Part shown: piece by piece, positions 1 through 64,000 of the stretch | Layout of the letters: each line of letters begins with the position of its first letter | Numbering within the stretch: position 1 is the stretch's first letter | DNA from: an uncultured Myxococcales bacterium | GTDB taxonomy: Bacteria > Myxococcota_A > UBA9042 | Assembly: GCA_903840165.1 (NCBI GenBank) | Contig: CAIMEY010000017.1 | Coordinates: 1 to 64,000, forward strand | Reading direction: 5' to 3' | Length of the DNA stretch: 64,000 bases | The notes under the pieces: generated by a model | The model's input: the letters and a program-made list of their open reading frames with translations, nothing else | What the model was told of the DNA's origin: nothing | Databases searched by the model: none | Position numbers and translations under genes: made by a program

Positions 1-173
1 CACGTACCGCGAGTTCTGGCCATCGAGGCCCGGAATCGCCAAGGTGCCTGGCCTCAAGGTCTGCCCCGCCAGTACAAGACGCGCCGCCAGACCCGCGTTG
101 CTCGAGACCGTGTCCGGGACGTATTCCATTGCAATAATAGCCCACCGGATCCGCTCCCACAAATTGGATTCAA

Positions 174-2351
174 TTACGCTGTCATACGCGCAGATGTTGC
201 CGCGTGAGGGTCGCAGTCTAACGGTTGGCGCACGACCGTGGCTCGCCCGCGCAGCGCGTTAAACTGGTCGCGCTGCGACCATGTGTGGCGCCGCGCTTGC
301 CGATCGGCGTTTGTTCGAGCTACCCAGGGTCTGTGGCGCTGCGGCGGCAGGTGCATCACCCGGACTTGGATTGCGATTCTCAGCAGGTGTAGCTGCCACA
401 GCTGCAGCAGGACCGACGGACGCAGGCTTGGCGCGGCCGGGGTCAGCGGCCCTGCGGCGTCTTGGGCAGGCCGTGACCAACGCGCCGGCATGGATGCTGA
501 TCCAGAAATCACTCTGGTGTTTAGGTGGTTGCGGCAGGTGGCCGGAGCTTGGACTATGGCGCCGGTCTGGGCATCCGTTGCGCGGACCTGCGCTAGGATC
601 TCCGCGCGGTCAGCCAGAGCGGTGACCGCCAGCGGTACAGAAAACTCCCGCCGGAATGTGGGGTTGGTGGATTGAGTACAGTCAGCGCGCTGCGGGCAGG
701 GCCAGCACAGCCCGGCAGGCACCCGGTAGATGGCGTAGCAGCCCGAGCCATTGGACTGGCGGATGTTGTGCAGTGGCGCCAAAAATCCACGCGGACACGC
801 TTTGTGCGGTGCAAGTGGTGATTCTGGTGGGGTTTGCGTCGGCTCGACCAGCGAGTCGGCCCGAAGTGGTGGGACAGGTGCGACGGGCGGTTCGCTCGCC
901 GACTCTGCTGGCGCGACTGCCAGCTCCGGGTCGCTAGGCCCGGGTCGGTACGCTTGCTCTGGCGGCCCGCCCAGTTCGCCGACGAAGGCGGCGGCACGCG
1001 TCATTCGCAAGTTACTGACCCACATCAGCAATGCCGTGGCCAGACGCTGGCCGTACAGGTCAAAGCAGAAGATCTCGCCCAGGCGCATCCGCCGGATCGC
1101 TTGACCGAACTGGTTTTCCTGGCCGCAGCGACCGTAGTACAGCGTCACCGTGTCAGGGGCAGGCCAGGCGCCCGGGTCGAGGTCGGTGGCAAAGGCCTCA
1201 TAGTGAAAGCCGCCTTGGACCATGCCGGCACCGTGCTTTTCGCCGTCCGGGCAGACAAAGCGCGACACGACCAGCCGTGATACGACAGCGGCCCCCGCGC
1301 CGTCGTGACCGACCACGAAGCGGCCCAATTCCGTGGCCTGCCGACGCGGCCCGGAGCGCGAATCGGTCACATCCTGCCAAGTTGCACTGGCCAGGTGTTC
1401 GGCCACGCCCGGCTCGGCGTACACCGAGTGGTGCTTGAGGCGTGTCAGGTAGTGCAGATTCTGGCGACCGGCCTGAGCGATGGCTGCGGCGTAACCACCA
1501 GCGCCATCGAAGCGAATCAGCGTGTGGTCACGCGGCAGTTCGCAGATGTCGACCAGCGACGCGGCGGCTTGAGCAGCGATGCCCAAGGCGTCGGCAAACG
1601 GCGTGTTGCCCGCGTGGGTCGTCGCCTGCAAGAAGAGCCCTGCCGCAGTATGGGACAAAATTGCAATGCTGACCTGGGTTTCGCCGCGATGGCGACCCGG
1701 ATAGCCCGGTGCGCACAGAGACGCTGCGCGTCGCCTGGGCTCAGGCAAGTCCTCGTGTTCGGGCAGGGCCCGCTGACGCAAGGCTGTGACACTTGGGTCG
1801 AAATCGAGAACAGTCCAGCCCAATCCGTGGGCGTCGCGGGCCTGCGCCAGCGGCGAGCGGCATAGCGCCTGCACCTGCGCCCCCGCACCCAGTAGCCACG
1901 CAACCTCCTGATCCAAATTGGCAATCCGCTCCGCGGCGCAAAGCCCACGCGACACCGACGCCGACGTCGGCAAGCAGTGCCGCCCCGCAATCGCCGCCAG
2001 CCGTACGGCACATGCCTGGATGCCAGCGCGGAATCCCCGAATGCCGCCCTTGTTGTAGCCACACGCCAGCGCCATGAAAAACACAGTCAAGTCGAGCACC
2101 CCAAAGCCGCGCTTATACGAAAACCGCAGCCGGCGAGCGACCTCCGTGAACAAGCCGCTGTCGCCGCAGTGTTGAACCAACTCAGCGAATTCCGACGCCC
2201 ATTGGGGCATCTGCGCCACCCGGCGCGAACGGGTGACGAATTGAACGGAGCCTGCCATGATTGCCTCGGTCGCCGCCTCGAAAAGCGGTCTGATTTGCCT
2301 CGGTCCCGCGCCGCTTGGTACGAACAAGCGGCGCACCGGGGCGGCGACCAT
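174..2351 (-). mobile_element. Putative IS4-superfamily (DDE_Tnp_1-like) transposase ORF. The 3' extent is uncertain and it may be over-extended or decayed.
   Basis: A 725-aa ORF carries a 'Y-x2-R-x3-E-x6-R' motif (YYGRCGQENQFGQAIR) that resembles the YREK signature of IS4-family DDE transposases. The C-terminal ~300 aa is Pro/Arg-rich and low-complexity, so it may be read-through in high-GC DNA. Confidence 0.45.
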
Positions 2352-2636
2352 CGCATGCTTTGAACATCATGGCGTATTTCTCGCCATGCGCTTTGTAACT
2401 AGTTGCGTTTACGGGATAAACTGATGGATCCGGTTCCGGTGGGAATAGCGTATTTTCCCGCGGGAAGCTGATCGATTGGCAAAAACGTCGTGATCTGGCC
2501 CAGATTCAAGGATCAACGTGTCACCACGAGTGCGCGTGCGCAGATGTTGCAAGGCGGGGTAGCTGTGCAGATGTTGCTCGACGCTAGAGGCCCAGTCTTT
2601 GGCGGGAAAGCTTGTCATGGCAGCCACTTGGCCGCA

Positions 2637-3401
2637 TCAGGCAGCCTTGGGCAAGCGATTGTCGCGCGGTTGGTACCGCCATGTCCAGCGGAAAGGATTC
2701 ACGCTGAATTTGTTCCAGAAATCGACAAAGCCAAGGATGCGCTGGCTGGCGTGGGCCACGCTTTTAGAGTCGGCGTGTTGGATGACCCGGCGGTTGACGA
2801 TGGAGAAGAAGCACTCGACCAGGTTGAGCCACGACGCGTGGATGGGCGTGAACACAAAATGGAAGCGATTCCCATGATGTTGGGTGAATTTGGTCCAACG
2901 TTTGCTCGGCCCGGCTTTGTGCGTGCTGAGGTTGTCCCAGACGACCTAGACTTCGCCGACTGGATACAACGTGGCGATTTTCTCCAGGAACTCGACAGTG
3001 GCTTGGGCCGTGCGGTGCTCGACCATTGCGACGATGGCGTTGCCGGTGGCAACCTCAAATGCCGCAGGCGCGCAGCAGGTTCCGTGGCGAATATACTCGT
3101 ATTCTTCATGCACTATCGCATGGGGACCAACTTTAGACGGATGTTTGCGACCCAAGGCTTGAACCGACATTTCGTCGATGCGGTCGATGCAGAACACCTT
3201 GGCACCAGCAGGTAGATGGGTATAAATCTCGCAAATTCGTTCGGCTTTGACGCCAAAATCGGGGTCTTTGGTATTGAGCCAGTACCGCACCAGATGCGGG
3301 CGCAAGTCGTTGAAATGCAAGATACGTCCGATTTCGCTGACCGACATCAGCCCCCCCCCGTGAGCACTGCCACCGCCGCGGCTACGGACGCTTGCGTCCA
3401 A
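2637..3401 (-). pseudogene. IS630-family (Tc1/mariner-like DDE_3) transposase remnant, frameshifted and 5'-truncated
   Basis: Three consecutive minus-strand reading frames cover one transposase: 2946-3401, a short piece at 2855-2946 and 2637-2855. The C-terminal piece contains the IS630 hallmark 'HASWLNLVECFF'. The N-terminal HTH region is absent. The fragment abuts the stop of the 3457-5013 gene. Confidence 0.75.
3351..3359. repeat. C9 homopolymer tract (poly-G on the coding strand of the IS630 remnant)
   Basis: Read directly from the sequence: gacatcag-ccccccccc-gtgagc. The tract lies at the N-terminal edge of the IS630 remnant ORF (MDASVRSRGGGSAHGGG) and is slippage-prone. Confidence 0.9.
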
Positions 3402-3456
3402 AGATTGCGAAAAGGCACGTATTTTTCATCTGGTCGCTGACCCGGCAAGCGATGAC

Positions 3457-5013
3457 CTATTGGCATGTGCCGCCGTGGCAGGTCTTGGCGTTGCCGCAGG
3501 GAGCGCCGTCAGCGGTCGCTTGGTGCCAACAGCCGCAATAGGGCGCGTTGCAGCCGTCATTGGTGCACGGATTGCTGTCGTCGCACAAGGAAATAGGCTG
3601 ACCAACGCAAAGGCCCGAGATGTGACAAGTCTTGTTCGCAAAATTGTCCAGTCGCCAAACCGCGAAATTCAGGTCGATCGCCCAGCCGACAACAAGCGAT
3701 CCGCCCGGCATGCCAAGAATCGTGCTGCCGGCTTCACCGTAGACGCCGAACTTGAGACGCGATTGAAACTCGCCGCCAATGCCGATTCGCATGACATTTG
3801 GGTCATCATTGTGGCCCGAGGCGCTGCCCCCAAGAACGGCGAACCCGTCATCCACGGAAGCAATGCTAGCCACGGTGCCCACCAGTTCAGTCGAATAGCG
3901 TGAGCCAGCCTGACCATATACGTGGCTCCAGAGTTTCATTCCCGACACGTCGGTGCGGAAGAGCCAGAGAGCCGTGCCGTCGATTGGAGGCGCTCCCCCA
4001 ATTATTTCCGGAGACATCGTCCATCCGAGGATTGCGAATCCGTCCGGCAAGGCGACTACAGATGTCGCTTTATCCGATTGACTTCCACCGTAATCGCGCC
4101 GCCATAGAAAATCGCCAGTGGCGTCAGAGAACAAGAGAAATGCGTCGACATCGTATCCGTTTCCGTTGAAACCATCGCCAACAATCGCGTATCCCGAACC
4201 GGCCGCGACGAGAGCAGCCGCCTCGCCCTTGCTGAGGTTGTCAGACGCGGAACTCCAAACTTGCTCGCCATCATTTCCGATCCCGAGCAAGACCACGTCG
4301 CCGCCGGCGGCGCTGTCCGCTGTGGCCTGCGAACTCGCGGCGACAACGAAACCGCTCGCGGCGGCAACTATTCCCGCTCCCGCCCTCAGAACAGCCCCCC
4401 CATACGTCTTGCTCCAGACAAGATCACCCGACCCGCCGACCTTGAACAGCCAGATTTCCGATTGAAGAAGGGACGCCGTCTCCGTTGGGGAACCCGGCGG
4501 TCCCGTCGTTCCGGCGACGACGACATCGCCGTTCAAGTCAGCGACTAGTCCGGCTACGAAGTCATTGCCACCGCCGCCAAAAGTGTGGTCCCACAGGAGC
4601 TCTCCCTTGGCATCGATTCGTACTACACGCGCGTCACTGAAGCCGTGCGCCAGCGGCATTTCTGGGAAGAACACCATTCCACCGACAATGAATCCGTTGT
4701 CCAATCGGAGTGCGTACCGTGCTGCGGATTGTGTCTTTGCCGGATATGTCGTGAAGAATGGTGCCATACTTGACTGGGTGCACGACGCCTCGCCAGGCAA
4801 CAACGCACCGTCAACGCCGTAGAGACTAGGGACGCTGCCGCAACTTGTCTGAATACCTGAATCGGCTGCATCAATTGAGACGCCACGACAAGCCGCTATG
4901 GACAAGACAAGGAACAACAGGGTGAGCAACGGCCTCAATGCGTTGTGGAACTCGGCACCTTTCGGGCCTGGCCAACCCTGCGTTCTGCAACTGAATTCAT
5001 AGTCTAAGATCAT
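3457..5013 (-). CDS. Lipoprotein with beta-propeller-like repeats and a C-terminal myxo-type cysteine-rich module
   Basis: Signal peptide with lipobox (LSIAAC). At least five repeats of roughly (L/V)W-x3-(Y/F)GG...G(F/Y)(A/V)(V/I)(A/L)G. The C-terminus reads 'CDDSNPCTNDGCNAPYCGC...CGNAKTCHGGTCQ'. Its start overlaps the upstream gene's stop by 4 nt. Confidence 0.7.
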   Translation of the reverse strand: MILDYEFSCRTQGWPGPKGAEFHNALRPLLTLLFLVLSIAACRGVSIDAADSGIQTSCGSVPSLYGVDGALLPGEASCTQSSMAPFFTTYPAKTQSAARYALRLDNGFIVGGMVFFPEMPLAHGFSDARVVRIDAKGELLWDHTFGGGGNDFVAGLVADLNGDVVVAGTTGPPGSPTETASLLQSEIWLFKVGGSGDLVWSKTYGGAVLRAGAGIVAAASGFVVAASSQATADSAAGGDVVLLGIGNDGEQVWSSASDNLSKGEAAALVAAGSGYAIVGDGFNGNGYDVDAFLLFSDATGDFLWRRDYGGSQSDKATSVVALPDGFAILGWTMSPEIIGGAPPIDGTALWLFRTDVSGMKLWSHVYGQAGSRYSTELVGTVASIASVDDGFAVLGGSASGHNDDPNVMRIGIGGEFQSRLKFGVYGEAGSTILGMPGGSLVVGWAIDLNFAVWRLDNFANKTCHISGLCVGQPISLCDDSNPCTNDGCNAPYCGCWHQATADGAPCGNAKTCHGGTCQ

Positions 5014-5918
5014 TCAGGAACCTCCCAGAGCCACGGCTTTCCAGTAAAGTAATCCTTCACGGCGGTGTAGGTCAGAAACGTCGACGACTGAAACACGCCA
5101 GCCGACGCCGCAAGTCCGAGTACTACCACAGGTAATTTGGGGAAATTCGCTTCCAGAAACTGAGCGACCTGAATGGCAGACTGGTGTTGAGTCCAAATCA
5201 AGGCTGCGTTGGGTCCTACGTCCATATAGCCTGGATGAGTCAGAAAATCCTGGGCCATCTTGTTGAAATCGACGGCGGCTGCGGATCCTGGAACAACTGC
5301 CGCTGGAAGGATTGGTGGCTGAATGTAATCGTCCTGAGGAATGTAGTCACACGAGACCGACAGGAGTGCCGCCTCTCGCTCCGAGTAGTTTGCGTCCAAT
5401 AGCACGACCATCGGCTTGAGCAACGAGCGGAGCGCACCGCAGCCGACCCACGCACCTACGCTCACTAGGAACGACTTCGTCAAACTGCCAACCTTGGCCG
5501 GAGCCTCGAAGGATATTGAAGGTCCCCCTACCGCATTCCCGACGAACGGCCCGTTCGGAGCCTTGTGGGGACCGTCGAACGGCAGATCGGCCAGAAGAAT
5601 CGGAATTATTTTAGTTATTCCACCTATCGTCACAATCAACGTGTAGCCGCCCAACGGCGGCCAGCACCTTGGCCAAGGAACATTGGGAATGGGGCAAAAA
5701 ATATCCCCAGGTCCGTTTATGGAAACCTGGCCCGAATACAGTTTCTTGGCGGGAAAGTGTGAAAATTCCGGGCCTTCACATTGAATTGACCATTCTATCT
5801 CAAATTTCATCTCGTATTGTTCGGCATAATATTCGTCAAACCAATGGATGTTGGCGCTGAAACCACACAAATACATTGTCTTCGCCATGACGACCCTCAC
5901 GATTTGCGTTGCGATCAA
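5010..5918 (-). CDS. Hypothetical protein (302 aa), no recognisable domain. GC3 is atypically low, especially in the 5' half.
   Basis: Clean ORF. 4-nt overlaps with both neighbours (5915-5918 and 5010-5013) suggest translational coupling. Codon usage is rich in A/T-ending codons compared with leuS/thrS in the same window. Confidence 0.6.
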   Translation of the reverse strand: MIATQIVRVVMAKTMYLCGFSANIHWFDEYYAEQYEMKFEIEWSIQCEGPEFSHFPAKKLYSGQVSINGPGDIFCPIPNVPWPRCWPPLGGYTLIVTIGGITKIIPILLADLPFDGPHKAPNGPFVGNAVGGPSISFEAPAKVGSLTKSFLVSVGAWVGCGALRSLLKPMVVLLDANYSEREAALLSVSCDYIPQDDYIQPPILPAAVVPGSAAAVDFNKMAQDFLTHPGYMDVGPNAALIWTQHQSAIQVAQFLEANFPKLPVVVLGLAASAGVFQSSTFLTYTAVKDYFTGKPWLWEVPE

Positions 5919-6739
5919 CTCTTGAGCCCCATCTTTGCTTTTGCCAGGATTGACTTCGTTGTCTCGGGCACGGAACTGCTCCAGGCAAGATCCCCAGATA
6001 GTTCAAGCACTGCGACCGGGGTTGAGGTGGCAAGCCCAGCCGATGAGACCGGACTGGTAGTCTGGACTACGAGCGCAACGGTGGCTGCCTTATCCAGGAC
6101 ATAGGTTCCCTGCATGCCAAGCTGGGCTGCGGTCGCCTGCACCGCGCCCTGGGGCGCCAAAAGGAGCCTGGGCTTTGACATGACGAACCCTGGCGCTGCT
6201 CCACCACTGCCGAGTGACGTCGAAATGACGAGATACATAGCCCATTTGGGATTCTTCTCTCTGTCAAAGAAATGCAGCACTTGTGTGGCATCAGCGTTCC
6301 ATTCAAGAATACCATCGGTCTGAGCCGCGCCAGCGGCTCCCGCATATTTGAATGTCACCAACGGGATTGTAATCCACTGTTTTTGCGCGGTCTGTTCTTT
6401 GCCATCGACGACAACGGTCATTGAAATCTGCTTGGGACCTGGATACGGGACCGGTTGCGTGATTATCGGCGGCTTGCCGACAGCCGAGAGAAACGCCACC
6501 ATCGCCGCCGGTAGGTCCACCGGCAGCGTATTGCCAAAGACTCGAACGGAAAACCCGGGCATCGCATCCCATGACGGGTCGCCCGTGCCTAGCTTGATTG
6601 GGCCAATATCTACCGACTGTCCTGGATTGGAGCCCTCGACGCGGATGCGAATCGCGTAGTTTGAGGACCCTTTGTAATCCGTCCAGGCAAGTGATATTGC
6701 AAGGCCGCCTTCCAACGGTTTCGAAGCCTTGAGCCCCAC
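5915..6739 (-). CDS. Hypothetical protein (274 aa)
   Basis: Clean ORF in the same operon, with a 4-nt overlap with the downstream gene. No signal peptide and no recognisable motif. Confidence 0.6.
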   Translation of the reverse strand: MGLKASKPLEGGLAISLAWTDYKGSSNYAIRIRVEGSNPGQSVDIGPIKLGTGDPSWDAMPGFSVRVFGNTLPVDLPAAMVAFLSAVGKPPIITQPVPYPGPKQISMTVVVDGKEQTAQKQWITIPLVTFKYAGAAGAAQTDGILEWNADATQVLHFFDREKNPKWAMYLVISTSLGSGGAAPGFVMSKPRLLLAPQGAVQATAAQLGMQGTYVLDKAATVALVVQTTSPVSSAGLATSTPVAVLELSGDLAWSSSVPETTKSILAKAKMGLKS

Positions 6740-6757
6740 GCGTCCCTCCCCTTGTTC

Positions 6758-6995
6758 TCAGCCGGCCATACCTGCCGCCTGGGCTATCAAAGCGACCTGA
6801 ATATCCGCAGGCGCGGTCGTAGGAAATATCCAACCGCCGGCAGCGAACGACTTCCCAAGTTGCGCAACCCTGCTGATCAAAGCAGGTGGATCCAGGTCGA
6901 CCAACAAGGCCCGATCGTCGCCGAAACTTGCCGGGGCACTGGCAATTCGCCCGCGCAAGGGCGTCCTCGTATCCTTTCCATATCTCGACATCATC
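6758..6995 (-). CDS. Small hypothetical protein (~78 aa from MMSRYGK...)
   Basis: The ORF track gives 6758-7078, but the longer version overlaps the upstream gene in another frame. An ATGATG start at 6995/6992 lies 7 nt after the stop of the 7002-7748 gene. Confidence 0.4.
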
Positions 6996-7001
6996 GCCCC
7001 C

Positions 7002-7748
7002 TTACCACTGCTTGAGTTCGATGGTCGCGCTTTCCAAGGTCGCGCTCGCGCCACCAGCGGTGTAGTAGCCAACGCCAACGTACTTCGCCAATGAATCTAC
7101 AGGGATTGCATACAAACCGTTCGCAGGCACAGTGACAAAGCCCCCTAGCGCTGCGAAATCGGTCCCATTTTCGCTGCCGGTGGCGGTGACGTAGGCATTG
7201 CCGCCCGCCAATCCATTGACTTTGCACAATATTACGCCGCGTTTGAACGCCGACACCACGTGCGACGAATCGGCGATAAAGACCGGTGTCGTGGAAGTGC
7301 GCATTGTGTAACCAGATTTGAGGATTGGGTTGCAGAAGATCGCGTCACTGAACAGCGGCGATACGGTTGCAGTCAAGCGCGCGTCGCCTTGAAGAGCCCC
7401 GCCGACATCGCCGATTACTTGGATGCCAAATCGCACCCACGGGGCAAATTCCGCAAACATTGCAGCGTAGTCGATGCTAAGTTGCTGCCCTGAGCCGACG
7501 CCAGTCGCTATCCCGTCGATGCTATACAGGAAATCGACCCAGGTGCGCTTGTCGGTACTCCACTGCGCGAATACCCTGACCGCAGCGCTGCGAGTGACCG
7601 AAAGTACGTTGATAAAGAGCCGAATTCCAGTCGAGGCCGCAAAATCCCCAAAAGCGTCCGTCCAAACAATGTTGGGCTTGCCGTCGGCGTTGGAAACACG
7701 CGTCTCATCCGCAACTAAAACAATAGGTTGGTACCCCGACATGGTCAT
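7002..7748 (-). CDS. Hypothetical protein (248 aa), first gene of the five-gene operon
   Basis: Clean ORF with no signal peptide and no recognisable catalytic motif. A ~290-bp upstream non-coding region follows, then a structured repeat. Confidence 0.6.
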   Translation of the reverse strand: MTMSGYQPIVLVADETRVSNADGKPNIVWTDAFGDFAASTGIRLFINVLSVTRSAAVRVFAQWSTDKRTWVDFLYSIDGIATGVGSGQQLSIDYAAMFAEFAPWVRFGIQVIGDVGGALQGDARLTATVSPLFSDAIFCNPILKSGYTMRTSTTPVFIADSSHVVSAFKRGVILCKVNGLAGGNAYVTATGSENGTDFAALGGFVTVPANGLYAIPVDSLAKYVGVGYYTAGGASATLESATIELKQW

Positions 7749-8037
7749 TTTCCCAGATATGCCAGCGGATTGCGCCAGCGGGTTATCAACGATATTCTAC
7801 TGTTTGCGCGCCGCTGAGGCTACGGTGGCAGTAACCCTACTACCGAGCGCGACGTGTCGCAAGCGATTTCTTGGCGAAGATGTGAAGATTTGTAAGGGGC
7901 GGGCGATTCTTGCGCTGCAGAGCCGCGTAACCGCTCGGTGATCCACGCCTTCCCGCCGCGCCCGACCTCACCCAAGCTGGCGCCGAACACCTTCCCGCGC
8001 GCAGGAGCCCACCTACGCCGCACCGTCACCCGCGCGC

Positions 8038-8290
8038 CTAGTACCTCAAACCCGGAGTTCCTTCCGGGTTCGACGTACAGTGTTTGCTTCTAGTTTCAAG
8101 GGGGCGCGCCATCTCCACTTTCGCCGTGCCAGACTTGGCGCGGCTCATGCGCTGCGCCCGCCGTGGAGTCCTCTCCTCGCCCGCGGGCGGGCTCACCCCG
8201 GCGTTCGGCCGGGTCCCCGGCCGAACGTCCACAACGCCGCGAGCTTTCCGGTAACCGGGAAAGCACTTAGGGTTACGTGTACTAGAGCCA
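8038..8290 (+). repeat. Structured intergenic repeat (family 2), copy 1, carrying a ~130-nt GC-rich internal insertion
   Basis: Shares 5' 'cctagtacctcaaacc...tgtttgcttctagtttcaagggg' and 3' 'ccggtaaccgggaaagcacttagggttacgtgtactag' with the copy at 10433-10551. Terminal ctagtac/gtactag are inverted. Contains a conserved GTAACC(C/G)-12nt-GGGTTAC hairpin. Confidence 0.6.
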
Positions 8291-8481
8291 CCCAAGCCAG
8301 AATGCGCTGCACGCGCGCCCAACGCTAGCAGCAAGTCGGCACGTCGGCCCAGCAACCGGTTCGGCCGCAGCATCAGGTCAAAGGTCGCGGCACAAATCCT
8401 CCAGCCATCGCCGGCTACGCTCCAAACTATTGAAAGTTCAGCGTAATCGCCCTCACAGGTCTTGCACCCCTGCCCCACGCC

Positions 8482-9336
8482 CTAGCGCGGCACGAGCTCC
8501 ACGCGGCGGTTCTTGGCCCTGCCCGCCTCGCTGCCGTTGCTAGCTACAGGAGCCAGGGAGCCAACACCGTAACCTTTCAGACGGTTAGCTGCAATACCGT
8601 GTTCCCCAATAAGTGCCGCGACCACTGCATTGGCCCGCGCCAGGGACAACTTGAGATTGGCCTCGAGTTCGCCGACGTTGTCGGTGTGCCCGACCACACT
8701 AACCTGCAAGCTACTATTATTTTTCATAACTTTTGCCACCTCAGCCAAAGCTGGTGCCGATGCGGGCTTGAGGACCGCAAGGCCGGTGTCAAACAGAATG
8801 CCGTAGACCGCGGCGTGCCCTAGCGCCTGCAAGTCTCCGGCCAAGGCCGCGGCGTCGGCCGTCACGTCTTGCTGCATCGCTTCGCGCTCCACCACGGTGA
8901 GCATCCAACCTTCTGGAATGTAAGCGTTAATATGGACCCACACTTCCTTGCTGCCGCGGCTGACGCGCCAGTAGCCGTTGCCGTCGTCGTCGCGGTACAC
9001 CTGGGTGCCGCCGATTTTGCTGATGGCGTTGTCGTAATTGCGCAGGATTTGCAGGCGTGTCACGCCGGTCTTGCCGGTTTGCTGGGCGTAGCGAATCTCG
9101 AAGAGTTTGCCCTCTATTTTGAGTTCCTCGCGCTTGGCGTTGTAAAAGGTGTGCTGATCAAAGTCATGGGTTTCGCAGCGTTCGATGAGGTAGGTGGGCA
9201 TTCGGCTCAGCAGCGGATGGTCCTGGCAGCCGTCGGCGTCGCCGGGCGCGGCCCAAGCGCTGCCGCTCAAGAGGCAAAGGGCTAGGAGCAGGCCGGTCAG
9301 CGTCGGGAAGGTTCGGTTTGACATGATATCCTCCAA
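8482..9336 (-). CDS. OmpA-family peptidoglycan-binding protein (signal peptide plus C-terminal OmpA/MotB domain)
   Basis: N-terminal signal (LLLALCLLSGSAWA). C-terminal 'VVGHTDNVG...NLKLSLARANAV...NRRVELVPR' is the classic OmpA_C-like motif. Confidence 0.85.
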   Translation of the reverse strand: MEDIMSNRTFPTLTGLLLALCLLSGSAWAAPGDADGCQDHPLLSRMPTYLIERCETHDFDQHTFYNAKREELKIEGKLFEIRYAQQTGKTGVTRLQILRNYDNAISKIGGTQVYRDDDGNGYWRVSRGSKEVWVHINAYIPEGWMLTVVEREAMQQDVTADAAALAGDLQALGHAAVYGILFDTGLAVLKPASAPALAEVAKVMKNNSSLQVSVVGHTDNVGELEANLKLSLARANAVVAALIGEHGIAANRLKGYGVGSLAPVASNGSEAGRAKNRRVELVPR

Positions 9337-9427
9337 AGTAAGGCCCCAAGCGTACGCCTAACCAAGCGCTTTGACCAGCCTGCCATGAGACTGGTCGCCC
9401 TTGGATTTAGCCCGCCCTGCGCTGCGC

Positions 9428-9530
9428 GAGGGATGTGGACCGCGGGGCGGCGGCGTCCGACGCCGTTTTCCGCCGCTTAGGCGGAAAATCCCAGCCCGGT
9501 CGCCGCTTCGGCGACGCGCCAATACCCACG
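9428..9530 (+). repeat. REP-like triple-hairpin intergenic element (family 1), copy A
   Basis: Three adjacent palindromes: ggcgtccgacgcc, ttttccgccgcttaggcggaaaa and gtcgccgcttcggcgac. A near-identical inverted copy lies at 16653-16755 and a variant at 25374-25475. Confidence 0.7.
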
Positions 9531-9650
9531 CCTGCAATCGCCACCTGCTCGCGTACGACCAGTCCGCTACAACTACCTACCGCCAATCGCTTTTCTCCCG
9601 GCGCCACCGAGCCCTCGCCAACCGCCGTGCGCCGCGCTATGCTAGCGCCA

Positions 9651-10426
9651 TGACCATCGACCGCCCGCCGCCACCGCCACCGCCACCGCCGCCCGCCTGG
9701 GTGGTCGTGCCCTGCTACAACGAGGCCAAGCGTCTACAACCATCTGCATTTCTTGAGTTCCTTTGCACCCCGGTCCACGTCCATTTCGTCAATGACGGCT
9801 CAAGCGACGCCACGGCCGCGGTCCTAGCCACCCTGTGCGAGGGCAGCCAAGGCCAATTTTCCTTTGAGAATCTGGAGCATAACCTCGGCAAGGCAGAAGC
9901 CGTCCGCCACGGGCTGCTGCACGCGCTCAACCAAGGGGCGGTCAGCGTCGGCTTCTTGGACGCCGACCTGTCGACGCCACCAAGCGAAATGCTGCGTCTT
10001 TTAGCGCATTTACAAGCCAACCCGCAGTTACAGGTGCTGCTGGGCGCGCGGATTCGCTTGCTCGGCCATCAGGTGCAACGCTCACCGCTGCGGCACTACT
10101 TGGGCCGCGTATTCGCCACAGCCGCGTCGCTGACCCTGGCCAAACCGATTTACGACACGCAGTGCGGCGCCAAGTGGTTTGCCGCCGGTCCGGGGCTGAG
10201 GGCGGCGCTGAGCGAGCCGTTTGAATCTCGTTGGATTTTTGACGTGGAACTGCTGGCTCGGCTCTTGCACGGCTGGCAAGGACAAGACGCCTTAGCGGGC
10301 GATGCCATTGCGGAATTGCCGCTTCAGCAGTGGCGCGACGTGGCCGGCTCCAAGCTCAGCGCCGCAGCGATGGCCAGAGCGGCTCTAGATTTGGCGAGAA
10401 TTGCCCAACGATTACGGCGTTCTTAA
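9651..10426 (+). CDS. Family 2 glycosyltransferase (dolichyl-phosphate mannose synthase-like)
   Basis: 'VVVPCYNEAKRL...VNDGSSDAT...GFLDADLSTPP' is a GT2 N-terminal DxD-type fold. The start is taken at MTIDR, because the upstream part of the long ORF is a repeat element. Begins with a P10 run encoded by a (ccgcca)n microsatellite. Confidence 0.8.
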
Positions 10427-10432
10427 GGCCTA

Positions 10433-10551
10433 GTACCTCAAACCTAACGTTCCTTGTTGGTTCGAGATGCTGTGTTTGCTTCTAGTTTCAAGGGGAAGTG
10501 CTGCCCTGTGCGTTCCGGTAACCCGGAAAAGACTTAGGGTTACGCGGACTA
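10433..10551 (+). repeat. Structured intergenic repeat (family 2), copy 2 (compact form)
   Basis: See copy 1. Bounded by ctagtac...ggactag. Contains 'tgtttgcttctagtttcaagggg' and the GTAACCC-loop-GGGTTAC hairpin. Confidence 0.6.
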
Positions 10552-10595
10552 GCCAAGCGCCCGCAGCCCGTCCGGCCCGGCCCGGCCCAGCCATC

Positions 10596-11072
10596 CTAGA
10601 CGGCCACGCGCGGGTCCTTAGGCCCACTGACGCGTTGCACTTCCACGCCGTGATCTTCCAAGTACGCGCAACCATTGGCACCGCCATAGCCGCCGTCGAC
10701 GACGATGACCCGGGCAATGCCGGCATGGTGCAGCAATTTCGCACACATCACGCAGGGTTCGCCGGTGATGATCAGCCAAGCCCCGGCCGTGGCGACGCCT
10801 GAAGCTGCGGCATTACAGATGACGTTCATCTCCGCATGATGACAGCCGATTTCCATGCGCTCGCCCGAAGGCACGCCCATGCTATCGCGCAGGCACACGT
10901 CGCCGCCGCACAGCTCGCCACCGCCGCGGGGACCGCCATTGTAGCCATCCATCAGGATGACGTTGCGCAGCGGATCGAGCAGCAATGCCCCGAACTTACG
11001 CCGCGGACAGTTGGAAGCCTGACTCAGAGCTAGGCATTGCTCGAGCCGGATCCGCAGGTGCTTTTCCTTCAT
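10596..11072 (-). CDS. dCMP/cytidine deaminase family zinc enzyme
   Basis: 'CHHAEMNVI' and 'PCVMCAKLL' zinc-binding motifs (H-A-E ... P-C-x2-C). Confidence 0.85.
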   Translation of the reverse strand: MKEKHLRIRLEQCLALSQASNCPRRKFGALLLDPLRNVILMDGYNGGPRGGGELCGGDVCLRDSMGVPSGERMEIGCHHAEMNVICNAAASGVATAGAWLIITGEPCVMCAKLLHHAGIARVIVVDGGYGGANGCAYLEDHGVEVQRVSGPKDPRVAV

Positions 11073-11078
11073 GGCGAC

Positions 11079-12578
11079 CTACTTTAGGCCGTACAACCGG
11101 CTGTACTTAGCGCCGGCATACGCGATAAAGTGTTGCAGATTCAGCGGTTCACCGGTCGCCTGCGTCACCAAGTCGTCCGTAGTCCAAACGCTGCCATGCT
11201 GGTGGATGCGATTGCGCAGCCAGCCGAGCAAGGGCTGAGGATCCCCTTGCGCCAAGCCCTGTTCCAGGCCCGGCACCTCCTGGCGCGCCTTGCCATAGAA
11301 CTGCGCCGCGTACAGGGCCCCTAGGGTATAACTCGGGAAATAACCAAAGCTTCCGCCCGACCAGTGCACATCCTGCAGCACGCCCAACGCCGCGTCCGGG
11401 GGCGTAATGCCCAGGTATTGCTGCATCTTGGCATTCCAAACTTCAGGAAGATCATGGACTTCAATAGCGCCGGAGAACAAGTCCCTTTCGATTTCATAAC
11501 GCAGTATCACGTGCAGGGGGTAGGTGAGCTCGTCAGCCTCTACACGAATAAAGTTATTAAAATCTACTAGGTTAAGGCCGAAAACAAACTGGTCCAAGGA
11601 CACGGCCTGCAAGAAGGGATACTGGGTCTGCAGGCGCGCCAAGTGGTGCTGCCAAAACGGTGCATTTTGGCCGACTTGCTTCTCCCAGAGCAGGGACTGA
11701 CTTTCGTGAATGCCCATCGACCGCGCCCGCGACACCGGCTGATCCGCCCAAGCCGCCGGACGGCCTTGCTCATAGAGGGCATGTCCGGTTTCATGGATCA
11801 TGCCCATCAGCGAGCCGACAAAGGCATTCTCTTGATAACGCGTGGTAATTCGCACATCGGTGGGCCCAGCGCCGCCGCAAAATGGATGAACGCTGGTATC
11901 GAGGCGACCGCGATTGAAGTCGTAACCCATCGACCGGACAATGCTTTCCCCAGCTAGCCTCTGCTGTTCCGCTGGCACCAAGGCCTGCAACCACGAGACG
12001 TCGCAAGGTAGGGGCGCTGCGCGAACGCGCTCCAAGAGTGGCAGAAGAAAACCTTTGAGTTCTGCAAAGATCGGGTCGATTCTCGCCATGGTCATGCCCG
12101 GCTCAAACTCATCGATCAGCACATCGTAGGCGGGCCGGTGCGGATCCACGGCGGCTGCCCGTCTCTTGGCCAGCTCGACCAAGTTCGCCAATTCCTTCTC
12201 AAAAGCCGAGAAATCCTTGGCGCGGCGGGCGTGCACCCACACTTCATGGGCCCGCACGGTCGATTCGCCCCACGCGCGCACCAAATCCGGCGGAATCTTT
12301 ACGGCGCGGGCCAGGTCACGATTCGCCTCGCGGACATTGGCGCGCTCGAAGGTCGAAAGTGATGTATCATCCACGAGTTCTGCGAGCCAATTCTGCAGTT
12401 GCGGGTCGGTCAGCCTCTGGTGCGCCAGCACGGCCAACGTCGCCATCTGCCGGCCTCTGGCCTCTGCGGCACCGGCAGGCATGACAATCTCTTGATCCCA
12501 CTGGAGAATCCCGAGCGCCTCTTCAATCGCAGTCAAGTCGGAAAGACGGCTCGCCGCCTGCTGATATGTCGACGTCAT
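11079..12578 (-). CDS. M32-family metallo-carboxypeptidase (carboxypeptidase Taq-like)
   Basis: 'IHETGHALYEQG' HExxH motif in the M32 context. The ~500-aa length fits. Confidence 0.8.
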   Translation of the reverse strand: MTSTYQQAASRLSDLTAIEEALGILQWDQEIVMPAGAAEARGRQMATLAVLAHQRLTDPQLQNWLAELVDDTSLSTFERANVREANRDLARAVKIPPDLVRAWGESTVRAHEVWVHARRAKDFSAFEKELANLVELAKRRAAAVDPHRPAYDVLIDEFEPGMTMARIDPIFAELKGFLLPLLERVRAAPLPCDVSWLQALVPAEQQRLAGESIVRSMGYDFNRGRLDTSVHPFCGGAGPTDVRITTRYQENAFVGSLMGMIHETGHALYEQGRPAAWADQPVSRARSMGIHESQSLLWEKQVGQNAPFWQHHLARLQTQYPFLQAVSLDQFVFGLNLVDFNNFIRVEADELTYPLHVILRYEIERDLFSGAIEVHDLPEVWNAKMQQYLGITPPDAALGVLQDVHWSGGSFGYFPSYTLGALYAAQFYGKARQEVPGLEQGLAQGDPQPLLGWLRNRIHQHGSVWTTDDLVTQATGEPLNLQHFIAYAGAKYSRLYGLK

Positions 12579-12674
12579 CACAACCCCTGGCAGCCGCTGG
12601 GGCTGCTCGTGCCGTTTCACACCCAAGGACCGCCCTAACACTGCTGTCTGGCAGCGAAATTGCGGCTAGTTGGC

Positions 12675-15212
12675 CTAGGCCAGCACCACGCTGACCATGC
12701 GGTCCTGCACGGCAATCACCTTGACAATCTGCTTTCCTTCTGACCACTTGAGGACCGCCGGCTCGGCCATCGCCAGCCTCTCCAGCTCTTCCTTGCTGGT
12801 CCCCCGCGCCACCGCCAGCTTCGCGCGCAGCTTGCCGCCCACCTGCACGGGCACCTGCAGCAAATCCGCCACGCACAGCGCCGGGTCAAAATCTGGCCAG
12901 TTCTGCCGACTGACCGACGCCTCTTGCCCCAAGCGTTCCACCCACAATTGCTCAGCCAAATGGGGCGCATAGGGCGCAAGGCACAGGGCAAAAGCCTCGG
13001 CCAGGCTGCGCGGCAACTCGGTGAGGTGCACGCACTCGTTGAGGGCCCCCATCATCGCTGCGATGGCGGTATTGAAACGCAAATGCTGCGTATCTTCCGT
13101 AACTTTCTGCACGAGCTTGTGCTGAACGCGCAGCACCTCGTCGCTCGCCGCCACCTCGACAATCGGTTTTTCAAACAGGTTGTACAGCCGCGTCAGAAAG
13201 CGCCGCGTGCCATGCAACCCTTGGGTCGCCCACGGTTTTACCTGCTCCAACGGCCCCATGAACATCTCGTAGAGGCGAAATGCGTCAGCGCCATAGGCCT
13301 GCAAAATGGTGTCGGGATTGACCACATTTCCGCGAGATTTCGACATCTTTTCATTGTCTTCACCGAGGATCATCCCCTGATTGATCAGGCGCTGAAACGG
13401 TTCATCGCAGGGCACCACGCCGCAATCGTACAGGACTTTGTGCCAGAACCGCGCGTAAAGCAGATGCAAAACCGCATGTTCAGCGCCACCGACATAGAGA
13501 TCCACCGGCAGCCAACGGGCAATGCGCTGCGGGTCCGCCAGGGCTTGGTCATTGTGCGGATCGAGATAACGCAAGTAATACCAGCAGGATCCGGCCCACT
13601 GCGGCATGGTATTGGTCTCGCGCGCGTACCACTGACCTTGGCGCTGGAAGAAACGCCAATCCAGACAACGGGCTAGCGGCGGCTCGGCATTGCCGGTGGG
13701 CTGAAAGTCCTGCGTGTCGGGCAAAACCAGTGGAAGTTCAGACTCTTGCACGGCCAAGGGCGTCAGGTAGTCGATGCGGGCCTGCCCTGCCCTGAGCGCG
13801 TCGTCCACAGCTTGGGGCGAACCCAGACCCTCTGCATCAAGCACCGGATAATAAATCGGAATCGGCTCGCCCCAGTAGCGCTGGCGGCTAAAGACCCAAT
13901 CGCGCAGCTTATAGTTCACCTGCAAAGTGCCGATGTTCCGAGCCTGCAGGTCATCGGTGATGCGCTGCTTGAAGGTACCCGTCGACAGGCCATCGTAAGG
14001 CCCTGAGTTCAGAGCAATTCCTTCCTCGACGTAGGCCGCCGTCAGCGTCTCGGCAAAGGGCTTACCGTCGGGCGAGACAACCACCTGAATCGGCAGGCCA
14101 AATCGCGTCGCAAAGGCAAAATCCCGCTCATCGTGGGCCGGCACAGCCATGATCGCGCCCGTACCGTAGCCGCCGAGCACGTAATCCGCCACCCAAATCG
14201 GCACCGGCTGCCCGTTGATCGGATTGATCGCGTATCCGCCTGTAAATACACCCGTTTTCTCTTTTCCGGCGTCCTGGCGGTCGCGGTCGCTCTTGCGCCG
14301 GGCCAGTTGCGCGTAACCCTGCACCGCGTCTTGCTGTTCAGGCGTCGTCAGCGCCGTCAGCAGCGGATGCTCAGGGGCCACCACGACGTAGGTCGCGCCA
14401 AACAAGGTGTCGGGCCGCGTCGTAAACACGCGCAGCCGGTGATCTGCCTGATTTTGAACGGAAAACTCGACCTCTGCGCCTTGGGACCGCCCAATCCAGT
14501 TGCGCTGCATCGCCTTGATGCCCTCGGGCCAGTCCAGGGTATCGACCGATTGCAGCAAACGCTCGGCATATGCAGTGATTTTCAGCATCCACTGCCGCAT
14601 CGGCCGCCGTTCTACCGGGTGGCTGCCCCGCTCAGACCGGCCATCGATCACCTCTTCATTGGCCAGGACCGTCCCCAGAGCCGGGCACCAATTCACTGGT
14701 ATTTCAGCCTGATAGGCCAGGCCGCGGTGGAATAGCTGCAGAAAAATCCACTGCGTCCAGCGATAGTACCCCGGGTCGGTGGTATCGACCTCGCGCTCCC
14801 AGTCATAGCAGAAGCCTAACGACCTGATTTGTTTGCGGAAAGTATCGACATTGGTCCGCGTCGTCAGCGCCGGGTGGGTGCCCGTCTGAATCGCGTACTG
14901 CTCGGCCGGCAAGCCAAAGGCGTCCCAGCCCATGGGGTGCAGGACGTCAAAGCCGCGCATCCGCAGGAAACGACTGTAGATATCGGTGGCCGTGTAGCCC
15001 TCCGGATGGCCGACGTGCAGCCCTGCCCCGCTCGGATACGGAAACATATCGAGGATATAGGCCTTGGGCCGAGATGGGTCTTCTAAGGTCTTGAAAGTCT
15101 TGTGTTCCAGCCAATAGCGTTGCCAGCGACTTTCCACCGCGGCAAAGTCATATTTGCGGCCAATATCGCGATCTTCGCTGCCAGATGAAGGGGTTACTTG
15201 CTTGTCGCTCAT
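12675..15212 (-). CDS. leuS: Leucyl-tRNA synthetase
   Basis: '[37 protein letters not shown]' (HIGH region), 'KMSKS', 845 aa. Confidence 0.95.
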
Positions 15213-15344
15213 ACAGACCTCAGGCCAATGGGAGGCGCAGTGTCGCGCTTTGTCCCCTGCCCTGGCAAGAGGCGCCCGCCGGACTTGACGCGGCGGCCGT
15301 CAACCGAGACGCTGCGGGGGCTGCCGCGGCAGCTGGAGGAGACG

Positions 15345-16565
15345 ATGAGCGACGCTACTGCCCTGCCTGGAGGTGTGCCCCGCCTCGGCGATCGAAGTCT
15401 TTTCCCGACCTTACAGCCACGAGTGTACTGGAACCACGCTTCGATTTCGCCAGCGTCCCAGCCAGTAATCGACCACGTGCTGGCCTGCGTGACGGACAGC
15501 GCGCGCCGTGGTGCCGGCAGTTTCCCGACATGGCTCGAGCACCGCCGTCATCTCCGCGGACAGATTGGGCAATTGCTCGGTGTCGCCCCGGCGGACTTGG
15601 CCTTTGTGCAATCGACGACCTCGGGTCTAGTGGCCCTGGCCCAGTCCTTGCCCTGGCAAAGCGGCGATAGGATTGTGGTTTTTGCCGGCGAATTCCCAGG
15701 CAATGTGACGCCCTGGCAGCAGGCCGCGGCGCGCTTTGGTCTGGGCCTAGTGATGTTGCCGGTGCCGAGCGCGGACATCAGCGAGGCTGCCTTTCTCCAG
15801 CGCCTAGAAGATGAGTGCAAACGCGGTGTTCGCCTCATCGCGGTCAGTGCCGTCCAGTTCCAGACGGGCCTGCGGATGCCAGTGGCGGCGATGGCGGCGA
15901 TTGCCCACCGCTTAGGCGCGGAGATCTGCGTCGATGCTGTACAAGCCCTTGGCGCCGTTGCACTTTACCCGCTTGAGCTCGACATCGACTACCTGGCGTG
16001 CGGCAGCCACAAGTGGCTCATGGGCCCAGAAGGCAGCGGCTTCGTCTACGTTTCACCCAAGCGAATCACGGCCTTGCGCACGAACATGGCTGGCTGGCTC
16101 AGCCACCAAGAAGGCATCGGCTTTCTCAGCCAAGGCCCCGGGCACCTGCGCTATGACCGACCCATCCGCCACCGCGCCGACATGCTCGAAGCTGGCAATC
16201 TTTCCTCTTTGAGTCTCGCCGGTTTGCAGGCGTCTGTCCACCTGATTCTCACGCTCGGGGTGCCGGCGATTGCTGCCCACATCCAACGCTGCTTGACAGC
16301 GCTGGAAGATCCGCTTGTGGAACGCGGCTTTACCTCAGTCCGGTCGCGGCGGGAGGAACAGCGCAGCGGTCTGCTGTGCGTCCGGCCTCCCCAGGGCGTC
16401 GATGTGGTGGCCCTGCACGCCGCCTTGGCTGCCCAAGGTGTTTCCTGTTCCATTCCAGACGGTTACCTGCGCTTCTCGCCCCACTGGCCGAGTCAGGTGG
16501 CCCAGGTCGACGCGATCTTGGACGCCATCGACACCGCCTTGCACGGGCTGTCGCGCCACGCATAG
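15345..16565 (+). CDS. Class V aminotransferase-fold PLP enzyme (cysteine desulfurase/selenocysteine lyase-like)
   Basis: 'CGSHKWLMGPEGSGFVYV' PLP-lysine motif region. Transcribed divergently from leuS. Confidence 0.75.
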   Translation: MSDATALPGGVPRLGDRSLFPTLQPRVYWNHASISPASQPVIDHVLACVTDSARRGAGSFPTWLEHRRHLRGQIGQLLGVAPADLAFVQSTTSGLVALAQSLPWQSGDRIVVFAGEFPGNVTPWQQAAARFGLGLVMLPVPSADISEAAFLQRLEDECKRGVRLIAVSAVQFQTGLRMPVAAMAAIAHRLGAEICVDAVQALGAVALYPLELDIDYLACGSHKWLMGPEGSGFVYVSPKRITALRTNMAGWLSHQEGIGFLSQGPGHLRYDRPIRHRADMLEAGNLSSLSLAGLQASVHLILTLGVPAIAAHIQRCLTALEDPLVERGFTSVRSRREEQRSGLLCVRPPQGVDVVALHAALAAQGVSCSIPDGYLRFSPHWPSQVAQVDAILDAIDTALHGLSRHA

Positions 16566-16652
16566 AAAAAAGCTAGGCAGGATGCTGTCTTAGCCCGGGC
16601 CAATGGCGACGCGGGCAAGCCTTGGTGGGAGCCCCATCGTCTTGCTGTTTTG

Positions 16653-16755
16653 GGGGCGTCGCCGAAGCGGCGACCGGGCTGGGATTTTCCGCCTCAGCGG
16701 CGGAAAACGGCGTCGGACGCCGCTGCTCCGCAGTCCACATCCCTCGCCCACCCGC
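16653..16755 (-). repeat. REP-like triple-hairpin element (family 1), copy B, inverted orientation
   Basis: Its reverse complement matches copy A almost base-for-base, including cgagggatgtggac...ggcgtccgacgccgttttccgccgc. Confidence 0.7.
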
Positions 16756-16779
16756 GTCCATGGCTCGGTCCGGCCCAAT

Positions 16780-17364
16780 TTAGGCGGCGTAGTTCTGGTT
16801 GGCGAAGTCCCAGTTCACCACATTCCAGAAGCCTTCCACGAACTTCGGCCGCAGGTTGCGGAAGTCGATGTAGTAGGCGTGCTCCCAAACGTCGATGGTC
16901 AGAATCGCCGTTTTGCCATGCTTCAAGGGCAGATCCGCGGGACCGGTGGACTGGCGAATCGCCAAAACGCCGTTGGCATCCTTCTCTAGCCAGGCCCAGC
17001 CCGAACCAAACACCGTCACGGCCGCCTTGCTGAACTGTTCCTTGAAGGCGTCAAAGCTTCCGAAATCACGGGTGATTGCGTCGGCAATGGGGCCTGTTGG
17101 CGCGCCGCCGCCGTTGGGCGAGAGGCTGTGCCAGTAAAACGTGTGATTCCAGGCCTGCGCCGCGTTGTTGAACACGCCGCCGCTGCTGTCAACAATTAAT
17201 GCTTCCAAGGACTTAGCTTCCTCCGGCTTGCCCGCAACCAAGTTGTTGAGGTTGGTGAAATAGGCGGCATGGTGCTTGCCGTAATGAAATTCCAGTTGCT
17301 CTTTGCTGAGATAAGGAGCAAGCGCGTCAAGGGCGTAAGGCAGGGGCGGCTGGGTAAAGGGCAT
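16780..17364 (-). CDS. Fe/Mn-family superoxide dismutase
   Basis: 'FHYGKHHAAYFTNLNNL' and 'DVWEHAYYIDFRNLRPKFVEGFWNVVNW'. The start is taken at MPFTQPPLPYALDALAPY. Confidence 0.9.
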   Translation of the reverse strand: MPFTQPPLPYALDALAPYLSKEQLEFHYGKHHAAYFTNLNNLVAGKPEEAKSLEALIVDSSGGVFNNAAQAWNHTFYWHSLSPNGGGAPTGPIADAITRDFGSFDAFKEQFSKAAVTVFGSGWAWLEKDANGVLAIRQSTGPADLPLKHGKTAILTIDVWEHAYYIDFRNLRPKFVEGFWNVVNWDFANQNYAA

Positions 17365-17512
17365 GTCGATCCTCCAAGGTTGAGGCCCGCTGTTCATCTC
17401 GGGCGCCCACAAAGTAGGCCGCGACCGCCCAGTGCGCAAGCGACGCCCAGGTAATTCGCTGATCTTCTGTCTGTTTTGCCCTCGTCCGCCGACACGCCGC
17501 TCGGATTGCCGC

Positions 17513-18283
17513 CTACTTGCAACCGGAACTGGGGTCAAAGCATTTGCCCAGTGGACACTGGCATTTCTTCACAGATTTCAGGTACTGCGGTGCACAACTG
17601 CAGCCGCCAACAGCACAATCACCGGGGAAATCGCTGGCGGCACTGCAGCACTGACCGTCAACCACAGAACCGCCCGTAGCCAAGCAAAATGCTTCAGGTC
17701 CTTCAGGCTTAGCCGCATCGGTTGCAGCATCGTTGGCAGGACCGGTGTCTGCAGGACCGGTGTCTGCGGGTCCAGCGTCGAAGGGTCCGGCGTCGAAGGG
17801 TCCAGCGTCGAAGGCAGCGTCCATGGGACTGCCGTCCGTGGCGACGTCCTGGGCCGTGGAATCTGCTGATGGTCCGCCATCTTGAGCGACTTCGCCGCCT
17901 TGCTCTGTATCGCTGCTGACCACCTCGCCGGTGTCCATGGGTCCTGGCATCGAGCAAGGGCCCTTGGGGTCAACACACAGAGAACCCGTGTAAAATCCAA
18001 AGGGTGCGTCACAACCCCAACTGCCGTTCTTGCACAGGACCGTGCCCTGCCAGTCGCCGTCACAGCAACACATGAGTTGCTGGGTAATCGGACAATCCGC
18101 TTCATTGACATCGGCTTGCGCTACGTCGCCATCCGAGGTCCCTTGCGCATCGAATGTTTCACCAAGGCTGGCATCGACCGCCGCATCCTGGGCCACCGCG
18201 ACACCGCCGCCGCTCTTGCTGGTGCAGGATACCGTCAGCGCAGCCAACAGGACCCAACCAAGGAATAATAGATGGTTACGCAT
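17513..18283 (-). CDS. Secreted acidic Asp/Gly-rich, Cys-rich protein
   Basis: Signal peptide (MRNHLLFLGWVLLAALTVSC). GPFDAGP/GPADTGP repeats. A Cys-rich C-terminus. Confidence 0.55.
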   Translation of the reverse strand: MRNHLLFLGWVLLAALTVSCTSKSGGGVAVAQDAAVDASLGETFDAQGTSDGDVAQADVNEADCPITQQLMCCCDGDWQGTVLCKNGSWGCDAPFGFYTGSLCVDPKGPCSMPGPMDTGEVVSSDTEQGGEVAQDGGPSADSTAQDVATDGSPMDAAFDAGPFDAGPFDAGPADTGPADTGPANDAATDAAKPEGPEAFCLATGGSVVDGQCCSAASDFPGDCAVGGCSCAPQYLKSVKKCQCPLGKCFDPSSGCK

Positions 18284-18530
18284 CAGACACCTCCGCGTTC
18301 TTGGTGCCAGCATGCCCCAATGGTCGTGGGCGCGCAACCTAGCGAAGCGGGAAAATGCTACAACAATTAGCCTAACTGGACCGGACGCAAGGCAAATCTT
18401 ACCTACGCCAGTCCATGGCAAGGTATTGGACTTCGCGGCGGTTCGCTGAACGGAAACGCTGCATTGAAGGTGGGGCGCTGGGCCACAATCGCAAGGACCT
18501 GCGGGCAATTGCGGCAGCATAGCGATTGGC

Positions 18531-19697
18531 CTACTTCGGGCCGCACGTGTCCGGCGTACAGACGCCACCGATGCAGTTGCTGCCCGCCGCGCACTGGACG
18601 TGATAAAGGCAGGATTGGCCCGCCGCTAAAGGCAACATGCAAGTCAAGGTACCGGGATTACAAGTTAATCCAGGCCCACAGCACAGCGAAACCTGACCCC
18701 ACTCGACGATGGCACAGGTCCAGTCGGTGCCCTGCGTTTGCTGACACGGCGAGCCCTCGGCGACCGGTGGTTTGCACATCAAAGTCGCAGGATCGCACAT
18801 GGCTGGCGCCAAGCAACCGCCGTTGCCCGGGGCGTCACAAGATTGGCCCACTGTAGGCAATACCCGACAGCTGGGTGGGCTGAGGTCCGACGCGCATTCG
18901 GCATCGCCGTCCATGCACACGCTGGTGCAGGCGGCTCCGAGGGCGACGCCTGCCATGCAAACGCTGGTATCTCCGGAACAATAGCCTGTCTTGCCGCATT
19001 CGGTGCCATGGCTGCATGGCTCACCCGGGGCCAAGGCGACCTGGCAGGTTCCGCCGACGCAGTAGAGGTCCTTGCCGCACTCGAGATCGTCGGCACAGGC
19101 GGTGCCGGCGGCCAGATTGTTCGCCACGGCGCGGCAGACCCCTTGGGCGCAAACCCGCACTGGAAAGCCACATTCGTCGAATTGGCTGCATGCGGCCCCC
19201 AAGGCCTTGGCCGGTTTGCACTGCCCGCAACCCGCTCCCCCGCCTACGCAATAGCCATTGGTACACTGAACCGTTGATGCGCAAGGTGCGCCAACGGGCG
19301 TAGCTGGTCGAAACGCTCGCCAGCAGGACCTTCCACAACCGTTGGTCTCGGTTGGCAAACAGTCGTCAGCATAGTCGGCGGCAAGTTCGACGGCTCCCGA
19401 CCCGACCAGCCACTGCGCCATGTGGTCGTCCAGCCAGCCCAAGGAGGCGAAGACACCGTTGGTTCTGACGAGCATCGCGACGCAATTCTGAGGATTGGCG
19501 AATTTCGGCGCACACGTTGGCGATGCGCAGAGGGCCTTGGCCACCTTGTCCCTCAACGTACTCAAGGCAACTAGGCGCGCCGGCAACACTTTGACATCGA
19601 CCTGCGCCGAAGGCGGCCCGGGATCGACGGTGACTTGGCAAGCGCCTACCAAGCCAACCGCGCAGATAAACAAGGCAATCTTCAGCCGCCGCGCCAT
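18531..19697 (-). CDS. Cysteine-rich secreted lipoprotein (multiple CxxGxC / C-x-C modules)
   Basis: Start at MARRLKIALFICAVGLVGAC (signal plus lipobox-like). About 50 Cys residues in repeated spacing. Confidence 0.55.
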   Translation of the reverse strand: MARRLKIALFICAVGLVGACQVTVDPGPPSAQVDVKVLPARLVALSTLRDKVAKALCASPTCAPKFANPQNCVAMLVRTNGVFASLGWLDDHMAQWLVGSGAVELAADYADDCLPTETNGCGRSCWRAFRPATPVGAPCASTVQCTNGYCVGGGAGCGQCKPAKALGAACSQFDECGFPVRVCAQGVCRAVANNLAAGTACADDLECGKDLYCVGGTCQVALAPGEPCSHGTECGKTGYCSGDTSVCMAGVALGAACTSVCMDGDAECASDLSPPSCRVLPTVGQSCDAPGNGGCLAPAMCDPATLMCKPPVAEGSPCQQTQGTDWTCAIVEWGQVSLCCGPGLTCNPGTLTCMLPLAAGQSCLYHVQCAAGSNCIGGVCTPDTCGPK

Positions 19698-19707
19698 GCA
19701 TCCTCCA

Positions 19708-21996
19708 TCAGAGCGAAACCTGCCCCGCCGCCGGCATCCGCGCGGTATTGTAGCCACCAGACTGCCCGAAATCATTGGCTCCCCAGCACCAAACGCGGCT
19801 GTCTTTGTCAAGCGCACAACTATGAGCGATGCCGGCCGCCACGCTCTTGGCGCCGAAGACTTGCTTGTTGGCAAAGCCGGTCGCACTGCCCGTCGGCCCA
19901 CTCCCATCTAACTGCCCTAAATCATTATTTCCCCAACAAATGACCGTGCCCGAATCCTGCACGCCACAGGCATGGTTCCTGCCGATGGCCATCGTCTTGA
20001 ACTGCAAGGCCGGGAGTTCAACGGCGTGACCATCGTCGGGCACAGTGGCACCGCCCCACATCAAGGGCGAATCCGGCATTCCCCAACACCACGGTTCGCC
20101 GGTATCCGTCAGGGCGCAGAAGACGTCATTGCCGGCATAAACGTGCGCAAACTTCGGGGCGCCGGGAGGTAGAAACACCGATATTGGTTGTGAATTGGTG
20201 TCCGCTGCCCCTGGCGTGCCTATCCGATTGGAATACGTATTGCCGCCCCAACATGCCAGGGCTCCATCGTCATGTACGCCGCACGTCGTGTCGGCTAAGG
20301 TAGCGATTTCCTTCCATTGGTAGCCTCCCTGCACGGTGACAAGAGTGCTGGAGTCCAGGGTCGAGCCATTACCTAACTGCCCGTAATTATTTCGACCGAT
20401 GCAACGGACACTACCGTCATTGACCAGGACGCAGGCGTTGTTGCTGCCGACGGTGATTTGACCAATCCCGTCGATCTTTCCTCCCGCGGTGGGCATGCAA
20501 GGGCCGCCAAAGCAGAACTGTTGATTGCCCCAACACCGTAATTGGCCTGAGGACTCGGCAATGCAGCCACCACCCCAGGCTAGGCCCAAGTCGGCGCCAT
20601 CCGGCAAAGGCACCAGCGTTGGGCTGCTGTAGGTGGGCACACCCGTGGCCAAGCCGAGGGCGCCCGCGCCATTATCGCCCCAACACCATGTTTTTCCAGT
20701 TAAATCTTGAGCACACGTGCGCCCATCGCGCGCGCGCAGTCGGGCAAAAGTCAGGGTCTCTGAGAGGCGCTGCACATAGGAGGTCGCGAGTCTGCCATAG
20801 ACTTGACCATAGTCGTTGCTACCCCAGCAAAACACCTGGTCGTCTTTTCGCAGAGCGCAAGCGTGCTGCTCGCCGACGCTAAGTCCAACGAGATCGCTCA
20901 ACACCGCGTATGAGTCGGCCTCAACAACAGGTGCCGGCACGGGACGGTTGAGGTCTCGACCGTCGCCAAGCTGGCCCAAGTCATTGCGTCCCCAGCAGAG
21001 GACTTGCCGCGAAGTAGTTAGCATACAAGCGAAATCCGAGCCGACACCGACCTGAACTGCGGCTGCTTGGGCAAGGACGCGCGTCGGGCCGCTCTGCTGA
21101 CAACTGGCGTCGGAGCAACTAGGCAAGGTGCCCCAACAATACACTTCTCCGCCCCGGTTGACGGCACAAACAGTCAAAGAACTAGCTGAAATATCAACGA
21201 TATTATCGATTCCAGGTACCTGCACGGGCGCATGGCTGCCCCCGCCTGCACCAACGCCGAGCTGCCCACTATCGTTGATGCCCCAGCACCAAGGCTTGCC
21301 TTGAGCGACGGCGCAGACGAAGTAATAGGCCGTCGCCGCAGCAGTAACACCTTTAATTCCAGACACATTGACGGCTCCTGCATGGTCTGCAGTGTCACCG
21401 ACGCCCAACTGCCCGTAGTCGTTGGCTCCCCAACAAGCCAACTGGCCGTCGACTTGGATTGCGCAAGTAACCGAAGATCCGACAACGACGCGTGTTGCCT
21501 TGCCAATTCCGCTCACTGCACCCGGAGCGCCGCCATCGCCGGCGGTCCAGGCGCTGCTGGACGAGTCCCCCCAACAGTAGACGGCACCGCCCTTGTCGAC
21601 ATAGCACGCGTGATTGGACCCCGTCGCAACGGAAACCGCGCCAGATACTGGGGAACCGTCCGCCGCTTGAACGGTGGCGATGGAGACAAGCTTGGTCTGC
21701 GTGTCGGTGCCCCAGCAGCGCAAATGTTGGCTACCGTCGACCACACAACTGCGCATGTCTGCAGCAGACAGCCGCGTAGGCTGCAGCCAAGCCGGGGGCC
21801 AGTTGAGCGGCGTTGCCTCGGCGGTGGCAGGCGGAAACGCTGTTGGTCCAGGGATATGCTCAGCGCAGCCCGTCATCAGGGCCATGAGGGCAAGCGCCCA
21901 CAGGCCTGCCACTCGCCGGAAAAGGTCCGCACGCGCAGGCGCGCAGAGGCCGGCCAGGTTGGCGCGCCCCCTTAAAACCACAAGCAATTGAAGCAT
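19708..21996 (-). CDS. RCC1-repeat (regulator of chromosome condensation-like) beta-propeller protein, secreted
   Basis: At least seven repeats of 'CWG.ND.GQLG.G'. N-terminal signal at MLQLLVVL...LMTGC. Confidence 0.8.
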   Translation of the reverse strand: MLQLLVVLRGRANLAGLCAPARADLFRRVAGLWALALMALMTGCAEHIPGPTAFPPATAEATPLNWPPAWLQPTRLSAADMRSCVVDGSQHLRCWGTDTQTKLVSIATVQAADGSPVSGAVSVATGSNHACYVDKGGAVYCWGDSSSSAWTAGDGGAPGAVSGIGKATRVVVGSSVTCAIQVDGQLACWGANDYGQLGVGDTADHAGAVNVSGIKGVTAAATAYYFVCAVAQGKPWCWGINDSGQLGVGAGGGSHAPVQVPGIDNIVDISASSLTVCAVNRGGEVYCWGTLPSCSDASCQQSGPTRVLAQAAAVQVGVGSDFACMLTTSRQVLCWGRNDLGQLGDGRDLNRPVPAPVVEADSYAVLSDLVGLSVGEQHACALRKDDQVFCWGSNDYGQVYGRLATSYVQRLSETLTFARLRARDGRTCAQDLTGKTWCWGDNGAGALGLATGVPTYSSPTLVPLPDGADLGLAWGGGCIAESSGQLRCWGNQQFCFGGPCMPTAGGKIDGIGQITVGSNNACVLVNDGSVRCIGRNNYGQLGNGSTLDSSTLVTVQGGYQWKEIATLADTTCGVHDDGALACWGGNTYSNRIGTPGAADTNSQPISVFLPPGAPKFAHVYAGNDVFCALTDTGEPWCWGMPDSPLMWGGATVPDDGHAVELPALQFKTMAIGRNHACGVQDSGTVICWGNNDLGQLDGSGPTGSATGFANKQVFGAKSVAAGIAHSCALDKDSRVWCWGANDFGQSGGYNTARMPAAGQVSL

Positions 21997-22064
21997 ATCC
22001 GAACCCGCAAGGGAACTCTGGGTCGGATGGCTGCTTGGCATTGGGCACATCACCGACTCCCCCG

Positions 22065-23099
22065 TTAGAACCGCCAGGCGACGCCCATGCCCGCGGGCAC
22101 TGGGCCTGGGGTCACGGCAATCCGTTCGGAATGACTGATCAATCTCCATACGCCATAACCGGCTACCGCGACGCCCACGCCCAGCAAGCTGTAGCCTGTG
22201 TTGCGCCGCCCGGCGATGGATGCAGCCCGTTCATGCGCCTGATCAAAGGTGATTTTGCCTGTCACATGGCCATTGACCAGCCCAAGGTCCTTGTCCAAAG
22301 ACTGCCGGTCGACCGTGGCCCACGCATACAAACCAACACCGGCCAACGCCAGCACTGAGCCCCCGCCGGTTAGCCACCAACCTGTTGAACGGCCAAGAGA
22401 TTCGCCGGGCACCGCCTGAGGCCCGATGGCCGGTTTCTGCAGGGTTTGCTCCTTGGCCGCTAGGTCTGCCAAGTAGGCCTGAGCCTGACCGCGCTCTGGC
22501 GTCGATTCGGCACACAGCTTGACAAAGCGCGCCAGATAATCACGAGCTAACTCCTTGTCCCCTATCTGAAAATACGTGCGGCCGGCGCGGTACAGCAGAA
22601 CGGGCTCGCCGGGTCGCCGTTCGGCCGCGTCCGCGTACAGATGGGCGGCGAGGGCCAAACGATTGGCCTTGGCGTGCTCGTCGGCTTCGCGAATCATGGC
22701 GTCGATGCGTCCAGAGGCTATTTCCTCAAGGTACTTCTGCGCTTGCCCTGCACGACGCGAATCTTCAGGCGAAGGCTGATGCCCGCCAACCGCGGCTAAA
22801 AACTCACGATAATACTTTTCAGCCACATCCAAATGGCCCGCCACGTGCTGGGCTCGCGCTGCGCCATAGACATAGGCGGGCGTTGTTGGGTCTGAATGCC
22901 AAGCGTCCAAGTACAGTTGCGTGGCGCGGTCGTGGTCCCCCGCCTCATAGGCTGCTGTCGCATTCTTTGCCATGGAAAGCGCGGACTTGGCGCGATCGAC
23001 CGCGAAGACCGGCAGGGCCAGCCCAAGGCTCCAGGCGAGTACGCCCGCAACGATTCGGTGACGCCTCATGGGCACCCCAGCCATGCGGGCTGGCCGAGA
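22065..23099 (-). CDS. TPR-like repeat protein with C-terminal transmembrane anchor
   Basis: Tetratricopeptide-like helical repeats ('AEKYYREFLAA', 'AQAYLADLAAK'). C-terminal hydrophobic segment ending ...GPVPAGMGVAWRF. A paralogue lies at 46337-47236. Confidence 0.55.
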   Translation of the reverse strand, partial: SRPARMAGVPMRRHRIVAGVLAWSLGLALPVFAVDRAKSALSMAKNATAAYEAGDHDRATQLYLDAWHSDPTTPAYVYGAARAQHVAGHLDVAEKYYREFLAAVGGHQPSPEDSRRAGQAQKYLEEIASGRIDAMIREADEHAKANRLALAAHLYADAAERRPGEPVLLYRAGRTYFQIGDKELARDYLARFVKLCAESTPERGQAQAYLADLAAKEQTLQKPAIGPQAVPGESLGRSTGWWLTGGGSVLALAGVGLYAWATVDRQSLDKDLGLVNGHVTGKITFDQAHERAASIAGRRNTGYSLLGVGVAVAGYGVWRLISHSERIAVTPGPVPAGMGVAWRF

Positions 23100-23335
23100 A
23101 GCGGCACCGAGTAAGGCTGAAAATACAGACCGTTGGATTGCGAACCGCCGTACATGCCGCTTTGCCCTCATCACGCGCCAAGCAAGGAGCGCCCCTGCCG
23201 CAATGCTTCCGGCAAGTTTGCACCCCTGGCCTAGCCCGGTCAAGCGCGCCGAGTTCCGCAGTCTTGCACGGTCTGTGCAGCAATAGGACGCCGCCGCTGC
23301 CGCGCGGGCAATCAAAACCCTTCAAAATGATGGCG

Positions 23336-25165
23336 CTATCTATCCTTGACCAAAGCCTGCGCGTCCGCCTTCGCCACGCCATCGCCCCTCAAGCTCTTGG
23401 CCAGCAAGAGGTTCACCAGCGAGCCACTGCCCGAATCGTCCCCGGCGACGATTTCCGGCACCAGCCGTTGACCACTGGTGGCAAGGGCCGTCGCCACGGC
23501 AATTGCTGTGTAATTCTCTTGCCCCATGGCTGCAACCTTCTGCTCGCTGACCTTGGCCTCGGACTGACCGATAGAGAGAATCTTGCCTGCCTCGGCCTGC
23601 CCATTGACCTGCGTCACTTCGGCATCGGCGTCGGCATCGATCTTCTTGGCACGGGCGACGCCTTCAGCTTTCTTGACCGCTGATTGTGCATCAAACTCAG
23701 CAATTTGCACACGCCGCTCCGCCCCAACTACATCAGCCTGGGTGTCCGCCAACGCCTTGGCCTTTTGCAGTTTGGTGCGCGCGTCTTCTGTGGTCATCTG
23801 CGTGGCGAAAGTCGACTGCTGCTCCTCAGCAATCTTGCGATCCGTAAGCGTTTTCATCAATTCTTCGGGGGGCGACATGTCGCCAATCAACGTATCCACC
23901 GCAACCACGTTGTATTCATTCAGGGTTGCCGCAATACGCACCTTGGCTTCTTCCTGCCTCTTGGTTCGTTCACGAATAAAATCAATGACATCGGCATTTT
24001 GCGCGGCATTGCGAAAATCGTTACCGATGGTCGGCTCGAGCATCTGCGTCACCAAGTTCTGCATGCTGCCCACGCGGGCAATGACAAGGGGAGCCTTGGC
24101 ACGGGGAACGTGAATGATTTGGCTTACATCCAGGTTGAACTTGAAGCCATCCTTGGAGCGAACCGAGATGGTCGACAGGTTCTTGTCGAGGTTATGTGCC
24201 TCATTTTTGCCCGTCGCCCAGTTGAGCACGACATTGGCTGTTGGCACCAGTTCCACCTTGTGGGTGCGCGGATTGATGGGGTACATGCCGGGGTCCAAAG
24301 GCTCGTCCCACACGCCTTTGTGGTTCTTTTGCACGAGGTTACCGTGCTGGAACGAGTCGCCGCTGACGTCTTCCCCCACCTCGCCCACGTAGGAAATCAC
24401 CACGCCGACATGGGCGATGGGCACCTGGGTCAGGTCAAAGAACTCCACCGAAGCAAAACGCGGATTGATGTTGTAGCGCCCGGCCATGATGACCTGCACC
24501 TGCAGACCTTTGAAACCGCCCCGATCGACAAAGGTTTGGCCGTCTTGGAACATGTTGTGACCCGAAGTTTCGCCGCCGGCAATTTCGCCTGTGGGTAGCG
24601 GTGTGCCGTCCTTGGTGGTGATGACGCCGACCTTGTCATCGGGCACTTCGGTCGCTTCTTCCTCAACAACCGTAAAGAGTTGCGTGTTGATACGGTAGGT
24701 GCCGGGCGGAATGACCGCAATCTGTGGACCGCGCTGACCGCCATTCTCCAAGAAACTCCGGGCATTTTGGAACGAATCGCAGTCAACAAAGCGCGCCAGC
24801 ACCCGCCCGCCGGAAAGCGGAATTCCGTCCCGCGATTCCACCACGCCTAGGCAACCTTCGTGAATGGTTGTAAAGGGTACGACGTCAATTTCGTACTGCC
24901 ACGGCCACAGACCGATGTGCAGACCGGGGGCCAAGGTGTCCGATTGGTAGCCCGCCTCGCCTTTGAGGGCAATAATCGCCCCATCGGGCAACGTGCGGTT
25001 GCTGCCGAGCAGGACAAAGCGCTTGTTCACCAAACCCATTGTATTTTGAGGGATAATGATGACGCCAAATAGACGCAGCCACAGCTTGAACGTGACCACT
25101 AGAAATACAGCGGCAAGCAGCCACCAATAGGAAATCGCTAAGTGAATCAAGGCGTCCATGACCAA
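23336..25165 (-). CDS. Flotillin-like SPFH/band-7 domain protein (YqiK-type)
   Basis: N-terminal TM helix, SPFH domain, and a long coiled-coil with Ala/Glu/Lys-rich repeats (AEFDAQSAVKKAEGVARAKKIDADADAEV). Confidence 0.8.
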   Translation of the reverse strand: MVMDALIHLAISYWWLLAAVFLVVTFKLWLRLFGVIIIPQNTMGLVNKRFVLLGSNRTLPDGAIIALKGEAGYQSDTLAPGLHIGLWPWQYEIDVVPFTTIHEGCLGVVESRDGIPLSGGRVLARFVDCDSFQNARSFLENGGQRGPQIAVIPPGTYRINTQLFTVVEEEATEVPDDKVGVITTKDGTPLPTGEIAGGETSGHNMFQDGQTFVDRGGFKGLQVQVIMAGRYNINPRFASVEFFDLTQVPIAHVGVVISYVGEVGEDVSGDSFQHGNLVQKNHKGVWDEPLDPGMYPINPRTHKVELVPTANVVLNWATGKNEAHNLDKNLSTISVRSKDGFKFNLDVSQIIHVPRAKAPLVIARVGSMQNLVTQMLEPTIGNDFRNAAQNADVIDFIRERTKRQEEAKVRIAATLNEYNVVAVDTLIGDMSPPEELMKTLTDRKIAEEQQSTFATQMTTEDARTKLQKAKALADTQADVVGAERRVQIAEFDAQSAVKKAEGVARAKKIDADADAEVTQVNGQAEAGKILSIGQSEAKVSEQKVAAMGQENYTAIAVATALATSGQRLVPEIVAGDDSGSGSLVNLLLAKSLRGDGVAKADAQALVKDR

Positions 25166-25373
25166 ATCACTCCTTGGGCGGGACTGAGCAGGCCGAGTAT
25201 CAGACCAAAGCCCGTCGTTTCACGCCCTTTGCCGAACATCAAGCCAAGCCTGCGACCGAAGGTCGACCGCGGTCCCGGTAGTTTGGGCTTGGCCTTGGGC
25301 GACGTCAAGTCGCGGACAAGCCGAGCAAGTAGCTCGTCGCAAGACCGCCAACTGGTCAATTCTTTAGGCGCAC

Positions 25374-25475
25374 GAGGGATGTGGACCCCGGCACGGGGCG
25401 GCGTCCGACGCCGCTTTTGCTGACGGGGCGCTAGCCACGGCGGCAAAAGTCCCAGCCCGGTCGCCGCAGGCGACG
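25374..25475 (+). repeat. REP-like element (family 1), copy C (diverged middle hairpin)
   Basis: Shares 'cgagggatgtggacc', 'ggcgtccgacgcc' and 'cccagcccggtcgccgc' with copies A/B. The middle stem is changed to cttttgc...gcaaaag, i.e. pairing is preserved. Confidence 0.6.
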
Positions 25476-25496
25476 TGCCCAAACTCAGACGCTGCC

Positions 25497-27582
25497 TTAC
25501 TGTTCACGCACGAAGAGTTCTTGGGCGACGCCGCTGCAGGCCCAGGTACCGGTGTAACTCGTGTACATACAGCCACATTGCGCGTGCAACGAGCCGTCAT
25601 ACAGGCAAGCTTGGTGGTTGGGCGAGGTGCCGATGCAGTAGTTGGCCTTGTTGCCGACGCCGACGCCCCAGTTCCACCAGATGCCGTTGCCGTACTGTAA
25701 GCCGCTGATATTGGTCAGGGTAAAGTCTGGAGCACCCTCGTAGGTCCAGGCCTGATTGGTTTGGTCGGGGAAGGCAAACATCTTGAAAATGCTGCCATAA
25801 GGCCCGGGCTGGAACTTGACGACCGACACCGGTTGCGCGCCATCAGAGGACGTGGCGCCGCTGCCAAACACCTTGGACAAGACATAGCCGCCGTTGGCCC
25901 AGTTTTTCGTAATTGTTTCAAGAGTTACCCAGCGGCCTGAGGTATCGCAGGTGGTCTTGTCGCCCGCAACAAAGCGCATGCCGCGGGTCCAACCGCCGCC
26001 GTCCGTGGACATGTCGCACCAGACCTGAAAGGAATTGGCACCGCCGGGGCCGTCCGGATCAATCCAATAATACCCGTCCTTAGACATCGGCGCCTTGATG
26101 ATGATGTCGCGGCAGGAAGCACCCGGGGTTGCCTGCGAGCCAATGACGCCGAGGTTGAGCGGGAAAAAGTCTTTGCCATTGCAGATGTACAGTGCTTGGT
26201 CGACGGTGTTGACATAGGCATAGCCCGTCTGCGTGGCGTCACAGGTCACAGGATGTTGAATCGCCAGTTGGAATTTCAGGCCGCCCTGGGCGATTAGTAC
26301 GCCGCTGCTCAGGACTTTTTTGCTCGATAGGGTCTGAACGCCCAAGGACCAGCTGTTGATGGCACCGTCGTTGGCAATGTTGTTAAAGCCACTGTCCACC
26401 ACCGTCAGCAGCCATTTGCCGGCCGGATTCTTGCCCACCCAGGCGCCGAGATCCCCGCTGACTAGCTTGGATTTGCTGGGGAAAACGGTCTTAAGGCTGA
26501 CTCCGTCGGCCGCGCCATCCCACAGCACGTATTGGGCATTGTTCGGGTCGGTCAGCGTCACTTTGAGTTTGAGCAAGCTCGAGGTGCTGATATCGACAGA
26601 CACGGTGACGGCCTGCGCGGTGCCCAAGTCGGGGACGGTCAATGCGTCGGTAACCCCCGGTGGGAAATAGTCTTTGATAGGGACGACGCCCGTTCCGGCA
26701 AAGGAGTCGATAAAGACGTCGCTAAGCAACCCATTGGAAACTTGGGACAAGCCGTCTGCAGGCAAGGCCGGCGTCGCCGGGACACACTGGAGCGAGCCGT
26801 CATTGGCTAGGCCCTGGACGACAAGGCCCGAGCCGCACGCCGTCCCCACCTTGGCTAGGGCAGGAATGCCCTGCAGGTCTGCGAACTTCCCTGTCGTCGC
26901 CACATTGGCCAAACCACCCTTTTGGGCAAAGACGCTGAGGTCCGGCTGAGCCAGTAGATCGTTGTAATTTCCGGTTGTTGCCACCGTCGCTAGGGTGGAT
27001 GCCTTGGCAAACACCTGGAGATCCGCGGCCTTGGCATAGTCCTGCAGGTCCGCAGTCTTGGCCAGGGGCTGAAGGTCGACGGTCTTGGCATAAGGCTGTA
27101 AATCCGAGGATTTGGCGTAATCCTTGAGGACGCCGGCATCGAGTTGTCCGGCGGTCACACAGCCAGAACAGCCAATCGAATTAGCCACTTGTGCAACGAC
27201 GGCAAAGGCCACGGCGCGCAACGGCACAGGAGCCAACGCCGGGTCGTTGCCAACCTGCACGGTCAGCCACAGATCCTGGCTTAGGCCGGCATTGCTCAAC
27301 AAATTCGAGGCAATGGCTACCTTGCTGCCCAGCGCCCAGGCAAAGCGACCACTTTGGACCGTGACGACCACCGGCCCTTCGCTCCATAGCGGCTGACCGA
27401 CCGCCTTGTCATTGGCAAACAGGCTGAAAGTCAAGGCGTAATCACCATCTGCCGCGGGCCCTCCTGCTGCCGATAGCAGCGCGCCGACGGTACCCAAGGT
27501 GCCAGCATTGACCGCTAGCGCCACGGAGGCCTGCAGGGCCAGCAGAATGCAAGCACAGAGAATAAAAATGCTTTTCCCCATC
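25497..27582 (-). CDS. Large secreted protein with phage-fibre-like 'DLQxYAK' repeats and a fibrinogen-related (FReD-like) domain
   Basis: Start at MGKSIFILCACILLALQASVALA (signal). 'TVDLQPLAKTADLQDYAKAADLQVFAK' repeats. 'CRDIIIKAPMSKDGYYWIDPDGPGGANSFQVWCDMSTDGGGWT' matches the fibrinogen C-terminal domain core (C..I.....G.Y.I.P......F.VYCDM.TDGGGWT). Confidence 0.7.
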
Positions 27583-28010
27583 CTCGCGACGCGAACTCGG
27601 GACTTGGGCGGCAGACTCGGTTGCATCGGGCTCTCCTGCAAGCAGTGGACACTTGGCACCTTAGCGCTTGCCGGCCGCGGTTGCAACGGGGGGCGCTGCG
27701 GCCTAGGTGCCCCTGCATGCACGGCAGTCAGGTGCTTGAATATGCGCGTGAATTGAGGTGTTTCGGGCGCTCGCAATGCAATCTTCGGGCAAAGTGCTCG
27801 TCGCAGCAGTCCCTTGGCCGTTTCGCGGGGATTTGCCGGAGTCGACGCCCGAGCCCGGGCAGGCGAACCGGCAGACAGGAACGCTCCACCGTGGCAAGCA
27901 CCATGCGCGGCACTAGTCAGCTGCCGAATTGCCTTTGCTAGCAAGTTCTTGGCGCAACCTGTTCAATTCGGTGAAGGCGCGCCGGGCAAATCGATGCCTC
28001 CGCGGGGTCC

Positions 28011-28400
28011 TCACGCAGCAACGTGCGAGCAAAGCTCCACGAGCGTGCCATCGGGACAGCGAACGTAAGAAACCGTTTGTCCCCAAGGCTTTTGCGCGGG
28101 CTCGCCAATGGAGGCTGCGCCGGCTGCTATCGCTTTTGCATGGGCAGCAGCGACGTCTTCGGTGACCAGGGCAATCTCCATGCCCAGCGGCAATTCCGAT
28201 TGACTGGCCAGGACATAGCCACCCGGCAAATTCGCCCGGCCCAGTTCATGGCTGGCAAAGGCCAGGACCGTCGCGCCGGTTTCGAGCTCGCCATAGCCCG
28301 ATTCGTGCACAAATCGCCGCTTGAAACCAAAGGCTTTTTCAAAGAACTCCACCGAAGCGAGCACGTCGGGGACATAGATGATGGTGTAGCCGAGGTTCAT
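28011..28400 (-). CDS. VOC-family (glyoxalase/bleomycin-resistance fold) protein
   Basis: 129 aa, 'GYTIIYVPDV...FFEKAFGF' in a typical glyoxalase-I-like arrangement. Confidence 0.8.
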   Translation of the reverse strand: MNLGYTIIYVPDVLASVEFFEKAFGFKRRFVHESGYGELETGATVLAFASHELGRANLPGGYVLASQSELPLGMEIALVTEDVAAAHAKAIAAGAASIGEPAQKPWGQTVSYVRCPDGTLVELCSHVAA

Positions 28401-29893
28401 GTTTCGTTCCTTGATGCAGAATTTGCTTCATCCCTTGCACGCCCAGCAAATCGACCTTGCGTCACCGCCGCGACCAGTTCGGCCGAAAGCTGCCCAGTTC
28501 TCTGCAGGTGGCGCATCGCCAAGATCGGCCGCGTCCCCCAGCTCATCAATTCCTCAATCGTCAGGCTACCTAAGGTTGGGTGCGGGTACCAGGGCTGCAG
28601 GTCGCGCTCCCCCACCACCTGCAAGAGCTCCACCAAGCCATCGAGCCGATTCATCTTCATATACGGGCAGGTCGCACACCCGCCGCCAACACTACATCCC
28701 TCGCCACTGGCAGGCCCCGGCACGATGCCCAGCGGCGAATCACCAGCGACGGTAACCGCATCAGCTGCAACGGGAAAAATCAGTTCCAACGCCACATCGG
28801 TGCGCGCGTGCTGGCGCAGCAGGCCTTGAACCGCCCGGACCACACTGGTCACCATCCCAGACTCGGTACCCAGCACGACCTTGACCGTTTGCGGCCCGGT
28901 TTGCTCCAGGGCAACGCCCAGGGCTTGCATAATAAAATCAAGGATATTCGACGTAGAGCCGACTGCGCCACGCCCTTGAGCCTGGGCCTGCAGGGCCAGT
29001 GCGAACATCTCCCCCGGCACTTCCAGGTGGGCCGTCAGCAAGGCGTCAGCATGGAATTGCCTTACCTTCTCAACAACTTGCGCACCAAACAGCTGATGCA
29101 CCACGCAGGCCCCTTGGGCAAAACAGTGCAGCCGTCCGTGCAGCGCCGCCACCGTCGCCGGGGTGTGGGCCGGGTGAATCGCCTGCACCTCGGCCACTGT
29201 CATCTGCGCCATGTTGTCAAGCAAGACTTCGATATTATTGCCCATATACGTGTCAGGGCCATACCAAATGTGCACGTCCAGCAATTGCGCCGCCGCCTGC
29301 AGCATCGTCTGTAGCACATTGGAGGAAGTACATGTAATCGTGGGTAGTTCCTGCTCCGACAACGCCTTGACCACCAAGGAGGTGTTGATGTAGATGACAT
29401 GCAGCGAATGCGGAACAGTCCGACTTTGCTGCAAAAATGCCGCATAGGCAGGCGCTTCCGCCGCTTGAGCCAAGCTGCAACCGATGGGCCGTTGGTCTAG
29501 GCGCAGCACTTGCACCGGCTGCGGGCCGCCGAGCGCAAACCCAGCGGCATCGAGGACAGCTCGCACATTTTCACTCATGAAATCAACGCCCGCTACCAGC
29601 ACCGTCCGCACGCCCTGCTGCGCCATGGTCACGGCCCTATCGGCCATCAGCAGAGAATCGGAAATGTGCAGGTGCGGCCAGAGGCAGGCGGTCAGGACGC
29701 CCTGGAGCTCAGCATCCATGTAGAAGTGCGCGACAATACCGGCATTCTTCTCGGCCAGCAGCCGATCGAGCTGGGCCACGGTCGCCCGGTCCGGGTCCAA
29801 GAATTCGGCCTGGGCCTGGGCAAAGGCACCTTCGGGCTGCAGGTGGTCACGACCGATCATCAAGCGAGGAAAGGGAGAATCCATTGAAACCAC
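28397..29893 (-). CDS. nadA: Quinolinate synthase A, long form with ~150-aa C-terminal extension
   Basis: 'IVAHFY', 'GVDFMSENVR', 'ITCTSSNVLQ', 'CVVHQLF', 'LGTESGMV' and 'CATCPYMKMN' match the conserved NadA motifs, including the three Cys ligand regions. Confidence 0.8.
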   Translation of the reverse strand: MVSMDSPFPRLMIGRDHLQPEGAFAQAQAEFLDPDRATVAQLDRLLAEKNAGIVAHFYMDAELQGVLTACLWPHLHISDSLLMADRAVTMAQQGVRTVLVAGVDFMSENVRAVLDAAGFALGGPQPVQVLRLDQRPIGCSLAQAAEAPAYAAFLQQSRTVPHSLHVIYINTSLVVKALSEQELPTITCTSSNVLQTMLQAAAQLLDVHIWYGPDTYMGNNIEVLLDNMAQMTVAEVQAIHPAHTPATVAALHGRLHCFAQGACVVHQLFGAQVVEKVRQFHADALLTAHLEVPGEMFALALQAQAQGRGAVGSTSNILDFIMQALGVALEQTGPQTVKVVLGTESGMVTSVVRAVQGLLRQHARTDVALELIFPVAADAVTVAGDSPLGIVPGPASGEGCSVGGGCATCPYMKMNRLDGLVELLQVVGERDLQPWYPHPTLGSLTIEELMSWGTRPILAMRHLQRTGQLSAELVAAVTQGRFAGRARDEANSASRNET

Positions 29894-30042
29894 ACATGAT
29901 TGCGCCCGCAGACCGAAACTCAGTCAGCACCACGAGTTGCACTGGAGTCTTGGGTCGCGGTTGGGCACGTCGGCCTGATTCAGTTGATTTAACGATGGAA
30001 ATTGGCGCTCACCTAGGCCCACCGACCACAGGCAGGGAGCGC

Positions 30043-31878
30043 TTACTTGCACTGCCCTTGCCCCACGCAGACTTTGCCACTGGGCTGCTGGCAACAGATC
30101 TGACCGGCTGGGCAGTCAGCGATGGTGGTGCAGGTCTGCTGGGGCGGCGTTCCGCAATCCATGGGGCAATTCTGCGGCGTTTCGCCACTTTTCGCACTGC
30201 ACACGCCATCGCCGCAGTAACTTGGCGGCGGCGCTGCACAGAGGGCATCGTAATCGCTGCAGCAATTGTTGAGCTTTTTGCACGTCGCATCGCACTGGCA
30301 CGTGCTGCCGGGCAAGGTCTTGCCGCACAGGCCTTGGCAGGAGTTGGTTGAGGTGCCGCCTCCATTCAAACACTTGTTGTTTTGCGCACATTGGATGACG
30401 CTGTAGAGAATCTGCCCGGTATTGAAGTCCTTGACGCACTGCAACAAGCTGCCGCCAGCCTCCATGCATTGAGCGGCTGAGTAACACGTTGGATTGGAAG
30501 AACAAGTTTGCCAGTCGGCAGGACAAGCTTTGGCAATGCACGCTTCGACACTGTTGATAGGCGCCGGGCAATCCTGGGGGCAAGTTTGGTACGTCTCGCT
30601 GGAATCGCAAACGCCGTTACCGCAAGTAGGCGTTGTTGTTCCAGAAAAACAGTTGTTGTTCTGACCGCACTGCAGGAGCGGTAGCACCAAAGTCTGCAGG
30701 GTCGATGGGTCGGCCATGGTGGCGCACTTTTGCAAGCACGCGTTGTCCTGGCACTGCTTGGCGCAGGCCAAAACGTTAGCGCACGCAGGGGTTTGCCCGC
30801 ACTTGTTCCACTGGTCGGGGCAGGCCCCGGCGACGCAGGCGGCGATAGCCCCCGGGTCGATGCCGCCGCCGCAATCCTGGGGGCAACTCTTGGTAGTTTC
30901 GCCCGTTTCACAGCTTCCGTTGCCGCACACGGGCGTGGGCGGTTGCACAGGGATGCAGCCAGCATTGCCGCCGCATTGCCCCAAAGGATTGAGGAATTTC
31001 TGCAAGGTCACAGCGCTGACACCCTTTGCGCAACCATCCATGCAGTTGAGGTCGTTGCAGGCCATCGAACACTTGAGGACGCCCGCGCATTCCGGATAGG
31101 ACTCGCAGCTGGCGTATTCGCCTGGGCAAGCCTTTTGAAAGCATTTAAGAAGTTGGCCCGGACTGATCTGCATGCAGTCGGCCGGGCAGGTATTGACGTC
31201 CTCGCCCGAGTCGCACTGGCCGTTGCCGCACGTGGGCAAGGTCTTGCAATCACTTGGACAGTTGTACGCGTTCTCGCCCGGTTCGCAGGCTCCGTTGCCG
31301 CAAGCCGCCTGCTGACCGCCACAGTCGACTGCACAATTCATCGGCGTTTCGCCGGCTTCGCAGGCACCGTTACCACAAACGACCTTGCTGTAGCAGTCTT
31401 GGGGGCAATTCATCATGGATTCGCCCGACTCGCAGGCGCCATTGCCGCACACTGGGCCCGTGGTCGTCGTGCACAAGATCTGGTAATCAGGGCAACAATC
31501 GCCAGCCTTGGTGCATTGCTTGTCGCACTGACAGGCTGCGCTCTTGTCATACTGACCGCAGCGATTGAAACAGGAGCCGGCCGGCGGGCCCGCGTCGACG
31601 CCGATCACGCCACCATCAACGCCAAGCACGTCTGATTCGCCTCCGCTGTCATAGGGAGGCCAACCGCTGCCCAGATCTCCTGTAGTATCAGAGGGTATCA
31701 CACCGGCATCGCCGCCAACGTAGCCATCGAGGGTGCCGCCCCCATCGGTCGTGTCGCCGCCTTGGGTCAGGCCCGTGACGCCCGATGCGCTGTTGTCCGT
31801 GGCGCAGCCAACGCCCCAGAGCAGCAGACAAGCGTTGAGCAGAGCAGCGGTGAGCCAGTTACAACAGTGCGAGCGCAT
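30043..31878 (-). CDS. Secreted cysteine-rich repeat protein with two somatomedin-B-like domains
   Basis: Signal peptide. At least six 'CGNG.C(E/D).GE....CP.DC' repeats. 'CQCDKQCTKAGDCCPDYQILC' and 'CQCDATCKKLNNCCSDYDALC' fit the SMB pattern C-x-C-x3-C-x5-CC-x-D-Y-x3-C. Confidence 0.7.
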   Translation of the reverse strand: MRSHCCNWLTAALLNACLLLWGVGCATDNSASGVTGLTQGGDTTDGGGTLDGYVGGDAGVIPSDTTGDLGSGWPPYDSGGESDVLGVDGGVIGVDAGPPAGSCFNRCGQYDKSAACQCDKQCTKAGDCCPDYQILCTTTTGPVCGNGACESGESMMNCPQDCYSKVVCGNGACEAGETPMNCAVDCGGQQAACGNGACEPGENAYNCPSDCKTLPTCGNGQCDSGEDVNTCPADCMQISPGQLLKCFQKACPGEYASCESYPECAGVLKCSMACNDLNCMDGCAKGVSAVTLQKFLNPLGQCGGNAGCIPVQPPTPVCGNGSCETGETTKSCPQDCGGGIDPGAIAACVAGACPDQWNKCGQTPACANVLACAKQCQDNACLQKCATMADPSTLQTLVLPLLQCGQNNNCFSGTTTPTCGNGVCDSSETYQTCPQDCPAPINSVEACIAKACPADWQTCSSNPTCYSAAQCMEAGGSLLQCVKDFNTGQILYSVIQCAQNNKCLNGGGTSTNSCQGLCGKTLPGSTCQCDATCKKLNNCCSDYDALCAAPPPSYCGDGVCSAKSGETPQNCPMDCGTPPQQTCTTIADCPAGQICCQQPSGKVCVGQGQCK

Positions 31879-32128
31879 GGTTCCTCGTCCAGGAATTTAG
31901 GCTAATCCCTTGAATTTCCGAAGCATTCTACGACCCTGCCTCCACGGGCAGTCAATGGTCTGCCTTCACGGTACCGCATTCCTCGCGGGTTTGCCAAGGG
32001 CAAAAAATGCCCAATCTCCAACCGGTGTTCCTAAGGCCTGTACCAAGCTTGGCCTCCCCCCTGGTCGAGGCGCGGCGGCCCATGCTATACCCACCCACGC
32101 GCCGTGGACGGACGCACTGCCGCGGGCA

Positions 32129-32971
32129 ATGGCCGCTCTTGACACCACAACTCGCATTCAAGCGCCTGAATTATTAGCGTTTGACTTTGAGCTGGCCGGC
32201 CCTTGGCGGCGTGCTTGGGCCTATGGCCTGGACCTGATCCTGCGGGGCGGTGCCTTTGCCGGCGCGGTCATTGTGCTGCTGACCGTGACGCAGTGGTTTT
32301 CGTCCTATGAAGACCTTGTGCAAACCCATGAAGCATTTATGCTTTTGCTGTGGTTCGCCCTCGAATGGGGCTACCACGTTCTGTTTGAGTGGCTCTGGGG
32401 CGGCCGCACCCCAGGCAAGAAGGTTTTGCACCTCCGAGTCCTGAAAACGGGTGGATATCCCATCGGTTTGCAAGAGGCCGTACTGCGCAACCTGCTGCGC
32501 GCAGCAGATCTCCTGCCGGCTTTGGTGCCCGGTTCCGTTTTTACGGTCCCGTCCTACCTCACCGGCACCTTGGTCTCAGCCGTCGATCCCCTCTTCCGCC
32601 GACTAGGCGACCATGTGGCTGATACGATGGTGATTTGTGACCGACCTCGCCCTTTGCCCTGGCCCAGGGAGGTCGTGCCGCCCATCGCCGCCGCAGAGCG
32701 CCTCGGTCTGCCGCAGCGCCCGCAGCTGAGCCTCAGCGAACGTCAAGTCCTGGCCGCCTTCTGCCACCGCTGGCACGAAATCGGCGAGGGTCGGCGCGAC
32801 GAGATTGCCCTTGAATTCGCGACTTTGCTTGCCGATCGCTGGAGCTGTTTGCTGCCTGCATCGCCTGCCCGTTTCCTGCAGGTGGCGTATCAGCAGTGGC
32901 TCGACGGACAAAGCGCCCTGAGCAACGGACCCCAAGGGCCACGCACCGCCCACAGCGCGGGGCCACCATGA
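32129..32971 (+). CDS. RDD-family membrane protein
   Basis: 'WGGRTPGKKVLHLRVLKTGGYPIGLQEAVLRNLLRAADLLP' RDD motif region. The stop overlaps the next start (ATGA). Confidence 0.7.
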   Translation: MAALDTTTRIQAPELLAFDFELAGPWRRAWAYGLDLILRGGAFAGAVIVLLTVTQWFSSYEDLVQTHEAFMLLLWFALEWGYHVLFEWLWGGRTPGKKVLHLRVLKTGGYPIGLQEAVLRNLLRAADLLPALVPGSVFTVPSYLTGTLVSAVDPLFRRLGDHVADTMVICDRPRPLPWPREVVPPIAAAERLGLPQRPQLSLSERQVLAAFCHRWHEIGEGRRDEIALEFATLLADRWSCLLPASPARFLQVAYQQWLDGQSALSNGPQGPRTAHSAGPP

Positions 32972-33963
32972 ATCAGGCGGATTTGCTCAGCAATCGCTCC
33001 AAGTCGTGGCTCGAGCTGCAGCGCCTGACCAACGGCCAAGGCCGTCACGGCAAAGGGCTGACTGCGCAAGATTACATGGAGTTAGGGCAGCTCTATCGCC
33101 AAGCCTGTGCCGATGCCGCGCGGGCCCGCAGTGCCGGCGTCGATGAGGTGACCCTAGCCTACCTCGATACCCTGCTTGCCCGCAGCCATCACCTGTTTTA
33201 TCAGGCACCTCCAGCAGCGCCAGGGGCTTTTCGCCACCTTTTGCAGGTGCGCTTTCCCCAGGCCGTCCGCGCCAATGCGCGCCTGTTCGCCGCCGCCAAC
33301 CTTGTGTTTTATGGGCCTTTTTTTTTCGGCTTGCTCGTCCCTTTGCTGCTGCCAGGCTTTGCCTCCGCCTTGCTCGGTGCCGATCAGGTCGAGCAATTTC
33401 GCGATATGTATAGCAAAATCAATGACGAAGGTCGGACACTGGGATCGGGGTCCGCAGCCGTCAGTTACTACATTCAACACAATATCACCATTGCTTTTGA
33501 GGTCTTTGCCTGCGGCATCTTCGCCGGATTGGGCAGCCTGTTCATGCTCAGCTACCAGGGCCTGGTCCTCGGCACCGTCCATGGCTTGCTAATTGCTGAC
33601 GGCAAAGGCATGAACTTACTTACTTTTGTCTGTGGCCATGGCCCCTGGGAACTCACCGCCATCGTCCTTGCGGGATTGGGCGGCATGCGCATGGGGCTGG
33701 CGTGGGTCGACACCCAAGGCCGCACGCGCATGGGGAGTTTGCGCGCCGCACGCCAAGATATCGCCGCTATTATCCTCGGCGCGGCAGCCATGTTGACCAT
33801 CGCTGCAACGCTCGAAGGCCTGTGGAGCCCGAGCCAAGCACCGCCCTGGGCCAAGTGGCTGATGTCCATTGTGCAAATAGCCTGTGTCATTGGATACTTG
33901 GCTCGTTCCGGCCTCAGCAGGAACCTCCGTTCCGGTCTCGATGTCTCGCCGAGACGGCCATGA
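32968..33963 (+). CDS. SpoIIM-like/DUF95 family membrane protein
   Basis: Multi-TM protein with 'FACGIFAGLGSLFMLSYQGLVLG' and 'GHGPWELTAIVLAGLGG' characteristic of the family, in the canonical MoxR-cluster context. Confidence 0.65.
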   Translation: MNQADLLSNRSKSWLELQRLTNGQGRHGKGLTAQDYMELGQLYRQACADAARARSAGVDEVTLAYLDTLLARSHHLFYQAPPAAPGAFRHLLQVRFPQAVRANARLFAAANLVFYGPFFFGLLVPLLLPGFASALLGADQVEQFRDMYSKINDEGRTLGSGSAAVSYYIQHNITIAFEVFACGIFAGLGSLFMLSYQGLVLGTVHGLLIADGKGMNLLTFVCGHGPWELTAIVLAGLGGMRMGLAWVDTQGRTRMGSLRAARQDIAAIILGAAAMLTIAATLEGLWSPSQAPPWAKWLMSIVQIACVIGYLARSGLSRNLRSGLDVSPRRP

Positions 33964-34781
33964 CCGCCATGACGCCCTCAAACCTTGATGCAGCCTCGCA
34001 GAATCGCGCTGCGATCACCCACCAAGTGGTCCTCAGGCCACGCAGCCTGATGGAAATCGGCGACTTGACCACCGCCTTTTTACGCACTCATCCCCTTATT
34101 TTTGCAAAGGTTTTGCCCATTGCCCTCAGCCACTGCCTGCTGGTAGGCCTGCTCGCCAACGCCAAAACCGACGCAGCGACCTGCTGGTGGATCCTCTGGG
34201 CCCTAGGCCCGGTCACTTGCAGCGTCGCTACGGTCATCGGCGGAGATCTACTCTTAAATCCAAGTACTTCTGCCCGCAGTGCCATCATGCGCTGGCGTCG
34301 GGGCCTGGGCGGCCTCGTCGGCGGTCGCCTGCTCGACCTGTTGGTCAAGAGCCTAACCTTTGGACTTTTGGCCGGCAGCCTCTCCTTCTTTCCAGAGGTT
34401 GTCTTGCTCGAACGCGGCGGAGCCACCGCCATCAGCAGGCGCAGCGGCCACCTGTTATCCGCCACGCCTGGCCGGTGGATCAGCCTGAGTTTATTAGCCT
34501 TACTCGTCCCACTGCTGGGCCTATGGGCCGGCGAAGTGGCCTGGCACGGCTTGCGCTGGGTCACGGCCATGCCCAAGGCACCCAGCGCGCTGGTGGAACA
34601 GGGCTGGTCCTGGCCGGCGCTTGTTGGCTTTGGCTGCGGCCAATTCTACTTTGCAGTCATGCGCTTTCTGGCCTACATCGACGCCCGAACCCGCCGCGAA
34701 GGCTGGGACCTCGCCGTGCGCTTTGCCGGCCTATGCGACGCAGCCCGCGTTCAGGGCAGTGGCGCGCGGGGTCGCCCATGA
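33960..34781 (+). CDS. Hypothetical multi-pass membrane protein (MoxR-cluster member)
   Basis: Hydrophobic segments. Start at MTAMTPS overlaps the previous stop. The stop overlaps the next start. Confidence 0.5.
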   Translation: MTAMTPSNLDAASQNRAAITHQVVLRPRSLMEIGDLTTAFLRTHPLIFAKVLPIALSHCLLVGLLANAKTDAATCWWILWALGPVTCSVATVIGGDLLLNPSTSARSAIMRWRRGLGGLVGGRLLDLLVKSLTFGLLAGSLSFFPEVVLLERGGATAISRRSGHLLSATPGRWISLSLLALLVPLLGLWAGEVAWHGLRWVTAMPKAPSALVEQGWSWPALVGFGCGQFYFAVMRFLAYIDARTRREGWDLAVRFAGLCDAARVQGSGARGRP

Positions 34782-37024
34782 TCAAGGCGGTTTCCCGTAT
34801 CGTTGTCGGGCTTTTTCTGGTTGCCGCGAGCGCCTTGCCTTGCCTCGCCGTCACGCAACCGTCAACGCCGGCGGAAAGCCCGGATGCTGCGGCCCGACGC
34901 ATACTCCAGCACAATGACTACGCTTTTTGCCAGAAGCCTACGGTTCATGCGCTGGACATTGACCCGGCGTGGTGCGAAATCGCCGAGAAAGCGACCTATT
35001 GTCCAGCAATTGTCCAGCACTGCCTGGTCCACTCTGGACCCCAGCAGCCGGGAGCGCGTGACCTAGCCACGTCGGCGTCGTCGACGCAGGATGGGGCCCC
35101 GACCAAGGCCCAGCCCAAGCAACGCCTGCATGAACAACATGCCTTTACGTCTCCGGAGTTATCGGAGTCCTGGCGAGTGCCGGATTGGCTGGCCGTGCTG
35201 CACCAGTTGGCCGTTGGCCTGGCCATCGGTGCCGTGCTGGCGCTGCTGGTGTGGCTGTGGCGGCAGCGCACAGCGCCGGGACCTTCGGTGCCGCCAAAGA
35301 CTGCCCCTGAGCCCCAGGCCAAGACCCAAGCTGTGGTGATCGCCGGCGAAGAACAACGTGATCCTCAGGTGTTGCTGGCCCTTGCTCAACAGGCGCTGGC
35401 CGAAGATCCCGCGCGGGCCTATGCCTTGCTCTATGCGGCAGCACTGCGTCATTTGGAGCTGCAGGGCCTGCTGCGCCGCCAAGCGTCGACCAGTAACCGC
35501 GAGTATTTACGCCGAATTGCCGGCAAGACTCCCCTGCATCCCCTGCTGCAGCAGTTGGTGCGCGACATCGAAAGGCAGCGCTTTGGCGGTGCCACGGCCG
35601 ATCGCAGTCGCTGGGCGCAGTTACAGCAGGCCATCGCCCCTCTCCTGACCGTCTTGCTGGTGACTTTGATGGGCTGCGCGATGCCGGGCGATGCGGACCT
35701 CGAAGGGCGAGCGGCGGTCTGGGATCTCTTGCGTAGTCAAGGACTTGACGTGCACGGCCTGAGTTGGTCCCTGGCTGACCTGGACCGCAAATCGCCGGTG
35801 GTGGTGGTGGATACGGCGCAAATTCCCTTGGAACCATCGCTGACTACGGCGCTGGATACCAGTGTTCGCCGGGGCGCGCGGCTGCTATTGCTCATTGACG
35901 GCAATCAAGACCTGGGCGCCTGGCTGCCCGTTGCCGTCACCGCGACTGAGGCCAGAGGACCTGTGCGTATCGCCGATAACTACCTGCCAACCTTTGATTT
36001 ATTGGCCCCACAACCCTGGGTGCCTGACCATCAAGGCTTGCGCGATGCCGCCTTGCCGGGCGATGGACCAAGCGACCCAGAGTGGCTGCAATACCTGCAT
36101 GATCAGGGCTATTGTTGGACTGAGGCCCAATCCTGCGGTGATGAGGCCTGGACGGGCGACGACTCGGAGGAGGACGCCGCCACCGCTGAGCCTTGCGAGT
36201 CGTCCGCAGACGCGACCGAGGATGCCGACGTCGCAGACGCAGCGTCTTTTACCGCGAAGCAAGCACAACCTGCTGAAACAAATACATTAACCACTGCCGA
36301 ATTGCCTGAGGCACCGACGATGGATCACGGCCAAGCCGTCTTTTTTCGTGGTGATATTGCCATTGCCCGTCACTGGCAGTTGGGGCAGGGCGAGGTCGTT
36401 GTGCTGGCCGAACCGCGCCTGCTGAGCAACGCCGCCTTGGCCATTCCCGGCACCGCTCCCCTGGTGATGGGCCTGTTGGGCGTCCTACTGCGCGGCGATA
36501 GCGAGGTGGCCCTGGCACAGGTGGGCCTGGTCGCTCCTCCCGATTCCCCAGTTGATTCAATGGGTCGCTCCGGCCTTCTGCCTTTGCTGGTGCACGCGAT
36601 GCTTGCGGTGGGCGTGTGGCTCCTCAGCCGGGGCATGGCCCTGGGCCGTCTGCGCGACAATGATCAGCGCACCCGCCGCGTTTTTGCTGAACATGTGCAG
36701 GCCTTGGGCCAACATCTGCGCCGCAAACGCGCCAGTCGCCTTGCCGCTAGTCAGTATGCCAGCTGGGCCCTAGAACGCTTGTGGTTGCGCGACCTTCGCC
36801 CGGGCCAGCCGCGTCACTGGCCGACCTTGGCTGCGGCCGTCGCCCAACGTTGTGGCCGGCCCTTGGCCCAAGTGGCGGCGCTGCTCGAGAAAGCAGAAAC
36901 CATCCGGCAAACGCCCGATAACCCTTCGTTTCCCCAGCAAGATCTGGCGCTCATCGAAGCATTAGAGTCCCTGCTAGAAGAGGCCCAACCCTCAGCCCCG
37001 TCCACCCCAGCGGTCCAGCGCTGA
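34778..37024 (+). CDS. DUF4129-like / DUF4350-like fusion protein (membrane-anchored, acidic C-terminus)
   Basis: Signal/TM at MIKAVSRIVVGLFLVAASALPCLA. A second TM is followed by a 'SNREYLRRIAGKTPLHPLLQQLVRDIERQRFG' region typical of DUF4129. The later part resembles the periplasmic DUF4350 that normally partners MoxR/DUF58. Confidence 0.55.
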   Translation: MIKAVSRIVVGLFLVAASALPCLAVTQPSTPAESPDAAARRILQHNDYAFCQKPTVHALDIDPAWCEIAEKATYCPAIVQHCLVHSGPQQPGARDLATSASSTQDGAPTKAQPKQRLHEQHAFTSPELSESWRVPDWLAVLHQLAVGLAIGAVLALLVWLWRQRTAPGPSVPPKTAPEPQAKTQAVVIAGEEQRDPQVLLALAQQALAEDPARAYALLYAAALRHLELQGLLRRQASTSNREYLRRIAGKTPLHPLLQQLVRDIERQRFGGATADRSRWAQLQQAIAPLLTVLLVTLMGCAMPGDADLEGRAAVWDLLRSQGLDVHGLSWSLADLDRKSPVVVVDTAQIPLEPSLTTALDTSVRRGARLLLLIDGNQDLGAWLPVAVTATEARGPVRIADNYLPTFDLLAPQPWVPDHQGLRDAALPGDGPSDPEWLQYLHDQGYCWTEAQSCGDEAWTGDDSEEDAATAEPCESSADATEDADVADAASFTAKQAQPAETNTLTTAELPEAPTMDHGQAVFFRGDIAIARHWQLGQGEVVVLAEPRLLSNAALAIPGTAPLVMGLLGVLLRGDSEVALAQVGLVAPPDSPVDSMGRSGLLPLLVHAMLAVGVWLLSRGMALGRLRDNDQRTRRVFAEHVQALGQHLRRKRASRLAASQYASWALERLWLRDLRPGQPRHWPTLAAAVAQRCGRPLAQVAALLEKAETIRQTPDNPSFPQQDLALIEALESLLEEAQPSAPSTPAVQR

Positions 37025-37037
37025 TCCAGGAGTCCCC

Positions 37038-38012
37038 GTGAGCGACCAAGACCTGCAGCATTTTGCCCAAACGTATCAAAGCCTTCACCAGGCCATTGGC
37101 CGCGTCGTCGTCGGTCAGGCGGAAGTGGTCGATGGCGTCCTCTGCGCCCTTTTTGCCCGCGGTCACGTGCTGATCGAAGGCGTGCCAGGCCTGGGAAAAA
37201 CGCTATTGGTTCGGGCGCTTGCCAAGACCTTGGACTGCCAGTTCAAGCGCATCCAGTTCACACCGGACCTGATGCCTTCGGACGTCACCGGGGGTAGCAT
37301 CTTTGACTCGCGCGAAAACCAATTTCGCTTCGTGCAAGGCCCTGTTTTTACGCAGATTCTGCTCGCCGACGAAATCAACCGCGCCCCCGCCAAGACCCAA
37401 GCGGCGCTGCTCGAGGCGATGCAGGAACGGCAGGTGACGGTCGATGGGCGTACCCTGCCCTTGCCGCGCCCCTTCATCACGCTAGCGACGCAGAATCCCA
37501 TTGAATCTCAAGGCACCTACGCGCTACCCGAGGCGCAGCTCGACCGCTTCCTCTTCAAGCTTCTGGTCCAATATCCGTCCCTGTCCGACGAGCGGGGCAT
37601 TCTTCGTTTACATTTAGCAGGGTTAGACCCGGCCGACTTTTCGCGGGTGGGCCTGGAGCCCTTGGTAAACGTCGAGCAACTGCTCGCTTTGCAAGCGATT
37701 ATCGACACAGTGACCGTCGATGATGCGGTGGTCGACTACGTTGTGCGCTTGGTTCACGCCACCCGCAGTCACCGCGCCGTGCAACTCGGCGCAAGTCCTC
37801 GGGCTTCTGTGGCCCTCATCGCGGCCGGTCGGGTGCGGGCTGCGGCGGAGGCGAGGTCCTTTGTGGTGCCTGACGACATCAAGGCCTTTGCGGCCGAAGT
37901 ATTCCGTCATCGAATCACGCTGTTGCCAGATGCCGAACTCGAAGGGCTAACGGCCGATGAAGTGGTCGCGGCCATCCTGCGCGAAGTACCCGTGCCCAAG
38001 TCCGAGGCGTAA
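37038..38012 (+). CDS. MoxR-family AAA+ ATPase
   Basis: 'GHVLIEGVPGLGKTLLVRALAKTL...IQFTPDLMPSDVTG' Walker A plus the MoxR signature. Confidence 0.9.
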   Translation: MSDQDLQHFAQTYQSLHQAIGRVVVGQAEVVDGVLCALFARGHVLIEGVPGLGKTLLVRALAKTLDCQFKRIQFTPDLMPSDVTGGSIFDSRENQFRFVQGPVFTQILLADEINRAPAKTQAALLEAMQERQVTVDGRTLPLPRPFITLATQNPIESQGTYALPEAQLDRFLFKLLVQYPSLSDERGILRLHLAGLDPADFSRVGLEPLVNVEQLLALQAIIDTVTVDDAVVDYVVRLVHATRSHRAVQLGASPRASVALIAAGRVRAAAEARSFVVPDDIKAFAAEVFRHRITLLPDAELEGLTADEVVAAILREVPVPKSEA

Positions 38013-38027
38013 CCCACCTATTGCCAT

Positions 38028-39407
38028 TTGTTTCAAGCCATTAGCCAAGGCTTTCTGACCATGCCCGAGCCCCTCAAAGCCATTCGCCTGGTGCCGACGC
38101 CGCGCCTCGCCGCCCTTGTGGCGGTAGCCGCCGTGGCTGCGGTGTGGACTGCCATGGCGCGCCTGATGAGCTGGACCCATGATTTGCTTGACCTTATCCT
38201 GATTTGGGACGGGATGGTCGTGGCGGTCGCCGTGCTCGACGCCAGCCTCGGCCGACAGCTGCCCCTGACACTGGAGCGGCAGGTAGCCCGAGTCCTTTCC
38301 GTCGGCAGGCCCAATCCTGCATTGATTGTATTGCATAATTCTGGCCGCCAAGCCCTGCGGGTGACGGTTCAGGATGACGGTGCCGAGGCCATTGAGGTGC
38401 AAGGCCTTGCCGTAGACACCGTGGCGCCCTCTGGGTCAACCGTAGAAATTCGCTATTATTTACAGCCCGCCAAGCGCGGGGAGCACCGCCTCGGTGACCT
38501 ATGGCTGCGCACGCCTAGTCGCCTCGGGCTGTGGCAGCGGCAGGTCCGGGTGCCGGCCCAGCAAATCGTCCGTGTTTACCCCGATGTGCAGCAGGTGCGG
38601 GTCTGGGATCTCATGGTCCTGCAATCGCGGGACAGCTTGTCGCGGGCGACCCGTCAGCGCGGTGGTGAGACGGAATTCGAACGATTGCGCGAGTATACCC
38701 AAGATGACGACGTCCGGCACATCGACTGGCGGGCGACGGCGCGGCATCGCAGCATCATCGCCCGGGAATTCCAACTGGAAAGCAATCAGAATATCCTTTT
38801 TGCCCTGGACCTAGGACGCCTTTTGAGCGCGAGCAGTGGCGGTTTGTCCTTGCTGGACCATAGCTTGAATGCCACGCTGATGCTGGCCCACGTGGCAGCC
38901 CGCGCCGGCGATCAAGTAGGGTTGATGGCTTTTGACCGTGAAATCAGGGCTTTTCTGATGCCCGAAGCCGGCCCGCGCGCCGTCAAGCGGATTATTCAGG
39001 CCAGCTATGACCTGCAACCTACCGATGATGAACCGGATTATCGCACTGTGCTGACGCAGTTGCGCCGGCGCCTGCGCAAACGGTCCCTGGTGGTGCTTTT
39101 TACCCAAGTCGCCGATGAAGAGACACAGAAGACCCTGATTCCATTGATTAAAGCCCTGAGCCCTGGGCATCTGCCTCTGTGTGTCATGCTGCGAGACCCG
39201 GCTTTGGAAGACCTACTCAGTCCCCGCCATCGCGGCGCTGAGGCCCTCTATGCCAAGGGCCCGGCGGCGGCAGAACTGCAGTGGCGGCAGCGGGTTGTCG
39301 ATGATATGCGTCGCGCCGGCGCCTTGGTCCTGCACGTGAAACCGCAGGAACTGACGGCGGAACTCATCAGTCGATACCTGGAGGTCAAGCGCCGTCAGTG
39401 GCTTTAG
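38028..39407 (+). CDS. DUF58 (vWA-like) domain protein, MoxR partner
   Basis: 'YTQDDDVRHIDWRATARHRSIIAREFQLESNQNILFALDLGRLL' is the DUF58 core. Confidence 0.8.
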   Translation: MFQAISQGFLTMPEPLKAIRLVPTPRLAALVAVAAVAAVWTAMARLMSWTHDLLDLILIWDGMVVAVAVLDASLGRQLPLTLERQVARVLSVGRPNPALIVLHNSGRQALRVTVQDDGAEAIEVQGLAVDTVAPSGSTVEIRYYLQPAKRGEHRLGDLWLRTPSRLGLWQRQVRVPAQQIVRVYPDVQQVRVWDLMVLQSRDSLSRATRQRGGETEFERLREYTQDDDVRHIDWRATARHRSIIAREFQLESNQNILFALDLGRLLSASSGGLSLLDHSLNATLMLAHVAARAGDQVGLMAFDREIRAFLMPEAGPRAVKRIIQASYDLQPTDDEPDYRTVLTQLRRRLRKRSLVVLFTQVADEETQKTLIPLIKALSPGHLPLCVMLRDPALEDLLSPRHRGAEALYAKGPAAAELQWRQRVVDDMRRAGALVLHVKPQELTAELISRYLEVKRRQWL

Positions 39408-39455
39408 CCAAGCCAATTCACCAAGTCTGTAAGTAATTTCGTAGGATTAGTTGAG

Positions 39456-40895
39456 CTACAGACCGCCGCCGACGCTGCCAAACGGAATGCGCAGGGATAG
39501 GGACAGCACATCGAGGGACGCCGTATAGGTGCCGTTGCCGACCACTGACGTGTTGGACTGCCACAGCGTCGTCGGGCTGACAATGGCCTTGACCTGACTG
39601 TCCGTAACGGTCTGCGTTGCCAAAAAGTGGTGTGCATACGCGAGGTCCAGCCACATGCCGTACAGGCGCACCGAGCCACCGACGCTCACGGCATTGCGCT
39701 GCCAGTTGCCGAAATCGACGCTGGCGTACTGGGGCGGAACTGCACTAGTTTCAAACAGATAGCCAGCGCGCACTTTGAGACGATCCGGCAACGCCACGTA
39801 GTCTGCGCCCAGACGAGCGCTGTAGGAGTCCTTGAAATGATGGGGCAATACCACGTCTGGCAGGGCTGTCGGCGCGTTGTTGTACATGATGTTGATGTTG
39901 TGGGTATGGATGATGATGTCCTTGAGGGCAGACCAGCCTTCCCAGACGCCATCGAGCTCAACTTCCAGGCGTTCCGTGGCCTTCCACAGCGCGCCCAGGC
40001 GTGCGGTCGGGGCGAAATCCAGGGTCAGGTCAGCGCTATTGCCCTGCACGGAAATACCGGCATTGGCGGCTGAAGCGGGCAGTTGATTGGTCAGGGTGCC
40101 GACGGCGTCAAAATGCACGCCCGTTCGATAAGATGCGCCGATGGCCAGTTCCGGGATCGGCAAGAAAGTGACGCCGATGACCGCCGCCGGGGTGATCGAG
40201 TTGGACCCCTCAAAGGTGCCGACCGCGTCAAAGCTCGTGCCCGGATCCTTTGCCGTTGCGCCGGCTTTGGTCGTGCACTCGCCCGTGGTGGCGTCGGCGG
40301 TTTGATTCTTGCTGTCGAGGCAGCCCATGCCGCTCCACACGGCCTGGTCGAACTTCGCGGAACCATGAACAGCTTGGGCGGTGATGCCAAAGCGCAGCTT
40401 ATCGCCAATGGCTGCGGCCACGGACGCCGAGTAGTAAGCGATGAAATAGTCAGTCGATCTCAAGGCATAGCGCTGTGCGCCGTCGCTCGGATACTTGGAT
40501 TTGCCAATGGCGCTGGGCCCGGTCGCGCCGACGGCAAAGGTCAGTTCGGAGAAGGGCCCGACTTGGCCCATACCGTAGCTCAGGGCCGCGCTTGGGCCTG
40601 GGAAAGGCCCGCCGCTATTGCTAATTGACGGTCCGCTGAGCGAAGTGGACGTAAAGCCCGTCTGCTGCATCGCCGCCCGCACGTCAATGGTCGCATTCCA
40701 ACCGCGCTGCTGGGCAAAGCCTGCGGGATTATACTGCATAGCCAGGCCGTCACTTGGATTTGCCGCCCAAGCGCCACCGCGACCAATGCTCAAAGTGCCG
40801 TTGTCCGGGTACTCAATGCCCGCAGCCGACGCCAAGGTCGGAAGGAGCAACAAGAGCGCCGCGGTTCCATTGCGTATCGATGCAAGATGGTTCAT
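39456..40895 (-). CDS. Outer-membrane beta-barrel transport protein, OmpP1/FadL/TodX-like
   Basis: Signal peptide. N-terminal 'GGAWAANPSDGLAMQYNPAGFA' resembles the FadL-family hatch motif (NPAgl). Alternating beta-strand pattern. Confidence 0.6.
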   Translation of the reverse strand: MNHLASIRNGTAALLLLLPTLASAAGIEYPDNGTLSIGRGGAWAANPSDGLAMQYNPAGFAQQRGWNATIDVRAAMQQTGFTSTSLSGPSISNSGGPFPGPSAALSYGMGQVGPFSELTFAVGATGPSAIGKSKYPSDGAQRYALRSTDYFIAYYSASVAAAIGDKLRFGITAQAVHGSAKFDQAVWSGMGCLDSKNQTADATTGECTTKAGATAKDPGTSFDAVGTFEGSNSITPAAVIGVTFLPIPELAIGASYRTGVHFDAVGTLTNQLPASAANAGISVQGNSADLTLDFAPTARLGALWKATERLEVELDGVWEGWSALKDIIIHTHNINIMYNNAPTALPDVVLPHHFKDSYSARLGADYVALPDRLKVRAGYLFETSAVPPQYASVDFGNWQRNAVSVGGSVRLYGMWLDLAYAHHFLATQTVTDSQVKAIVSPTTLWQSNTSVVGNGTYTASLDVLSLSLRIPFGSVGGGL

Positions 40896-41217
40896 CTATC
40901 TTCCTCCCGTTGGCCAACAAGGCCGCATGATAGGCATATTTGTCGCCCTGGACAAGCGCCGCGCCGATCAAAACCGCCAAGCTTACTCATCCTTATGAAC
41001 TAATTGAAGATTACTCCGTGCCGCTCGGCCACGCTGCAACCTATCGCCCGTCTGAGCCGCGCAAGTCCACATCCGGCTTGCGCCGGGCTTGCGCGACGCC
41101 AAGTGGCCAGCTACGCTCAAGCCGCTAGGTTGGAAAAGGGGTCTTCTCGCGCCGCAACAATGCCTGATGGGGGGCGAGTTGAGGCTAGCGTCACCGCCGA
41201 ATCCATGGAGTTCCGTG

Positions 41218-41592
41218 ATGTTGCCCAGTCAGGACGATCATGCTGACCACATGACCGAGGAGCAGCTCGTCCCCCTGCTGCCCGTGCAGGTGTACGCACG
41301 CCCCCACGTGTTGCAGCAGATCCGCGGCCCATTATCGCCGCAGATCATTGAGTTGCGCGGCGATCAGCTGATCATTGGCCGCAACCCGGACGTCGACATC
41401 CGCATTCCTTCGGCCGCCCTGTCCCGCCACCATTTGCGCTTGGACAAGTACCAAGGTGGTTATCGCGCCGTCGATCTCGACAGTTCGAACGGGTTTTTCC
41501 TCAATGAAATCAGAGTGAGCTCTGCCGCCCTGCGCGATGGCGACACCATTCAACTGGGCAATGCCGTCTTCGTCTACCATGAAGGCAAGTAG
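41218..41592 (+). CDS. FHA-domain protein
   Basis: 'LIIGRNPDVDIRIPSAALSRHHLRLDKYQGGYRAVDLDSSNGFFLNEIRV' is the classic FHA core (GR...D..L....vSR.Ha.l.......i.DlgStNGt.vN). Confidence 0.8.
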   Translation: MLPSQDDHADHMTEEQLVPLLPVQVYARPHVLQQIRGPLSPQIIELRGDQLIIGRNPDVDIRIPSAALSRHHLRLDKYQGGYRAVDLDSSNGFFLNEIRVSSAALRDGDTIQLGNAVFVYHEGK

Positions 41593-41617
41593 CTTCTAGC
41601 CTAACCAAGGAAAACGT

Positions 41618-42520
41618 ATGGGTTTTTACGTTCGATTCTGGGGCACGCGCGGGTCCATTCCCACCCCGGGGCGCACCACCCATCGCTACGGCGGCAACAC
41701 GTCCTGCGTTGAAATTCGCTTTGATGACGCGCTCTTCATCCTCGATGGTGGCACCGGCCTGCGCGAATTGGGCGTCGACCTCATGCGCCGGCCTCAGCAC
41801 CCGGTGGTGGCGCACATGCTGTTCTCGCACATGCACTGGGACCACATCCAAGGTTTCCCTTTTTTTACGCCTGCTTATGTGCCGCAGAACACGTTCACCA
41901 TCTACGGTGCGACCTCGGGCGACCGCCGCTTTCACCAGCTGCTGTCCGGGCAGATGCGCTCGGAGTATTTCCCTGTCGATTTCTCGGCTTTGCATTCGCA
42001 CATCGTGCCCAGCGACCTCGGCGAGCTCAGCGCCCGCACCCTAGACGGCGTGCTGGTGCGTTGCTTTGTCCAGCGCCATCCGGGGGGCAGCTTTGCGTAT
42101 TCACTGGAGAAAAATGGTCATCGGGTCGTCTATGCCACCGACAATGAGATCGATTTGACCCTGCCCGATCCCAGCGTGGTGCAGCGCGATTTGCTGGCGC
42201 CTCGAGCAATTCCTAGCGAATTCATTGAATTTTGCCGTGGCGCCGACCTACTGATTTGCGATGGTCAGTACACCGAAGCCGAGTATCCAAGCAAGGTTGG
42301 CTGGGGCCATCCCCGGGCGACGACGGTCGTAGACGCAGCCGTACAGGCGGCTGTCAAGCAACTCGCGATTTTTCATCACGATCCGATGCAGAGCGACGAC
42401 GACATCGAACAGAAGATCGGCGATTGCCGCAGCCGAGCCCGGCGATTAGGCAGCGACTGCCTGATCTTTGCCGCCCGAGAAGGCGTGGAACTGCGCCTAG
42501 ATACGCCCCTTACCCCTTAG
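41618..42520 (+). CDS. MBL-fold metallo-hydrolase
   Basis: 'LFSHMHWDHIQGFPFF' HxHxDH motif. Confidence 0.85.
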   Translation: MGFYVRFWGTRGSIPTPGRTTHRYGGNTSCVEIRFDDALFILDGGTGLRELGVDLMRRPQHPVVAHMLFSHMHWDHIQGFPFFTPAYVPQNTFTIYGATSGDRRFHQLLSGQMRSEYFPVDFSALHSHIVPSDLGELSARTLDGVLVRCFVQRHPGGSFAYSLEKNGHRVVYATDNEIDLTLPDPSVVQRDLLAPRAIPSEFIEFCRGADLLICDGQYTEAEYPSKVGWGHPRATTVVDAAVQAAVKQLAIFHHDPMQSDDDIEQKIGDCRSRARRLGSDCLIFAAREGVELRLDTPLTP

Positions 42521-42575
42521 GTACGGTCCGTCAACTGCCTTGACGCTGCGCCGCCCCAACCCCGGCAACTTGGCA

Positions 42576-44873
42576 CTACTTCCAAGCAAAAGTCTTTGGA
42601 TCCCAGACTTTCCAAGCCCCTTGGTCTTGGTGATACAGGTCTGCGGCACCGGTTTTGACCTTGAACGCTTGCGCGCTGAACGCCTTTGCGACATCGCCAG
42701 CACTGAGCCGAGCTGCCGCAGTCGCCTCGGGCGTTTGCAGAAACGTTACAGCAAGTTCTGTGGCACTGGCCTGCACCACACTGACGCCGTGCTGAGCCAG
42801 ATCGGCATAGGCCAGGTTGGGATTGGAATGCTTGGAACCCGCTGCCGTGCCTAGCAAAAGCGACGACGCCGCATAGGCCAGCGCCGCGCCTCCGGCCGCA
42901 TTGAGGGTCGGGTCGGACGAAGCCTGATTCACCAGCATGGACTGGTAGGTCCCAGAAGAAATGGCTCCCCCAACAAATTCAATGACCTGCGCTGTGCCAT
43001 CCTCCGACTGGGGCGTGCCGGCAAAGAACGCGTGAATATCCCCTGAAACAATCACGACATTGCCCAAGGCCGCCAGCTGTTTCACAAGGGATTCACGGCG
43101 ATCGGGCAGGCCGTCCCAGTCTTCGGCGGACAGGCAGAACCGCTGCTTGAAGGCGTCGGGCAGCGACAAGGGCGACAAATCGACGATGCGCTGCTGAAAG
43201 GTGTACTCATTTCCCCAAATCTTCCAAGTAGTTGTCGCCGCCTTGAGGGTGTCGATAAACCATTTCTCTTGGACATCGCCCATTGCCGTTTGGCTCAATT
43301 GCGATTGATTCCAGCGCGCTTTGGCATAAAGACGGAAGGTATCGGCAACGACGAGGTAACGGGACCCCAGCGAGGAATTCCACGAGTTCTTGAATAACTG
43401 ATGAAAACCAAGCCCTTTCTTCATGGTGGCCGTCTGGGCGTCGGCGATGGCGGTTGGCAAATCGGCCACGCCAGCCTTGCCCAGGTCCGCAAGTGCGCCA
43501 TTGACCCACGCCACGGTGAAGAGGCCCTTGCAACGCTTTGGATCGCCGCCAATTTTGTCGACATGCGCTTGCAGAGTTACGCCGTAAACGCCGGCCAAAT
43601 CTGCGGTCAAATCGAAGTACGGCGTTGCCACGGACGGCAGATTACCGTCTGACGTCAGGGACTTGAGCGCAGCTTCTTGGACAGCAACGGCACCAGGCGC
43701 TGCGTCCTCGGCAATGAGGTGGTCGCTACGGTACCGGCGCAGGTCCGTCATCACCAGCGACACGTGTTTGCCGAACTGGAACGAACGATAACTCTGCAGA
43801 TTATCAGGGAACTTGCCAACTGGGTCAAAGGTGTAGGCGCTGCCATCGGCGCCACCAGCGACAAAGTCGACCGGCATGTATTCATACCAAGCCTCATCCG
43901 CGGCACCGCGGCGCGCTGGCGAAAATTCATTTTGCAACCCATCGGTATAATTGGCGTTTTGCTGCCAACAATCGTCAGAAAATTCGTGATCGTCGCCAAC
44001 GGCGATCATGGCAAAGCGCTCGTGCACCTGCTGCAAATCCTGATCGCTGCGGTATACCTTGTACAAATCCCTATAATTACTCAATGATTGCGCGGCATAG
44101 TACTGATTGGCTGTGCCGACGTTGAAGGCCAGCGCGGAAGCCGGGTCAGCAAAGGTCACGCGGCGGTTGGGATCGATGACTTGAAACGACGGATCTCCTG
44201 TTGTTTCATAGACATAATCGCCTAGGTGCACAAAGAAGGCGAGATCCTCCTGGGCCAATCGCTGATAGCAGTTATAGTATTTTCCATTGTAATCTTGGCA
44301 GGATACAAATGCAAACTTCACGTCAACGTCTGCATCCGCCGCTGGTGCAGTCTGGACGCGCCCGACCCTAGACACCACGGCCTTGCCGGCAGCGGCATAG
44401 GTAAAGCGGTAGTAATACAGAGTATTTGCCTGAAGACCAGTGACCTTGACCTTGACACAATGGTCGTGTTGTCCGCGAGCGACAACCTGCGCCGCAGCAG
44501 CCTTGGACAGGGCGATCACCTGGGCAAAGCTTGAATCCGTCGAAACTTCAAGCAGTACCGGTAAGTCTTCGCTGCCCTGGCTGGCATCGACCACGCGCGT
44601 CCACAGAATCACGCTGTCGACCTTGGGATCGCCGGAGCAAACCGACTGCGGGAACCACTGGCTGACGTCGACGGCGACAGCGCCGGTATCGGCGGCGGCA
44701 TCGAGGAGAGAATCTGCCGTGGAAGCGTCTGAAAGTAAAATAGAATCACCTCCCGAAGCATCGAGAGCCCCGGAGGCATCGACCACCGCAGGGGTCGAGG
44801 CCTTGGTGCCACAGCCGATGACCAAGCCCCCGGCCGTCAGGACCGTGGCACGCAGAAATTCGCGACGACGCAT
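42576..44873 (-). CDS. PhoD-like alkaline phosphatase with Tat signal
   Basis: 'MRRREFLRATVLTAGGLVIGC' twin-arginine signal. 'SGDPKVDSVILWTRV' PhoD N-terminal domain. 'FVHLGDYVYE' metallophosphatase motif. Confidence 0.8.
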   Translation of the reverse strand: MRRREFLRATVLTAGGLVIGCGTKASTPAVVDASGALDASGGDSILLSDASTADSLLDAAADTGAVAVDVSQWFPQSVCSGDPKVDSVILWTRVVDASQGSEDLPVLLEVSTDSSFAQVIALSKAAAAQVVARGQHDHCVKVKVTGLQANTLYYYRFTYAAAGKAVVSRVGRVQTAPAADADVDVKFAFVSCQDYNGKYYNCYQRLAQEDLAFFVHLGDYVYETTGDPSFQVIDPNRRVTFADPASALAFNVGTANQYYAAQSLSNYRDLYKVYRSDQDLQQVHERFAMIAVGDDHEFSDDCWQQNANYTDGLQNEFSPARRGAADEAWYEYMPVDFVAGGADGSAYTFDPVGKFPDNLQSYRSFQFGKHVSLVMTDLRRYRSDHLIAEDAAPGAVAVQEAALKSLTSDGNLPSVATPYFDLTADLAGVYGVTLQAHVDKIGGDPKRCKGLFTVAWVNGALADLGKAGVADLPTAIADAQTATMKKGLGFHQLFKNSWNSSLGSRYLVVADTFRLYAKARWNQSQLSQTAMGDVQEKWFIDTLKAATTTWKIWGNEYTFQQRIVDLSPLSLPDAFKQRFCLSAEDWDGLPDRRESLVKQLAALGNVVIVSGDIHAFFAGTPQSEDGTAQVIEFVGGAISSGTYQSMLVNQASSDPTLNAAGGAALAYAASSLLLGTAAGSKHSNPNLAYADLAQHGVSVVQASATELAVTFLQTPEATAAARLSAGDVAKAFSAQAFKVKTGAADLYHQDQGAWKVWDPKTFAWK

Positions 44874-45315
44874 GGCATTTCCTCCAAATAGCGCTTTCTT
44901 ATCAATGCACTGCTCGAGCTAGTGCCACGGCGGCATCCCGGTTCGACTTGGCCAGTTTACGCCCGGGCTGCCGCTTTGTCGCGGCCACTGCAGCGCTTGG
45001 GTGCGAGCCCGAGGCAACATTGCCATCGGCAAGGCGAACACGGCGACGCGCGTCCTTAGCAACGACGAGCCGGCAGGGACGCGGCGCCAACAAACCAATG
45101 CAGAGTCAGCAATTTGGGCCTGGAACGACCAATTGGCACGGGCGCGCACTTGTAGGCGGCCCGCGACCGGACTAACCTGCAGACTTGACTCACCGGGGAC
45201 GAAGCGGCGACGCGCGCTTTCCCGCCGAGCCAATTGGGCGCTCCAGGTATTTGAAACGATATTGGATTCTTGACCTTAGACTGAGACGCGGCTCCAACTG
45301 CCGCATGATGGTTGC

Positions 45316-46374
45316 ATGGTTGCTGGCACGGACAGTACGCGCAGGCTAAAAGCCATTATGTTCACGGACATCAAGGGCTATTCGGCCATGATGGGCGAGG
45401 ATGAAGCCCGTACGGTCAAGGCTGTTTTGGAACACCGTGAAATCGTGCGCGATTGTTTGAAGCGCCACGATGGCAGCGAGCACGAAACCATTGGCGATGC
45501 CTTTGTGGTCCTGTTCGATTCCGTTGTTAATGCAGTGCGTTGCGGCGCAGAGATCCAGAAGAGGCTCGGGCAGCGCAATGCCACCTTGCCCAAGGAAGAG
45601 CAGGTTCTGATCCGAATTGGCATCCATCTAGGCGATATTATTGTGCAAGGTGACGGCATCTACGGCGATGGCGTCAACGTCGCCGCGCGGGTGCAGGACA
45701 AAGCGGACCCGGGCGGCATTTCGATCACCGAGCAAGTCTTCCTGCAAATTGACGGCAAGATCGACTTCCCCATGGAATCAGTGGGCAAGGTCGAGCTCAA
45801 AAATATCCGTAATCCTCACAGCTTGTACAAGGTTCGCTTGGATGGCAAGCGCGCCGGAAAACGTATCCACCTGCCGTTGCTAGCGGGCGTGCTCGCCGGG
45901 ATGCTGACGCTAGGCGCTGGCGGGGCTTGGCTCGCGCTCAGCCATAATGAAGTCCCCAAGACAGCTACCACCTCCAAATTACTGGCAGAATCGCCGCCTC
46001 CCGTCGCTGCTCCGCCCGTCAAGGCAGCTCCTGTGGCCGTTGCACCGCCAGCGGCTGCCGGTGATTCCAAGGTGGCTGCTGGTCGCAAGGTGGCCGAAGC
46101 AATGGCAGCTACAGGGCAAGCGCGCGTTGAACTCCTGCGCCAAGCCCTGACATTGGACCCGGGCAACGCAGCCGTGCAGAATATGCTGGCATCGGCCATG
46201 GCCTCTGCGGCAAGCGCACCGGCAGCGGCTGGGGGCGAAGCGCAGGCAGGTGGCGCGGCGGACCACGTCAAATTAGACCATGGACCGGGCAAACCCGCGC
46301 ATATCAAGACAATTGGCACCGGCCAAGGGCAAGGCGATGACACCAAGATCAAGCGCAGCATCGTTGTGGAATAG
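45316..46374 (+). CDS. Class III adenylate/guanylate cyclase with C-terminal TM/Ala-Pro-rich region
   Basis: 'AIMFTDIKGYSAMMGEDE...ETIGDAFVVLF...IRIGIHLGDIIVQGDGIYGDGVNVAARV' CHD catalytic motifs. Confidence 0.85.
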   Translation: MVAGTDSTRRLKAIMFTDIKGYSAMMGEDEARTVKAVLEHREIVRDCLKRHDGSEHETIGDAFVVLFDSVVNAVRCGAEIQKRLGQRNATLPKEEQVLIRIGIHLGDIIVQGDGIYGDGVNVAARVQDKADPGGISITEQVFLQIDGKIDFPMESVGKVELKNIRNPHSLYKVRLDGKRAGKRIHLPLLAGVLAGMLTLGAGGAWLALSHNEVPKTATTSKLLAESPPPVAAPPVKAAPVAVAPPAAAGDSKVAAGRKVAEAMAATGQARVELLRQALTLDPGNAAVQNMLASAMASAASAPAAAGGEAQAGGAADHVKLDHGPGKPAHIKTIGTGQGQGDDTKIKRSIVVE

Positions 46375-47236
46375 GCCGCAACGGAGCCTCCACACTCGCC
46401 TTTGCGCGTGGCTGAGCCTTGGTGCCCTGGCGGTGACGCTTGGATCGGCGACGCCGGTGCTGGCAGCCCACGGAAAACCCTTGAAAAATCAAGAGAAAAG
46501 TGCGTCTGAAGAGGCTGCGGCCATCAGCCAAGTGGCTGCGGGTAAGCACGAAGCGGGCGAGTTTGCGCTCTGCGGCGACCTCTATCAGCAGGCCTACCGC
46601 AAGGACCCGACTTTCCTAGGCTATTTGTTTAGCGCTGCCCGATGCGAACAGAAGGGCGGAGACCTCGACGCGGCCGAGCGTGACTTTCGCGCATTCCTAG
46701 CACGCAACCCAAAGGGCGATAAACTCTCTGATCGCGCTGAACAATTCCTTGGCGAAGTGCTCGATGCGCGGCGCAAAACGGCCGAAAAGCCGGCGCTCGA
46801 CCCGACCAAACCCCATGGCGAAGGGGATCTGGGACTCAAGCCTGAGCCACAACACCCTGATCCCAAACCGCCTTTGCCGAGCGGTCCTAGCCATGCAGCG
46901 GCGTGGTGGACTTTGGGCGGTGCCGCGGCGCTGACGGCGGGCGGGGCCCTGCTGCTCGCCAGTGGCTTGCAAGCTCGTTCGGACCTGACGGCGCAAATGT
47001 CTAATCATACTGGGACGTTGATCACTGGTACTACACCAACTCAAGCGCGGGCCGATGAGTCAAGCTACCGCGGACGCCTTGGCGTGGCGGCGGGCGTCCT
47101 GACGGCCGCAGCGGCGACGGTAGGCGTCGGCCTATGGCTGCTGCGCGACCCACCGTCGTCGACTAGTCAAGCCTCCTTGTCCGTCACCTCCGGCCCAGTT
47201 CCGGCCGGCGCTGGCCTCGCCTGGGCATGGAGGTAA
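46337..47236 (+). CDS. TPR-like membrane-anchored protein, paralogue of the 22065-23099 gene
   Basis: The helical-repeat N-terminal half ('DAAERDFRAFLARNP') and the C-terminal anchor ending ...GPVPAGAGLAWAWR mirror ...GPVPAGMGVAWRF at 22065. The start codon choice is uncertain. The gene overlaps the cyclase stop. Confidence 0.5.
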   Translation: MTPRSSAASLWNRPQRSLHTRLCAWLSLGALAVTLGSATPVLAAHGKPLKNQEKSASEEAAAISQVAAGKHEAGEFALCGDLYQQAYRKDPTFLGYLFSAARCEQKGGDLDAAERDFRAFLARNPKGDKLSDRAEQFLGEVLDARRKTAEKPALDPTKPHGEGDLGLKPEPQHPDPKPPLPSGPSHAAAWWTLGGAAALTAGGALLLASGLQARSDLTAQMSNHTGTLITGTTPTQARADESSYRGRLGVAAGVLTAAAATVGVGLWLLRDPPSSTSQASLSVTSGPVPAGAGLAWAWR

Positions 47237-47240
47237 CACC

Positions 47241-48689
47241 TTGAAATTGCTTGCTCATACCGGCTCCCTTCTTGCCCTTTGCCTGCTGCTGTGCCGGTGC
47301 AGCTCGGTGGTGCCGGCCGACGCGCAGTTTGCCTCGTTCCGCTGCCAGTCCTATTTCACGGATAACGTTGATGGCGCAGGTACTTATCAGATAGGCGCTA
47401 TTCTCTCATTGTCCACGCCAGGCGGACAGCCCGACTTTGACGGCAATTTTGACGTGCAGGCTATGCGCCTTGCCCTCAAAGAGCTTAATGATAATCGAGA
47501 TATCGGTGGCAAGCGTTTTTCTCTGCGCGTGTGCGACACCAGTGCCGATTGGTCGACTGGGGGCGGTCAAGTCACCCGCGACTTGACGAACTGGCTGATT
47601 GATCACGAGAAAGTCTCCGCCATCATCTCTGACGCCAGTGCCGATACGCAGACCATCGCTAGCATCACAATTCACCGCAACGTGCTGCTCTTGGCGATTT
47701 CGGCCACCTCCGAAGAGCTCACGTCCCTCAATGATTTCGTGCCATTGACCGTGGCCGATCCGAGCAAGACCGTGGGCCTGGTCTGGCGCATTGCCCCCAG
47801 TGACATCTATCAGGGCGCCGTCCTGGCCCAGTTGGTGTCTAGCACTGTTGCCGATGATACAAGCAATATCACAGTGTTTGCTATGCAAAGCCCCTATGGC
47901 GACGGTCTGGTCGACGCCTTGGGCAAGCAGAGCGTGCACGGTAACTCCCTGTTGCCACGGCTGAAAAAACATACCTTCGCCCTGGACGGCACGGGCCTGG
48001 AAGCGGCGGTCGTGGCGGCCAAAGACGACCAAAGTGGGGCGATCATTATCGTCGGCGATGAGCCGTTGACGGCGAAAATCATCAATGCCGCCATGGGTTT
48101 CCCAGGTCTGGCCCAGGCAATTCCTGGCCACCTGCTCATTGCCGACGGCGCCTGCGACGAGGCCTTGAGCAAGCAAACCTACAACAATGGCGTGACCTTG
48201 GCTGGTGCCCACTGCACACGACCGGGGCAGCCGGAGAGTCAGGCGTACAAGGATTTTCGCGAACGCTTCATGGCGGTCTTTCAGCGCGACCCGGTGCAAA
48301 GCAGTTACACCCAGCATAGTTACGATGCCATGTACTGCCTAGCAATGGCCCACGCCTGGGCGCTGGGGAGCAAAGGCCTGGGCTCGGCGGACGGCAAAGG
48401 CCTCGCGGAGGGGCTGAGGCACCTATCCACTGGTACGGGCTACGGTTTCAAGCCGGCCAACGTCACGGCCATGGAGACGGCGCTGCAAAAGGGCACGGAC
48501 ATCAACGTAGACGGCACATCGGGCCCCTTGGATTTCAACCCGGATACGGGCGAGGCACCGGCCGATTACGAGGACTGGACCCTGGACGCCAAAGGTGTCC
48601 TGATTTCAAGGACCTTCTGGGCCGTCCAGGATCTCGGCAACAACCAGTTCAGCGTACTTCCGGCAGCTGCGAGCGGGACGACTCCGTAA
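47241..48689 (+). CDS. Lipoprotein, type-I periplasmic-binding-protein-like (Peripla_BP_6/ANF-receptor-like)
   Basis: Signal plus lipobox (LLLCRCSS). 'YQIGAILSLSTPGG...DVQAMRLALKELNDN...LRVCDTSAD' follows the layout of Leu/Ile/Val-binding-protein-type domains. Confidence 0.5.
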   Translation: MKLLAHTGSLLALCLLLCRCSSVVPADAQFASFRCQSYFTDNVDGAGTYQIGAILSLSTPGGQPDFDGNFDVQAMRLALKELNDNRDIGGKRFSLRVCDTSADWSTGGGQVTRDLTNWLIDHEKVSAIISDASADTQTIASITIHRNVLLLAISATSEELTSLNDFVPLTVADPSKTVGLVWRIAPSDIYQGAVLAQLVSSTVADDTSNITVFAMQSPYGDGLVDALGKQSVHGNSLLPRLKKHTFALDGTGLEAAVVAAKDDQSGAIIIVGDEPLTAKIINAAMGFPGLAQAIPGHLLIADGACDEALSKQTYNNGVTLAGAHCTRPGQPESQAYKDFRERFMAVFQRDPVQSSYTQHSYDAMYCLAMAHAWALGSKGLGSADGKGLAEGLRHLSTGTGYGFKPANVTAMETALQKGTDINVDGTSGPLDFNPDTGEAPADYEDWTLDAKGVLISRTFWAVQDLGNNQFSVLPAAASGTTP

Positions 48690-48805
48690 GCCTGGGATGC
48701 TCCCCGTAAGCCTGTGTAGTTTCAACGGGTTGCAGGCATGTATACCAAGCCCTTAACCTGCTGATACTAAAACGTTTTATTGGAAATAATCTTAATTACA
48801 AGCAG

Positions 48806-49250
48806 TTACTGACCGACTGCTCGACGCGTCATGTGCACGTGGTCGATCTCCGCTTCCACAAAGACGTCGCCGTGGCGCTGCCAGCCCATGAGCGTGTACC
48901 AAGCCTCCAGGTGGGCTTGCGCGTGCATCGCTCCCGGCCTATCGCCCAGCAACCCATTGACATAATGCATGAGTTCGCTGCCCACACCCGCCCGCTGCAA
49001 TTCCGTCAGCACCGCCACGCGGCCGACCATCACGGGGCTTTGCTGCCAAAACAGCCGCGCCGTCGCCACCATCTGCCCCTGCGCATCACGCCCAAGCACG
49101 TGAATGCATTGCGGATCTAGACCGTCGACCTCAGGCTCTGCCGTCACCTTCTGGCCAACGACGAACACCAAGTCGCGCAGGCACATCAAGTCGTACAGTT
49201 CCTGTAAGGTTAAGTCCACAAAGGCTTTATGGGTGAACTGGACCGCCAAC
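48806..49250 (-). CDS. GNAT-family N-acetyltransferase (ElaA-like)
   Basis: 'LRDLVFVVGQKVTAEPEVDGLDPQCIHVLG...ATARLF...GRVAVLTELQRAGVGSELM' matches the ElaA-type GNAT motifs. The start is uncertain (TTG/GTG possible) immediately after the thrS stop. Confidence 0.65.
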
Positions 49251-51284
49251 TTAATACTCCGCCTCGGCCGTCGGCGGGGCACCGTCGTCCTGATCAAAGC
49301 TACGCAACGGCTTGATTTCGACGTCAAACTCCCGTGTTGCAATCTTCTCGCTGATTTCCTTGGCAATTTCCTGGACCGTCACCGCCGGGCGTTGCCCCTC
49401 GCGATAGGTGCGCACCGAGACGGTTGAAGCCTCAGCCTCCTTCTCGCCAACTACGAGCATATACGGGGTCTTGCGCATCTCCGCTTCACGGATCTTGTAG
49501 CCCATCTTCTCGTTGCGGTCATCGACCTCAGCGCGAATCCCCAATTCCTTCAGCATCTTGGAAACGGTATAGGCATAATCGGTCGCCTTATCGCTGATCG
49601 GTACGACCACAGCCTGCACGGGGCTCATCCAAGTGGGCAATACGCCGGCGGTATGTTCGAGGAGCACGCCCATGAACCGCTCAAAAGTGCCGAAGACAGC
49701 GCGGTGAATCACGATCGGCCTTTGCCGCGTATTGTCACTGGCCGTGTAGCCCATGTCGAAGTTGATGGGCTGCTGAAAGTCGAGCTGCACCGTAGCGCAC
49801 TGCCACTTTCGCCCGAGGCAATCGCTGATTTTGATATCGATCTTCGGGCCGTAGAACGCTCCACCACCGGCGTCAACCTCATAGGCAAAGCCGCCATCCG
49901 CTAGGGCCGAGCGCAAGTCCGACTCCGCCTGATCCCAAACCTGCGGATCGCCCATGAATTTCGCCGGCCGGGTCGACAAGGTAAACCCATAGGCAAGCCC
50001 AAAGAGCGAGTAGACTTCCTTTACAATATCAAGAACTTCTGCGATCTCGGACTGCACCTGCTCGGCCGTCACGAAGATGTGCGCATCGTCCTGCATAAAC
50101 TGGCGCACGCGAAACAGGCCATTGAGGGCCCCGGCCAGTTCATTGCGGTGCAAGATGCCGCCCTCGGCGATTCGCAGCGGCAATTCCCTGAAACTACGCC
50201 GTTTTGACGTGTAGAAAAGGAAGGTATCGGGACAGTTCATCGGCTTGAGGCAGTACTCCGTGTCCTCTTGATGAACGATGAACATGTCGTCTTTGTAATG
50301 CTCGTAATGCCCCGATTTGATGTACAAATCCTTCTTGTAGAGCATGGGATTCCAGATCTCTTGGTAGCCGCGTCGTGTCCCGAGCTCCCGCCAGTATTTC
50401 TGCAGCGATTGCACGACGGTAAAGCCCCGAGGCGTCCAAAACGCCGCGCCCGGAGCCTCCTTGTGAAAGTGAAATAGGTCGAGTTCTTCGCCCAATTTCT
50501 TATGGTTACGACGCTTTGCTTCCTCAAGGAAATGCAGGTACGACTCGAGTTCCTCAGCCGTTTCCCAAGCCGTGCCATAAATGCGCTGCAACATCGGGCG
50601 GTTCGAATCGCCGCGCCAGTATGCACCCGAAGTCCGCAGGAGTTTGAAGTGCTTGAGACGACTGGTCGACGAGACGTGGGGCCCAGCGCACAGGTCGACA
50701 AACTCACCTTGCCGGTACAAGGTCACTGCTTGGACATGCTGCTCAGTCGCGATTTTCTCTAAGACTTCAAGCTTGTAGCTTTGCGCCGTCGCCTCAAACA
50801 TCGCCTGCGCCTGGCTGACCGCAATCGTCGCTGTCTGAAACGGCGTGCCGCGCTTGGCGACCTTCTTCATCCGCCGCTCGATTTCTTCCAAGTCGGCCGG
50901 CAGCAAGGGTCGCGGAAGGTCAAAATCGTAGTAAAAACCATGCTCAATCGCTGGCCCCGTGGCGACTTTCGCTGTCGGAAACAGGCTGACGACGGCTTCG
51001 GCCATCAGGTGCGCGGTCGAGTGGCGCAGGCGGTGCAGACGGACTGCGCGCGACTCTTCGAGAGGCACCTGATTGGAACCAAACGGTATTTCCCCGATGA
51101 TCTTGCTAAGCTGCTGCGCGCCCGGGTCCGTGGTTGGGACCTCGAGGACTTGTTGTTGCGCTGCGTCGCTGTCGTTCTGCTGGGGGGAAGCTATCGGATT
51201 CTCAGCCATTTGCACTCCTGGGTCCAGGCCGATACGAGTGGCCGGACAGGGCAAAATGATAGTGCTTTTTGCCTTCGCCGTCAA
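49251..51284 (-). CDS. thrS: Threonyl-tRNA synthetase
   Basis: 'RHSTAHLMAEAV' N2-domain motif. Class II core and anticodon-binding domain ('HRAVFGTFERFMGVLLEHTAG', 'VQAVVVPISDKATDYA'). The start may be internal (MAENPIAS). Confidence 0.95.
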   Translation of the reverse strand: MTAKAKSTIILPCPATRIGLDPGVQMAENPIASPQQNDSDAAQQQVLEVPTTDPGAQQLSKIIGEIPFGSNQVPLEESRAVRLHRLRHSTAHLMAEAVVSLFPTAKVATGPAIEHGFYYDFDLPRPLLPADLEEIERRMKKVAKRGTPFQTATIAVSQAQAMFEATAQSYKLEVLEKIATEQHVQAVTLYRQGEFVDLCAGPHVSSTSRLKHFKLLRTSGAYWRGDSNRPMLQRIYGTAWETAEELESYLHFLEEAKRRNHKKLGEELDLFHFHKEAPGAAFWTPRGFTVVQSLQKYWRELGTRRGYQEIWNPMLYKKDLYIKSGHYEHYKDDMFIVHQEDTEYCLKPMNCPDTFLFYTSKRRSFRELPLRIAEGGILHRNELAGALNGLFRVRQFMQDDAHIFVTAEQVQSEIAEVLDIVKEVYSLFGLAYGFTLSTRPAKFMGDPQVWDQAESDLRSALADGGFAYEVDAGGGAFYGPKIDIKISDCLGRKWQCATVQLDFQQPINFDMGYTASDNTRQRPIVIHRAVFGTFERFMGVLLEHTAGVLPTWMSPVQAVVVPISDKATDYAYTVSKMLKELGIRAEVDDRNEKMGYKIREAEMRKTPYMLVVGEKEAEASTVSVRTYREGQRPAVTVQEIAKEISEKIATREFDVEIKPLRSFDQDDGAPPTAEAEY

Positions 51285-51377
51285 CGATAGCCCGCCTCGT
51301 CAACGCTACGCTGGCCAGGATGTTGGGCTAGCAAGCCGTAGGCTACCCGAGGCAAGATCCTGATCTTGCAGGGGATT

Positions 51378-52130
51378 CTACAATTGCCCGCGCAGGTGTT
51401 CCCCGGGCGTACGCGGAGGCAGCGACCAATCGATGGGCGTCAGGCCTTGGGCACTCAACTGCTGATTGATTTGGGAAAAATGCCCGCAACCGATGAAACC
51501 ACGATAGGCCGACAGTGGCGATGGATGCGGCGCAACCAATACCGTATGTCGCCCCCTTTCCACGTAGGACGCCTTGCGCTGCGCCGGAGCGCCCCACAGG
51601 GCGAAGATGAGCCCGTCACGACGCCGATTTAGCTCCGTAATCACGCGATCGGTGAACTGCTCCCACCCCTGATTTGCGTGTGATTGCGGGCTATTGGCGC
51701 GCACCGTCAGCACCGAATTGAGCATTAGCACGCCCTGCTCTGCCCAGTGTTGCAGGCAACCGTGGGTCGGCAGCGAAACGCCCAAATCGCGATTTAACTC
51801 CGTGAATATGTTGCGCAAAGACGGCGGTATCGCCACGCCCGGCCTGACGCTGAAACTCAGTCCATGGGCCTGATCCGGCCCGTGGTACGGATCCTGACCC
51901 AGAATCACGACTTTGACGCGATCAAAGGGGGCGAACCAAAAGGCGTTGAAGATGTCGCGCCCCGGCGGATAGACCGTATGGGTCCTCTTCTCGCTCTGCA
52001 AAAACAGCCGTAAATCGCGCATATACGGCTGTCCGAAGGCGTCGCCCAGGACCGTCAACCAACTCGGCTCCAGGTCTGGGTGACGGGCAACGGGCCCCGT
52101 GATGCGTGTCGAATCCATGGCGCGCCCCAA
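51378..52130 (-). CDS. ung: Uracil-DNA glycosylase, family 1
   Basis: 'VKVVILGQDPYHGPDQAHGLSFSV' and 'GVLMLNSVLTV', 'HPSPLS' motifs. Confidence 0.9.
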   Translation of the reverse strand: MGRAMDSTRITGPVARHPDLEPSWLTVLGDAFGQPYMRDLRLFLQSEKRTHTVYPPGRDIFNAFWFAPFDRVKVVILGQDPYHGPDQAHGLSFSVRPGVAIPPSLRNIFTELNRDLGVSLPTHGCLQHWAEQGVLMLNSVLTVRANSPQSHANQGWEQFTDRVITELNRRRDGLIFALWGAPAQRKASYVERGRHTVLVAPHPSPLSAYRGFIGCGHFSQINQQLSAQGLTPIDWSLPPRTPGEHLRGQL

Positions 52131-52231
52131 CGGTGCGTCCCAGGCCGGACGCCATGGGTCAAAATGCCACGCGCTGGGCCGAGTTGCAAGGAAACGATAG
52201 CCTGAATTCTCGATGCGTCGCTGCCGAATTA

Positions 52232-55200
52232 CTACGTCGGGTCGTCGAAATCAGCCGGCCCCGAGCCCATAGGCGCGACGTAACGCAGCCCAGCGCCTTG
52301 ATTTCCCGTGCCGAAAATCGCCTCGAGGTCGGCGCGCGTCAACTGCTTGACGCCCTCAGCCTCGCTCTCGATCGCAGAACTAGCCAAATGTCGTTTGCGT
52401 TCCTGCAGTACCAGGATCTGGTCCTCAACGCTGTCTTCCACCGCCAAGCGAATCACCAGCACCGGCTTGGTCTGGCCGATGCGGTGCACGCGGTCGGAGG
52501 CTTGCTGCTCAACTGCTGGATTCCACCAGGGATCGTAGTGGATCACAACGTCGGCCGCCGTCAGATTGAGGCCCACGCCGCCCGCCTTGAGGGACACCAA
52601 GAACACTGGCGGCCCATCCACCGCTTGGGCATGGGCAATCACGGCAGCACGATCGCGTGTAGCGCCATCCAAGTACGCAGTTTCAATGCCTAAATCCGTC
52701 AGACTGCGCCGAAGGATCTTCAGCATCGTCGTCCATTGCGAGAACACCAGCACGCGCCGGCCTTCAGACAGCAATTCCTCCACTGTTTCAAGGAACAAGA
52801 TGGTCTTGGCCGACTCAGGTGCCTGACGTGCCTCGTCAAACGGCAGCAGTTCCGGATGGCAGCAGGTCTGGCGAAGACGCAGCAAGGCTTCGAGCACCGT
52901 CAAGGCATTGCGCTCCACCGACGATTCCGACACCAGTTTCATCACTTGCGCGCGATAGGTATTGCGAACCTTCTCATAGAGTTGGCGCTGAGGCGGCGAG
53001 AGATTGCAACGCAGCGTCACTTCCGTCACGGGCGGGAGTTCGGTGAGCACGTCAGACTTGAGCCGGCGCAGCAGGAAGGGGCGCAGACGTTGACGCAGCT
53101 GGTCGAGCAATTCTGGTTGCAATTCACCGGCTTTCTCGACGCCATAGCGCCTTAAGAACCGGGCGCGGGTGCCAAAGAAGCCGGGCATCAGGAAGTGGTA
53201 TTGGCTCCACAATTCCATGAGGTTGTTCTCAAGCGGCGTACCGGTCAGCGTCAGGCGATGGTGGGCCTGCACCCCGCGAGCCGCCTGAGCCGTCTGCGAG
53301 CCGGCATTCTTGATGGCCTGGGCTTCATCGAGAATACAGTAATGAAATCGCTGAGCTAACAGTGCTTCCTGGTCCAGGCGCAACAGCGCATAACTGGTGA
53401 TCACGATGTGCGCTTGCTCTAAGTGCTTGAGGCGGTCGAGCCTCTCCTCCCGCGACGAGCCGCGAAGGACCACGACGTTCAGTTCTGGTGTAAACTTCGC
53501 AGCTTCCGACGCCCAGTTCTGCACCACCGAAGTCGGCGCCACCACCAAGGAGGGCAGCGTCGCCCGCCCGGACTGCACTTCATCCTGCAAAACCGCCAAA
53601 GTCTGAATGGTTTTGCCCAGACCCATGTCGTCGGCCAGGCAGCCATGCAGGCCCAGGTCGCGCAGGCAACTGAGCCACTCAAAGCCGCGATGCTGATAAC
53701 CCCGCAAATCGCCTTTGAAACCGGTAGGCAGAGGTCGAGGCTGAATGCCCTCGAAGGCATCGAGCTTGTCGACAAAGTGGGTCCAACCCTCATCGCCGGT
53801 CTCGTGTTCCTTGGCCAATTCCACAAGGGCAGCCGCGAGATACGGGGCGACTTGGTGCTCGCCGGTCTCGGGATCGACCGTCGCTAAGTCCTGCAAATCC
53901 GCCAGGACCGAAGCGTGGCGTCTCAACCACGCGACGGGCAATCTCGCCATTTCTCCATCAGCCAGGCGAAGATAGCGTGCATTGGCCCGCCATGCGGCAA
54001 TGAGGTCGGCCAGCTTGACCTGCAGGTCGCCGGCGCGAATCTCGATCTTGACGCCAAACCAGTCGATTCCACTACGAATCTTGACCTGAGGCACGATCGC
54101 GTGGCGGCTCGGACGCAGGCTGACCAGTTGGTCCTGACCCAGGATTTCAGCGCCATCGCGCTCCAGGGCTGGCAGATGATCCGTCAAGAAATCAAGGGCT
54201 TCATCGAGGGAAAGATGAGCCGGCAGCGAAGCGCCGACCGAGCGAGCAACCCGCGTGTGCCAGCGCTGCTCGGTGAGGTGGTCGCGTTGCCAAAGCGTCG
54301 TCGTCGCCAGCAAGCCGCGGCCTGGTTCTGGATGGTGGCTGCGGGCAAAGACCTTGGGGCCAAAACCGAAAGCAAACTCCAGGACTTCATGGGCAGGGCC
54401 CTTGTTTTCCCGACGCGGCACGATTTCCCCGTCGTCGGCGCGGTACGCAAAGACCAGGCCCACGGTCAACATACCGTCGACTTCACCGAGCTTGACGGTA
54501 GGAACGGCTGACGCAATGCGGGCTTGGGGCAGCTGAGTCGTTCGTTCGATGAGGTTGACGTCGCCACGCAACTGAGGCAACACGTCACGGGAAAAGTTTG
54601 CAATATCCGAAGGATAAATCGTGATCGCGCCACTGCGCAGCAAGTTCAGCACCGCCGGCACGGCACTGTCCGGCCGAACCATGCAACTTTCCTGGCGTAA
54701 GTAGATCCATGGCACGGGGCCCGGCATCAGCACATAGTCATCACCGCCCCGGCCAGCCGCGCTCGACTGGACCTGAGCCCGCATTTCTAGGCCCCCGTCC
54801 GGCGTGTCCTGAATCAGCACCGTAACGGGCCTCAAGTTACCGTCAACAGTGGCTTCTTCGCCGTCCACGCGCAGGGTAAGCGGCTCGGCGTCGACGAACA
54901 AGCGCAGGAAAACATCAATAAATCCGGGCTGTATTGTCCGCACGCGCAAATCGTGGCGATTGACCAGGCAAAGCACGGGAATCAAGTCGTCGCGGTTCTC
55001 TGCCGAGTCATTCTTGGTGCGATAGCCGAAGTGCCCTACGGCGCTTGGCGTCCAACCAAGCACAGTTCCAGCACTTTTCTTGCCTTTGTCCGACACGGCC
55101 CGCCGCCGCCGCACCACGCCGACGGTCGTATCGCTGCCTTCGGTGTGCAAGGTCAAATCATAACAAATCCAAGTCGTTCGATTATCAGGATTGCGACGCT

Positions 55201-55567
55201 CGTGCCCCGTCGGTTGCAGCAGTCCACGCCAACCGCCTCGCTCCGTGGCTTTGCCTTGCTGGCCGCTCTGGCTAGCCAGCGTGTGCTGCAAGGAAAGTGC
55301 CGCAGCCATGGCGTGCATGCACGCGTCATCGCCGTTTTCACAGTTACATTCCCAGCTATCGAGCACCGAGCCCAGTTCGCCGTTCTCAACGGTCAGTTCA
55401 ACGGTCAGGGCGCTCTCGCGCTCCTCGCCGACAAGAATCTGCCAGTGATTTTCTTGGGTTTCCGTGCGAACGAGGCGCTGGACTTGACCCCGGCGAAATG
55501 CCTCGGCCCCGGCCAACCGTGCGCGATTGCTGATGCTGCTTTCGAGCAGGCTCAGGTTTAGGCGCAT
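52232..55567 (-). CDS. SNF2-family helicase with N-terminal SWIM zinc finger
   Basis: 'CNCENGDDACMHAMAAAL' (SWIM CxCxnCxH). 'LADDMGLGKTIQTLA' (motif I). 'YCILDEAQAIKN' (DEAQ box). Helicase-C 'VFLVSLKAGGVGLNLTAADVVIHYDPWWNPA'. Confidence 0.9.
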   Translation of the reverse strand: MRLNLSLLESSISNRARLAGAEAFRRGQVQRLVRTETQENHWQILVGEERESALTVELTVENGELGSVLDSWECNCENGDDACMHAMAAALSLQHTLASQSGQQGKATERGGWRGLLQPTGHERRNPDNRTTWICYDLTLHTEGSDTTVGVVRRRRAVSDKGKKSAGTVLGWTPSAVGHFGYRTKNDSAENRDDLIPVLCLVNRHDLRVRTIQPGFIDVFLRLFVDAEPLTLRVDGEEATVDGNLRPVTVLIQDTPDGGLEMRAQVQSSAAGRGGDDYVLMPGPVPWIYLRQESCMVRPDSAVPAVLNLLRSGAITIYPSDIANFSRDVLPQLRGDVNLIERTTQLPQARIASAVPTVKLGEVDGMLTVGLVFAYRADDGEIVPRRENKGPAHEVLEFAFGFGPKVFARSHHPEPGRGLLATTTLWQRDHLTEQRWHTRVARSVGASLPAHLSLDEALDFLTDHLPALERDGAEILGQDQLVSLRPSRHAIVPQVKIRSGIDWFGVKIEIRAGDLQVKLADLIAAWRANARYLRLADGEMARLPVAWLRRHASVLADLQDLATVDPETGEHQVAPYLAAALVELAKEHETGDEGWTHFVDKLDAFEGIQPRPLPTGFKGDLRGYQHRGFEWLSCLRDLGLHGCLADDMGLGKTIQTLAVLQDEVQSGRATLPSLVVAPTSVVQNWASEAAKFTPELNVVVLRGSSREERLDRLKHLEQAHIVITSYALLRLDQEALLAQRFHYCILDEAQAIKNAGSQTAQAARGVQAHHRLTLTGTPLENNLMELWSQYHFLMPGFFGTRARFLRRYGVEKAGELQPELLDQLRQRLRPFLLRRLKSDVLTELPPVTEVTLRCNLSPPQRQLYEKVRNTYRAQVMKLVSESSVERNALTVLEALLRLRQTCCHPELLPFDEARQAPESAKTILFLETVEELLSEGRRVLVFSQWTTMLKILRRSLTDLGIETAYLDGATRDRAAVIAHAQAVDGPPVFLVSLKAGGVGLNLTAADVVIHYDPWWNPAVEQQASDRVHRIGQTKPVLVIRLAVEDSVEDQILVLQERKRHLASSAIESEAEGVKQLTRADLEAIFGTGNQGAGLRYVAPMGSGPADFDDPT

Positions 55568-56694
55568 GCGGCCTCCTCGCCAGACACAAGATCGGCCAGT
55601 GGTTCGGACCACGCTGGCGAAACCTCGTCGGCAGCCACCGGGCCCATCAGTTCGTGCAAGACAACGGTGGCGAAAGCGCCCGCAGGCAGCTGAAATTGAA
55701 CTGTAATCCCGTCATCGTGCGCTTGGAGGCTGGCATCATGGACAGGCACGGACAGGGGGCGCCGGGTGCCCTCGGCCAAATGCCCGATCGCCGCGAAATC
55801 CGCAAGCGTTAGGCCACATTCTGCCATCATCTGTGCCTCGATCTCAGCGGGTCGGCCGCTGGCCTGCATCATCTTGGGCCCCCACATGGGCCCAGTCACG
55901 TCCAATTCACCTGCCAGCAAGCGGAGTTGATCGCGCTCAGCATCGTCTGAAAGAAACAAGCCCCCGCTGGCTCGCTTGCGGCAGAGGTCCCCCGCCAAGA
56001 CCTGCCTCCAGACGCCCTGGGCGACGCGCCACGTCAGCACGCGATTGAACACCTCGGATTGCAAGGCAGAAGCCGCCAAGCGGCGCAGAGAGCGGTCTTC
56101 GAGGTGCAGGGTGTGAACCGTCTCATCGGGCGTGCGAACGCGGCATAACCCATCGGCACCATGGGCCAAAGCCCAGCCACCGGCCAAAGTGCTGCCGCCC
56201 TGCCCCATGCGCTGGCTGCCAAAAAAGTCGGCAACGCCGGTCAGCGCCAAGGCGTCGAGCTTGGCCTGAACCCGCGGCGCCGCATCAGGAACCGTATTGC
56301 GGACACGGATTCTGAAGCGATTGCCCGCCAAGTGGCCGGTTCGCAACTTGTTTCGGTGGGTAGCGACTTCAAGGACCTGGACCCGGTCGTTGCTCAGGGC
56401 CGGCACCCGCGCTGCCGCCGATTTGGGCACGCTCAGCCACTGCCGCGTCACCGCCCGCCGATCTTTGAGGCCCGCCATGCCGACGTCCCGGGGCGAAACC
56501 ACCAAGGTACGGGCAATGTGGCGCCGAAGAAAATCTCCTGTCATATCGCGCTTTTGCACGAAGAGATACAGGTGCTCGCCCTCGCCGGACGGCAGGTAGA
56601 GGGGAATCTCCTCGACCTCAAAATCTTCAACAAATAGACGGATTTGCCCACCACACCCCGGAAGGTGGTCGGTCACCCGCGGCAGCGGATGCAT
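55558..56694 (-). CDS. truD: tRNA pseudouridine(13) synthase
   Basis: 'GMAGLKDRRAVTRQWLS' (catalytic Asp motif), 'FGSQRMGQGGSTL', 'AGAFATVVLHELM' align with E. coli TruD. Start at MHPLPRV. The long ORF extension overlaps the helicase gene. Confidence 0.8.
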   Translation of the reverse strand: MHPLPRVTDHLPGCGGQIRLFVEDFEVEEIPLYLPSGEGEHLYLFVQKRDMTGDFLRRHIARTLVVSPRDVGMAGLKDRRAVTRQWLSVPKSAAARVPALSNDRVQVLEVATHRNKLRTGHLAGNRFRIRVRNTVPDAAPRVQAKLDALALTGVADFFGSQRMGQGGSTLAGGWALAHGADGLCRVRTPDETVHTLHLEDRSLRRLAASALQSEVFNRVLTWRVAQGVWRQVLAGDLCRKRASGGLFLSDDAERDQLRLLAGELDVTGPMWGPKMMQASGRPAEIEAQMMAECGLTLADFAAIGHLAEGTRRPLSVPVHDASLQAHDDGITVQFQLPAGAFATVVLHELMGPVAADEVSPAWSEPLADLVSGEEAACA

Positions 56695-56912
56695 GGGCAA
56701 TAGGGGACAATCGAGGGGTGCCATCATGGGCGTGTCAAGATGCCTGGAAAGTGCGTGCGGCGCAACGGCTGCCGCCAATCGGGCCGATGGCTGCACCCCG
56801 GCGCAGCGCGAACTGCAAGCCCGGGCAGCGCCATCGTGATTCGCCGGCCTAGGGCGCGCCGCTGCGGGCAACAGCACTTGCCAAGCTGCCACTAAGATCC
56901 GACACTTGGACC

Positions 56913-57476
56913 ATGAACCGCGCCCCCCACCTGAGCGACGATTCCGTGCCTACGGCCCTGCACATCGGCCCCGCTGCGCATCGCGTTTGCGACGCTCTGG
57001 GCGATTTGATGGCGTTTTGGGGCTTTCCGCGCTCGCACGGCCGTATTTGGGCCCTGCTGTACCTGCACGACCGCCCGCTTCATGCCGGCGAAATTGCTGA
57101 AAGTCTGGAACTTTCTTCCGGCCAGGTCTCTATGTCGCTGCGCGACCTGGAGCACTGGAGCGTGGTCCACCCGCAGAGACAGCCCGGCCAGAGACGCACG
57201 TGGTATCACCCTGAAATCAACCTGTTTCGCATGATCGCCACGGTCTTTGCCCAACGCGAACTGCAACAGGTGCGGACGATGGCGCAGACGCTGCAGGTAG
57301 CCCTGCGCGAGTTGAAGAGCCAGCCGCATAGCCCGGCAATTGCCTTTCGTCTCAAGAGGATGGAAAGCCTTGTCGCGATGACGGAACTGGGCCGCAGCCT
57401 GATCGAGCGCTTGATCGCGGGCAAGTTGCTGCCGCCGGCCGTGCAAGCCGCGCTGGACCAGGACCTCACGGGCTGA
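56913..57476 (+). CDS. GbsR/MarR-type winged-helix transcriptional regulator
   Basis: 'LMAFWGFPRSHGRIWALLYLHDRPLHAGEIAESLELSSGQVSMSLRDLEHWSVV' resembles the GbsR-family HTH. Confidence 0.65.
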   Translation: MNRAPHLSDDSVPTALHIGPAAHRVCDALGDLMAFWGFPRSHGRIWALLYLHDRPLHAGEIAESLELSSGQVSMSLRDLEHWSVVHPQRQPGQRRTWYHPEINLFRMIATVFAQRELQQVRTMAQTLQVALRELKSQPHSPAIAFRLKRMESLVAMTELGRSLIERLIAGKLLPPAVQAALDQDLTG

Positions 57477-57605
57477 TCGGCCTATCCTATCAAAGCGTTC
57501 CACTGCATGGCGGTTGGTGCCGTCGTGATGACGCCAGTCCGACCGCTAGCCTGGTCCAATACGCTGGGCCAAGAAGAGACCGCCGATCCCGTATGTCCCT
57601 GATCG

Positions 57606-60600
57606 CTAGGGTAGACTTGCCGCAACGTAGACCACGGCACCGGGCTTGGTGGGCACGCCGGGCCACGCGGAATCGCCCCAGCAACCCACCGCGCCCGTGA
57701 CTGTAACCGCACAGGCGTGGTTGTCATGGGCGGCTACGGCGACCACTGCGGCGATCGGTACCGACAGCGCCTTGGCGACGGCCGAAACCCCAGGCGTAGT
57801 GCTGCATTGGCCGACAGTGTTGTCGCCCCAACAGGCCAGTTGTCCCAAGGCATCGGCTGCGCAATTGAACTGCTCGCCCGCTGCTATCGCCTTTGCGGCC
57901 TGGGCAAAAACGACGGTTTCCGTTGGAATAGCAAGCGGTTGCTTACCTGTTACGCCCGAGCCCAGTTGGCCATGATCGTTGGTGCCCCAGCACTGCGGGG
58001 GCCCGTCCGGGTAGCGCAGACACAGGTGGTAGTCGCCGATGGTGCAATCGCTGGCGCCGGCTTTGATCGTGAGGGTCAGGGGGGGCGTATCGGCAGGCGG
58101 GTTGGCGACAAAATCGACGCTTCCCCAGCACTTCAACTCGTTGCTTTGACTACGAACACAGGTGGAATTGCTTCCAGCGGCCAGCCACGCGGCTTGACCA
58201 AACAGACCAACAAGGGTGGGCGGCACCTTGGTTCCGACAGGCACAATGCCGGCTTGCAGATGCAGGTTGTCGCCCCAGCACCAAACCGTCTGATTTTGCA
58301 GCAGAGCGCACGCGTGGTTGTCTCCCAGGGCGATTTGCGTCACCGGTTGAGGCAGCGCCACGGCCAACGGCGTGGAATTGCTGAGCAAAGCGATTGCGCC
58401 TACTTGCCCAAGCATGCCGTGGCTGTTGTTGCCCCAGCACTGCACGGTACCGTCCTGGAGTAAGGCACAGGCAGCGTCCGATCCCGCTGCAATTTGAAGG
58501 GCTTTCCCGGGCAAGGGCACGGTCTGGGGCACGGTCTGCTCGGTGGCGTCGCCCGTCCCGAGTTGCTTGACCTGATCGGCACCCCAGCAGGAAACACTGC
58601 CCGAAGTAAGCAGCGCACAAGAGAAATTGCCACCGGCGACCACCGTCTTGGCCCAAGGCGTGATGCACGCGCCAGCCGCACAGACCAGGCCAGCACCACA
58701 ACCGGTGCCGTCGCCCAGTTTCTGGTGGCCGCAGCCGACCTTGGCATCACAACTATCTAATGTGCAAGGATTATCATCGTCACAGGATATGGCGATGCCT
58801 GCTGTGCAAAGGCCGGTGACACACACGTCTTTGACCGTGCAGGCATCTTGGTCATCGCAGGTCGCGTCCTGGGCCAGGTGCACACAGCCCTTGCTGCTAT
58901 CGCAACTATCTAATGTGCAAGGATTTCCATCCCCGCAAGCCAAAGGCGTTCCTTGGCACTGCCCGCCGCTGCACAGGTCGGCCACCGTGCATAGGGTACC
59001 ATCGTCGCAGGGCGCCGTACTTTTCACGTGAATACAGCCGCTTACTGGATCGCAGGCCTCCAAGGTGCAGGAGTTGTTGTCCTCGCAAGCGCTGTCCGAC
59101 CCTGCGCAAAGGCCGCTGCTGCAGCCGATGCCGCCCCATGGGTTCGAGCGCAGCCAAAGGCCTGATTTGTCTTGAGAACCGGCGGCAACCCAACCCCACG
59201 GACTCGCAGCCACCGCCTCAAGACCACCGGTCGTAGTCGGTAGCAACTGCCACGCCAGCGTCCCGACGAGGTCCGCACGTACCAAGCGGGCCTGCGACGA
59301 TTGGTCGACAGCAACGGATTTTCCTGCAAGAATGAGGGTATCGCCAGCAGACGCTACGCCAGCTTGCCATTGCCCCGTCCAGTCCGACCAAGTGTGCTGG
59401 GCCAGAACTTGACTGGCCGACAAGTCCAGCCGCGCCAACCAAGGCTTTGAAATTCCGCCTATTTCACATCGGCCAACTGCAACAACTCCTCCTGCCACCG
59501 GTAGTAGGGCCGCGATGTGGGTGGAGGCCCCGGTAGCGCACGCAACGCCAATGGCGGTGGCCGCCTTCACGCCTTCCCAACTTGCGCTAACCACGTAACT
59601 CTGCACAGGATCTGCCGCAAGACCAACTGTTTCGCCGGCAATGATTAGGTGATCCCCGGCATCGGCCAAGGCTGTCGCTCGTACGGGTGCGTCGCCAATC
59701 AGGGCCAGGGGCTTGCGCCAAATCTGTTTATCTTCAAGGCGTTCAATGACAAGACTTGGGGCCCCAGCACTGCCTGTTGTCGAGGCCACCACAGCGCCAC
59801 CATTGTGCAGCACAGCCGCCGCGGGTTGGTCTGGCCAATCGGTCGCCTGAGGCACCGGCGGAGGCTCCTGCCCAGGCTTGAGATTAATCGCCAACAAAAA
59901 CGAATTCTTATCTCCGCTCGTTCCAAGCAGAAGAACGCTGCCTGCCAGGGGAACGGCCAGGCGATAGCTAGCCGCGGTACCATCAGGACTCAGCCAGTTT
60001 CCCAGCAGTTTCCCTTGTGCCGTGCGACGTTGCAGCCATGCCCTGGGCTGCAGGACTCCCTGACCATCTTGGGCCTGCACGCCAGCAGCCAACCAGTTGC
60101 CATCGGCTTCTGCGGCAACAGCGTAAAACTGGCTGAAAAGACTAGACTCTCCAGCAGCCGCGGCGACCCAGCTCTCGGGCCCCGTTTGGCACTGCCCGGC
60201 CACGCAAACGTCAGGCCCTGTGCAGGCTTGACCGTCGGGGCAAGGTCCGTCGATAGCCGTTTGACTACAACCCGCGGGCAGACAAGTACCTGTTGTGCAA
60301 GGATTACCATCGTCACAATCGGCCGGCTGGCACGGTGACACCACCTCTGTGGCTGCATCGGCCGCATCGACCAAGCCTTCGCTGGTGACCGAATCTGGCA
60401 TGATGTCAAGGATTTCAGGGGTAATCGTCGAGTCCTCTGCGTCCAGGGCAGTATTGGCGTCCACTGAGTCAATACCCTGAATTTCCGATGTTTTACCATC
60501 GCTTGCAGCTACATCACCGCCATCGGCATGGGCGGCCCAGTAGGCGTCGAGGTCGGCCCCCACGTCACCAAGTCCACAACCGCTCAATAGTGAAAGAAAA

Positions 60601-60692
60601 CAACCGAAGGCAGCGCAAACCAGCGGCGCGGGTGCCGCGATGGGTCCCTTCATGCGCGCCAACTGTGGCTGTAGGCTTGCAAAATCCAACAT
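57606..60692 (-). CDS. Large secreted lipoprotein: myxo-type Cys-rich repeats followed by RCC1-like propeller
   Basis: Signal/lipobox (FLSLLSGCG). At least six 'C(D/E)D.N.CT.D.C....C' modules. At least seven C-terminal 'CWG.N..GQLG' RCC1-like repeats. Confidence 0.75.
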   Translation of the reverse strand: MLDFASLQPQLARMKGPIAAPAPLVCAAFGCFLSLLSGCGLGDVGADLDAYWAAHADGGDVAASDGKTSEIQGIDSVDANTALDAEDSTITPEILDIMPDSVTSEGLVDAADAATEVVSPCQPADCDDGNPCTTGTCLPAGCSQTAIDGPCPDGQACTGPDVCVAGQCQTGPESWVAAAAGESSLFSQFYAVAAEADGNWLAAGVQAQDGQGVLQPRAWLQRRTAQGKLLGNWLSPDGTAASYRLAVPLAGSVLLLGTSGDKNSFLLAINLKPGQEPPPVPQATDWPDQPAAAVLHNGGAVVASTTGSAGAPSLVIERLEDKQIWRKPLALIGDAPVRATALADAGDHLIIAGETVGLAADPVQSYVVSASWEGVKAATAIGVACATGASTHIAALLPVAGGVVAVGRCEIGGISKPWLARLDLSASQVLAQHTWSDWTGQWQAGVASAGDTLILAGKSVAVDQSSQARLVRADLVGTLAWQLLPTTTGGLEAVAASPWGWVAAGSQDKSGLWLRSNPWGGIGCSSGLCAGSDSACEDNNSCTLEACDPVSGCIHVKSTAPCDDGTLCTVADLCSGGQCQGTPLACGDGNPCTLDSCDSSKGCVHLAQDATCDDQDACTVKDVCVTGLCTAGIAISCDDDNPCTLDSCDAKVGCGHQKLGDGTGCGAGLVCAAGACITPWAKTVVAGGNFSCALLTSGSVSCWGADQVKQLGTGDATEQTVPQTVPLPGKALQIAAGSDAACALLQDGTVQCWGNNSHGMLGQVGAIALLSNSTPLAVALPQPVTQIALGDNHACALLQNQTVWCWGDNLHLQAGIVPVGTKVPPTLVGLFGQAAWLAAGSNSTCVRSQSNELKCWGSVDFVANPPADTPPLTLTIKAGASDCTIGDYHLCLRYPDGPPQCWGTNDHGQLGSGVTGKQPLAIPTETVVFAQAAKAIAAGEQFNCAADALGQLACWGDNTVGQCSTTPGVSAVAKALSVPIAAVVAVAAHDNHACAVTVTGAVGCWGDSAWPGVPTKPGAVVYVAASLP

Positions 60693-61157
60693 ACCAACCC
60701 CATATGCACAAACCATTTGGCGCAGTGTACCGATGGTGTGTTGCCGTCGGCAAGATGGCCCAACGGCGACAGCAGGACGACACGGCGACACCACCCGACA
60801 CAGATAGTCGTCAAGGACCGGTTGTCGCGCGCAAGGGGCGACAGCAGCCCTCCAAGGCGGCGAGCGCGGTACGATTGCGGAACTGTTAGCGAGCAAAGCG
60901 CCCAAATCAACAGACAAATCCGGCGGATGGCCTGGCGCGATTGACACACCGCCCCGCGATAAGGAAGATGGCCTGCCGGATGCGGCCCGATGTGACGGCG
61001 CGGCCGCCAAGAGGCGTGCGAATTCATGTTGTTGTGTGAAAGCCTGAATTGGCTTGGGTGCAGGACCGACACGCGTTCCCTCAAGTGCTGGGCACCGGCA
61101 GGCACCGTGGATTTGACCAGTTGTTACGTGTACGACGAATTGTGATGGAGGCAAGGG

Positions 61158-62501
61158 ATGTTCCAGACCAACCCAAGGCAAGCCGCAGGCGCGGACGCCA
61201 TGGTGTTCAGACGAGGCGGAGCCACAGGGCTGCTCGTCTGGCTGGTTGTGACGAGTTGGCTCAGCGGTTGCGGCTCAGCCCTGTTTGAGCGCGCACCAAA
61301 TGCAAAGAAATACAGGGCTTTACCCTTAGGCACAGAGGTCAAGGTCGTGGGCTCCTCCGGTGAGCTACAACAACCAACGGAAATCATTGGTGTACTTCAC
61401 ACGACCACCAAAGGTGATCCGGCCAATCGCGATGAAGCCGCTGGAACTTTACGCGAACATGCCGCGAGGTACGGCTGCGATGGCGTCGCCCACCTAACGT
61501 CGACTCGGCGCGAAATCAAGACCTTGCGCCGCAACCGGAGTTTGGGCCCCAACGGCGTGCCCATCTACACCGATGTGCCTGTGATCTCTGCAGAACACGA
61601 TTGGATCGCCCAGTGCATTCGCTCGGCCGCGGCCCCGGCTGAAGCAGCTGTACAGGTGGCCGCGAACACGCGCAAGCCGGACGTGGATGTCAAGCCCGAG
61701 CCCAAAGCAGAGCCCAAGCCTGTGAAACGCCCCAAGAAACCCGACGTTCAGCCGGAGCCCAAACCGGAACCGAAACTCGAGCCGCGGCCCGAGCCCAAGC
61801 CGGAACCGCGCATCGAGCCCAAGCCCCAAATGCGGCCTGAGCCCAAGCCTGAACCCCGCGTAGAACCCAAGCCAGAACCACGGGTTGAGCCTAAGCCGGA
61901 ACCCCGAATTGAGCCCAAGCCGGAGCCGCGCCCAGAGCCCAAGCCCAAGGTCGAGCCGCCGCCGGTAGCCCCGGCTTTGGACGCGGGCGACCCCAAGCTG
62001 GGGGCTGAGGTCGCTCGCTTCTTTTTGCAATGGAGTGGCGCACTTGAACGCAATGACATCGACAAGATCTGCGCAAGCTTTGACGACACCGTCTTCATCG
62101 ACGTCTCAGCCTCGGCACCGAAGATCCGCATCAAGCAAGAGTTTCCGGTAGAAGCGGCCTGCGAGTCGGTGCGCAACGGCGACCTAGCCGCCTACATTCG
62201 CGATTTTGGCCCGGCCGAAGTTCACTCGGAGCCCAAGATGCTGATTCCAGACCTCTTTCGCATCCACGGCGGTGCCTACTTGCGCCTCGATGACGCCGCC
62301 CAGCGCCGCTATGCGGACGCCGTGATCAAGGGCCGCGAAGGCAAGAAGCAGTTGGCGTGCACCCTTTACAATGTAGTGCCCGCTGAGAATCTCTTTAAAG
62401 TTTCAATGACTTGTAGTGGCGTCAACTCGTTTCGCGTGCTAATGAAGAGAACGGGCGAAAACCAGTTCAAAATCATGCAATTGCAGCACTCTAGGCCCTA
62501 G
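61158..62501 (+). CDS. Lipoprotein with (EPKPEPRx)n proline-rich tandem-repeat linker and a C-terminal globular domain
   Basis: Lipobox LSGCGS. About 11 octapeptide repeats. The C-terminal 150 aa is non-repetitive. Confidence 0.65.
   Translation: MFQTNPRQAAGADAMVFRRGGATGLLVWLVVTSWLSGCGSALFERAPNAKKYRALPLGTEVKVVGSSGELQQPTEIIGVLHTTTKGDPANRDEAAGTLREHAARYGCDGVAHLTSTRREIKTLRRNRSLGPNGVPIYTDVPVISAEHDWIAQCIRSAAAPAEAAVQVAANTRKPDVDVKPEPKAEPKPVKRPKKPDVQPEPKPEPKLEPRPEPKPEPRIEPKPQMRPEPKPEPRVEPKPEPRVEPKPEPRIEPKPEPRPEPKPKVEPPPVAPALDAGDPKLGAEVARFFLQWSGALERNDIDKICASFDDTVFIDVSASAPKIRIKQEFPVEAACESVRNGDLAAYIRDFGPAEVHSEPKMLIPDLFRIHGGAYLRLDDAAQRRYADAVIKGREGKKQLACTLYNVVPAENLFKVSMTCSGVNSFRVLMKRTGENQFKIMQLQHSRP
61680..61960 (+). 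repeat. 24-bp period coding tandem repeat (gagcccaagccggaaccgcgcatc-like), about 11 units
   Basis: Read directly from the sequence. Encodes PEPKPEPR(I/V)E units. Confidence 0.8.
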
Positions 62502-62563
62502 CGCCGCGGGTGAATGGCGAGGCGTCCGCCCAGGCCGCACGCCGCTATCGAGAGAACGCCCGA

Positions 62564-62989
62564 ATGTCGCAAATTCTGCATAATGGCACGTGTTTTGTCT
62601 GCAGCTCACCCGGCACCGGGCGTATCGACGCAACGTTCACGTGGGACGCTCCTGCGGCAGTCTTGCGCTGCGAGGCACTGTTAGGCTCTGCCTGCCAGGG
62701 CCCACCCGGATTTGCCCATGGCGGCGCACTGTTCGCGCTACTTGACGAGGCCATGGGCGGCGCGTGCTGGATGAGCGGGCTGCGCGTCCTGTCAGCCCAC
62801 GTCGGCATCGATTATCGGCGACCGGTACCTCTGGGCAGCACGGTGATCTTGGCCGCACAAGTCGTGAAGATCGACGGACGAAAAGTCTATACTACTGCAA
62901 CTTTACATGTCGATGGCGTCTTGGCTACGGAGGCTGACGGTCTATTCGTCGCCAGCGAACGCCACAACTGGGACGTACTGCCCCATTAG
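62564..62989 (+). CDS. Hotdog-fold thioesterase (PaaI/YbgC-like)
   Basis: 'GFAHGGALFALLDEAMGGACW' plus a 'VVKIDGRKVYTTATL' central-helix/beta-sheet arrangement. Confidence 0.7.
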   Translation: MSQILHNGTCFVCSSPGTGRIDATFTWDAPAAVLRCEALLGSACQGPPGFAHGGALFALLDEAMGGACWMSGLRVLSAHVGIDYRRPVPLGSTVILAAQVVKIDGRKVYTTATLHVDGVLATEADGLFVASERHNWDVLPH

Positions 62990-63148
62990 GCGAGGCGACC
63001 GCATATTTCGCTCGAATGACGCGGATATGCCAGGGGTGAGCGGGGGACCGGCCCTGCTAGAACAGCGCAAAGGCGATCGGACGGCTGCAGGTCGGCATGG
63101 CTCCTCAGGGACCAGCACCGACCTTTCGCGCCAAAAGGCAAAGATTCC

Positions 63149-64000
63149 AATGCACTACTTTCGGCACATCGGCGTAGTGGGATTCACACTGGCCTCATGC
63201 CTGCTCCTAGGCCGGCCAGCGCATGGCGCACCTTTGGAGAAAACGGTTCCAATGACGGGGGCTTGCGTTGCAGACCCCGACGGAGCCCTGTCTTTGGCCA
63301 CCAATCCGGCTGGACTAGCAGGTTCGCGGGGCTACGACACCCGCCTGCTGATCGACGTGGGTGCCCAGCGCTTTGGCAATACCTCGAATTCACTGACCAC
63401 TTTGGGTCCGAGTTGGGGCGCATTCGCCTCCCTTCCCCTGGGCCCCGTGGCCCTCGCTGGCAGTCTCGAACGCGCCTCGGTGCCGGGCGAAGGACTGCCT
63501 TGGTACGGCCGCACGCGCGCAAGTTGGGGCATTGCCGCACAGCTATTTGAGCGACTTTCCCTTGGCGCAGCCATGCGTTGGCAAAACACCACCTCGGGCC
63601 AGTGGTACGCCTGGGATGCCGGCCTGCTGCTGAGGCCGTGGTCCTGGCTGTCCTTGGGCGGTCGCCTGTCGGGATTGCACAGTGATACGGCGATGTTGGC
63701 AGCGGATGCGCCGCTAACACGATGGACCTTGGGTGCTGCTGTCCGCCCGACGGCCAGCGATCGACTAACCCTTCGTTTTGATTGGGAAGCGCCGGATACC
63801 CTCGGCCACCGCGCTTGGACCGGAGGAATCGGCCTTCGTGTCGTCGATGGCCTGCAACTACTTGCAACGTATCGGGATGCCCTGGTGGGTTCAGACGCGG
63901 CAGCCCTGGGCCACGACCAAACCATCGGCGTGGCCTTGAGCCTCGGCTTTGGCAGGCACGGCGTAGATTTGAGCAGTCGTTCCATGACCTTCCCCGATGC
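63149..64000 (+). CDS. Outer-membrane beta-barrel protein, partial (runs off the window end), FadL-like N-terminus
   Basis: An open frame from ATG 63149 with signal peptide (MHYFRHIGVVGFTLASCLLLGRPAHGA), 'SLATNPAGLAGS', and amphipathic beta-strand periodicity. The overlapping minus-strand ORFs are Arg-rich and low-complexity. Confidence 0.6.

What the first reader, a model, noticed from the sequence alone, without database searches (positions are those of the whole stretch)
3457..7748. Compositionally atypical five-gene translationally coupled operon of unknown function next to IS remnants
Five minus-strand genes (7748->3457) are packed with 4-nt ATGA overlaps at two junctions and gaps of 7 and 19 nt at the others. 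Four of them (248, ~78, 274 and 302 aa) have no motif I can recognise, and none has a signal peptide. The last is a lipoprotein with beta-propeller-like repeats plus a myxo-type Cys-rich C-terminal module. Third-codon-position composition is visibly AT-shifted in this operon, most clearly in the 5010-5918 gene (for example atg att gca acg caa ... tat tat gcc gaa caa tac gag atg aaa ttt gag ata gaa), whereas the rest of the window (leuS, thrS) is GC3-rich. On the left the block is bordered by an IS630 remnant cut off exactly at the operon's last stop codon and by an IS4-like ORF. On the right it is bordered by a structured repeat. Taken together, the four unannotatable cytoplasmic proteins, the surface-exposed lipoprotein and the horizontal-transfer signature look like an acquired multi-component system, for example a novel surface, defence or toxin-delivery module.
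Basis: partly seen in the sequence, partly recalled or inferred. Interest (0 to 1): 0.8.

Follow-up and report, generated by a model that had tools for sequence, protein, structure and literature searches.

The report
Rare jelly-roll-led mobile gene cassette
This is a real five-gene operon, probably acquired from elsewhere, that is led by a very rare protein made of two phage-cement-like jelly-roll domains and ends in a cysteine-rich surface lipoprotein; related cassettes exist in a few other lake bacteria, none matches a known system, and its function is still unknown.

Summary
The operon is real. Five co-directional minus-strand genes (3457-7748) form the lowest-GC 4.3-kb stretch of the window, next to an IS630 remnant and an IS4-like ORF.

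Some details of the finding need correcting:
- Only one junction has an ATGA overlap.
- g4 probably starts at ATG 5888.
- The GC3 shift is modest (0.59-0.65 against 0.70).

g1 is not featureless. With a 42-sequence alignment AlphaFold gives pLDDT 94, showing two tandem jelly rolls. A family profile matches the Bordetella phage BPP-1 cement protein Bbp16 (E 2e-6).

The g1 family is very rare: 89 representatives among 1.84 billion. In nine further loci, g1 relatives sit first in tight co-directional cassettes in eight. The downstream genes are unrelated between loci and lack signal peptides. Five sequenced cassettes, this one included, carry a lipobox lipoprotein rich in cysteine, and a sixth has a non-canonical candidate. 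Cassettes in two other genomes are also AT-shifted, and four loci sit by IS or toxin-antitoxin genes.

g4 has no homologue among 5.8 billion proteins. Nothing matches phage, plasmid, IMG/VR, PADLOC or NCBIfam resources.

Function is not established. My best guess (about 0.3) is a mobile, envelope-directed cassette of payload plus lipoprotein, built around an abundant jelly-roll subunit.

The parts
7002..7748 (-). g1: 248 aa (246 aa if started at ATG 7742). Two tandem jelly-roll domains (about residues 1-133 and 137-248). No signal peptide. Founding member of a rare family that leads each related cassette.
6758..6994 (-). g2: 78 aa, Ala/Gly/Pro-rich, no Cys, no signal peptide. A gene of 77-92 aa holds the same position in the two closest cassettes, without detectable sequence similarity where the sequence was available.
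   Evidence: SD-like AAGGGGG just before the ATG.
5915..6739 (-). g3: 274 aa, GTG start after an AAGGGGAGGG Shine-Dalgarno. Its sequence pattern suggests a beta-rich protein (by eye, not predicted). No family or PDB match.
5010..5918 (-). g4: 302 aa from TTG 5918, or more likely 292 aa from ATG 5888. An orphan: the only hit among 5.8 billion proteins is itself. It has the lowest GC3 of the operon (0.594).
3457..5013 (-). g5: 518-aa lipoprotein. Lipobox LSIAAC with Cys42 at about nt 4888-4890. SBBP-type beta-propeller at about aa 120-450 (nt about 3664-4656). Cys-rich Dicty_CTDC-like module at aa 456-518 (nt 3460-3648). ATGA overlap with g4.
7749..8035 (-). Upstream non-coding region. It is the presumed promoter region and the right edge of the low-GC island.
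   Evidence: GC rises from 0.58 to 0.65 across about 7750-8250. No consensus sigma-70 site was found. The promoter is inferred, not shown.
2637..3401 (-). IS630-family transposase remnant. It is frameshifted (151-aa and 72-aa pieces), lacks the N-terminal HTH part, and shares the low GC of the operon.
   Evidence: Weak DDE_3 hits. Short blastn matches to annotated IS630 transposases. Upstream frame. GC.
174..2351 (-). 725-aa DDE-transposase-like ORF (IS4/IS1380-like, weak support) with host-like GC. A public contig with this locus ends here.
8036..8285 (.). Structured repeat element to the right of the operon. Its second copy lies at 10428-10552. It is probably not part of the cassette.
   Evidence: (D8, D10); no Rfam family.

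Best explanation
The region is a horizontally acquired, lineage-restricted cassette of a type not described before, anchored by its first gene g1.

Shown:
- The five genes form one tight co-directional unit.
- g1 is a covalent tandem (pseudo-dimer) of two jelly-roll domains of the Bbp16 / discoidin (galactose-binding-like) type.
- g1 relatives occupy the first position of tight co-directional cassettes in other lake-metagenome bacteria.
- In every cassette examined, g1 has the highest GC3.
- The genes after g1 differ between loci and have no signal peptides. In related loci they include a cutinase-like alpha/beta hydrolase (sub-threshold in Pfam, E 3e-5 against PDB) and a weak, sub-threshold right-handed beta-helix match.
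- Five sequenced cassettes, this one included, contain a lipobox lipoprotein with many cysteines, and a sixth has a non-canonical candidate. Here it is g5, with an SBBP propeller and a CTDC module.

Inferred:
- g1 is the abundant, oligomerising binding or scaffold subunit.
- g2-g4 are a lineage-specific payload that leaves the cytoplasm by a non-Sec route or acts together with g1.
- g5 sits in the envelope as the docking partner or as protection (immunity-like) against the payload.

In short, I propose a mobile, polymorphic, envelope-directed cassette of effector plus lipoprotein. The descriptive part (real, acquired, g1-anchored variable cassette) I hold at about 0.85. The mechanism I hold at about 0.3, and that is the confidence given here.
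For: - Operon anatomy and coupling.
- Identical locus in several metagenome assemblies at 99.95% identity or more.
- g1 fold and homology.
- g1 family size and uniform length of about 250 aa.
- Cassette contexts, with g1 first and short gaps or overlaps.
- Downstream proteins unrelated between loci.
- Enzyme-like payloads in relatives. PETase/cutinase-like: Pfam E 6e-5 (23.1 bits, below the 28-bit cut-off) and PDB LCC E 3e-5. Beta_helix: Pfam E 0.004 (17.2 bits, below the 25.9-bit cut-off)..
- Lipobox in a Cys-rich gene of five sequenced cassettes, and no signal peptide elsewhere.
- g5 C-terminus is 45% identical over 62 aa to the lipoprotein of the L003 cassette.
- AT shift in the window, and in L003 and L017, with g1 always the most GC3-rich gene.
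- IS or toxin-antitoxin neighbours.
Against: - No step of the proposed mechanism is demonstrated.
- No secretion-system genes lie within 10 kb in any locus.
- There are no toxin or immunity domains in g2-g4.
- g5 (518 aa) is large for an immunity protein. Cys-rich propeller proteins are common in this genome anyway, so some of the association could be background.
- One relative (L012) stands alone without a downstream cassette.
- The enzyme-like domains are in related cassettes, not in this one, and both Pfam hits are below the curated cut-offs.
Confidence: 0.3

Rival explanations
1. Domesticated or decayed phage structural module. g1 descends from a capsid cement or decoration protein. The variable large proteins (beta-helix, esterase, Ig-like repeats in relatives) would be tail-spike or receptor-binding-type proteins, kept as a particle-like or adhesin-like device.
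For: - Profile hit to the BPP-1 cement protein Bbp16.
- BFVD hits to phage minor tail and receptor-binding proteins at the domain level.
- Weak PHROG hits for some relatives.
- Beta-helix and esterase domains without signal peptides in related cassettes.
Against: - No portal, terminase, major capsid, tail or integrase gene lies in any of the loci. The flanks are housekeeping genes.
- tblastn of g1-g4 finds nothing in 50,697 phage records.
- Nothing was found in IMG/VR.
- BFVD TM-scores are only 0.2-0.47, which is single-domain similarity.
- The fold is shared with many cellular carbohydrate-binding modules.
Confidence: 0.15
2. There is no joint system. g1 is a stand-alone jelly-roll (lectin-like) protein. 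The downstream ORFs are fast-evolving lineage-specific genes that happen to share its transcript, and the lipoprotein linkage reflects the abundance of Cys-rich lipoproteins in these genomes.
For: - Downstream genes share no similarity between loci.
- g4 is an orphan.
- L012 has g1 alone.
- This 64-kb window alone holds several RCC1, CTDC or Somatomedin-type Cys-rich secreted proteins.
Against: - g1 is first in a tight co-directional cassette in 8 of 9 further loci, with gaps that are mostly under 30 nt or overlaps.
- A lipobox gene lies inside five sequenced cassettes.
- The whole cassette, not g1 alone, is AT-shifted in three genomes.
- g5 and the L003 lipoprotein share 45% identity in the C-terminal module.
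Confidence: 0.2
3. A structural surface or extracellular assembly (fibre, coat or lattice) built from g1, by analogy with the jelly-roll Ena spore appendages, BclA/C1q/TNF-like trimers or capsid cement. The other genes would be minor or assembly components and g5 the envelope anchor.
For: - g1 is first and has the highest GC3 in each cassette, as expected for a major subunit.
- 32 of 54 full-length relatives carry Cys in residues 2-6, which recalls the Cys-bearing N-terminal connector of Ena subunits (my own knowledge of Pradhan et al. 2021; PDB entry 7a02 appears).
Against: - The window's g1 and its closest relatives lack the N-terminal Cys.
- Many relatives have only that one Cys, so no conserved partner Cys exists for an Ena-type cross-link.
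- There is no signal peptide or known export route for g1.
- The supposed minor components are not conserved.
Confidence: 0.15
4. A new anti-phage defence system sitting in a variable island.
For: It lies in a variable, IS-flanked island. One relative sits next to a PIN/PhdYeFM toxin-antitoxin pair. It is rare and patchily distributed.
Against: - No PADLOC hit for any of the five proteins or for 42 g1 relatives.
- No nuclease, ATPase, helicase, TIR, SIR2 or other typical defence domain.
- An envelope lipoprotein plus beta-sandwich proteins is not a usual defence architecture.
Confidence: 0.07

Closest known systems
Bbp16, the cement (decoration) protein of Bordetella phage BPP-1 (Pfam PF21190; PDB 3j4u chain H)
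   Different: g1 has two domains in one chain and an N-terminal domain specific to its family. It is not next to an HK97-type capsid gene or any other phage gene. Single g1-family members hit PF21190 only below its cut-off.
XepA / YomS, prophage lytic-cassette proteins of Bacillus subtilis (PDB 6i56, 6i5o; PMC6834076)
   Different: Only one domain aligns (about 100-119 residues, 8-11% identity). There is no sequence similarity and no holin, endolysin or prophage context here.
Cellular tandem or double jelly-roll proteins (DUF2961, PNGase F) discussed as relatives of viral capsid proteins (PMC8812541)
SBBP beta-propeller lipoproteins (NCBIfam NF047494, LipL53 family), the CylK propeller, and Dicty_CTDC (PF00526) Cys-rich repeats
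   Same: g5 has a lipobox, SBBP-like repeats (CylK E 1e-5) and a C-terminal module homologous to proteins that carry Dicty_CTDC.
   Different: All family scores are far below the cut-offs (15.6 bits against 400; 15.6 against 27). No function is transferable.
Effector-immunity cassettes with periplasmic or lipoprotein immunity (for example T6SS Tle lipase with Tli); an analogy of logic only, from my own knowledge
   Same: A variable enzyme-like protein without a signal peptide is followed by a small or large lipoprotein in an AT-shifted, IS-associated island.
   Different: No T6SS or other secretion genes are nearby. There are no known effector, adaptor or immunity families. g1 resembles neither Hcp, VgrG or PAAR nor any known adaptor.

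Membership tests
Bbp16 phage cement protein family (PF21190) | Sequence match to the family model at or above the curated cut-off (27.1 bits) | tested here: not met
   g1 alone gives no Pfam hit. Distant single-domain relatives reach 19.5-22.6 bits. Only the 42-sequence profile reaches the PDB chain, at 30.9 bits, E 2e-6. This is superfamily-level homology, not membership.
Bbp16 phage cement protein family (PF21190) | Eight-stranded jelly-roll fold | tested here: met
Bbp16 phage cement protein family (PF21190) | Encoded next to an HK97-fold major capsid gene inside a phage or prophage | tested here: not met
   No phage genes in any locus. No tblastn hit in phage records. None in IMG/VR.
Double jelly-roll major capsid proteins and their cellular DJR homologues (DUF2961) | Two jelly rolls packed as in viral capsomers, giving whole-chain structural matches | tested here: not met
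Bacterial lipoproteins (Lgt/LspA substrates), for g5 | N-terminal hydrophobic segment followed by a lipobox [LVI][ASTVI][GAS]C | tested here: met
   RPLLTLLFLVLSIAAC with Cys42. This is a regex and hydropathy test only; no dedicated predictor was available.
SBBP beta-propeller lipoprotein, LipL53 family (NF047494) | Score at or above 400 bits to the equivalog model | tested here: not met
   15.6 bits. Only repeat-level similarity is present; see also CylK, E 1e-5.
Dicty_CTDC repeat (PF00526), for the g5 C-terminus | Score at or above 27 bits | tested here: inconclusive
   g5 itself scores 15.6 bits. Its C-terminus aligns at 30-45% identity with proteins that do pass the cut-off: L017 599 aa at 40.2 bits and window 57606-61181 at 75.1 bits.
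Known anti-phage defence systems (PADLOC-DB v2) | Any component matching a defence-system model | tested here: not met
   No hits for g1-g5 or for 42 g1 relatives.
Polymorphic effector-immunity cassettes (T6SS-type or similar) | Linkage to secretion-apparatus or adaptor genes, and a recognisable toxin domain with cognate immunity | tested here: not met
   No such genes or domains in the window or in related loci. Toxicity and immunity themselves cannot be tested with these tools.
Ena-type disulfide-linked jelly-roll fibres (DUF3992) | N-terminal connector cysteines with conserved partner cysteines in the jelly-roll body | tested here: not met
   The window's g1 has no N-terminal Cys. Many relatives have only the N-terminal Cys and no partner.

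The most novel reading that the evidence does not exclude
The g1 family may define a previously unrecognised class of mobile bacterial cassettes. In this reading an abundant tandem jelly-roll protein is a cellular relative of phage capsid cement proteins. In most members it carries a conserved N-terminal cysteine that could be a lipidation, metal-binding or cross-linking site. This protein would carry or organise interchangeable non-Sec payload proteins, paired with a Cys-rich envelope lipoprotein. That would amount to a new delivery or surface-assembly principle in Myxococcota-like freshwater bacteria. It would also be a new cellular lineage bearing on how viral jelly-roll capsid accessories arose from, or were captured by, cells.
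Probability: 0.15. Interest if true: 0.8.

Novelty: categorically new. Interest (0 to 1): 0.55.

Why it matters
If the cassette is a coherent system, it adds a new kind of mobile module with swappable parts to bacterial cell-envelope biology. It is defined by a conserved jelly-roll 'anchor' protein, a hypervariable middle and a Cys-rich lipoprotein, in poorly studied freshwater bacteria.

The anchor protein is a non-viral, tandem relative of a phage capsid cement protein. That bears on the open question of how viral jelly-roll proteins and cellular carbohydrate-binding jelly rolls are related (PMC8812541).

The strongly enriched N-terminal cysteine in a signal-peptide-less bacterial protein family is unexplained and can be tested.

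Practically, g1 now has a high-confidence structure model and a profile that others can use to find the cassettes. If the cassette turns out to have no joint function, the finding is still a clean example of an AT-shifted, IS-associated island of orphan genes.

Tried and rejected
- Single-sequence family scans (Pfam, PHROGs, NCBIfam, PADLOC) of all five proteins gave nothing significant.
- The first AF2 model of g1, from a 3-sequence alignment, was poor (pLDDT 64.7). I replaced it with the 42-sequence model.
- I rejected a hidden upstream signal peptide or lipobox that would make the N-terminal Cys of g1 relatives a lipoprotein Cys. The upstream frames are non-hydrophobic or contain stops.
- I looked for Bbp16-like domains in g2-g5 or in neighbouring proteins and found none.
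- The search for related loci with the broader alignments failed because they are not conserved enough. With the narrow alignment it returned only the already known MAG and one fragment.
- The third large-database search, with the family alignment, returned only 4 proteins because of the candidate cap. As a result g2, g3 and g5 were never searched there.
- The afdb50 fold library was unavailable.
- Rfam and tRNA scans of the whole window were empty.
- No consensus promoter or terminator bounds the operon.
- The host organism could not be named.

Full report
**1. The observation**

The minus strand between 3457 and 7748 carries five consecutive ORFs:
- g1, 7002-7748, 248 aa
- g2, 6758-6994, 78 aa
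- g3, 5915-6739, 274 aa
- g4, 5010-5918, 302 aa
- g5, 3457-5013, 518 aa

Independent gene calls on public contigs that are 99.95-99.99% identical to the window give the same five genes, except that g1 is called 2 codons shorter and g4 10 codons shorter.

I read the junctions directly:
- g1/g2: TAA, 7 nt, then ATG, with an AAGGGGG Shine-Dalgarno-like run.
- g2/g3: TGA, 18 nt containing AAGGGGAGGG, then GTG.
- g3/g4: the overlap is TTGA (TTG ATC GCA ...), not ATGA. A better start is ATG 5888, six bases after GAGGG.
- g4/g5: a true ATGA overlap.

So the packing is real, but only one ATGA overlap exists.

On composition, the operon has 57.0% GC, against 60.8 +/- 1.5% for windows of the same size. 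No non-overlapping window is as low. GC3 is 0.59-0.65, against 0.70 +/- 0.03 for 29 other genes. The shift is consistent but modest. An RCC1/Dicty_CTDC gene and PhoD in the same window have GC3 of 0.61-0.65.

The low-GC tract runs from about 2400 to about 8000. It includes an IS630-family remnant (2637-3401). That remnant has weak DDE_3 hits and short DNA matches to annotated IS630 transposases, is frameshifted, and lacks its N-terminal part. To the left lies a DDE-transposase-like ORF with host-like GC (174-2351), at which a public contig ends.

To the right lies a structured repeat (8036-8285) with a second copy at 10428-10552. The two copies flank the OmpA and glycosyltransferase genes rather than the operon.

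**2. What the proteins are**

As single sequences, g1-g4 match nothing in Pfam, NCBIfam, PADLOC or PHROGs. g3 and g4 match nothing in the PDB.

*g1.* In 5.8 billion proteins g1 has only three relatives: itself, one at 55% identity and one at 30%. A profile of these three, run with HMMER against 1.84 billion cluster representatives, finds 89 proteins at E below 1e-3 and 32 below 1e-10. Most are about 250 aa.

With a 42-sequence alignment AlphaFold2 gives a confident model (pLDDT 94.3, pTM 0.83) of two all-beta domains. The 3-sequence model had been poor.

- Ena spore-appendage subunits and several phage decoration proteins

There are no double jelly-roll capsid proteins among them.

At the sequence level, the family profile hits the BPP-1 cement protein Bbp16 (3j4u_H) at E 2e-6 over the C-terminal domain. 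Distant single-domain relatives give sub-threshold hits to Bbp16, DUF6385 and F5/8 type C. The N- and C-terminal domains align weakly with each other (hhalign E 5e-4).

I conclude that g1 is a tandem duplication of a Bbp16/discoidin-type jelly roll. Bbp16 works as a dimer (PMC3863775), so g1 resembles a single-chain dimer.

*g4.* g4 has no homologue other than itself in 5.8 billion proteins.

*g5.* g5 has a lipobox (Cys42) and SBBP-type propeller repeats (CylK E 1e-5; NF047494 far below its cut-off). Its Cys-rich C-terminus is 45% identical over 62 residues to the lipoprotein of a related cassette, and is homologous to proteins that pass the Dicty_CTDC threshold. The same architecture (propeller plus CTDC) occurs elsewhere in the window (57606-61181; also 19708-22149).

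**3. Related loci**

I looked at the contexts of nine further g1 relatives. Gene sizes in aa, in order from g1:
- P0002 contigs: 248-77-745-516, then an IS21 IstB fragment
- L008: 248-92-857-434 (the last an RCC1 propeller lipoprotein)
- L010: 253-479-518, next to a PIN/PhdYeFM pair
- L013: 252-445-136, between IS66-like fragments (my reading of the translated fragments)
- L016: 256-173-1034-169
- L017: 256-1198-165-458-599
- L003: 247-443-446-572-714-261-414
- P0012 contig: 270-511
- L012: g1 relative alone

In eight of the nine, the g1 relative is the first gene of a co-directional run with mostly short gaps or overlaps.

All-against-all BLAST and profile searches show that the downstream proteins are unrelated between loci. 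The exceptions are the Cys-rich C-terminal modules and one shared N-terminal Cys motif (L013 and L017).

None of the downstream proteins has a signal peptide, with one recurring exception. Counting the window, five sequenced cassettes contain a lipobox protein with many cysteines: the window's g5 and the L008, L010, L003 and L016 lipoproteins. L017 has a non-canonical candidate.

Two of the large middle proteins in relatives look enzymatic, on weak evidence:
- a cutinase/PETase-like alpha/beta hydrolase in L016 (Pfam 23.1 bits, below its 28-bit cut-off; PDB E 3e-5)
- a right-handed beta-helix in L017 (Pfam 17.2 bits, below its 25.9-bit cut-off, E 0.004)

The cassettes in L003 and L017 are AT-shifted relative to their flanks, as in the window: GC3 0.68-0.74 against 0.81-0.86, and 0.70-0.82 against 0.86-0.90. 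In all six cassettes measured, g1 has the highest GC3.

No phage genes occur in any locus. tblastn of g1-g4 finds nothing in phage or plasmid collections, and an IMG/VR scan finds nothing. PADLOC and NCBIfam find nothing for 42 family members.

**4. Interpretation**

Shown:
- a real, tightly packed operon
- a compositional island next to IS remnants
- a rare but genuine protein family (g1) with a known fold and phage-cement-type homology
- a recurrent cassette architecture (g1 first, variable proteins without signal peptides, a Cys-rich lipoprotein)
- a recurrent AT shift

Inferred:
- g1 is the abundant oligomerising subunit, from its first position, highest GC3 and dimer-like tandem of a domain that builds assemblies elsewhere.
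- The middle genes are an exchangeable payload.
- The lipoprotein is the envelope partner, either a dock or protection.

I put about 0.85 on the descriptive statement and about 0.3 on this mechanism. The rivals are:
- a domesticated phage structural module (0.15)
- no joint function (0.2)
- a g1-based surface structure (0.15)
- a defence system (0.07)

**5. Comparison with known systems**

The closest known proteins are Bbp16 (superfamily-level homology, not membership), XepA/YomS (fold only), cellular tandem jelly-roll proteins (PMC8812541; a capsomer-like arrangement is not supported), and SBBP/CTDC lipoproteins for g5.

No known multi-gene system shares the architecture. I therefore rate the cassette as lying outside every known kind of system. 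That rating rests on the absence of matches, not on a demonstrated new function.

**6. Limits**

One related MAG is labelled 'Proteobacteria bacterium'. That the sources are freshwater-lake metagenomes is my own reading of the sample identifiers; no tool output states it.
- No expression or interaction data exist.

Noticed in passing
g1 family (P0003, P0011, P0016, P0027, P0032, P0035, P0052, P0068, P0082 and others); not the window's g1: 32 of 54 full-length family representatives have a cysteine within residues 2-6 (MCxxP, MGCxC, MACxx, MSCxC), against 3% expected (binomial P about 6e-35). Upstream frames show these are genuine N-termini, not hidden lipoboxes. Many members have no other cysteine. 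The role of this cysteine (lipidation, metal binding or cross-link) is unexplained.
   Followed up: partly
window 8036-8285 and 10428-10552: A two-module repeat (82-84% identity). One copy is split by a 132-nt GC-rich insert. A hairpin is kept by compensatory changes (ACCCGGA/TCCGGGT against ACCTAAC/GTTGGT). The ends are inverted (CTAGTAC/GTACTAG). The RNA fold z-score is -3.9 and there is no Rfam family. The copies flank the OmpA and GT2 genes. It could be a MITE-like element or a small RNA.
   Followed up: partly
window 9423-9520 and 16653-16750: A 98-nt inverted repeat, 94% complementary, 7.1 kb apart. It brackets the region from the GT2 gene to the gene after leuS. The same 95-nt sequence appears twice in L001.
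   Followed up: no
window 19708-22149, 25497-27944, 30043-31878, 57606-61181: The host encodes many eukaryote-like, Cys-rich secreted proteins: RCC1 propellers (one also with Dicty_CTDC repeats), Somatomedin_B, and a fibrillar-collagen C-terminal/fibrinogen-like domain with a proprotein-convertase P domain. This suggests a Myxococcota-like lifestyle. It also means the architecture of g5 is native to the genome.
   Followed up: partly
L003 10866-19521 (MAG 'Proteobacteria bacterium F1-140-MAGs058'): The related cassette holds four paralogous proteins of about 414-572 aa with no match in Pfam or the PDB. This is a second uncharacterised family, expanded inside one cassette.
   Followed up: partly
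L013 1880-3217 and L017 10794-14390 (N-terminal regions): The proteins that follow g1 in these two loci share a disordered N-terminal region ending in the motif HPCxxGxxCxCGGxCxxAA (30% identity over 129 aa). L016's 173-aa protein has a GGCGCTHG motif. This may be a common Cys-based docking or metal-binding site.
   Followed up: no
window 61691-61963 (inside ORF 61158-62501): A 24-nt tandem repeat encodes PEPK-like repeats, a proline/glutamate/lysine-rich low-complexity segment.
   Followed up: no
L008 about 435-474 and L017 about 9961-10000 (just upstream of the g1 relatives): Short direct sequence repeats (cgacagccggcg... and cacacctgctggca...) lie immediately upstream of the start codons of two g1 relatives. 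They might be regulatory or slippage-prone tracts.
   Followed up: no

Follow-up and report, generated by a model that had tools for sequence, protein, structure and literature searches.

The locus analysed here raises a simple question: what are the two related sequences that flank an OmpA-family protein gene (8482-9324, minus strand) and a GT2 glycosyltransferase gene (9650-10426, plus strand)? An earlier note had described them as two direct copies of one element, and the comparison made across the window (the whole 64-kb stretch of DNA that was analysed) bears this out. Copy 1 (c1; 8038..8285, plus strand) is an intact long-form element of 248 nt, with CTAG at 8038-8041 and 8282-8285. It lies in a 739-nt spacer between the OmpA-like gene and an orphan gene, u246 (7002-7742, minus strand), for which a single homologue was found (55% identity), and it is antisense to both neighbours. 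Copy 2 (c2; 10430..10552, plus strand) is a short-form element of 123 nt from which a long internal module is deleted, with CTAG at 10430-10433 and 10549-10552. The GT2 stop codon (10424-10426) precedes its start by 4 nt, and 43 nt beyond its end comes the stop of the dCMP deaminase gene, a convergent neighbour (10596-11072, minus strand). These exact limits were fixed by comparison with other copies. The two elements are homologous and in the same orientation, with 84% identity over the 68 nt of their 5′ parts (8036-8103 / 10428-10495) and 82% over the 50 nt of their 3′ parts (8236-8285 / 10503-10552). The exact 24-mer GTGTTTGCTTCTAGTTTCAAGGGG was detected twice in the window, with none expected from shuffles, and the 3′ hairpin pattern occurs exactly twice. 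Substitutions between the two copies are unevenly spread: all 11 in the 5′ part fall within 27 of its 68 positions, which has a chance of ~1e-5 under uniform spread, for blocks chosen post hoc.

Elements of this family are 123-251 nt long (248-251 nt in the long form). Inverted repeats of ~40 bp (CTAGTACCTGTAACCCGAAGTTCCTT...), each one a hairpin by itself, are present at both ends; the interior consists of a 24-nt core rich in A/T and a GC-rich module of 132 nt. Each terminal repeat opens with CTAGTAC-NN-GTAACCC-N-AAGT and contains an inner inverted pair (GTAACCC...GGGTTAC), which makes a hairpin possible at each end; the top-strand stems are GTAACCC/GGGTTAC at both. In c1, the left terminal inverted repeat (8038..8080, plus strand) is an imperfect hairpin (GTACCTCAAACCCGGAG / TTCCGGGTTCGACGTAC), followed by the core (8080..8103, plus strand) and the module (8104..8235, plus strand). 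The right terminal inverted repeat (8243..8285, plus strand), whose reverse complement is CTAGTACACGTAACCCTAAGTGCTTT..., holds a GGTAACC/GGGTTAC stem. The GTAACC(C/G)...GGGTTAC stem reported previously is present in both c1 and c2, while the inverted ends CTAGTAC/GTACTAG hold for c1 only; c2 reads CTAGTAC/GGACTAG. Each of the five full-length copies matches a 26-nt end consensus at either end, in inverted orientation and with no more than seven mismatches, and the consensus has no other match in about 107 kb. Alignment of 11 ends extends the similarity to ~40 bp. In each of the five intact copies, homology breaks off exactly at CTAG on either side, and the flanks are unrelated. Degenerate patterns drawn up for the element were TTGCTTNTRGTTTNARGGG and CTAGTWCMYSTAACCC. 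No coding capacity was detected, six-frame translations giving no frame conserved among copies; a coding hypothesis was rejected, as frames differ by copy and are interrupted by stops. Within the family no internal block is conserved as well as the core, which has changed less than the hairpin stems, a hint that something other than transposase binding also constrains it.

The pair is not specific to this locus: one further copy was found in the window and seven elsewhere. The copy in the window (c3; 21959..22037, minus strand), detected with a covariance model, is a degraded relic that has lost its right end and still has its left hairpin, its core (TTGCTTGTGGTTTTAAGGGG), and 12 nt from the start of the long module. 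Its scores were 36.6 bits with R1 (E about 1e-9) and 39.1 bits with R2 (E 4e-10), the R2 score of c1 being 98.5 bits. The stop of a TPR gene (22065-23315, minus strand) is 27 nt upstream of this relic, which in turn reaches into the reading frame of a gene for an RCC1-repeat lipoprotein (19708 to about 21990, minus strand). A second candidate, at 57300-57390 (R1, 11 bits), was rejected; it is inside a coding region and lacks the features of the element. Searches of protein databases with translations of the element revealed seven further copies, all from the same lake metagenomes and at unrelated loci (samples of this population include ERZ27313596 and ERZ18667851). For five of the seven DNA was available, on four contigs from the same samples: c4 (L090), c5 (L092), c6 (L093), and c9 and c10 (L095); the other two, P0007 and P0008, are known only as spurious peptides. 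The G+C content of these contigs is 0.61, as in the window, and their assignment to the same organism is by sample co-occurrence and G+C only. The family thus comprises at least 10 copies at unrelated loci (eight with DNA and two from peptides). Identity to c1 is 92% for the L090 copy, 90% for that on L093, 87% for L095, and 86% for L092; over the family it ranges from 92% down to 76%, and truncated relics are present as well. All copies with DNA are intergenic. They show no uniform orientation to adjacent genes: c3, c5, and c6 are sense, c1, c4, and c10 are antisense, and c2 and c9 sit between convergent or divergent genes.

The earlier note was correct that c1 carries an extra GC-rich segment with a 10-bp palindrome (GTTCGGCCGG / CCGGCCGAAC, 8203-8212 / 8217-8226); its reading of this segment as a nested insertion peculiar to c1, however, has the direction reversed. 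The 132-nt module was found in c4, c5, c6, c9, and the peptide-only copies P0007 and P0008, and the relics c3 and c10 keep part of it. No separate copy of the module was detected elsewhere in the window. Comparison of the copies indicates that the ancestral state, and the common one, is the long form and that c2 is an internal-deletion derivative, because four other intact copies carry the module and relics retain traces of it.

Based on this comparison, the element very probably represents a lineage-restricted MITE family, probably mobilised in trans by a TA/CTAG-targeting DDE transposase. A MITE had been among the options proposed for the pair, and it is supported here because the element occupies at least ten unrelated loci, has inverted ends of ~40 bp, stops sharply at CTAG on both sides, occurs in mixed orientation, and has left decayed relics. 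It is an ordinary kind of feature, scattered through the genome of this uncultured lake myxobacterium. A transposase encoded elsewhere in the genome would bind the terminal repeats and excise the element, which would then be inserted into intergenic DNA. In such a scheme c1 and c2 would be independent old insertions in two spacers, by chance on either side of the OmpA-like and GT2 genes, and presumably not the two ends of an excisable island.

The element resembles the IS630/Tc1-mariner-derived MITEs, such as Correia (Neisseria), RUP (Streptococcus pneumoniae), and Nezha (cyanobacteria), in being small (about 100-250 bp), non-coding, inverted-ended, multicopy, intergenic, inserted in either orientation, and present in long and short forms. 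In Correia elements, too, the two forms differ by an internal segment. MITEs of the IS630/Tc1-mariner type are mobilised by a DDE/DDD transposase with paired HTH domains. The terminal repeats found here, at about 40 bp, are longer than those of IS630-type MITEs and each is internally palindromic. REP/REPIN, ERIC, and BOX sequences are likewise intergenic, palindromic, and transcribable, many lying right after stop codons, and BOX and ERIC are of modular build with optional internal segments. The element differs from REP, ERIC, and BOX in that its terminal inverted repeats are long and well delimited and its conserved core is not a palindrome. No sequence similarity to known elements was detected in Rfam or in plasmid and phage collections, the latter searched with the long form.

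The junctions of the element are invariant, C-TA...TA-G, and allow two fits. The element may enter CTAG at its TA, which is then duplicated, in the manner of IS630/Tc1-mariner; or all 4 bp of CTAG may be duplicated, as happens with IS5-type MITEs. According to a statement in PMC2170065 (citing Tenzen & Ohtsubo 1991), IS630 prefers TA within 5′-CTAG-3′ and the family duplicates TA; the junctions C-TA[element]TA-G are compatible with the preference as given there. MITEPsy1 of Pseudomonas syringae, an IS5-type element of 100 nt with terminal inverted repeats, inserts at CTAG/YTAA and duplicates 4 nt (PMC3189936). The present element has CTAG at both ends in all five intact copies, but its terminal sequences bear no relation to those of the IS5 group, which are of the GGAAGGT type. 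As CTAG is a palindrome that may be just the tip of the terminal repeat, no target-site duplication could be told apart from the element itself. Searches for a partner revealed neither an autonomous element nor a transposase with matching ends (CTAGTACCTGTAACCC...) in about 120 kb of the DNA of this organism, and neither an IS630-like nor an IS5-group partner was found. Hairpin ends are unusual for IS630 or IS5 derivatives.

The core, searched as exact 19-21-mers that were chosen before its variable positions were known, gave no match in 185,579 representative genomes (the source genome is not among these), four chance matches in low-G+C contigs of JGI metagenomes, and no or chance matches in viral contigs. 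The element was absent from all 13 related Myxococcota genomes that were compared for synteny via their M32 peptidase (64-70% identity). Strain contigs (L001-L005) are near-identical (99.9-100%) and so offer no variation to exploit. Joined flanks gave no empty site in the available DNA.

Two alternative readings concern the hairpins. In one, which we consider unlikely, the element would be moved as single-stranded DNA by a HUH/Y1 tyrosine transposase, as a REPIN/RAYT-like or IS200/IS605-derived element (PATE), with the terminal hairpins as recognition structures and CTAG as the cleavage tetranucleotide. Each end does carry a hairpin with GTAACCC/GGGTTAC stems on the top strand, the left one of c4 being a perfect 14-bp stem, and one compensatory pair change was seen (a single stem pair swaps C-G to G-C in c4); stem covariation, however, was not above the shuffled control. 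A separable target duplication is absent, as expected for this class, and a 352-aa protein with a Y1_Tnp domain (PF01797) is encoded about 8 kb from c6 on a sister contig, but the 340 nt downstream of its gene, the one readable flank, contain neither such a hairpin nor a GTAACCC motif. The outer ~26 nt of both ends are mutually inverted, loops included, which is the signature of classical terminal inverted repeats and not of same-strand LE/RE hairpins. The size of the element (123-251 nt) and its long conserved interior are unlike REPs (20-40 nt) and REPINs, and CTAG stands in place of the REP-type tetranucleotide GTAG. In the other reading, to which we give a somewhat lower probability, the copies would belong to a structured non-coding RNA family (multicopy small RNAs or 3′-UTR elements) with the hairpins as RNA structure and the core as a seed or protein-binding region. 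The core is conserved, A/T-rich, flanked by hairpins, and predicted to be mostly unpaired in the short form; c2 and c3 lie directly past the stops of co-oriented genes; and the apical stem of the 5′ hairpin still pairs despite seven differences between c1 and c2. The long form folds far better than shuffles (z about -4.9), but it does so on both strands equally well, as expected for palindromic DNA. Covariation was not significant: among the four long copies the RNAalifold covariation term was unfavourable (+1.94), two compensated pairs stood against about 17 with a broken member, and the 5′ helix was 83% paired compared with 80.5% in shuffles, 42 of 500 shuffles being as high. Rfam gave no match at the gathering score over the whole window, and a permissive scan of the locus (E up to 10) returned nothing credible, the best being a chance-level partial match to RAGATH-25 (13.9 bits, E 5.8, where the gathering score is 49). 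Scans of the copies in the window for sigma-70-like promoters and intrinsic terminators found none, orientation to genes is inconsistent, and an RNA gene would have no use for terminal inverted repeats with abrupt CTAG limits. The small-RNA or attenuator family proposed in the earlier note gains no support. Inspection by eye for sigma-54, ECF, parS, or IHF consensus sequences showed nothing convincing. A GGTTCGA T-loop look-alike in the 5′ hairpin had suggested a tRNA or tmRNA; the idea was rejected, since a scan found none. Given the hairpin at each end and the core that outdoes the stems in conservation, there is a small chance that the family represents a new hairpin-ended class moved by a non-DDE enzyme (HUH/Y1 or another single-strand transposase), or that the core of a MITE now serves its host as a regulatory or small-RNA module common to the copies. 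Co-option of the core, if true, would place many unrelated myxobacterial genes under common control.

It is very improbable that c1 and c2 are attL/attR-like sites bounding an integrated or excisable OmpA-GT2 cassette of 2.1 kb, or that they form the arms of a composite transposon flanked by MITEs. The two copies are direct, 2.1 kb apart, and bracket exactly two genes, but solitary copies occur at other loci, and the pair differs in form (248 vs. 123 nt) with ~84% identity, unlike freshly duplicated att cores. The deaminase gene lies beside the M32 gene in only two of the 13 relatives (L010 and L021), with OmpA or GT2 adjoining in neither, which speaks for such a cassette; the relatives, however, are too distant (64-70% protein identity) to inform. 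The G+C content of the segment (0.61-0.65) is that of its surroundings, and neither tRNA genes nor, in neighbouring genes, integrase or recombinase domains were detected. Contigs with the OmpA-like or the deaminase gene all share the arrangement as far as they reach (nine of nine for the deaminase gene), and none represents a strain that lacks the flanked segment. The recombination pair proposed earlier gains no support. Integron attC sites were rejected by eye, as core sites of the RYYYAAC/GTTRRRY type are missing and the neighbouring genes encode no integrase-like domain.

Recognition of the element as a MITE removes two readings of this locus, an excisable OmpA-GT2 island and a new riboregulator, and adds an undescribed MITE family, together with a second small repeat family, for a poorly known uncultured freshwater Myxococcota lineage. 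Should the partner transposase be found, the combination of palindromic ends and CTAG specificity would be of modest interest to transposon specialists. By analogy with Correia and REP, one may speculate that the hairpins of the element, when present in the mRNA of a neighbour, alter 3′-end stability or termination. The element also accounts for false proteins and false N-terminal extensions produced by gene callers at its copies; P0003, P0004, P0005, P0006, P0007, P0008, and P0009 are such gene-calling artefacts. Breaks in the assembly of this population at these points are likewise explained: short contigs terminate inside c1, c2, and the second repeat family, as expected for multicopy repeats.

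Two direct copies of an element flank the OmpA-like and GT2 genes in the window: copy 1 (c1, 8038-8285, plus strand, long form) and copy 2 (c2, 10430-10552, plus strand, short form). When the window sequence was re-read, their features matched the description in the earlier note. A repeat finder returned two direct repeats, one of 68 nt (8036-8103 vs. 10428-10495, 84% identity) and one of 50 nt (8236-8285 vs. 10503-10552, 82% identity). The copies share the 24-mer GTGTTTGCTTCTAGTTTCAAGGGG exactly, the window has no further occurrence of it (0 expected in shuffles), and the 3′ hairpin pattern has exactly two matches in the window, c1 and c2. Thus, the observation is confirmed, and the repeat pair is far beyond chance. 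The surplus of c1 over c2 amounts to 132 GC-rich nt (8104-8235) and contains, as described, a 10-bp palindrome (GTTCGGCCGG/CCGGCCGAAC). This segment had been taken for a nested insertion peculiar to c1, a direction that has to be reversed. It is present in c1 and in the intact copies on other contigs (c4, c5, c6, and c9), visible in copies known only as peptides, and partial in the relics c3 and c10; no independent copy of it was found in the window. Since c2 is the only copy without the segment, the standard element is the long form (248-251 nt), from which c2 derives by internal deletion.

The earlier note had taken an absence of further copies as a sign of chance local duplication; at least 10 copies at 10 different loci are now documented. 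With a covariance model (R1) trained on c2 and on c1 minus the extra segment, a third, diverged copy (c3) was detected at ~21959-22037 in opposite orientation (36.6 bits, E about 1e-9), and it was confirmed by a second model (R2; 39.1 bits). In the relic c3, the 3′ end is gone, but the 5′ hairpin, the core (TTGCTTGTGGTTTTAAGGGG), and 12 nt at the start of the "extra" segment survive; its neighbors are a TPR gene and a gene for an RCC1-repeat lipoprotein. Exact core words gave no real match in large DNA collections; the source genome is absent from representative genomes. Gene callers often translate intergenic repeats, and this was exploited by protein searches with element translations. Concatenated six-frame translations returned P0003, P0005, and P0006 from a 5.8-billion-protein database, and a HMMER search with the spurious ORF over c1 against 1.84 billion representatives added P0007, P0008, and P0009. 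The element corrupts public gene calls both by false extension (P0003, a PAP2 protein with about 110 false N-terminal aa reading through c4) and by spurious ORFs partly or wholly inside element copies (P0004 to P0009, including P0005 and P0006); corrupted calls lie at L090 10001-10340, L092 846-1268, L093 7031-7540, and L095 2971-3159.

Contigs fetched from these protein matches contained four more intact copies, c4 (L090 10035-10284, minus), c5 (L092 804-1054, plus), c6 (L093 7397-7647, minus), and c9 (L095 2918-3166, minus, left tip diverged), and a 5′-truncated relic, c10 (L095 about 10137-10301, minus). All four contigs share their samples of origin and their G+C (0.61) with the window, which fits, without proving, an origin in the same population. 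P0007 and P0008 represent two further loci known from peptides alone. The unbiased copy density, taken from the window, is 3 per 64 kb. A possible further relic in an intergenic spacer (L090 18856-18930, minus; R2 16 bits, E 0.0075; core-like TTTGGCTCTAGTTTCAGGGAG) was too weak to count.

Multiple alignment of the five intact copies showed that homology starts and stops sharply at CTAG, with unrelated bases outside (left gc, gg, ga, ga, gc; right ag, tc, tt, gc, cc). The 5′ and 3′ hairpins are reverse complements of each other; the model's 3′-hairpin positions aligned with the 5′ hairpin read on its reverse strand. A 26-nt consensus (CTAGTACCTGTAACCCGAAGTTCCTT) fits each end of all full-length copies, in inverted orientation and with no more than 7 mismatches, and has no match away from element ends in about 107 kb; in an alignment of 11 ends the similarity spans about 40 bp. 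Within each terminal repeat, the inverted pair GTAACCC...GGGTTAC enables the end to form a hairpin; the left hairpin of c4 pairs perfectly over 14 bp. Compared with c1, c4 is 92% identical, c6 90%, c9 87%, c5 86%, and c10 76%. All copies for which DNA is available are intergenic: c3, c5, and c6 have the orientation of the neighboring genes, c1, c4, and c10 are antisense to them, c2 lies between convergent genes, and c9 between divergent genes.

The earlier note had offered a MITE (a small non-autonomous mobile repeat), a small RNA or attenuator, and a recombination-site pair, of which the MITE is supported and the other two are not. The family fits a MITE because it is small and non-coding, has long terminal inverted repeats and abrupt ends, and is dispersed as intergenic copies in both orientations, with size variants and decayed relics. 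It has been reported that IS630 prefers TA within 5′-CTAG-3′ and that the IS630 family duplicates TA (PMC2170065, citing Tenzen and Ohtsubo, 1991); insertions of IS630-family elements thus have the C-TA[...]TA-G junctions seen here. CTAG at both ends is likewise compatible with the 4-bp CTAG duplication made by the IS5-type MITEPsy1 (PMC3189936). Because CTAG is palindromic and the available DNA contains no empty site, CTAG may be the target, its duplication, or the tip of the element, and the junctions do not single out one superfamily. A less favored alternative is movement by a single-strand (HUH/Y1) mechanism. In its favor, the element ends are hairpins, and an IS200-like Y1 transposase domain (PF01797) occurs in a 352-aa protein encoded about 8 kb from c6 (locus a1GFp6gc 75-1133, on a sister contig that shares its last 93 nt with L093 1-93); however, the part of the gene's flank that could be read (340 nt downstream) has no hairpin related to the element, and the element ends are true inverted repeats. 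One feature does not follow from the MITE reading: between c1 and c2, substitutions are missing from the 17 nt at the start and from the 24-nt core (probability about 1e-5 if they were spread uniformly, with the blocks chosen post hoc). The core is still recognizable in relics.

A functional RNA is an alternative for which the hairpins could speak. At one stem position, c4 has G-C where five copies have C-G, which looks compensatory, and the apical stem of the 5′ hairpin keeps its pairing despite seven differences between c1 and c2. The long copy folds much better than shuffles (z about -4.9), equally on both strands, as expected for palindrome-rich DNA; the short copy does not (z -0.55 and -1.65). 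Among four long copies, the RNAalifold covariation term was unfavorable (+1.94 kcal/mol), with 2 pairs compensated and about 17 with a broken member. In the 5′ helix of six copies, 83.3% of cells were paired vs. 80.5% in column shuffles (42/500 shuffles as high), and its one pair changed on both sides was matched by 226/500 shuffles. The covariation suggested earlier as a check is thus not seen for the family as a whole, and the hairpins are read as inherited palindromic DNA in slow decay rather than an RNA fold under selection. A known RNA family was rejected: no Rfam model reached its gathering score anywhere in the window, the tRNA/tmRNA scan found no genes, and promoter and terminator scans of the window placed no sigma-70-like promoter or intrinsic terminator at or adjoining the copies. 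At a permissive threshold, the sole Rfam match on the element was a partial RAGATH-25 (13.9 bits vs. a gathering score of 49, E 5.8), which is at chance level. Mixed gene orientation and terminal inverted repeats are not expected of a cis-regulatory RNA or of a gene-like small RNA.

The segment between c1 and c2 carries the OmpA-family gene (8482-9324, minus) and the GT2 gene (9650-10426, plus). A composite-transposon history of this segment is unlikely and has no support. One copy is long and the other short, their sequences diverge by about 16%, the segment has the G+C of its surroundings, and no integrase-like domain or tRNA lies near it. A check for strains lacking the 2.1-kb segment had been suggested; in every contig with the OmpA-like gene or the deaminase, gene order and spacing are unchanged over the stretch covered, both copies are present wherever such contigs reach their sites, and no strain without the segment was seen among them. 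The flanking position is best explained by two independent old insertions. The GT2 protein starts with ten consecutive prolines (MTIDRPPPPPPPPPPAW...), for which a (CCG/CCA)n tract codes (9662-9694, plus).

According to exact-protein matches, the window is the terminal part of a 281-kb contig in a lake metagenome (ENA ERZ27313596), and several other lake samples yielded near-identical contigs. Judged by the neighboring M32 carboxypeptidase, the nearest genomes are MAGs of freshwater Myxococcota from lakes such as Baikal, Mendota, and Tanganyika, with a protein identity of no more than 64-70%; the source is therefore an uncultured myxobacterium without a close sequenced relative. R2 detected no copy in DNA of 80 other genomes (1.41 Mb), 13 of them related Myxococcota, BLAST detected none in plasmid and phage collections, and a full-text literature search for MITEs in myxobacteria gave a single paper, which deals with acidobacterial genomics rather than myxobacteria. 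The family appears new and lineage-restricted; the MITE kind itself is well known. Short contigs of the same population begin or break off within c1, c2, or a second repeat, family B (L004 and L005, window 8207/8220 to 9485/9507; contigs 7WUARB7l and 3hoAlO0f); such ends are assembly breaks typical of multicopy repeats.

The RCC1-repeat lipoprotein (signal peptide ...FRRVAGLWALALMALMTGC) has a reading frame that is uninterrupted across c3 (21900-21990, minus). The only plausible in-frame starts upstream of the signal peptide, TTG 21990 and GTG 21984, are both in the conserved core of the element, so the insertion may have supplied or displaced the start of this gene.

Family B, unrelated to the main element, is a second intergenic family of about 100-118 nt at 9423-9528 (plus; between the OmpA-like and GT2 genes, within the flanked segment), 16649-16750 (minus), and 25370-25487 (plus). 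Two copies are 94% identical, and the third, with a variable-length loop, is about 74% identical to each. They form GC-rich nested hairpins with a terminal GUCGCCG-CUUC-GGCGAC hairpin, have no Rfam match, and give a slightly unfavorable covariation term. To the left of c1 lies an orphan-gene operon (3457-7742, minus; 246, 78, 274, 292, and 518 aa) whose proteins have no Pfam domains. The 246-aa protein has only one homolog among 5.8 billion proteins (55% identity), encoded in a similar gene string adjoining an IS21 IstB fragment on a 6-kb contig; therefore, the orphan cluster may itself be mobile. Self-comparison of the window also revealed local direct repeats at 61767-61946 and 58746-58931 (83 nt, 76%, and 33 nt, 91%), which are probably repeats within coding sequence.
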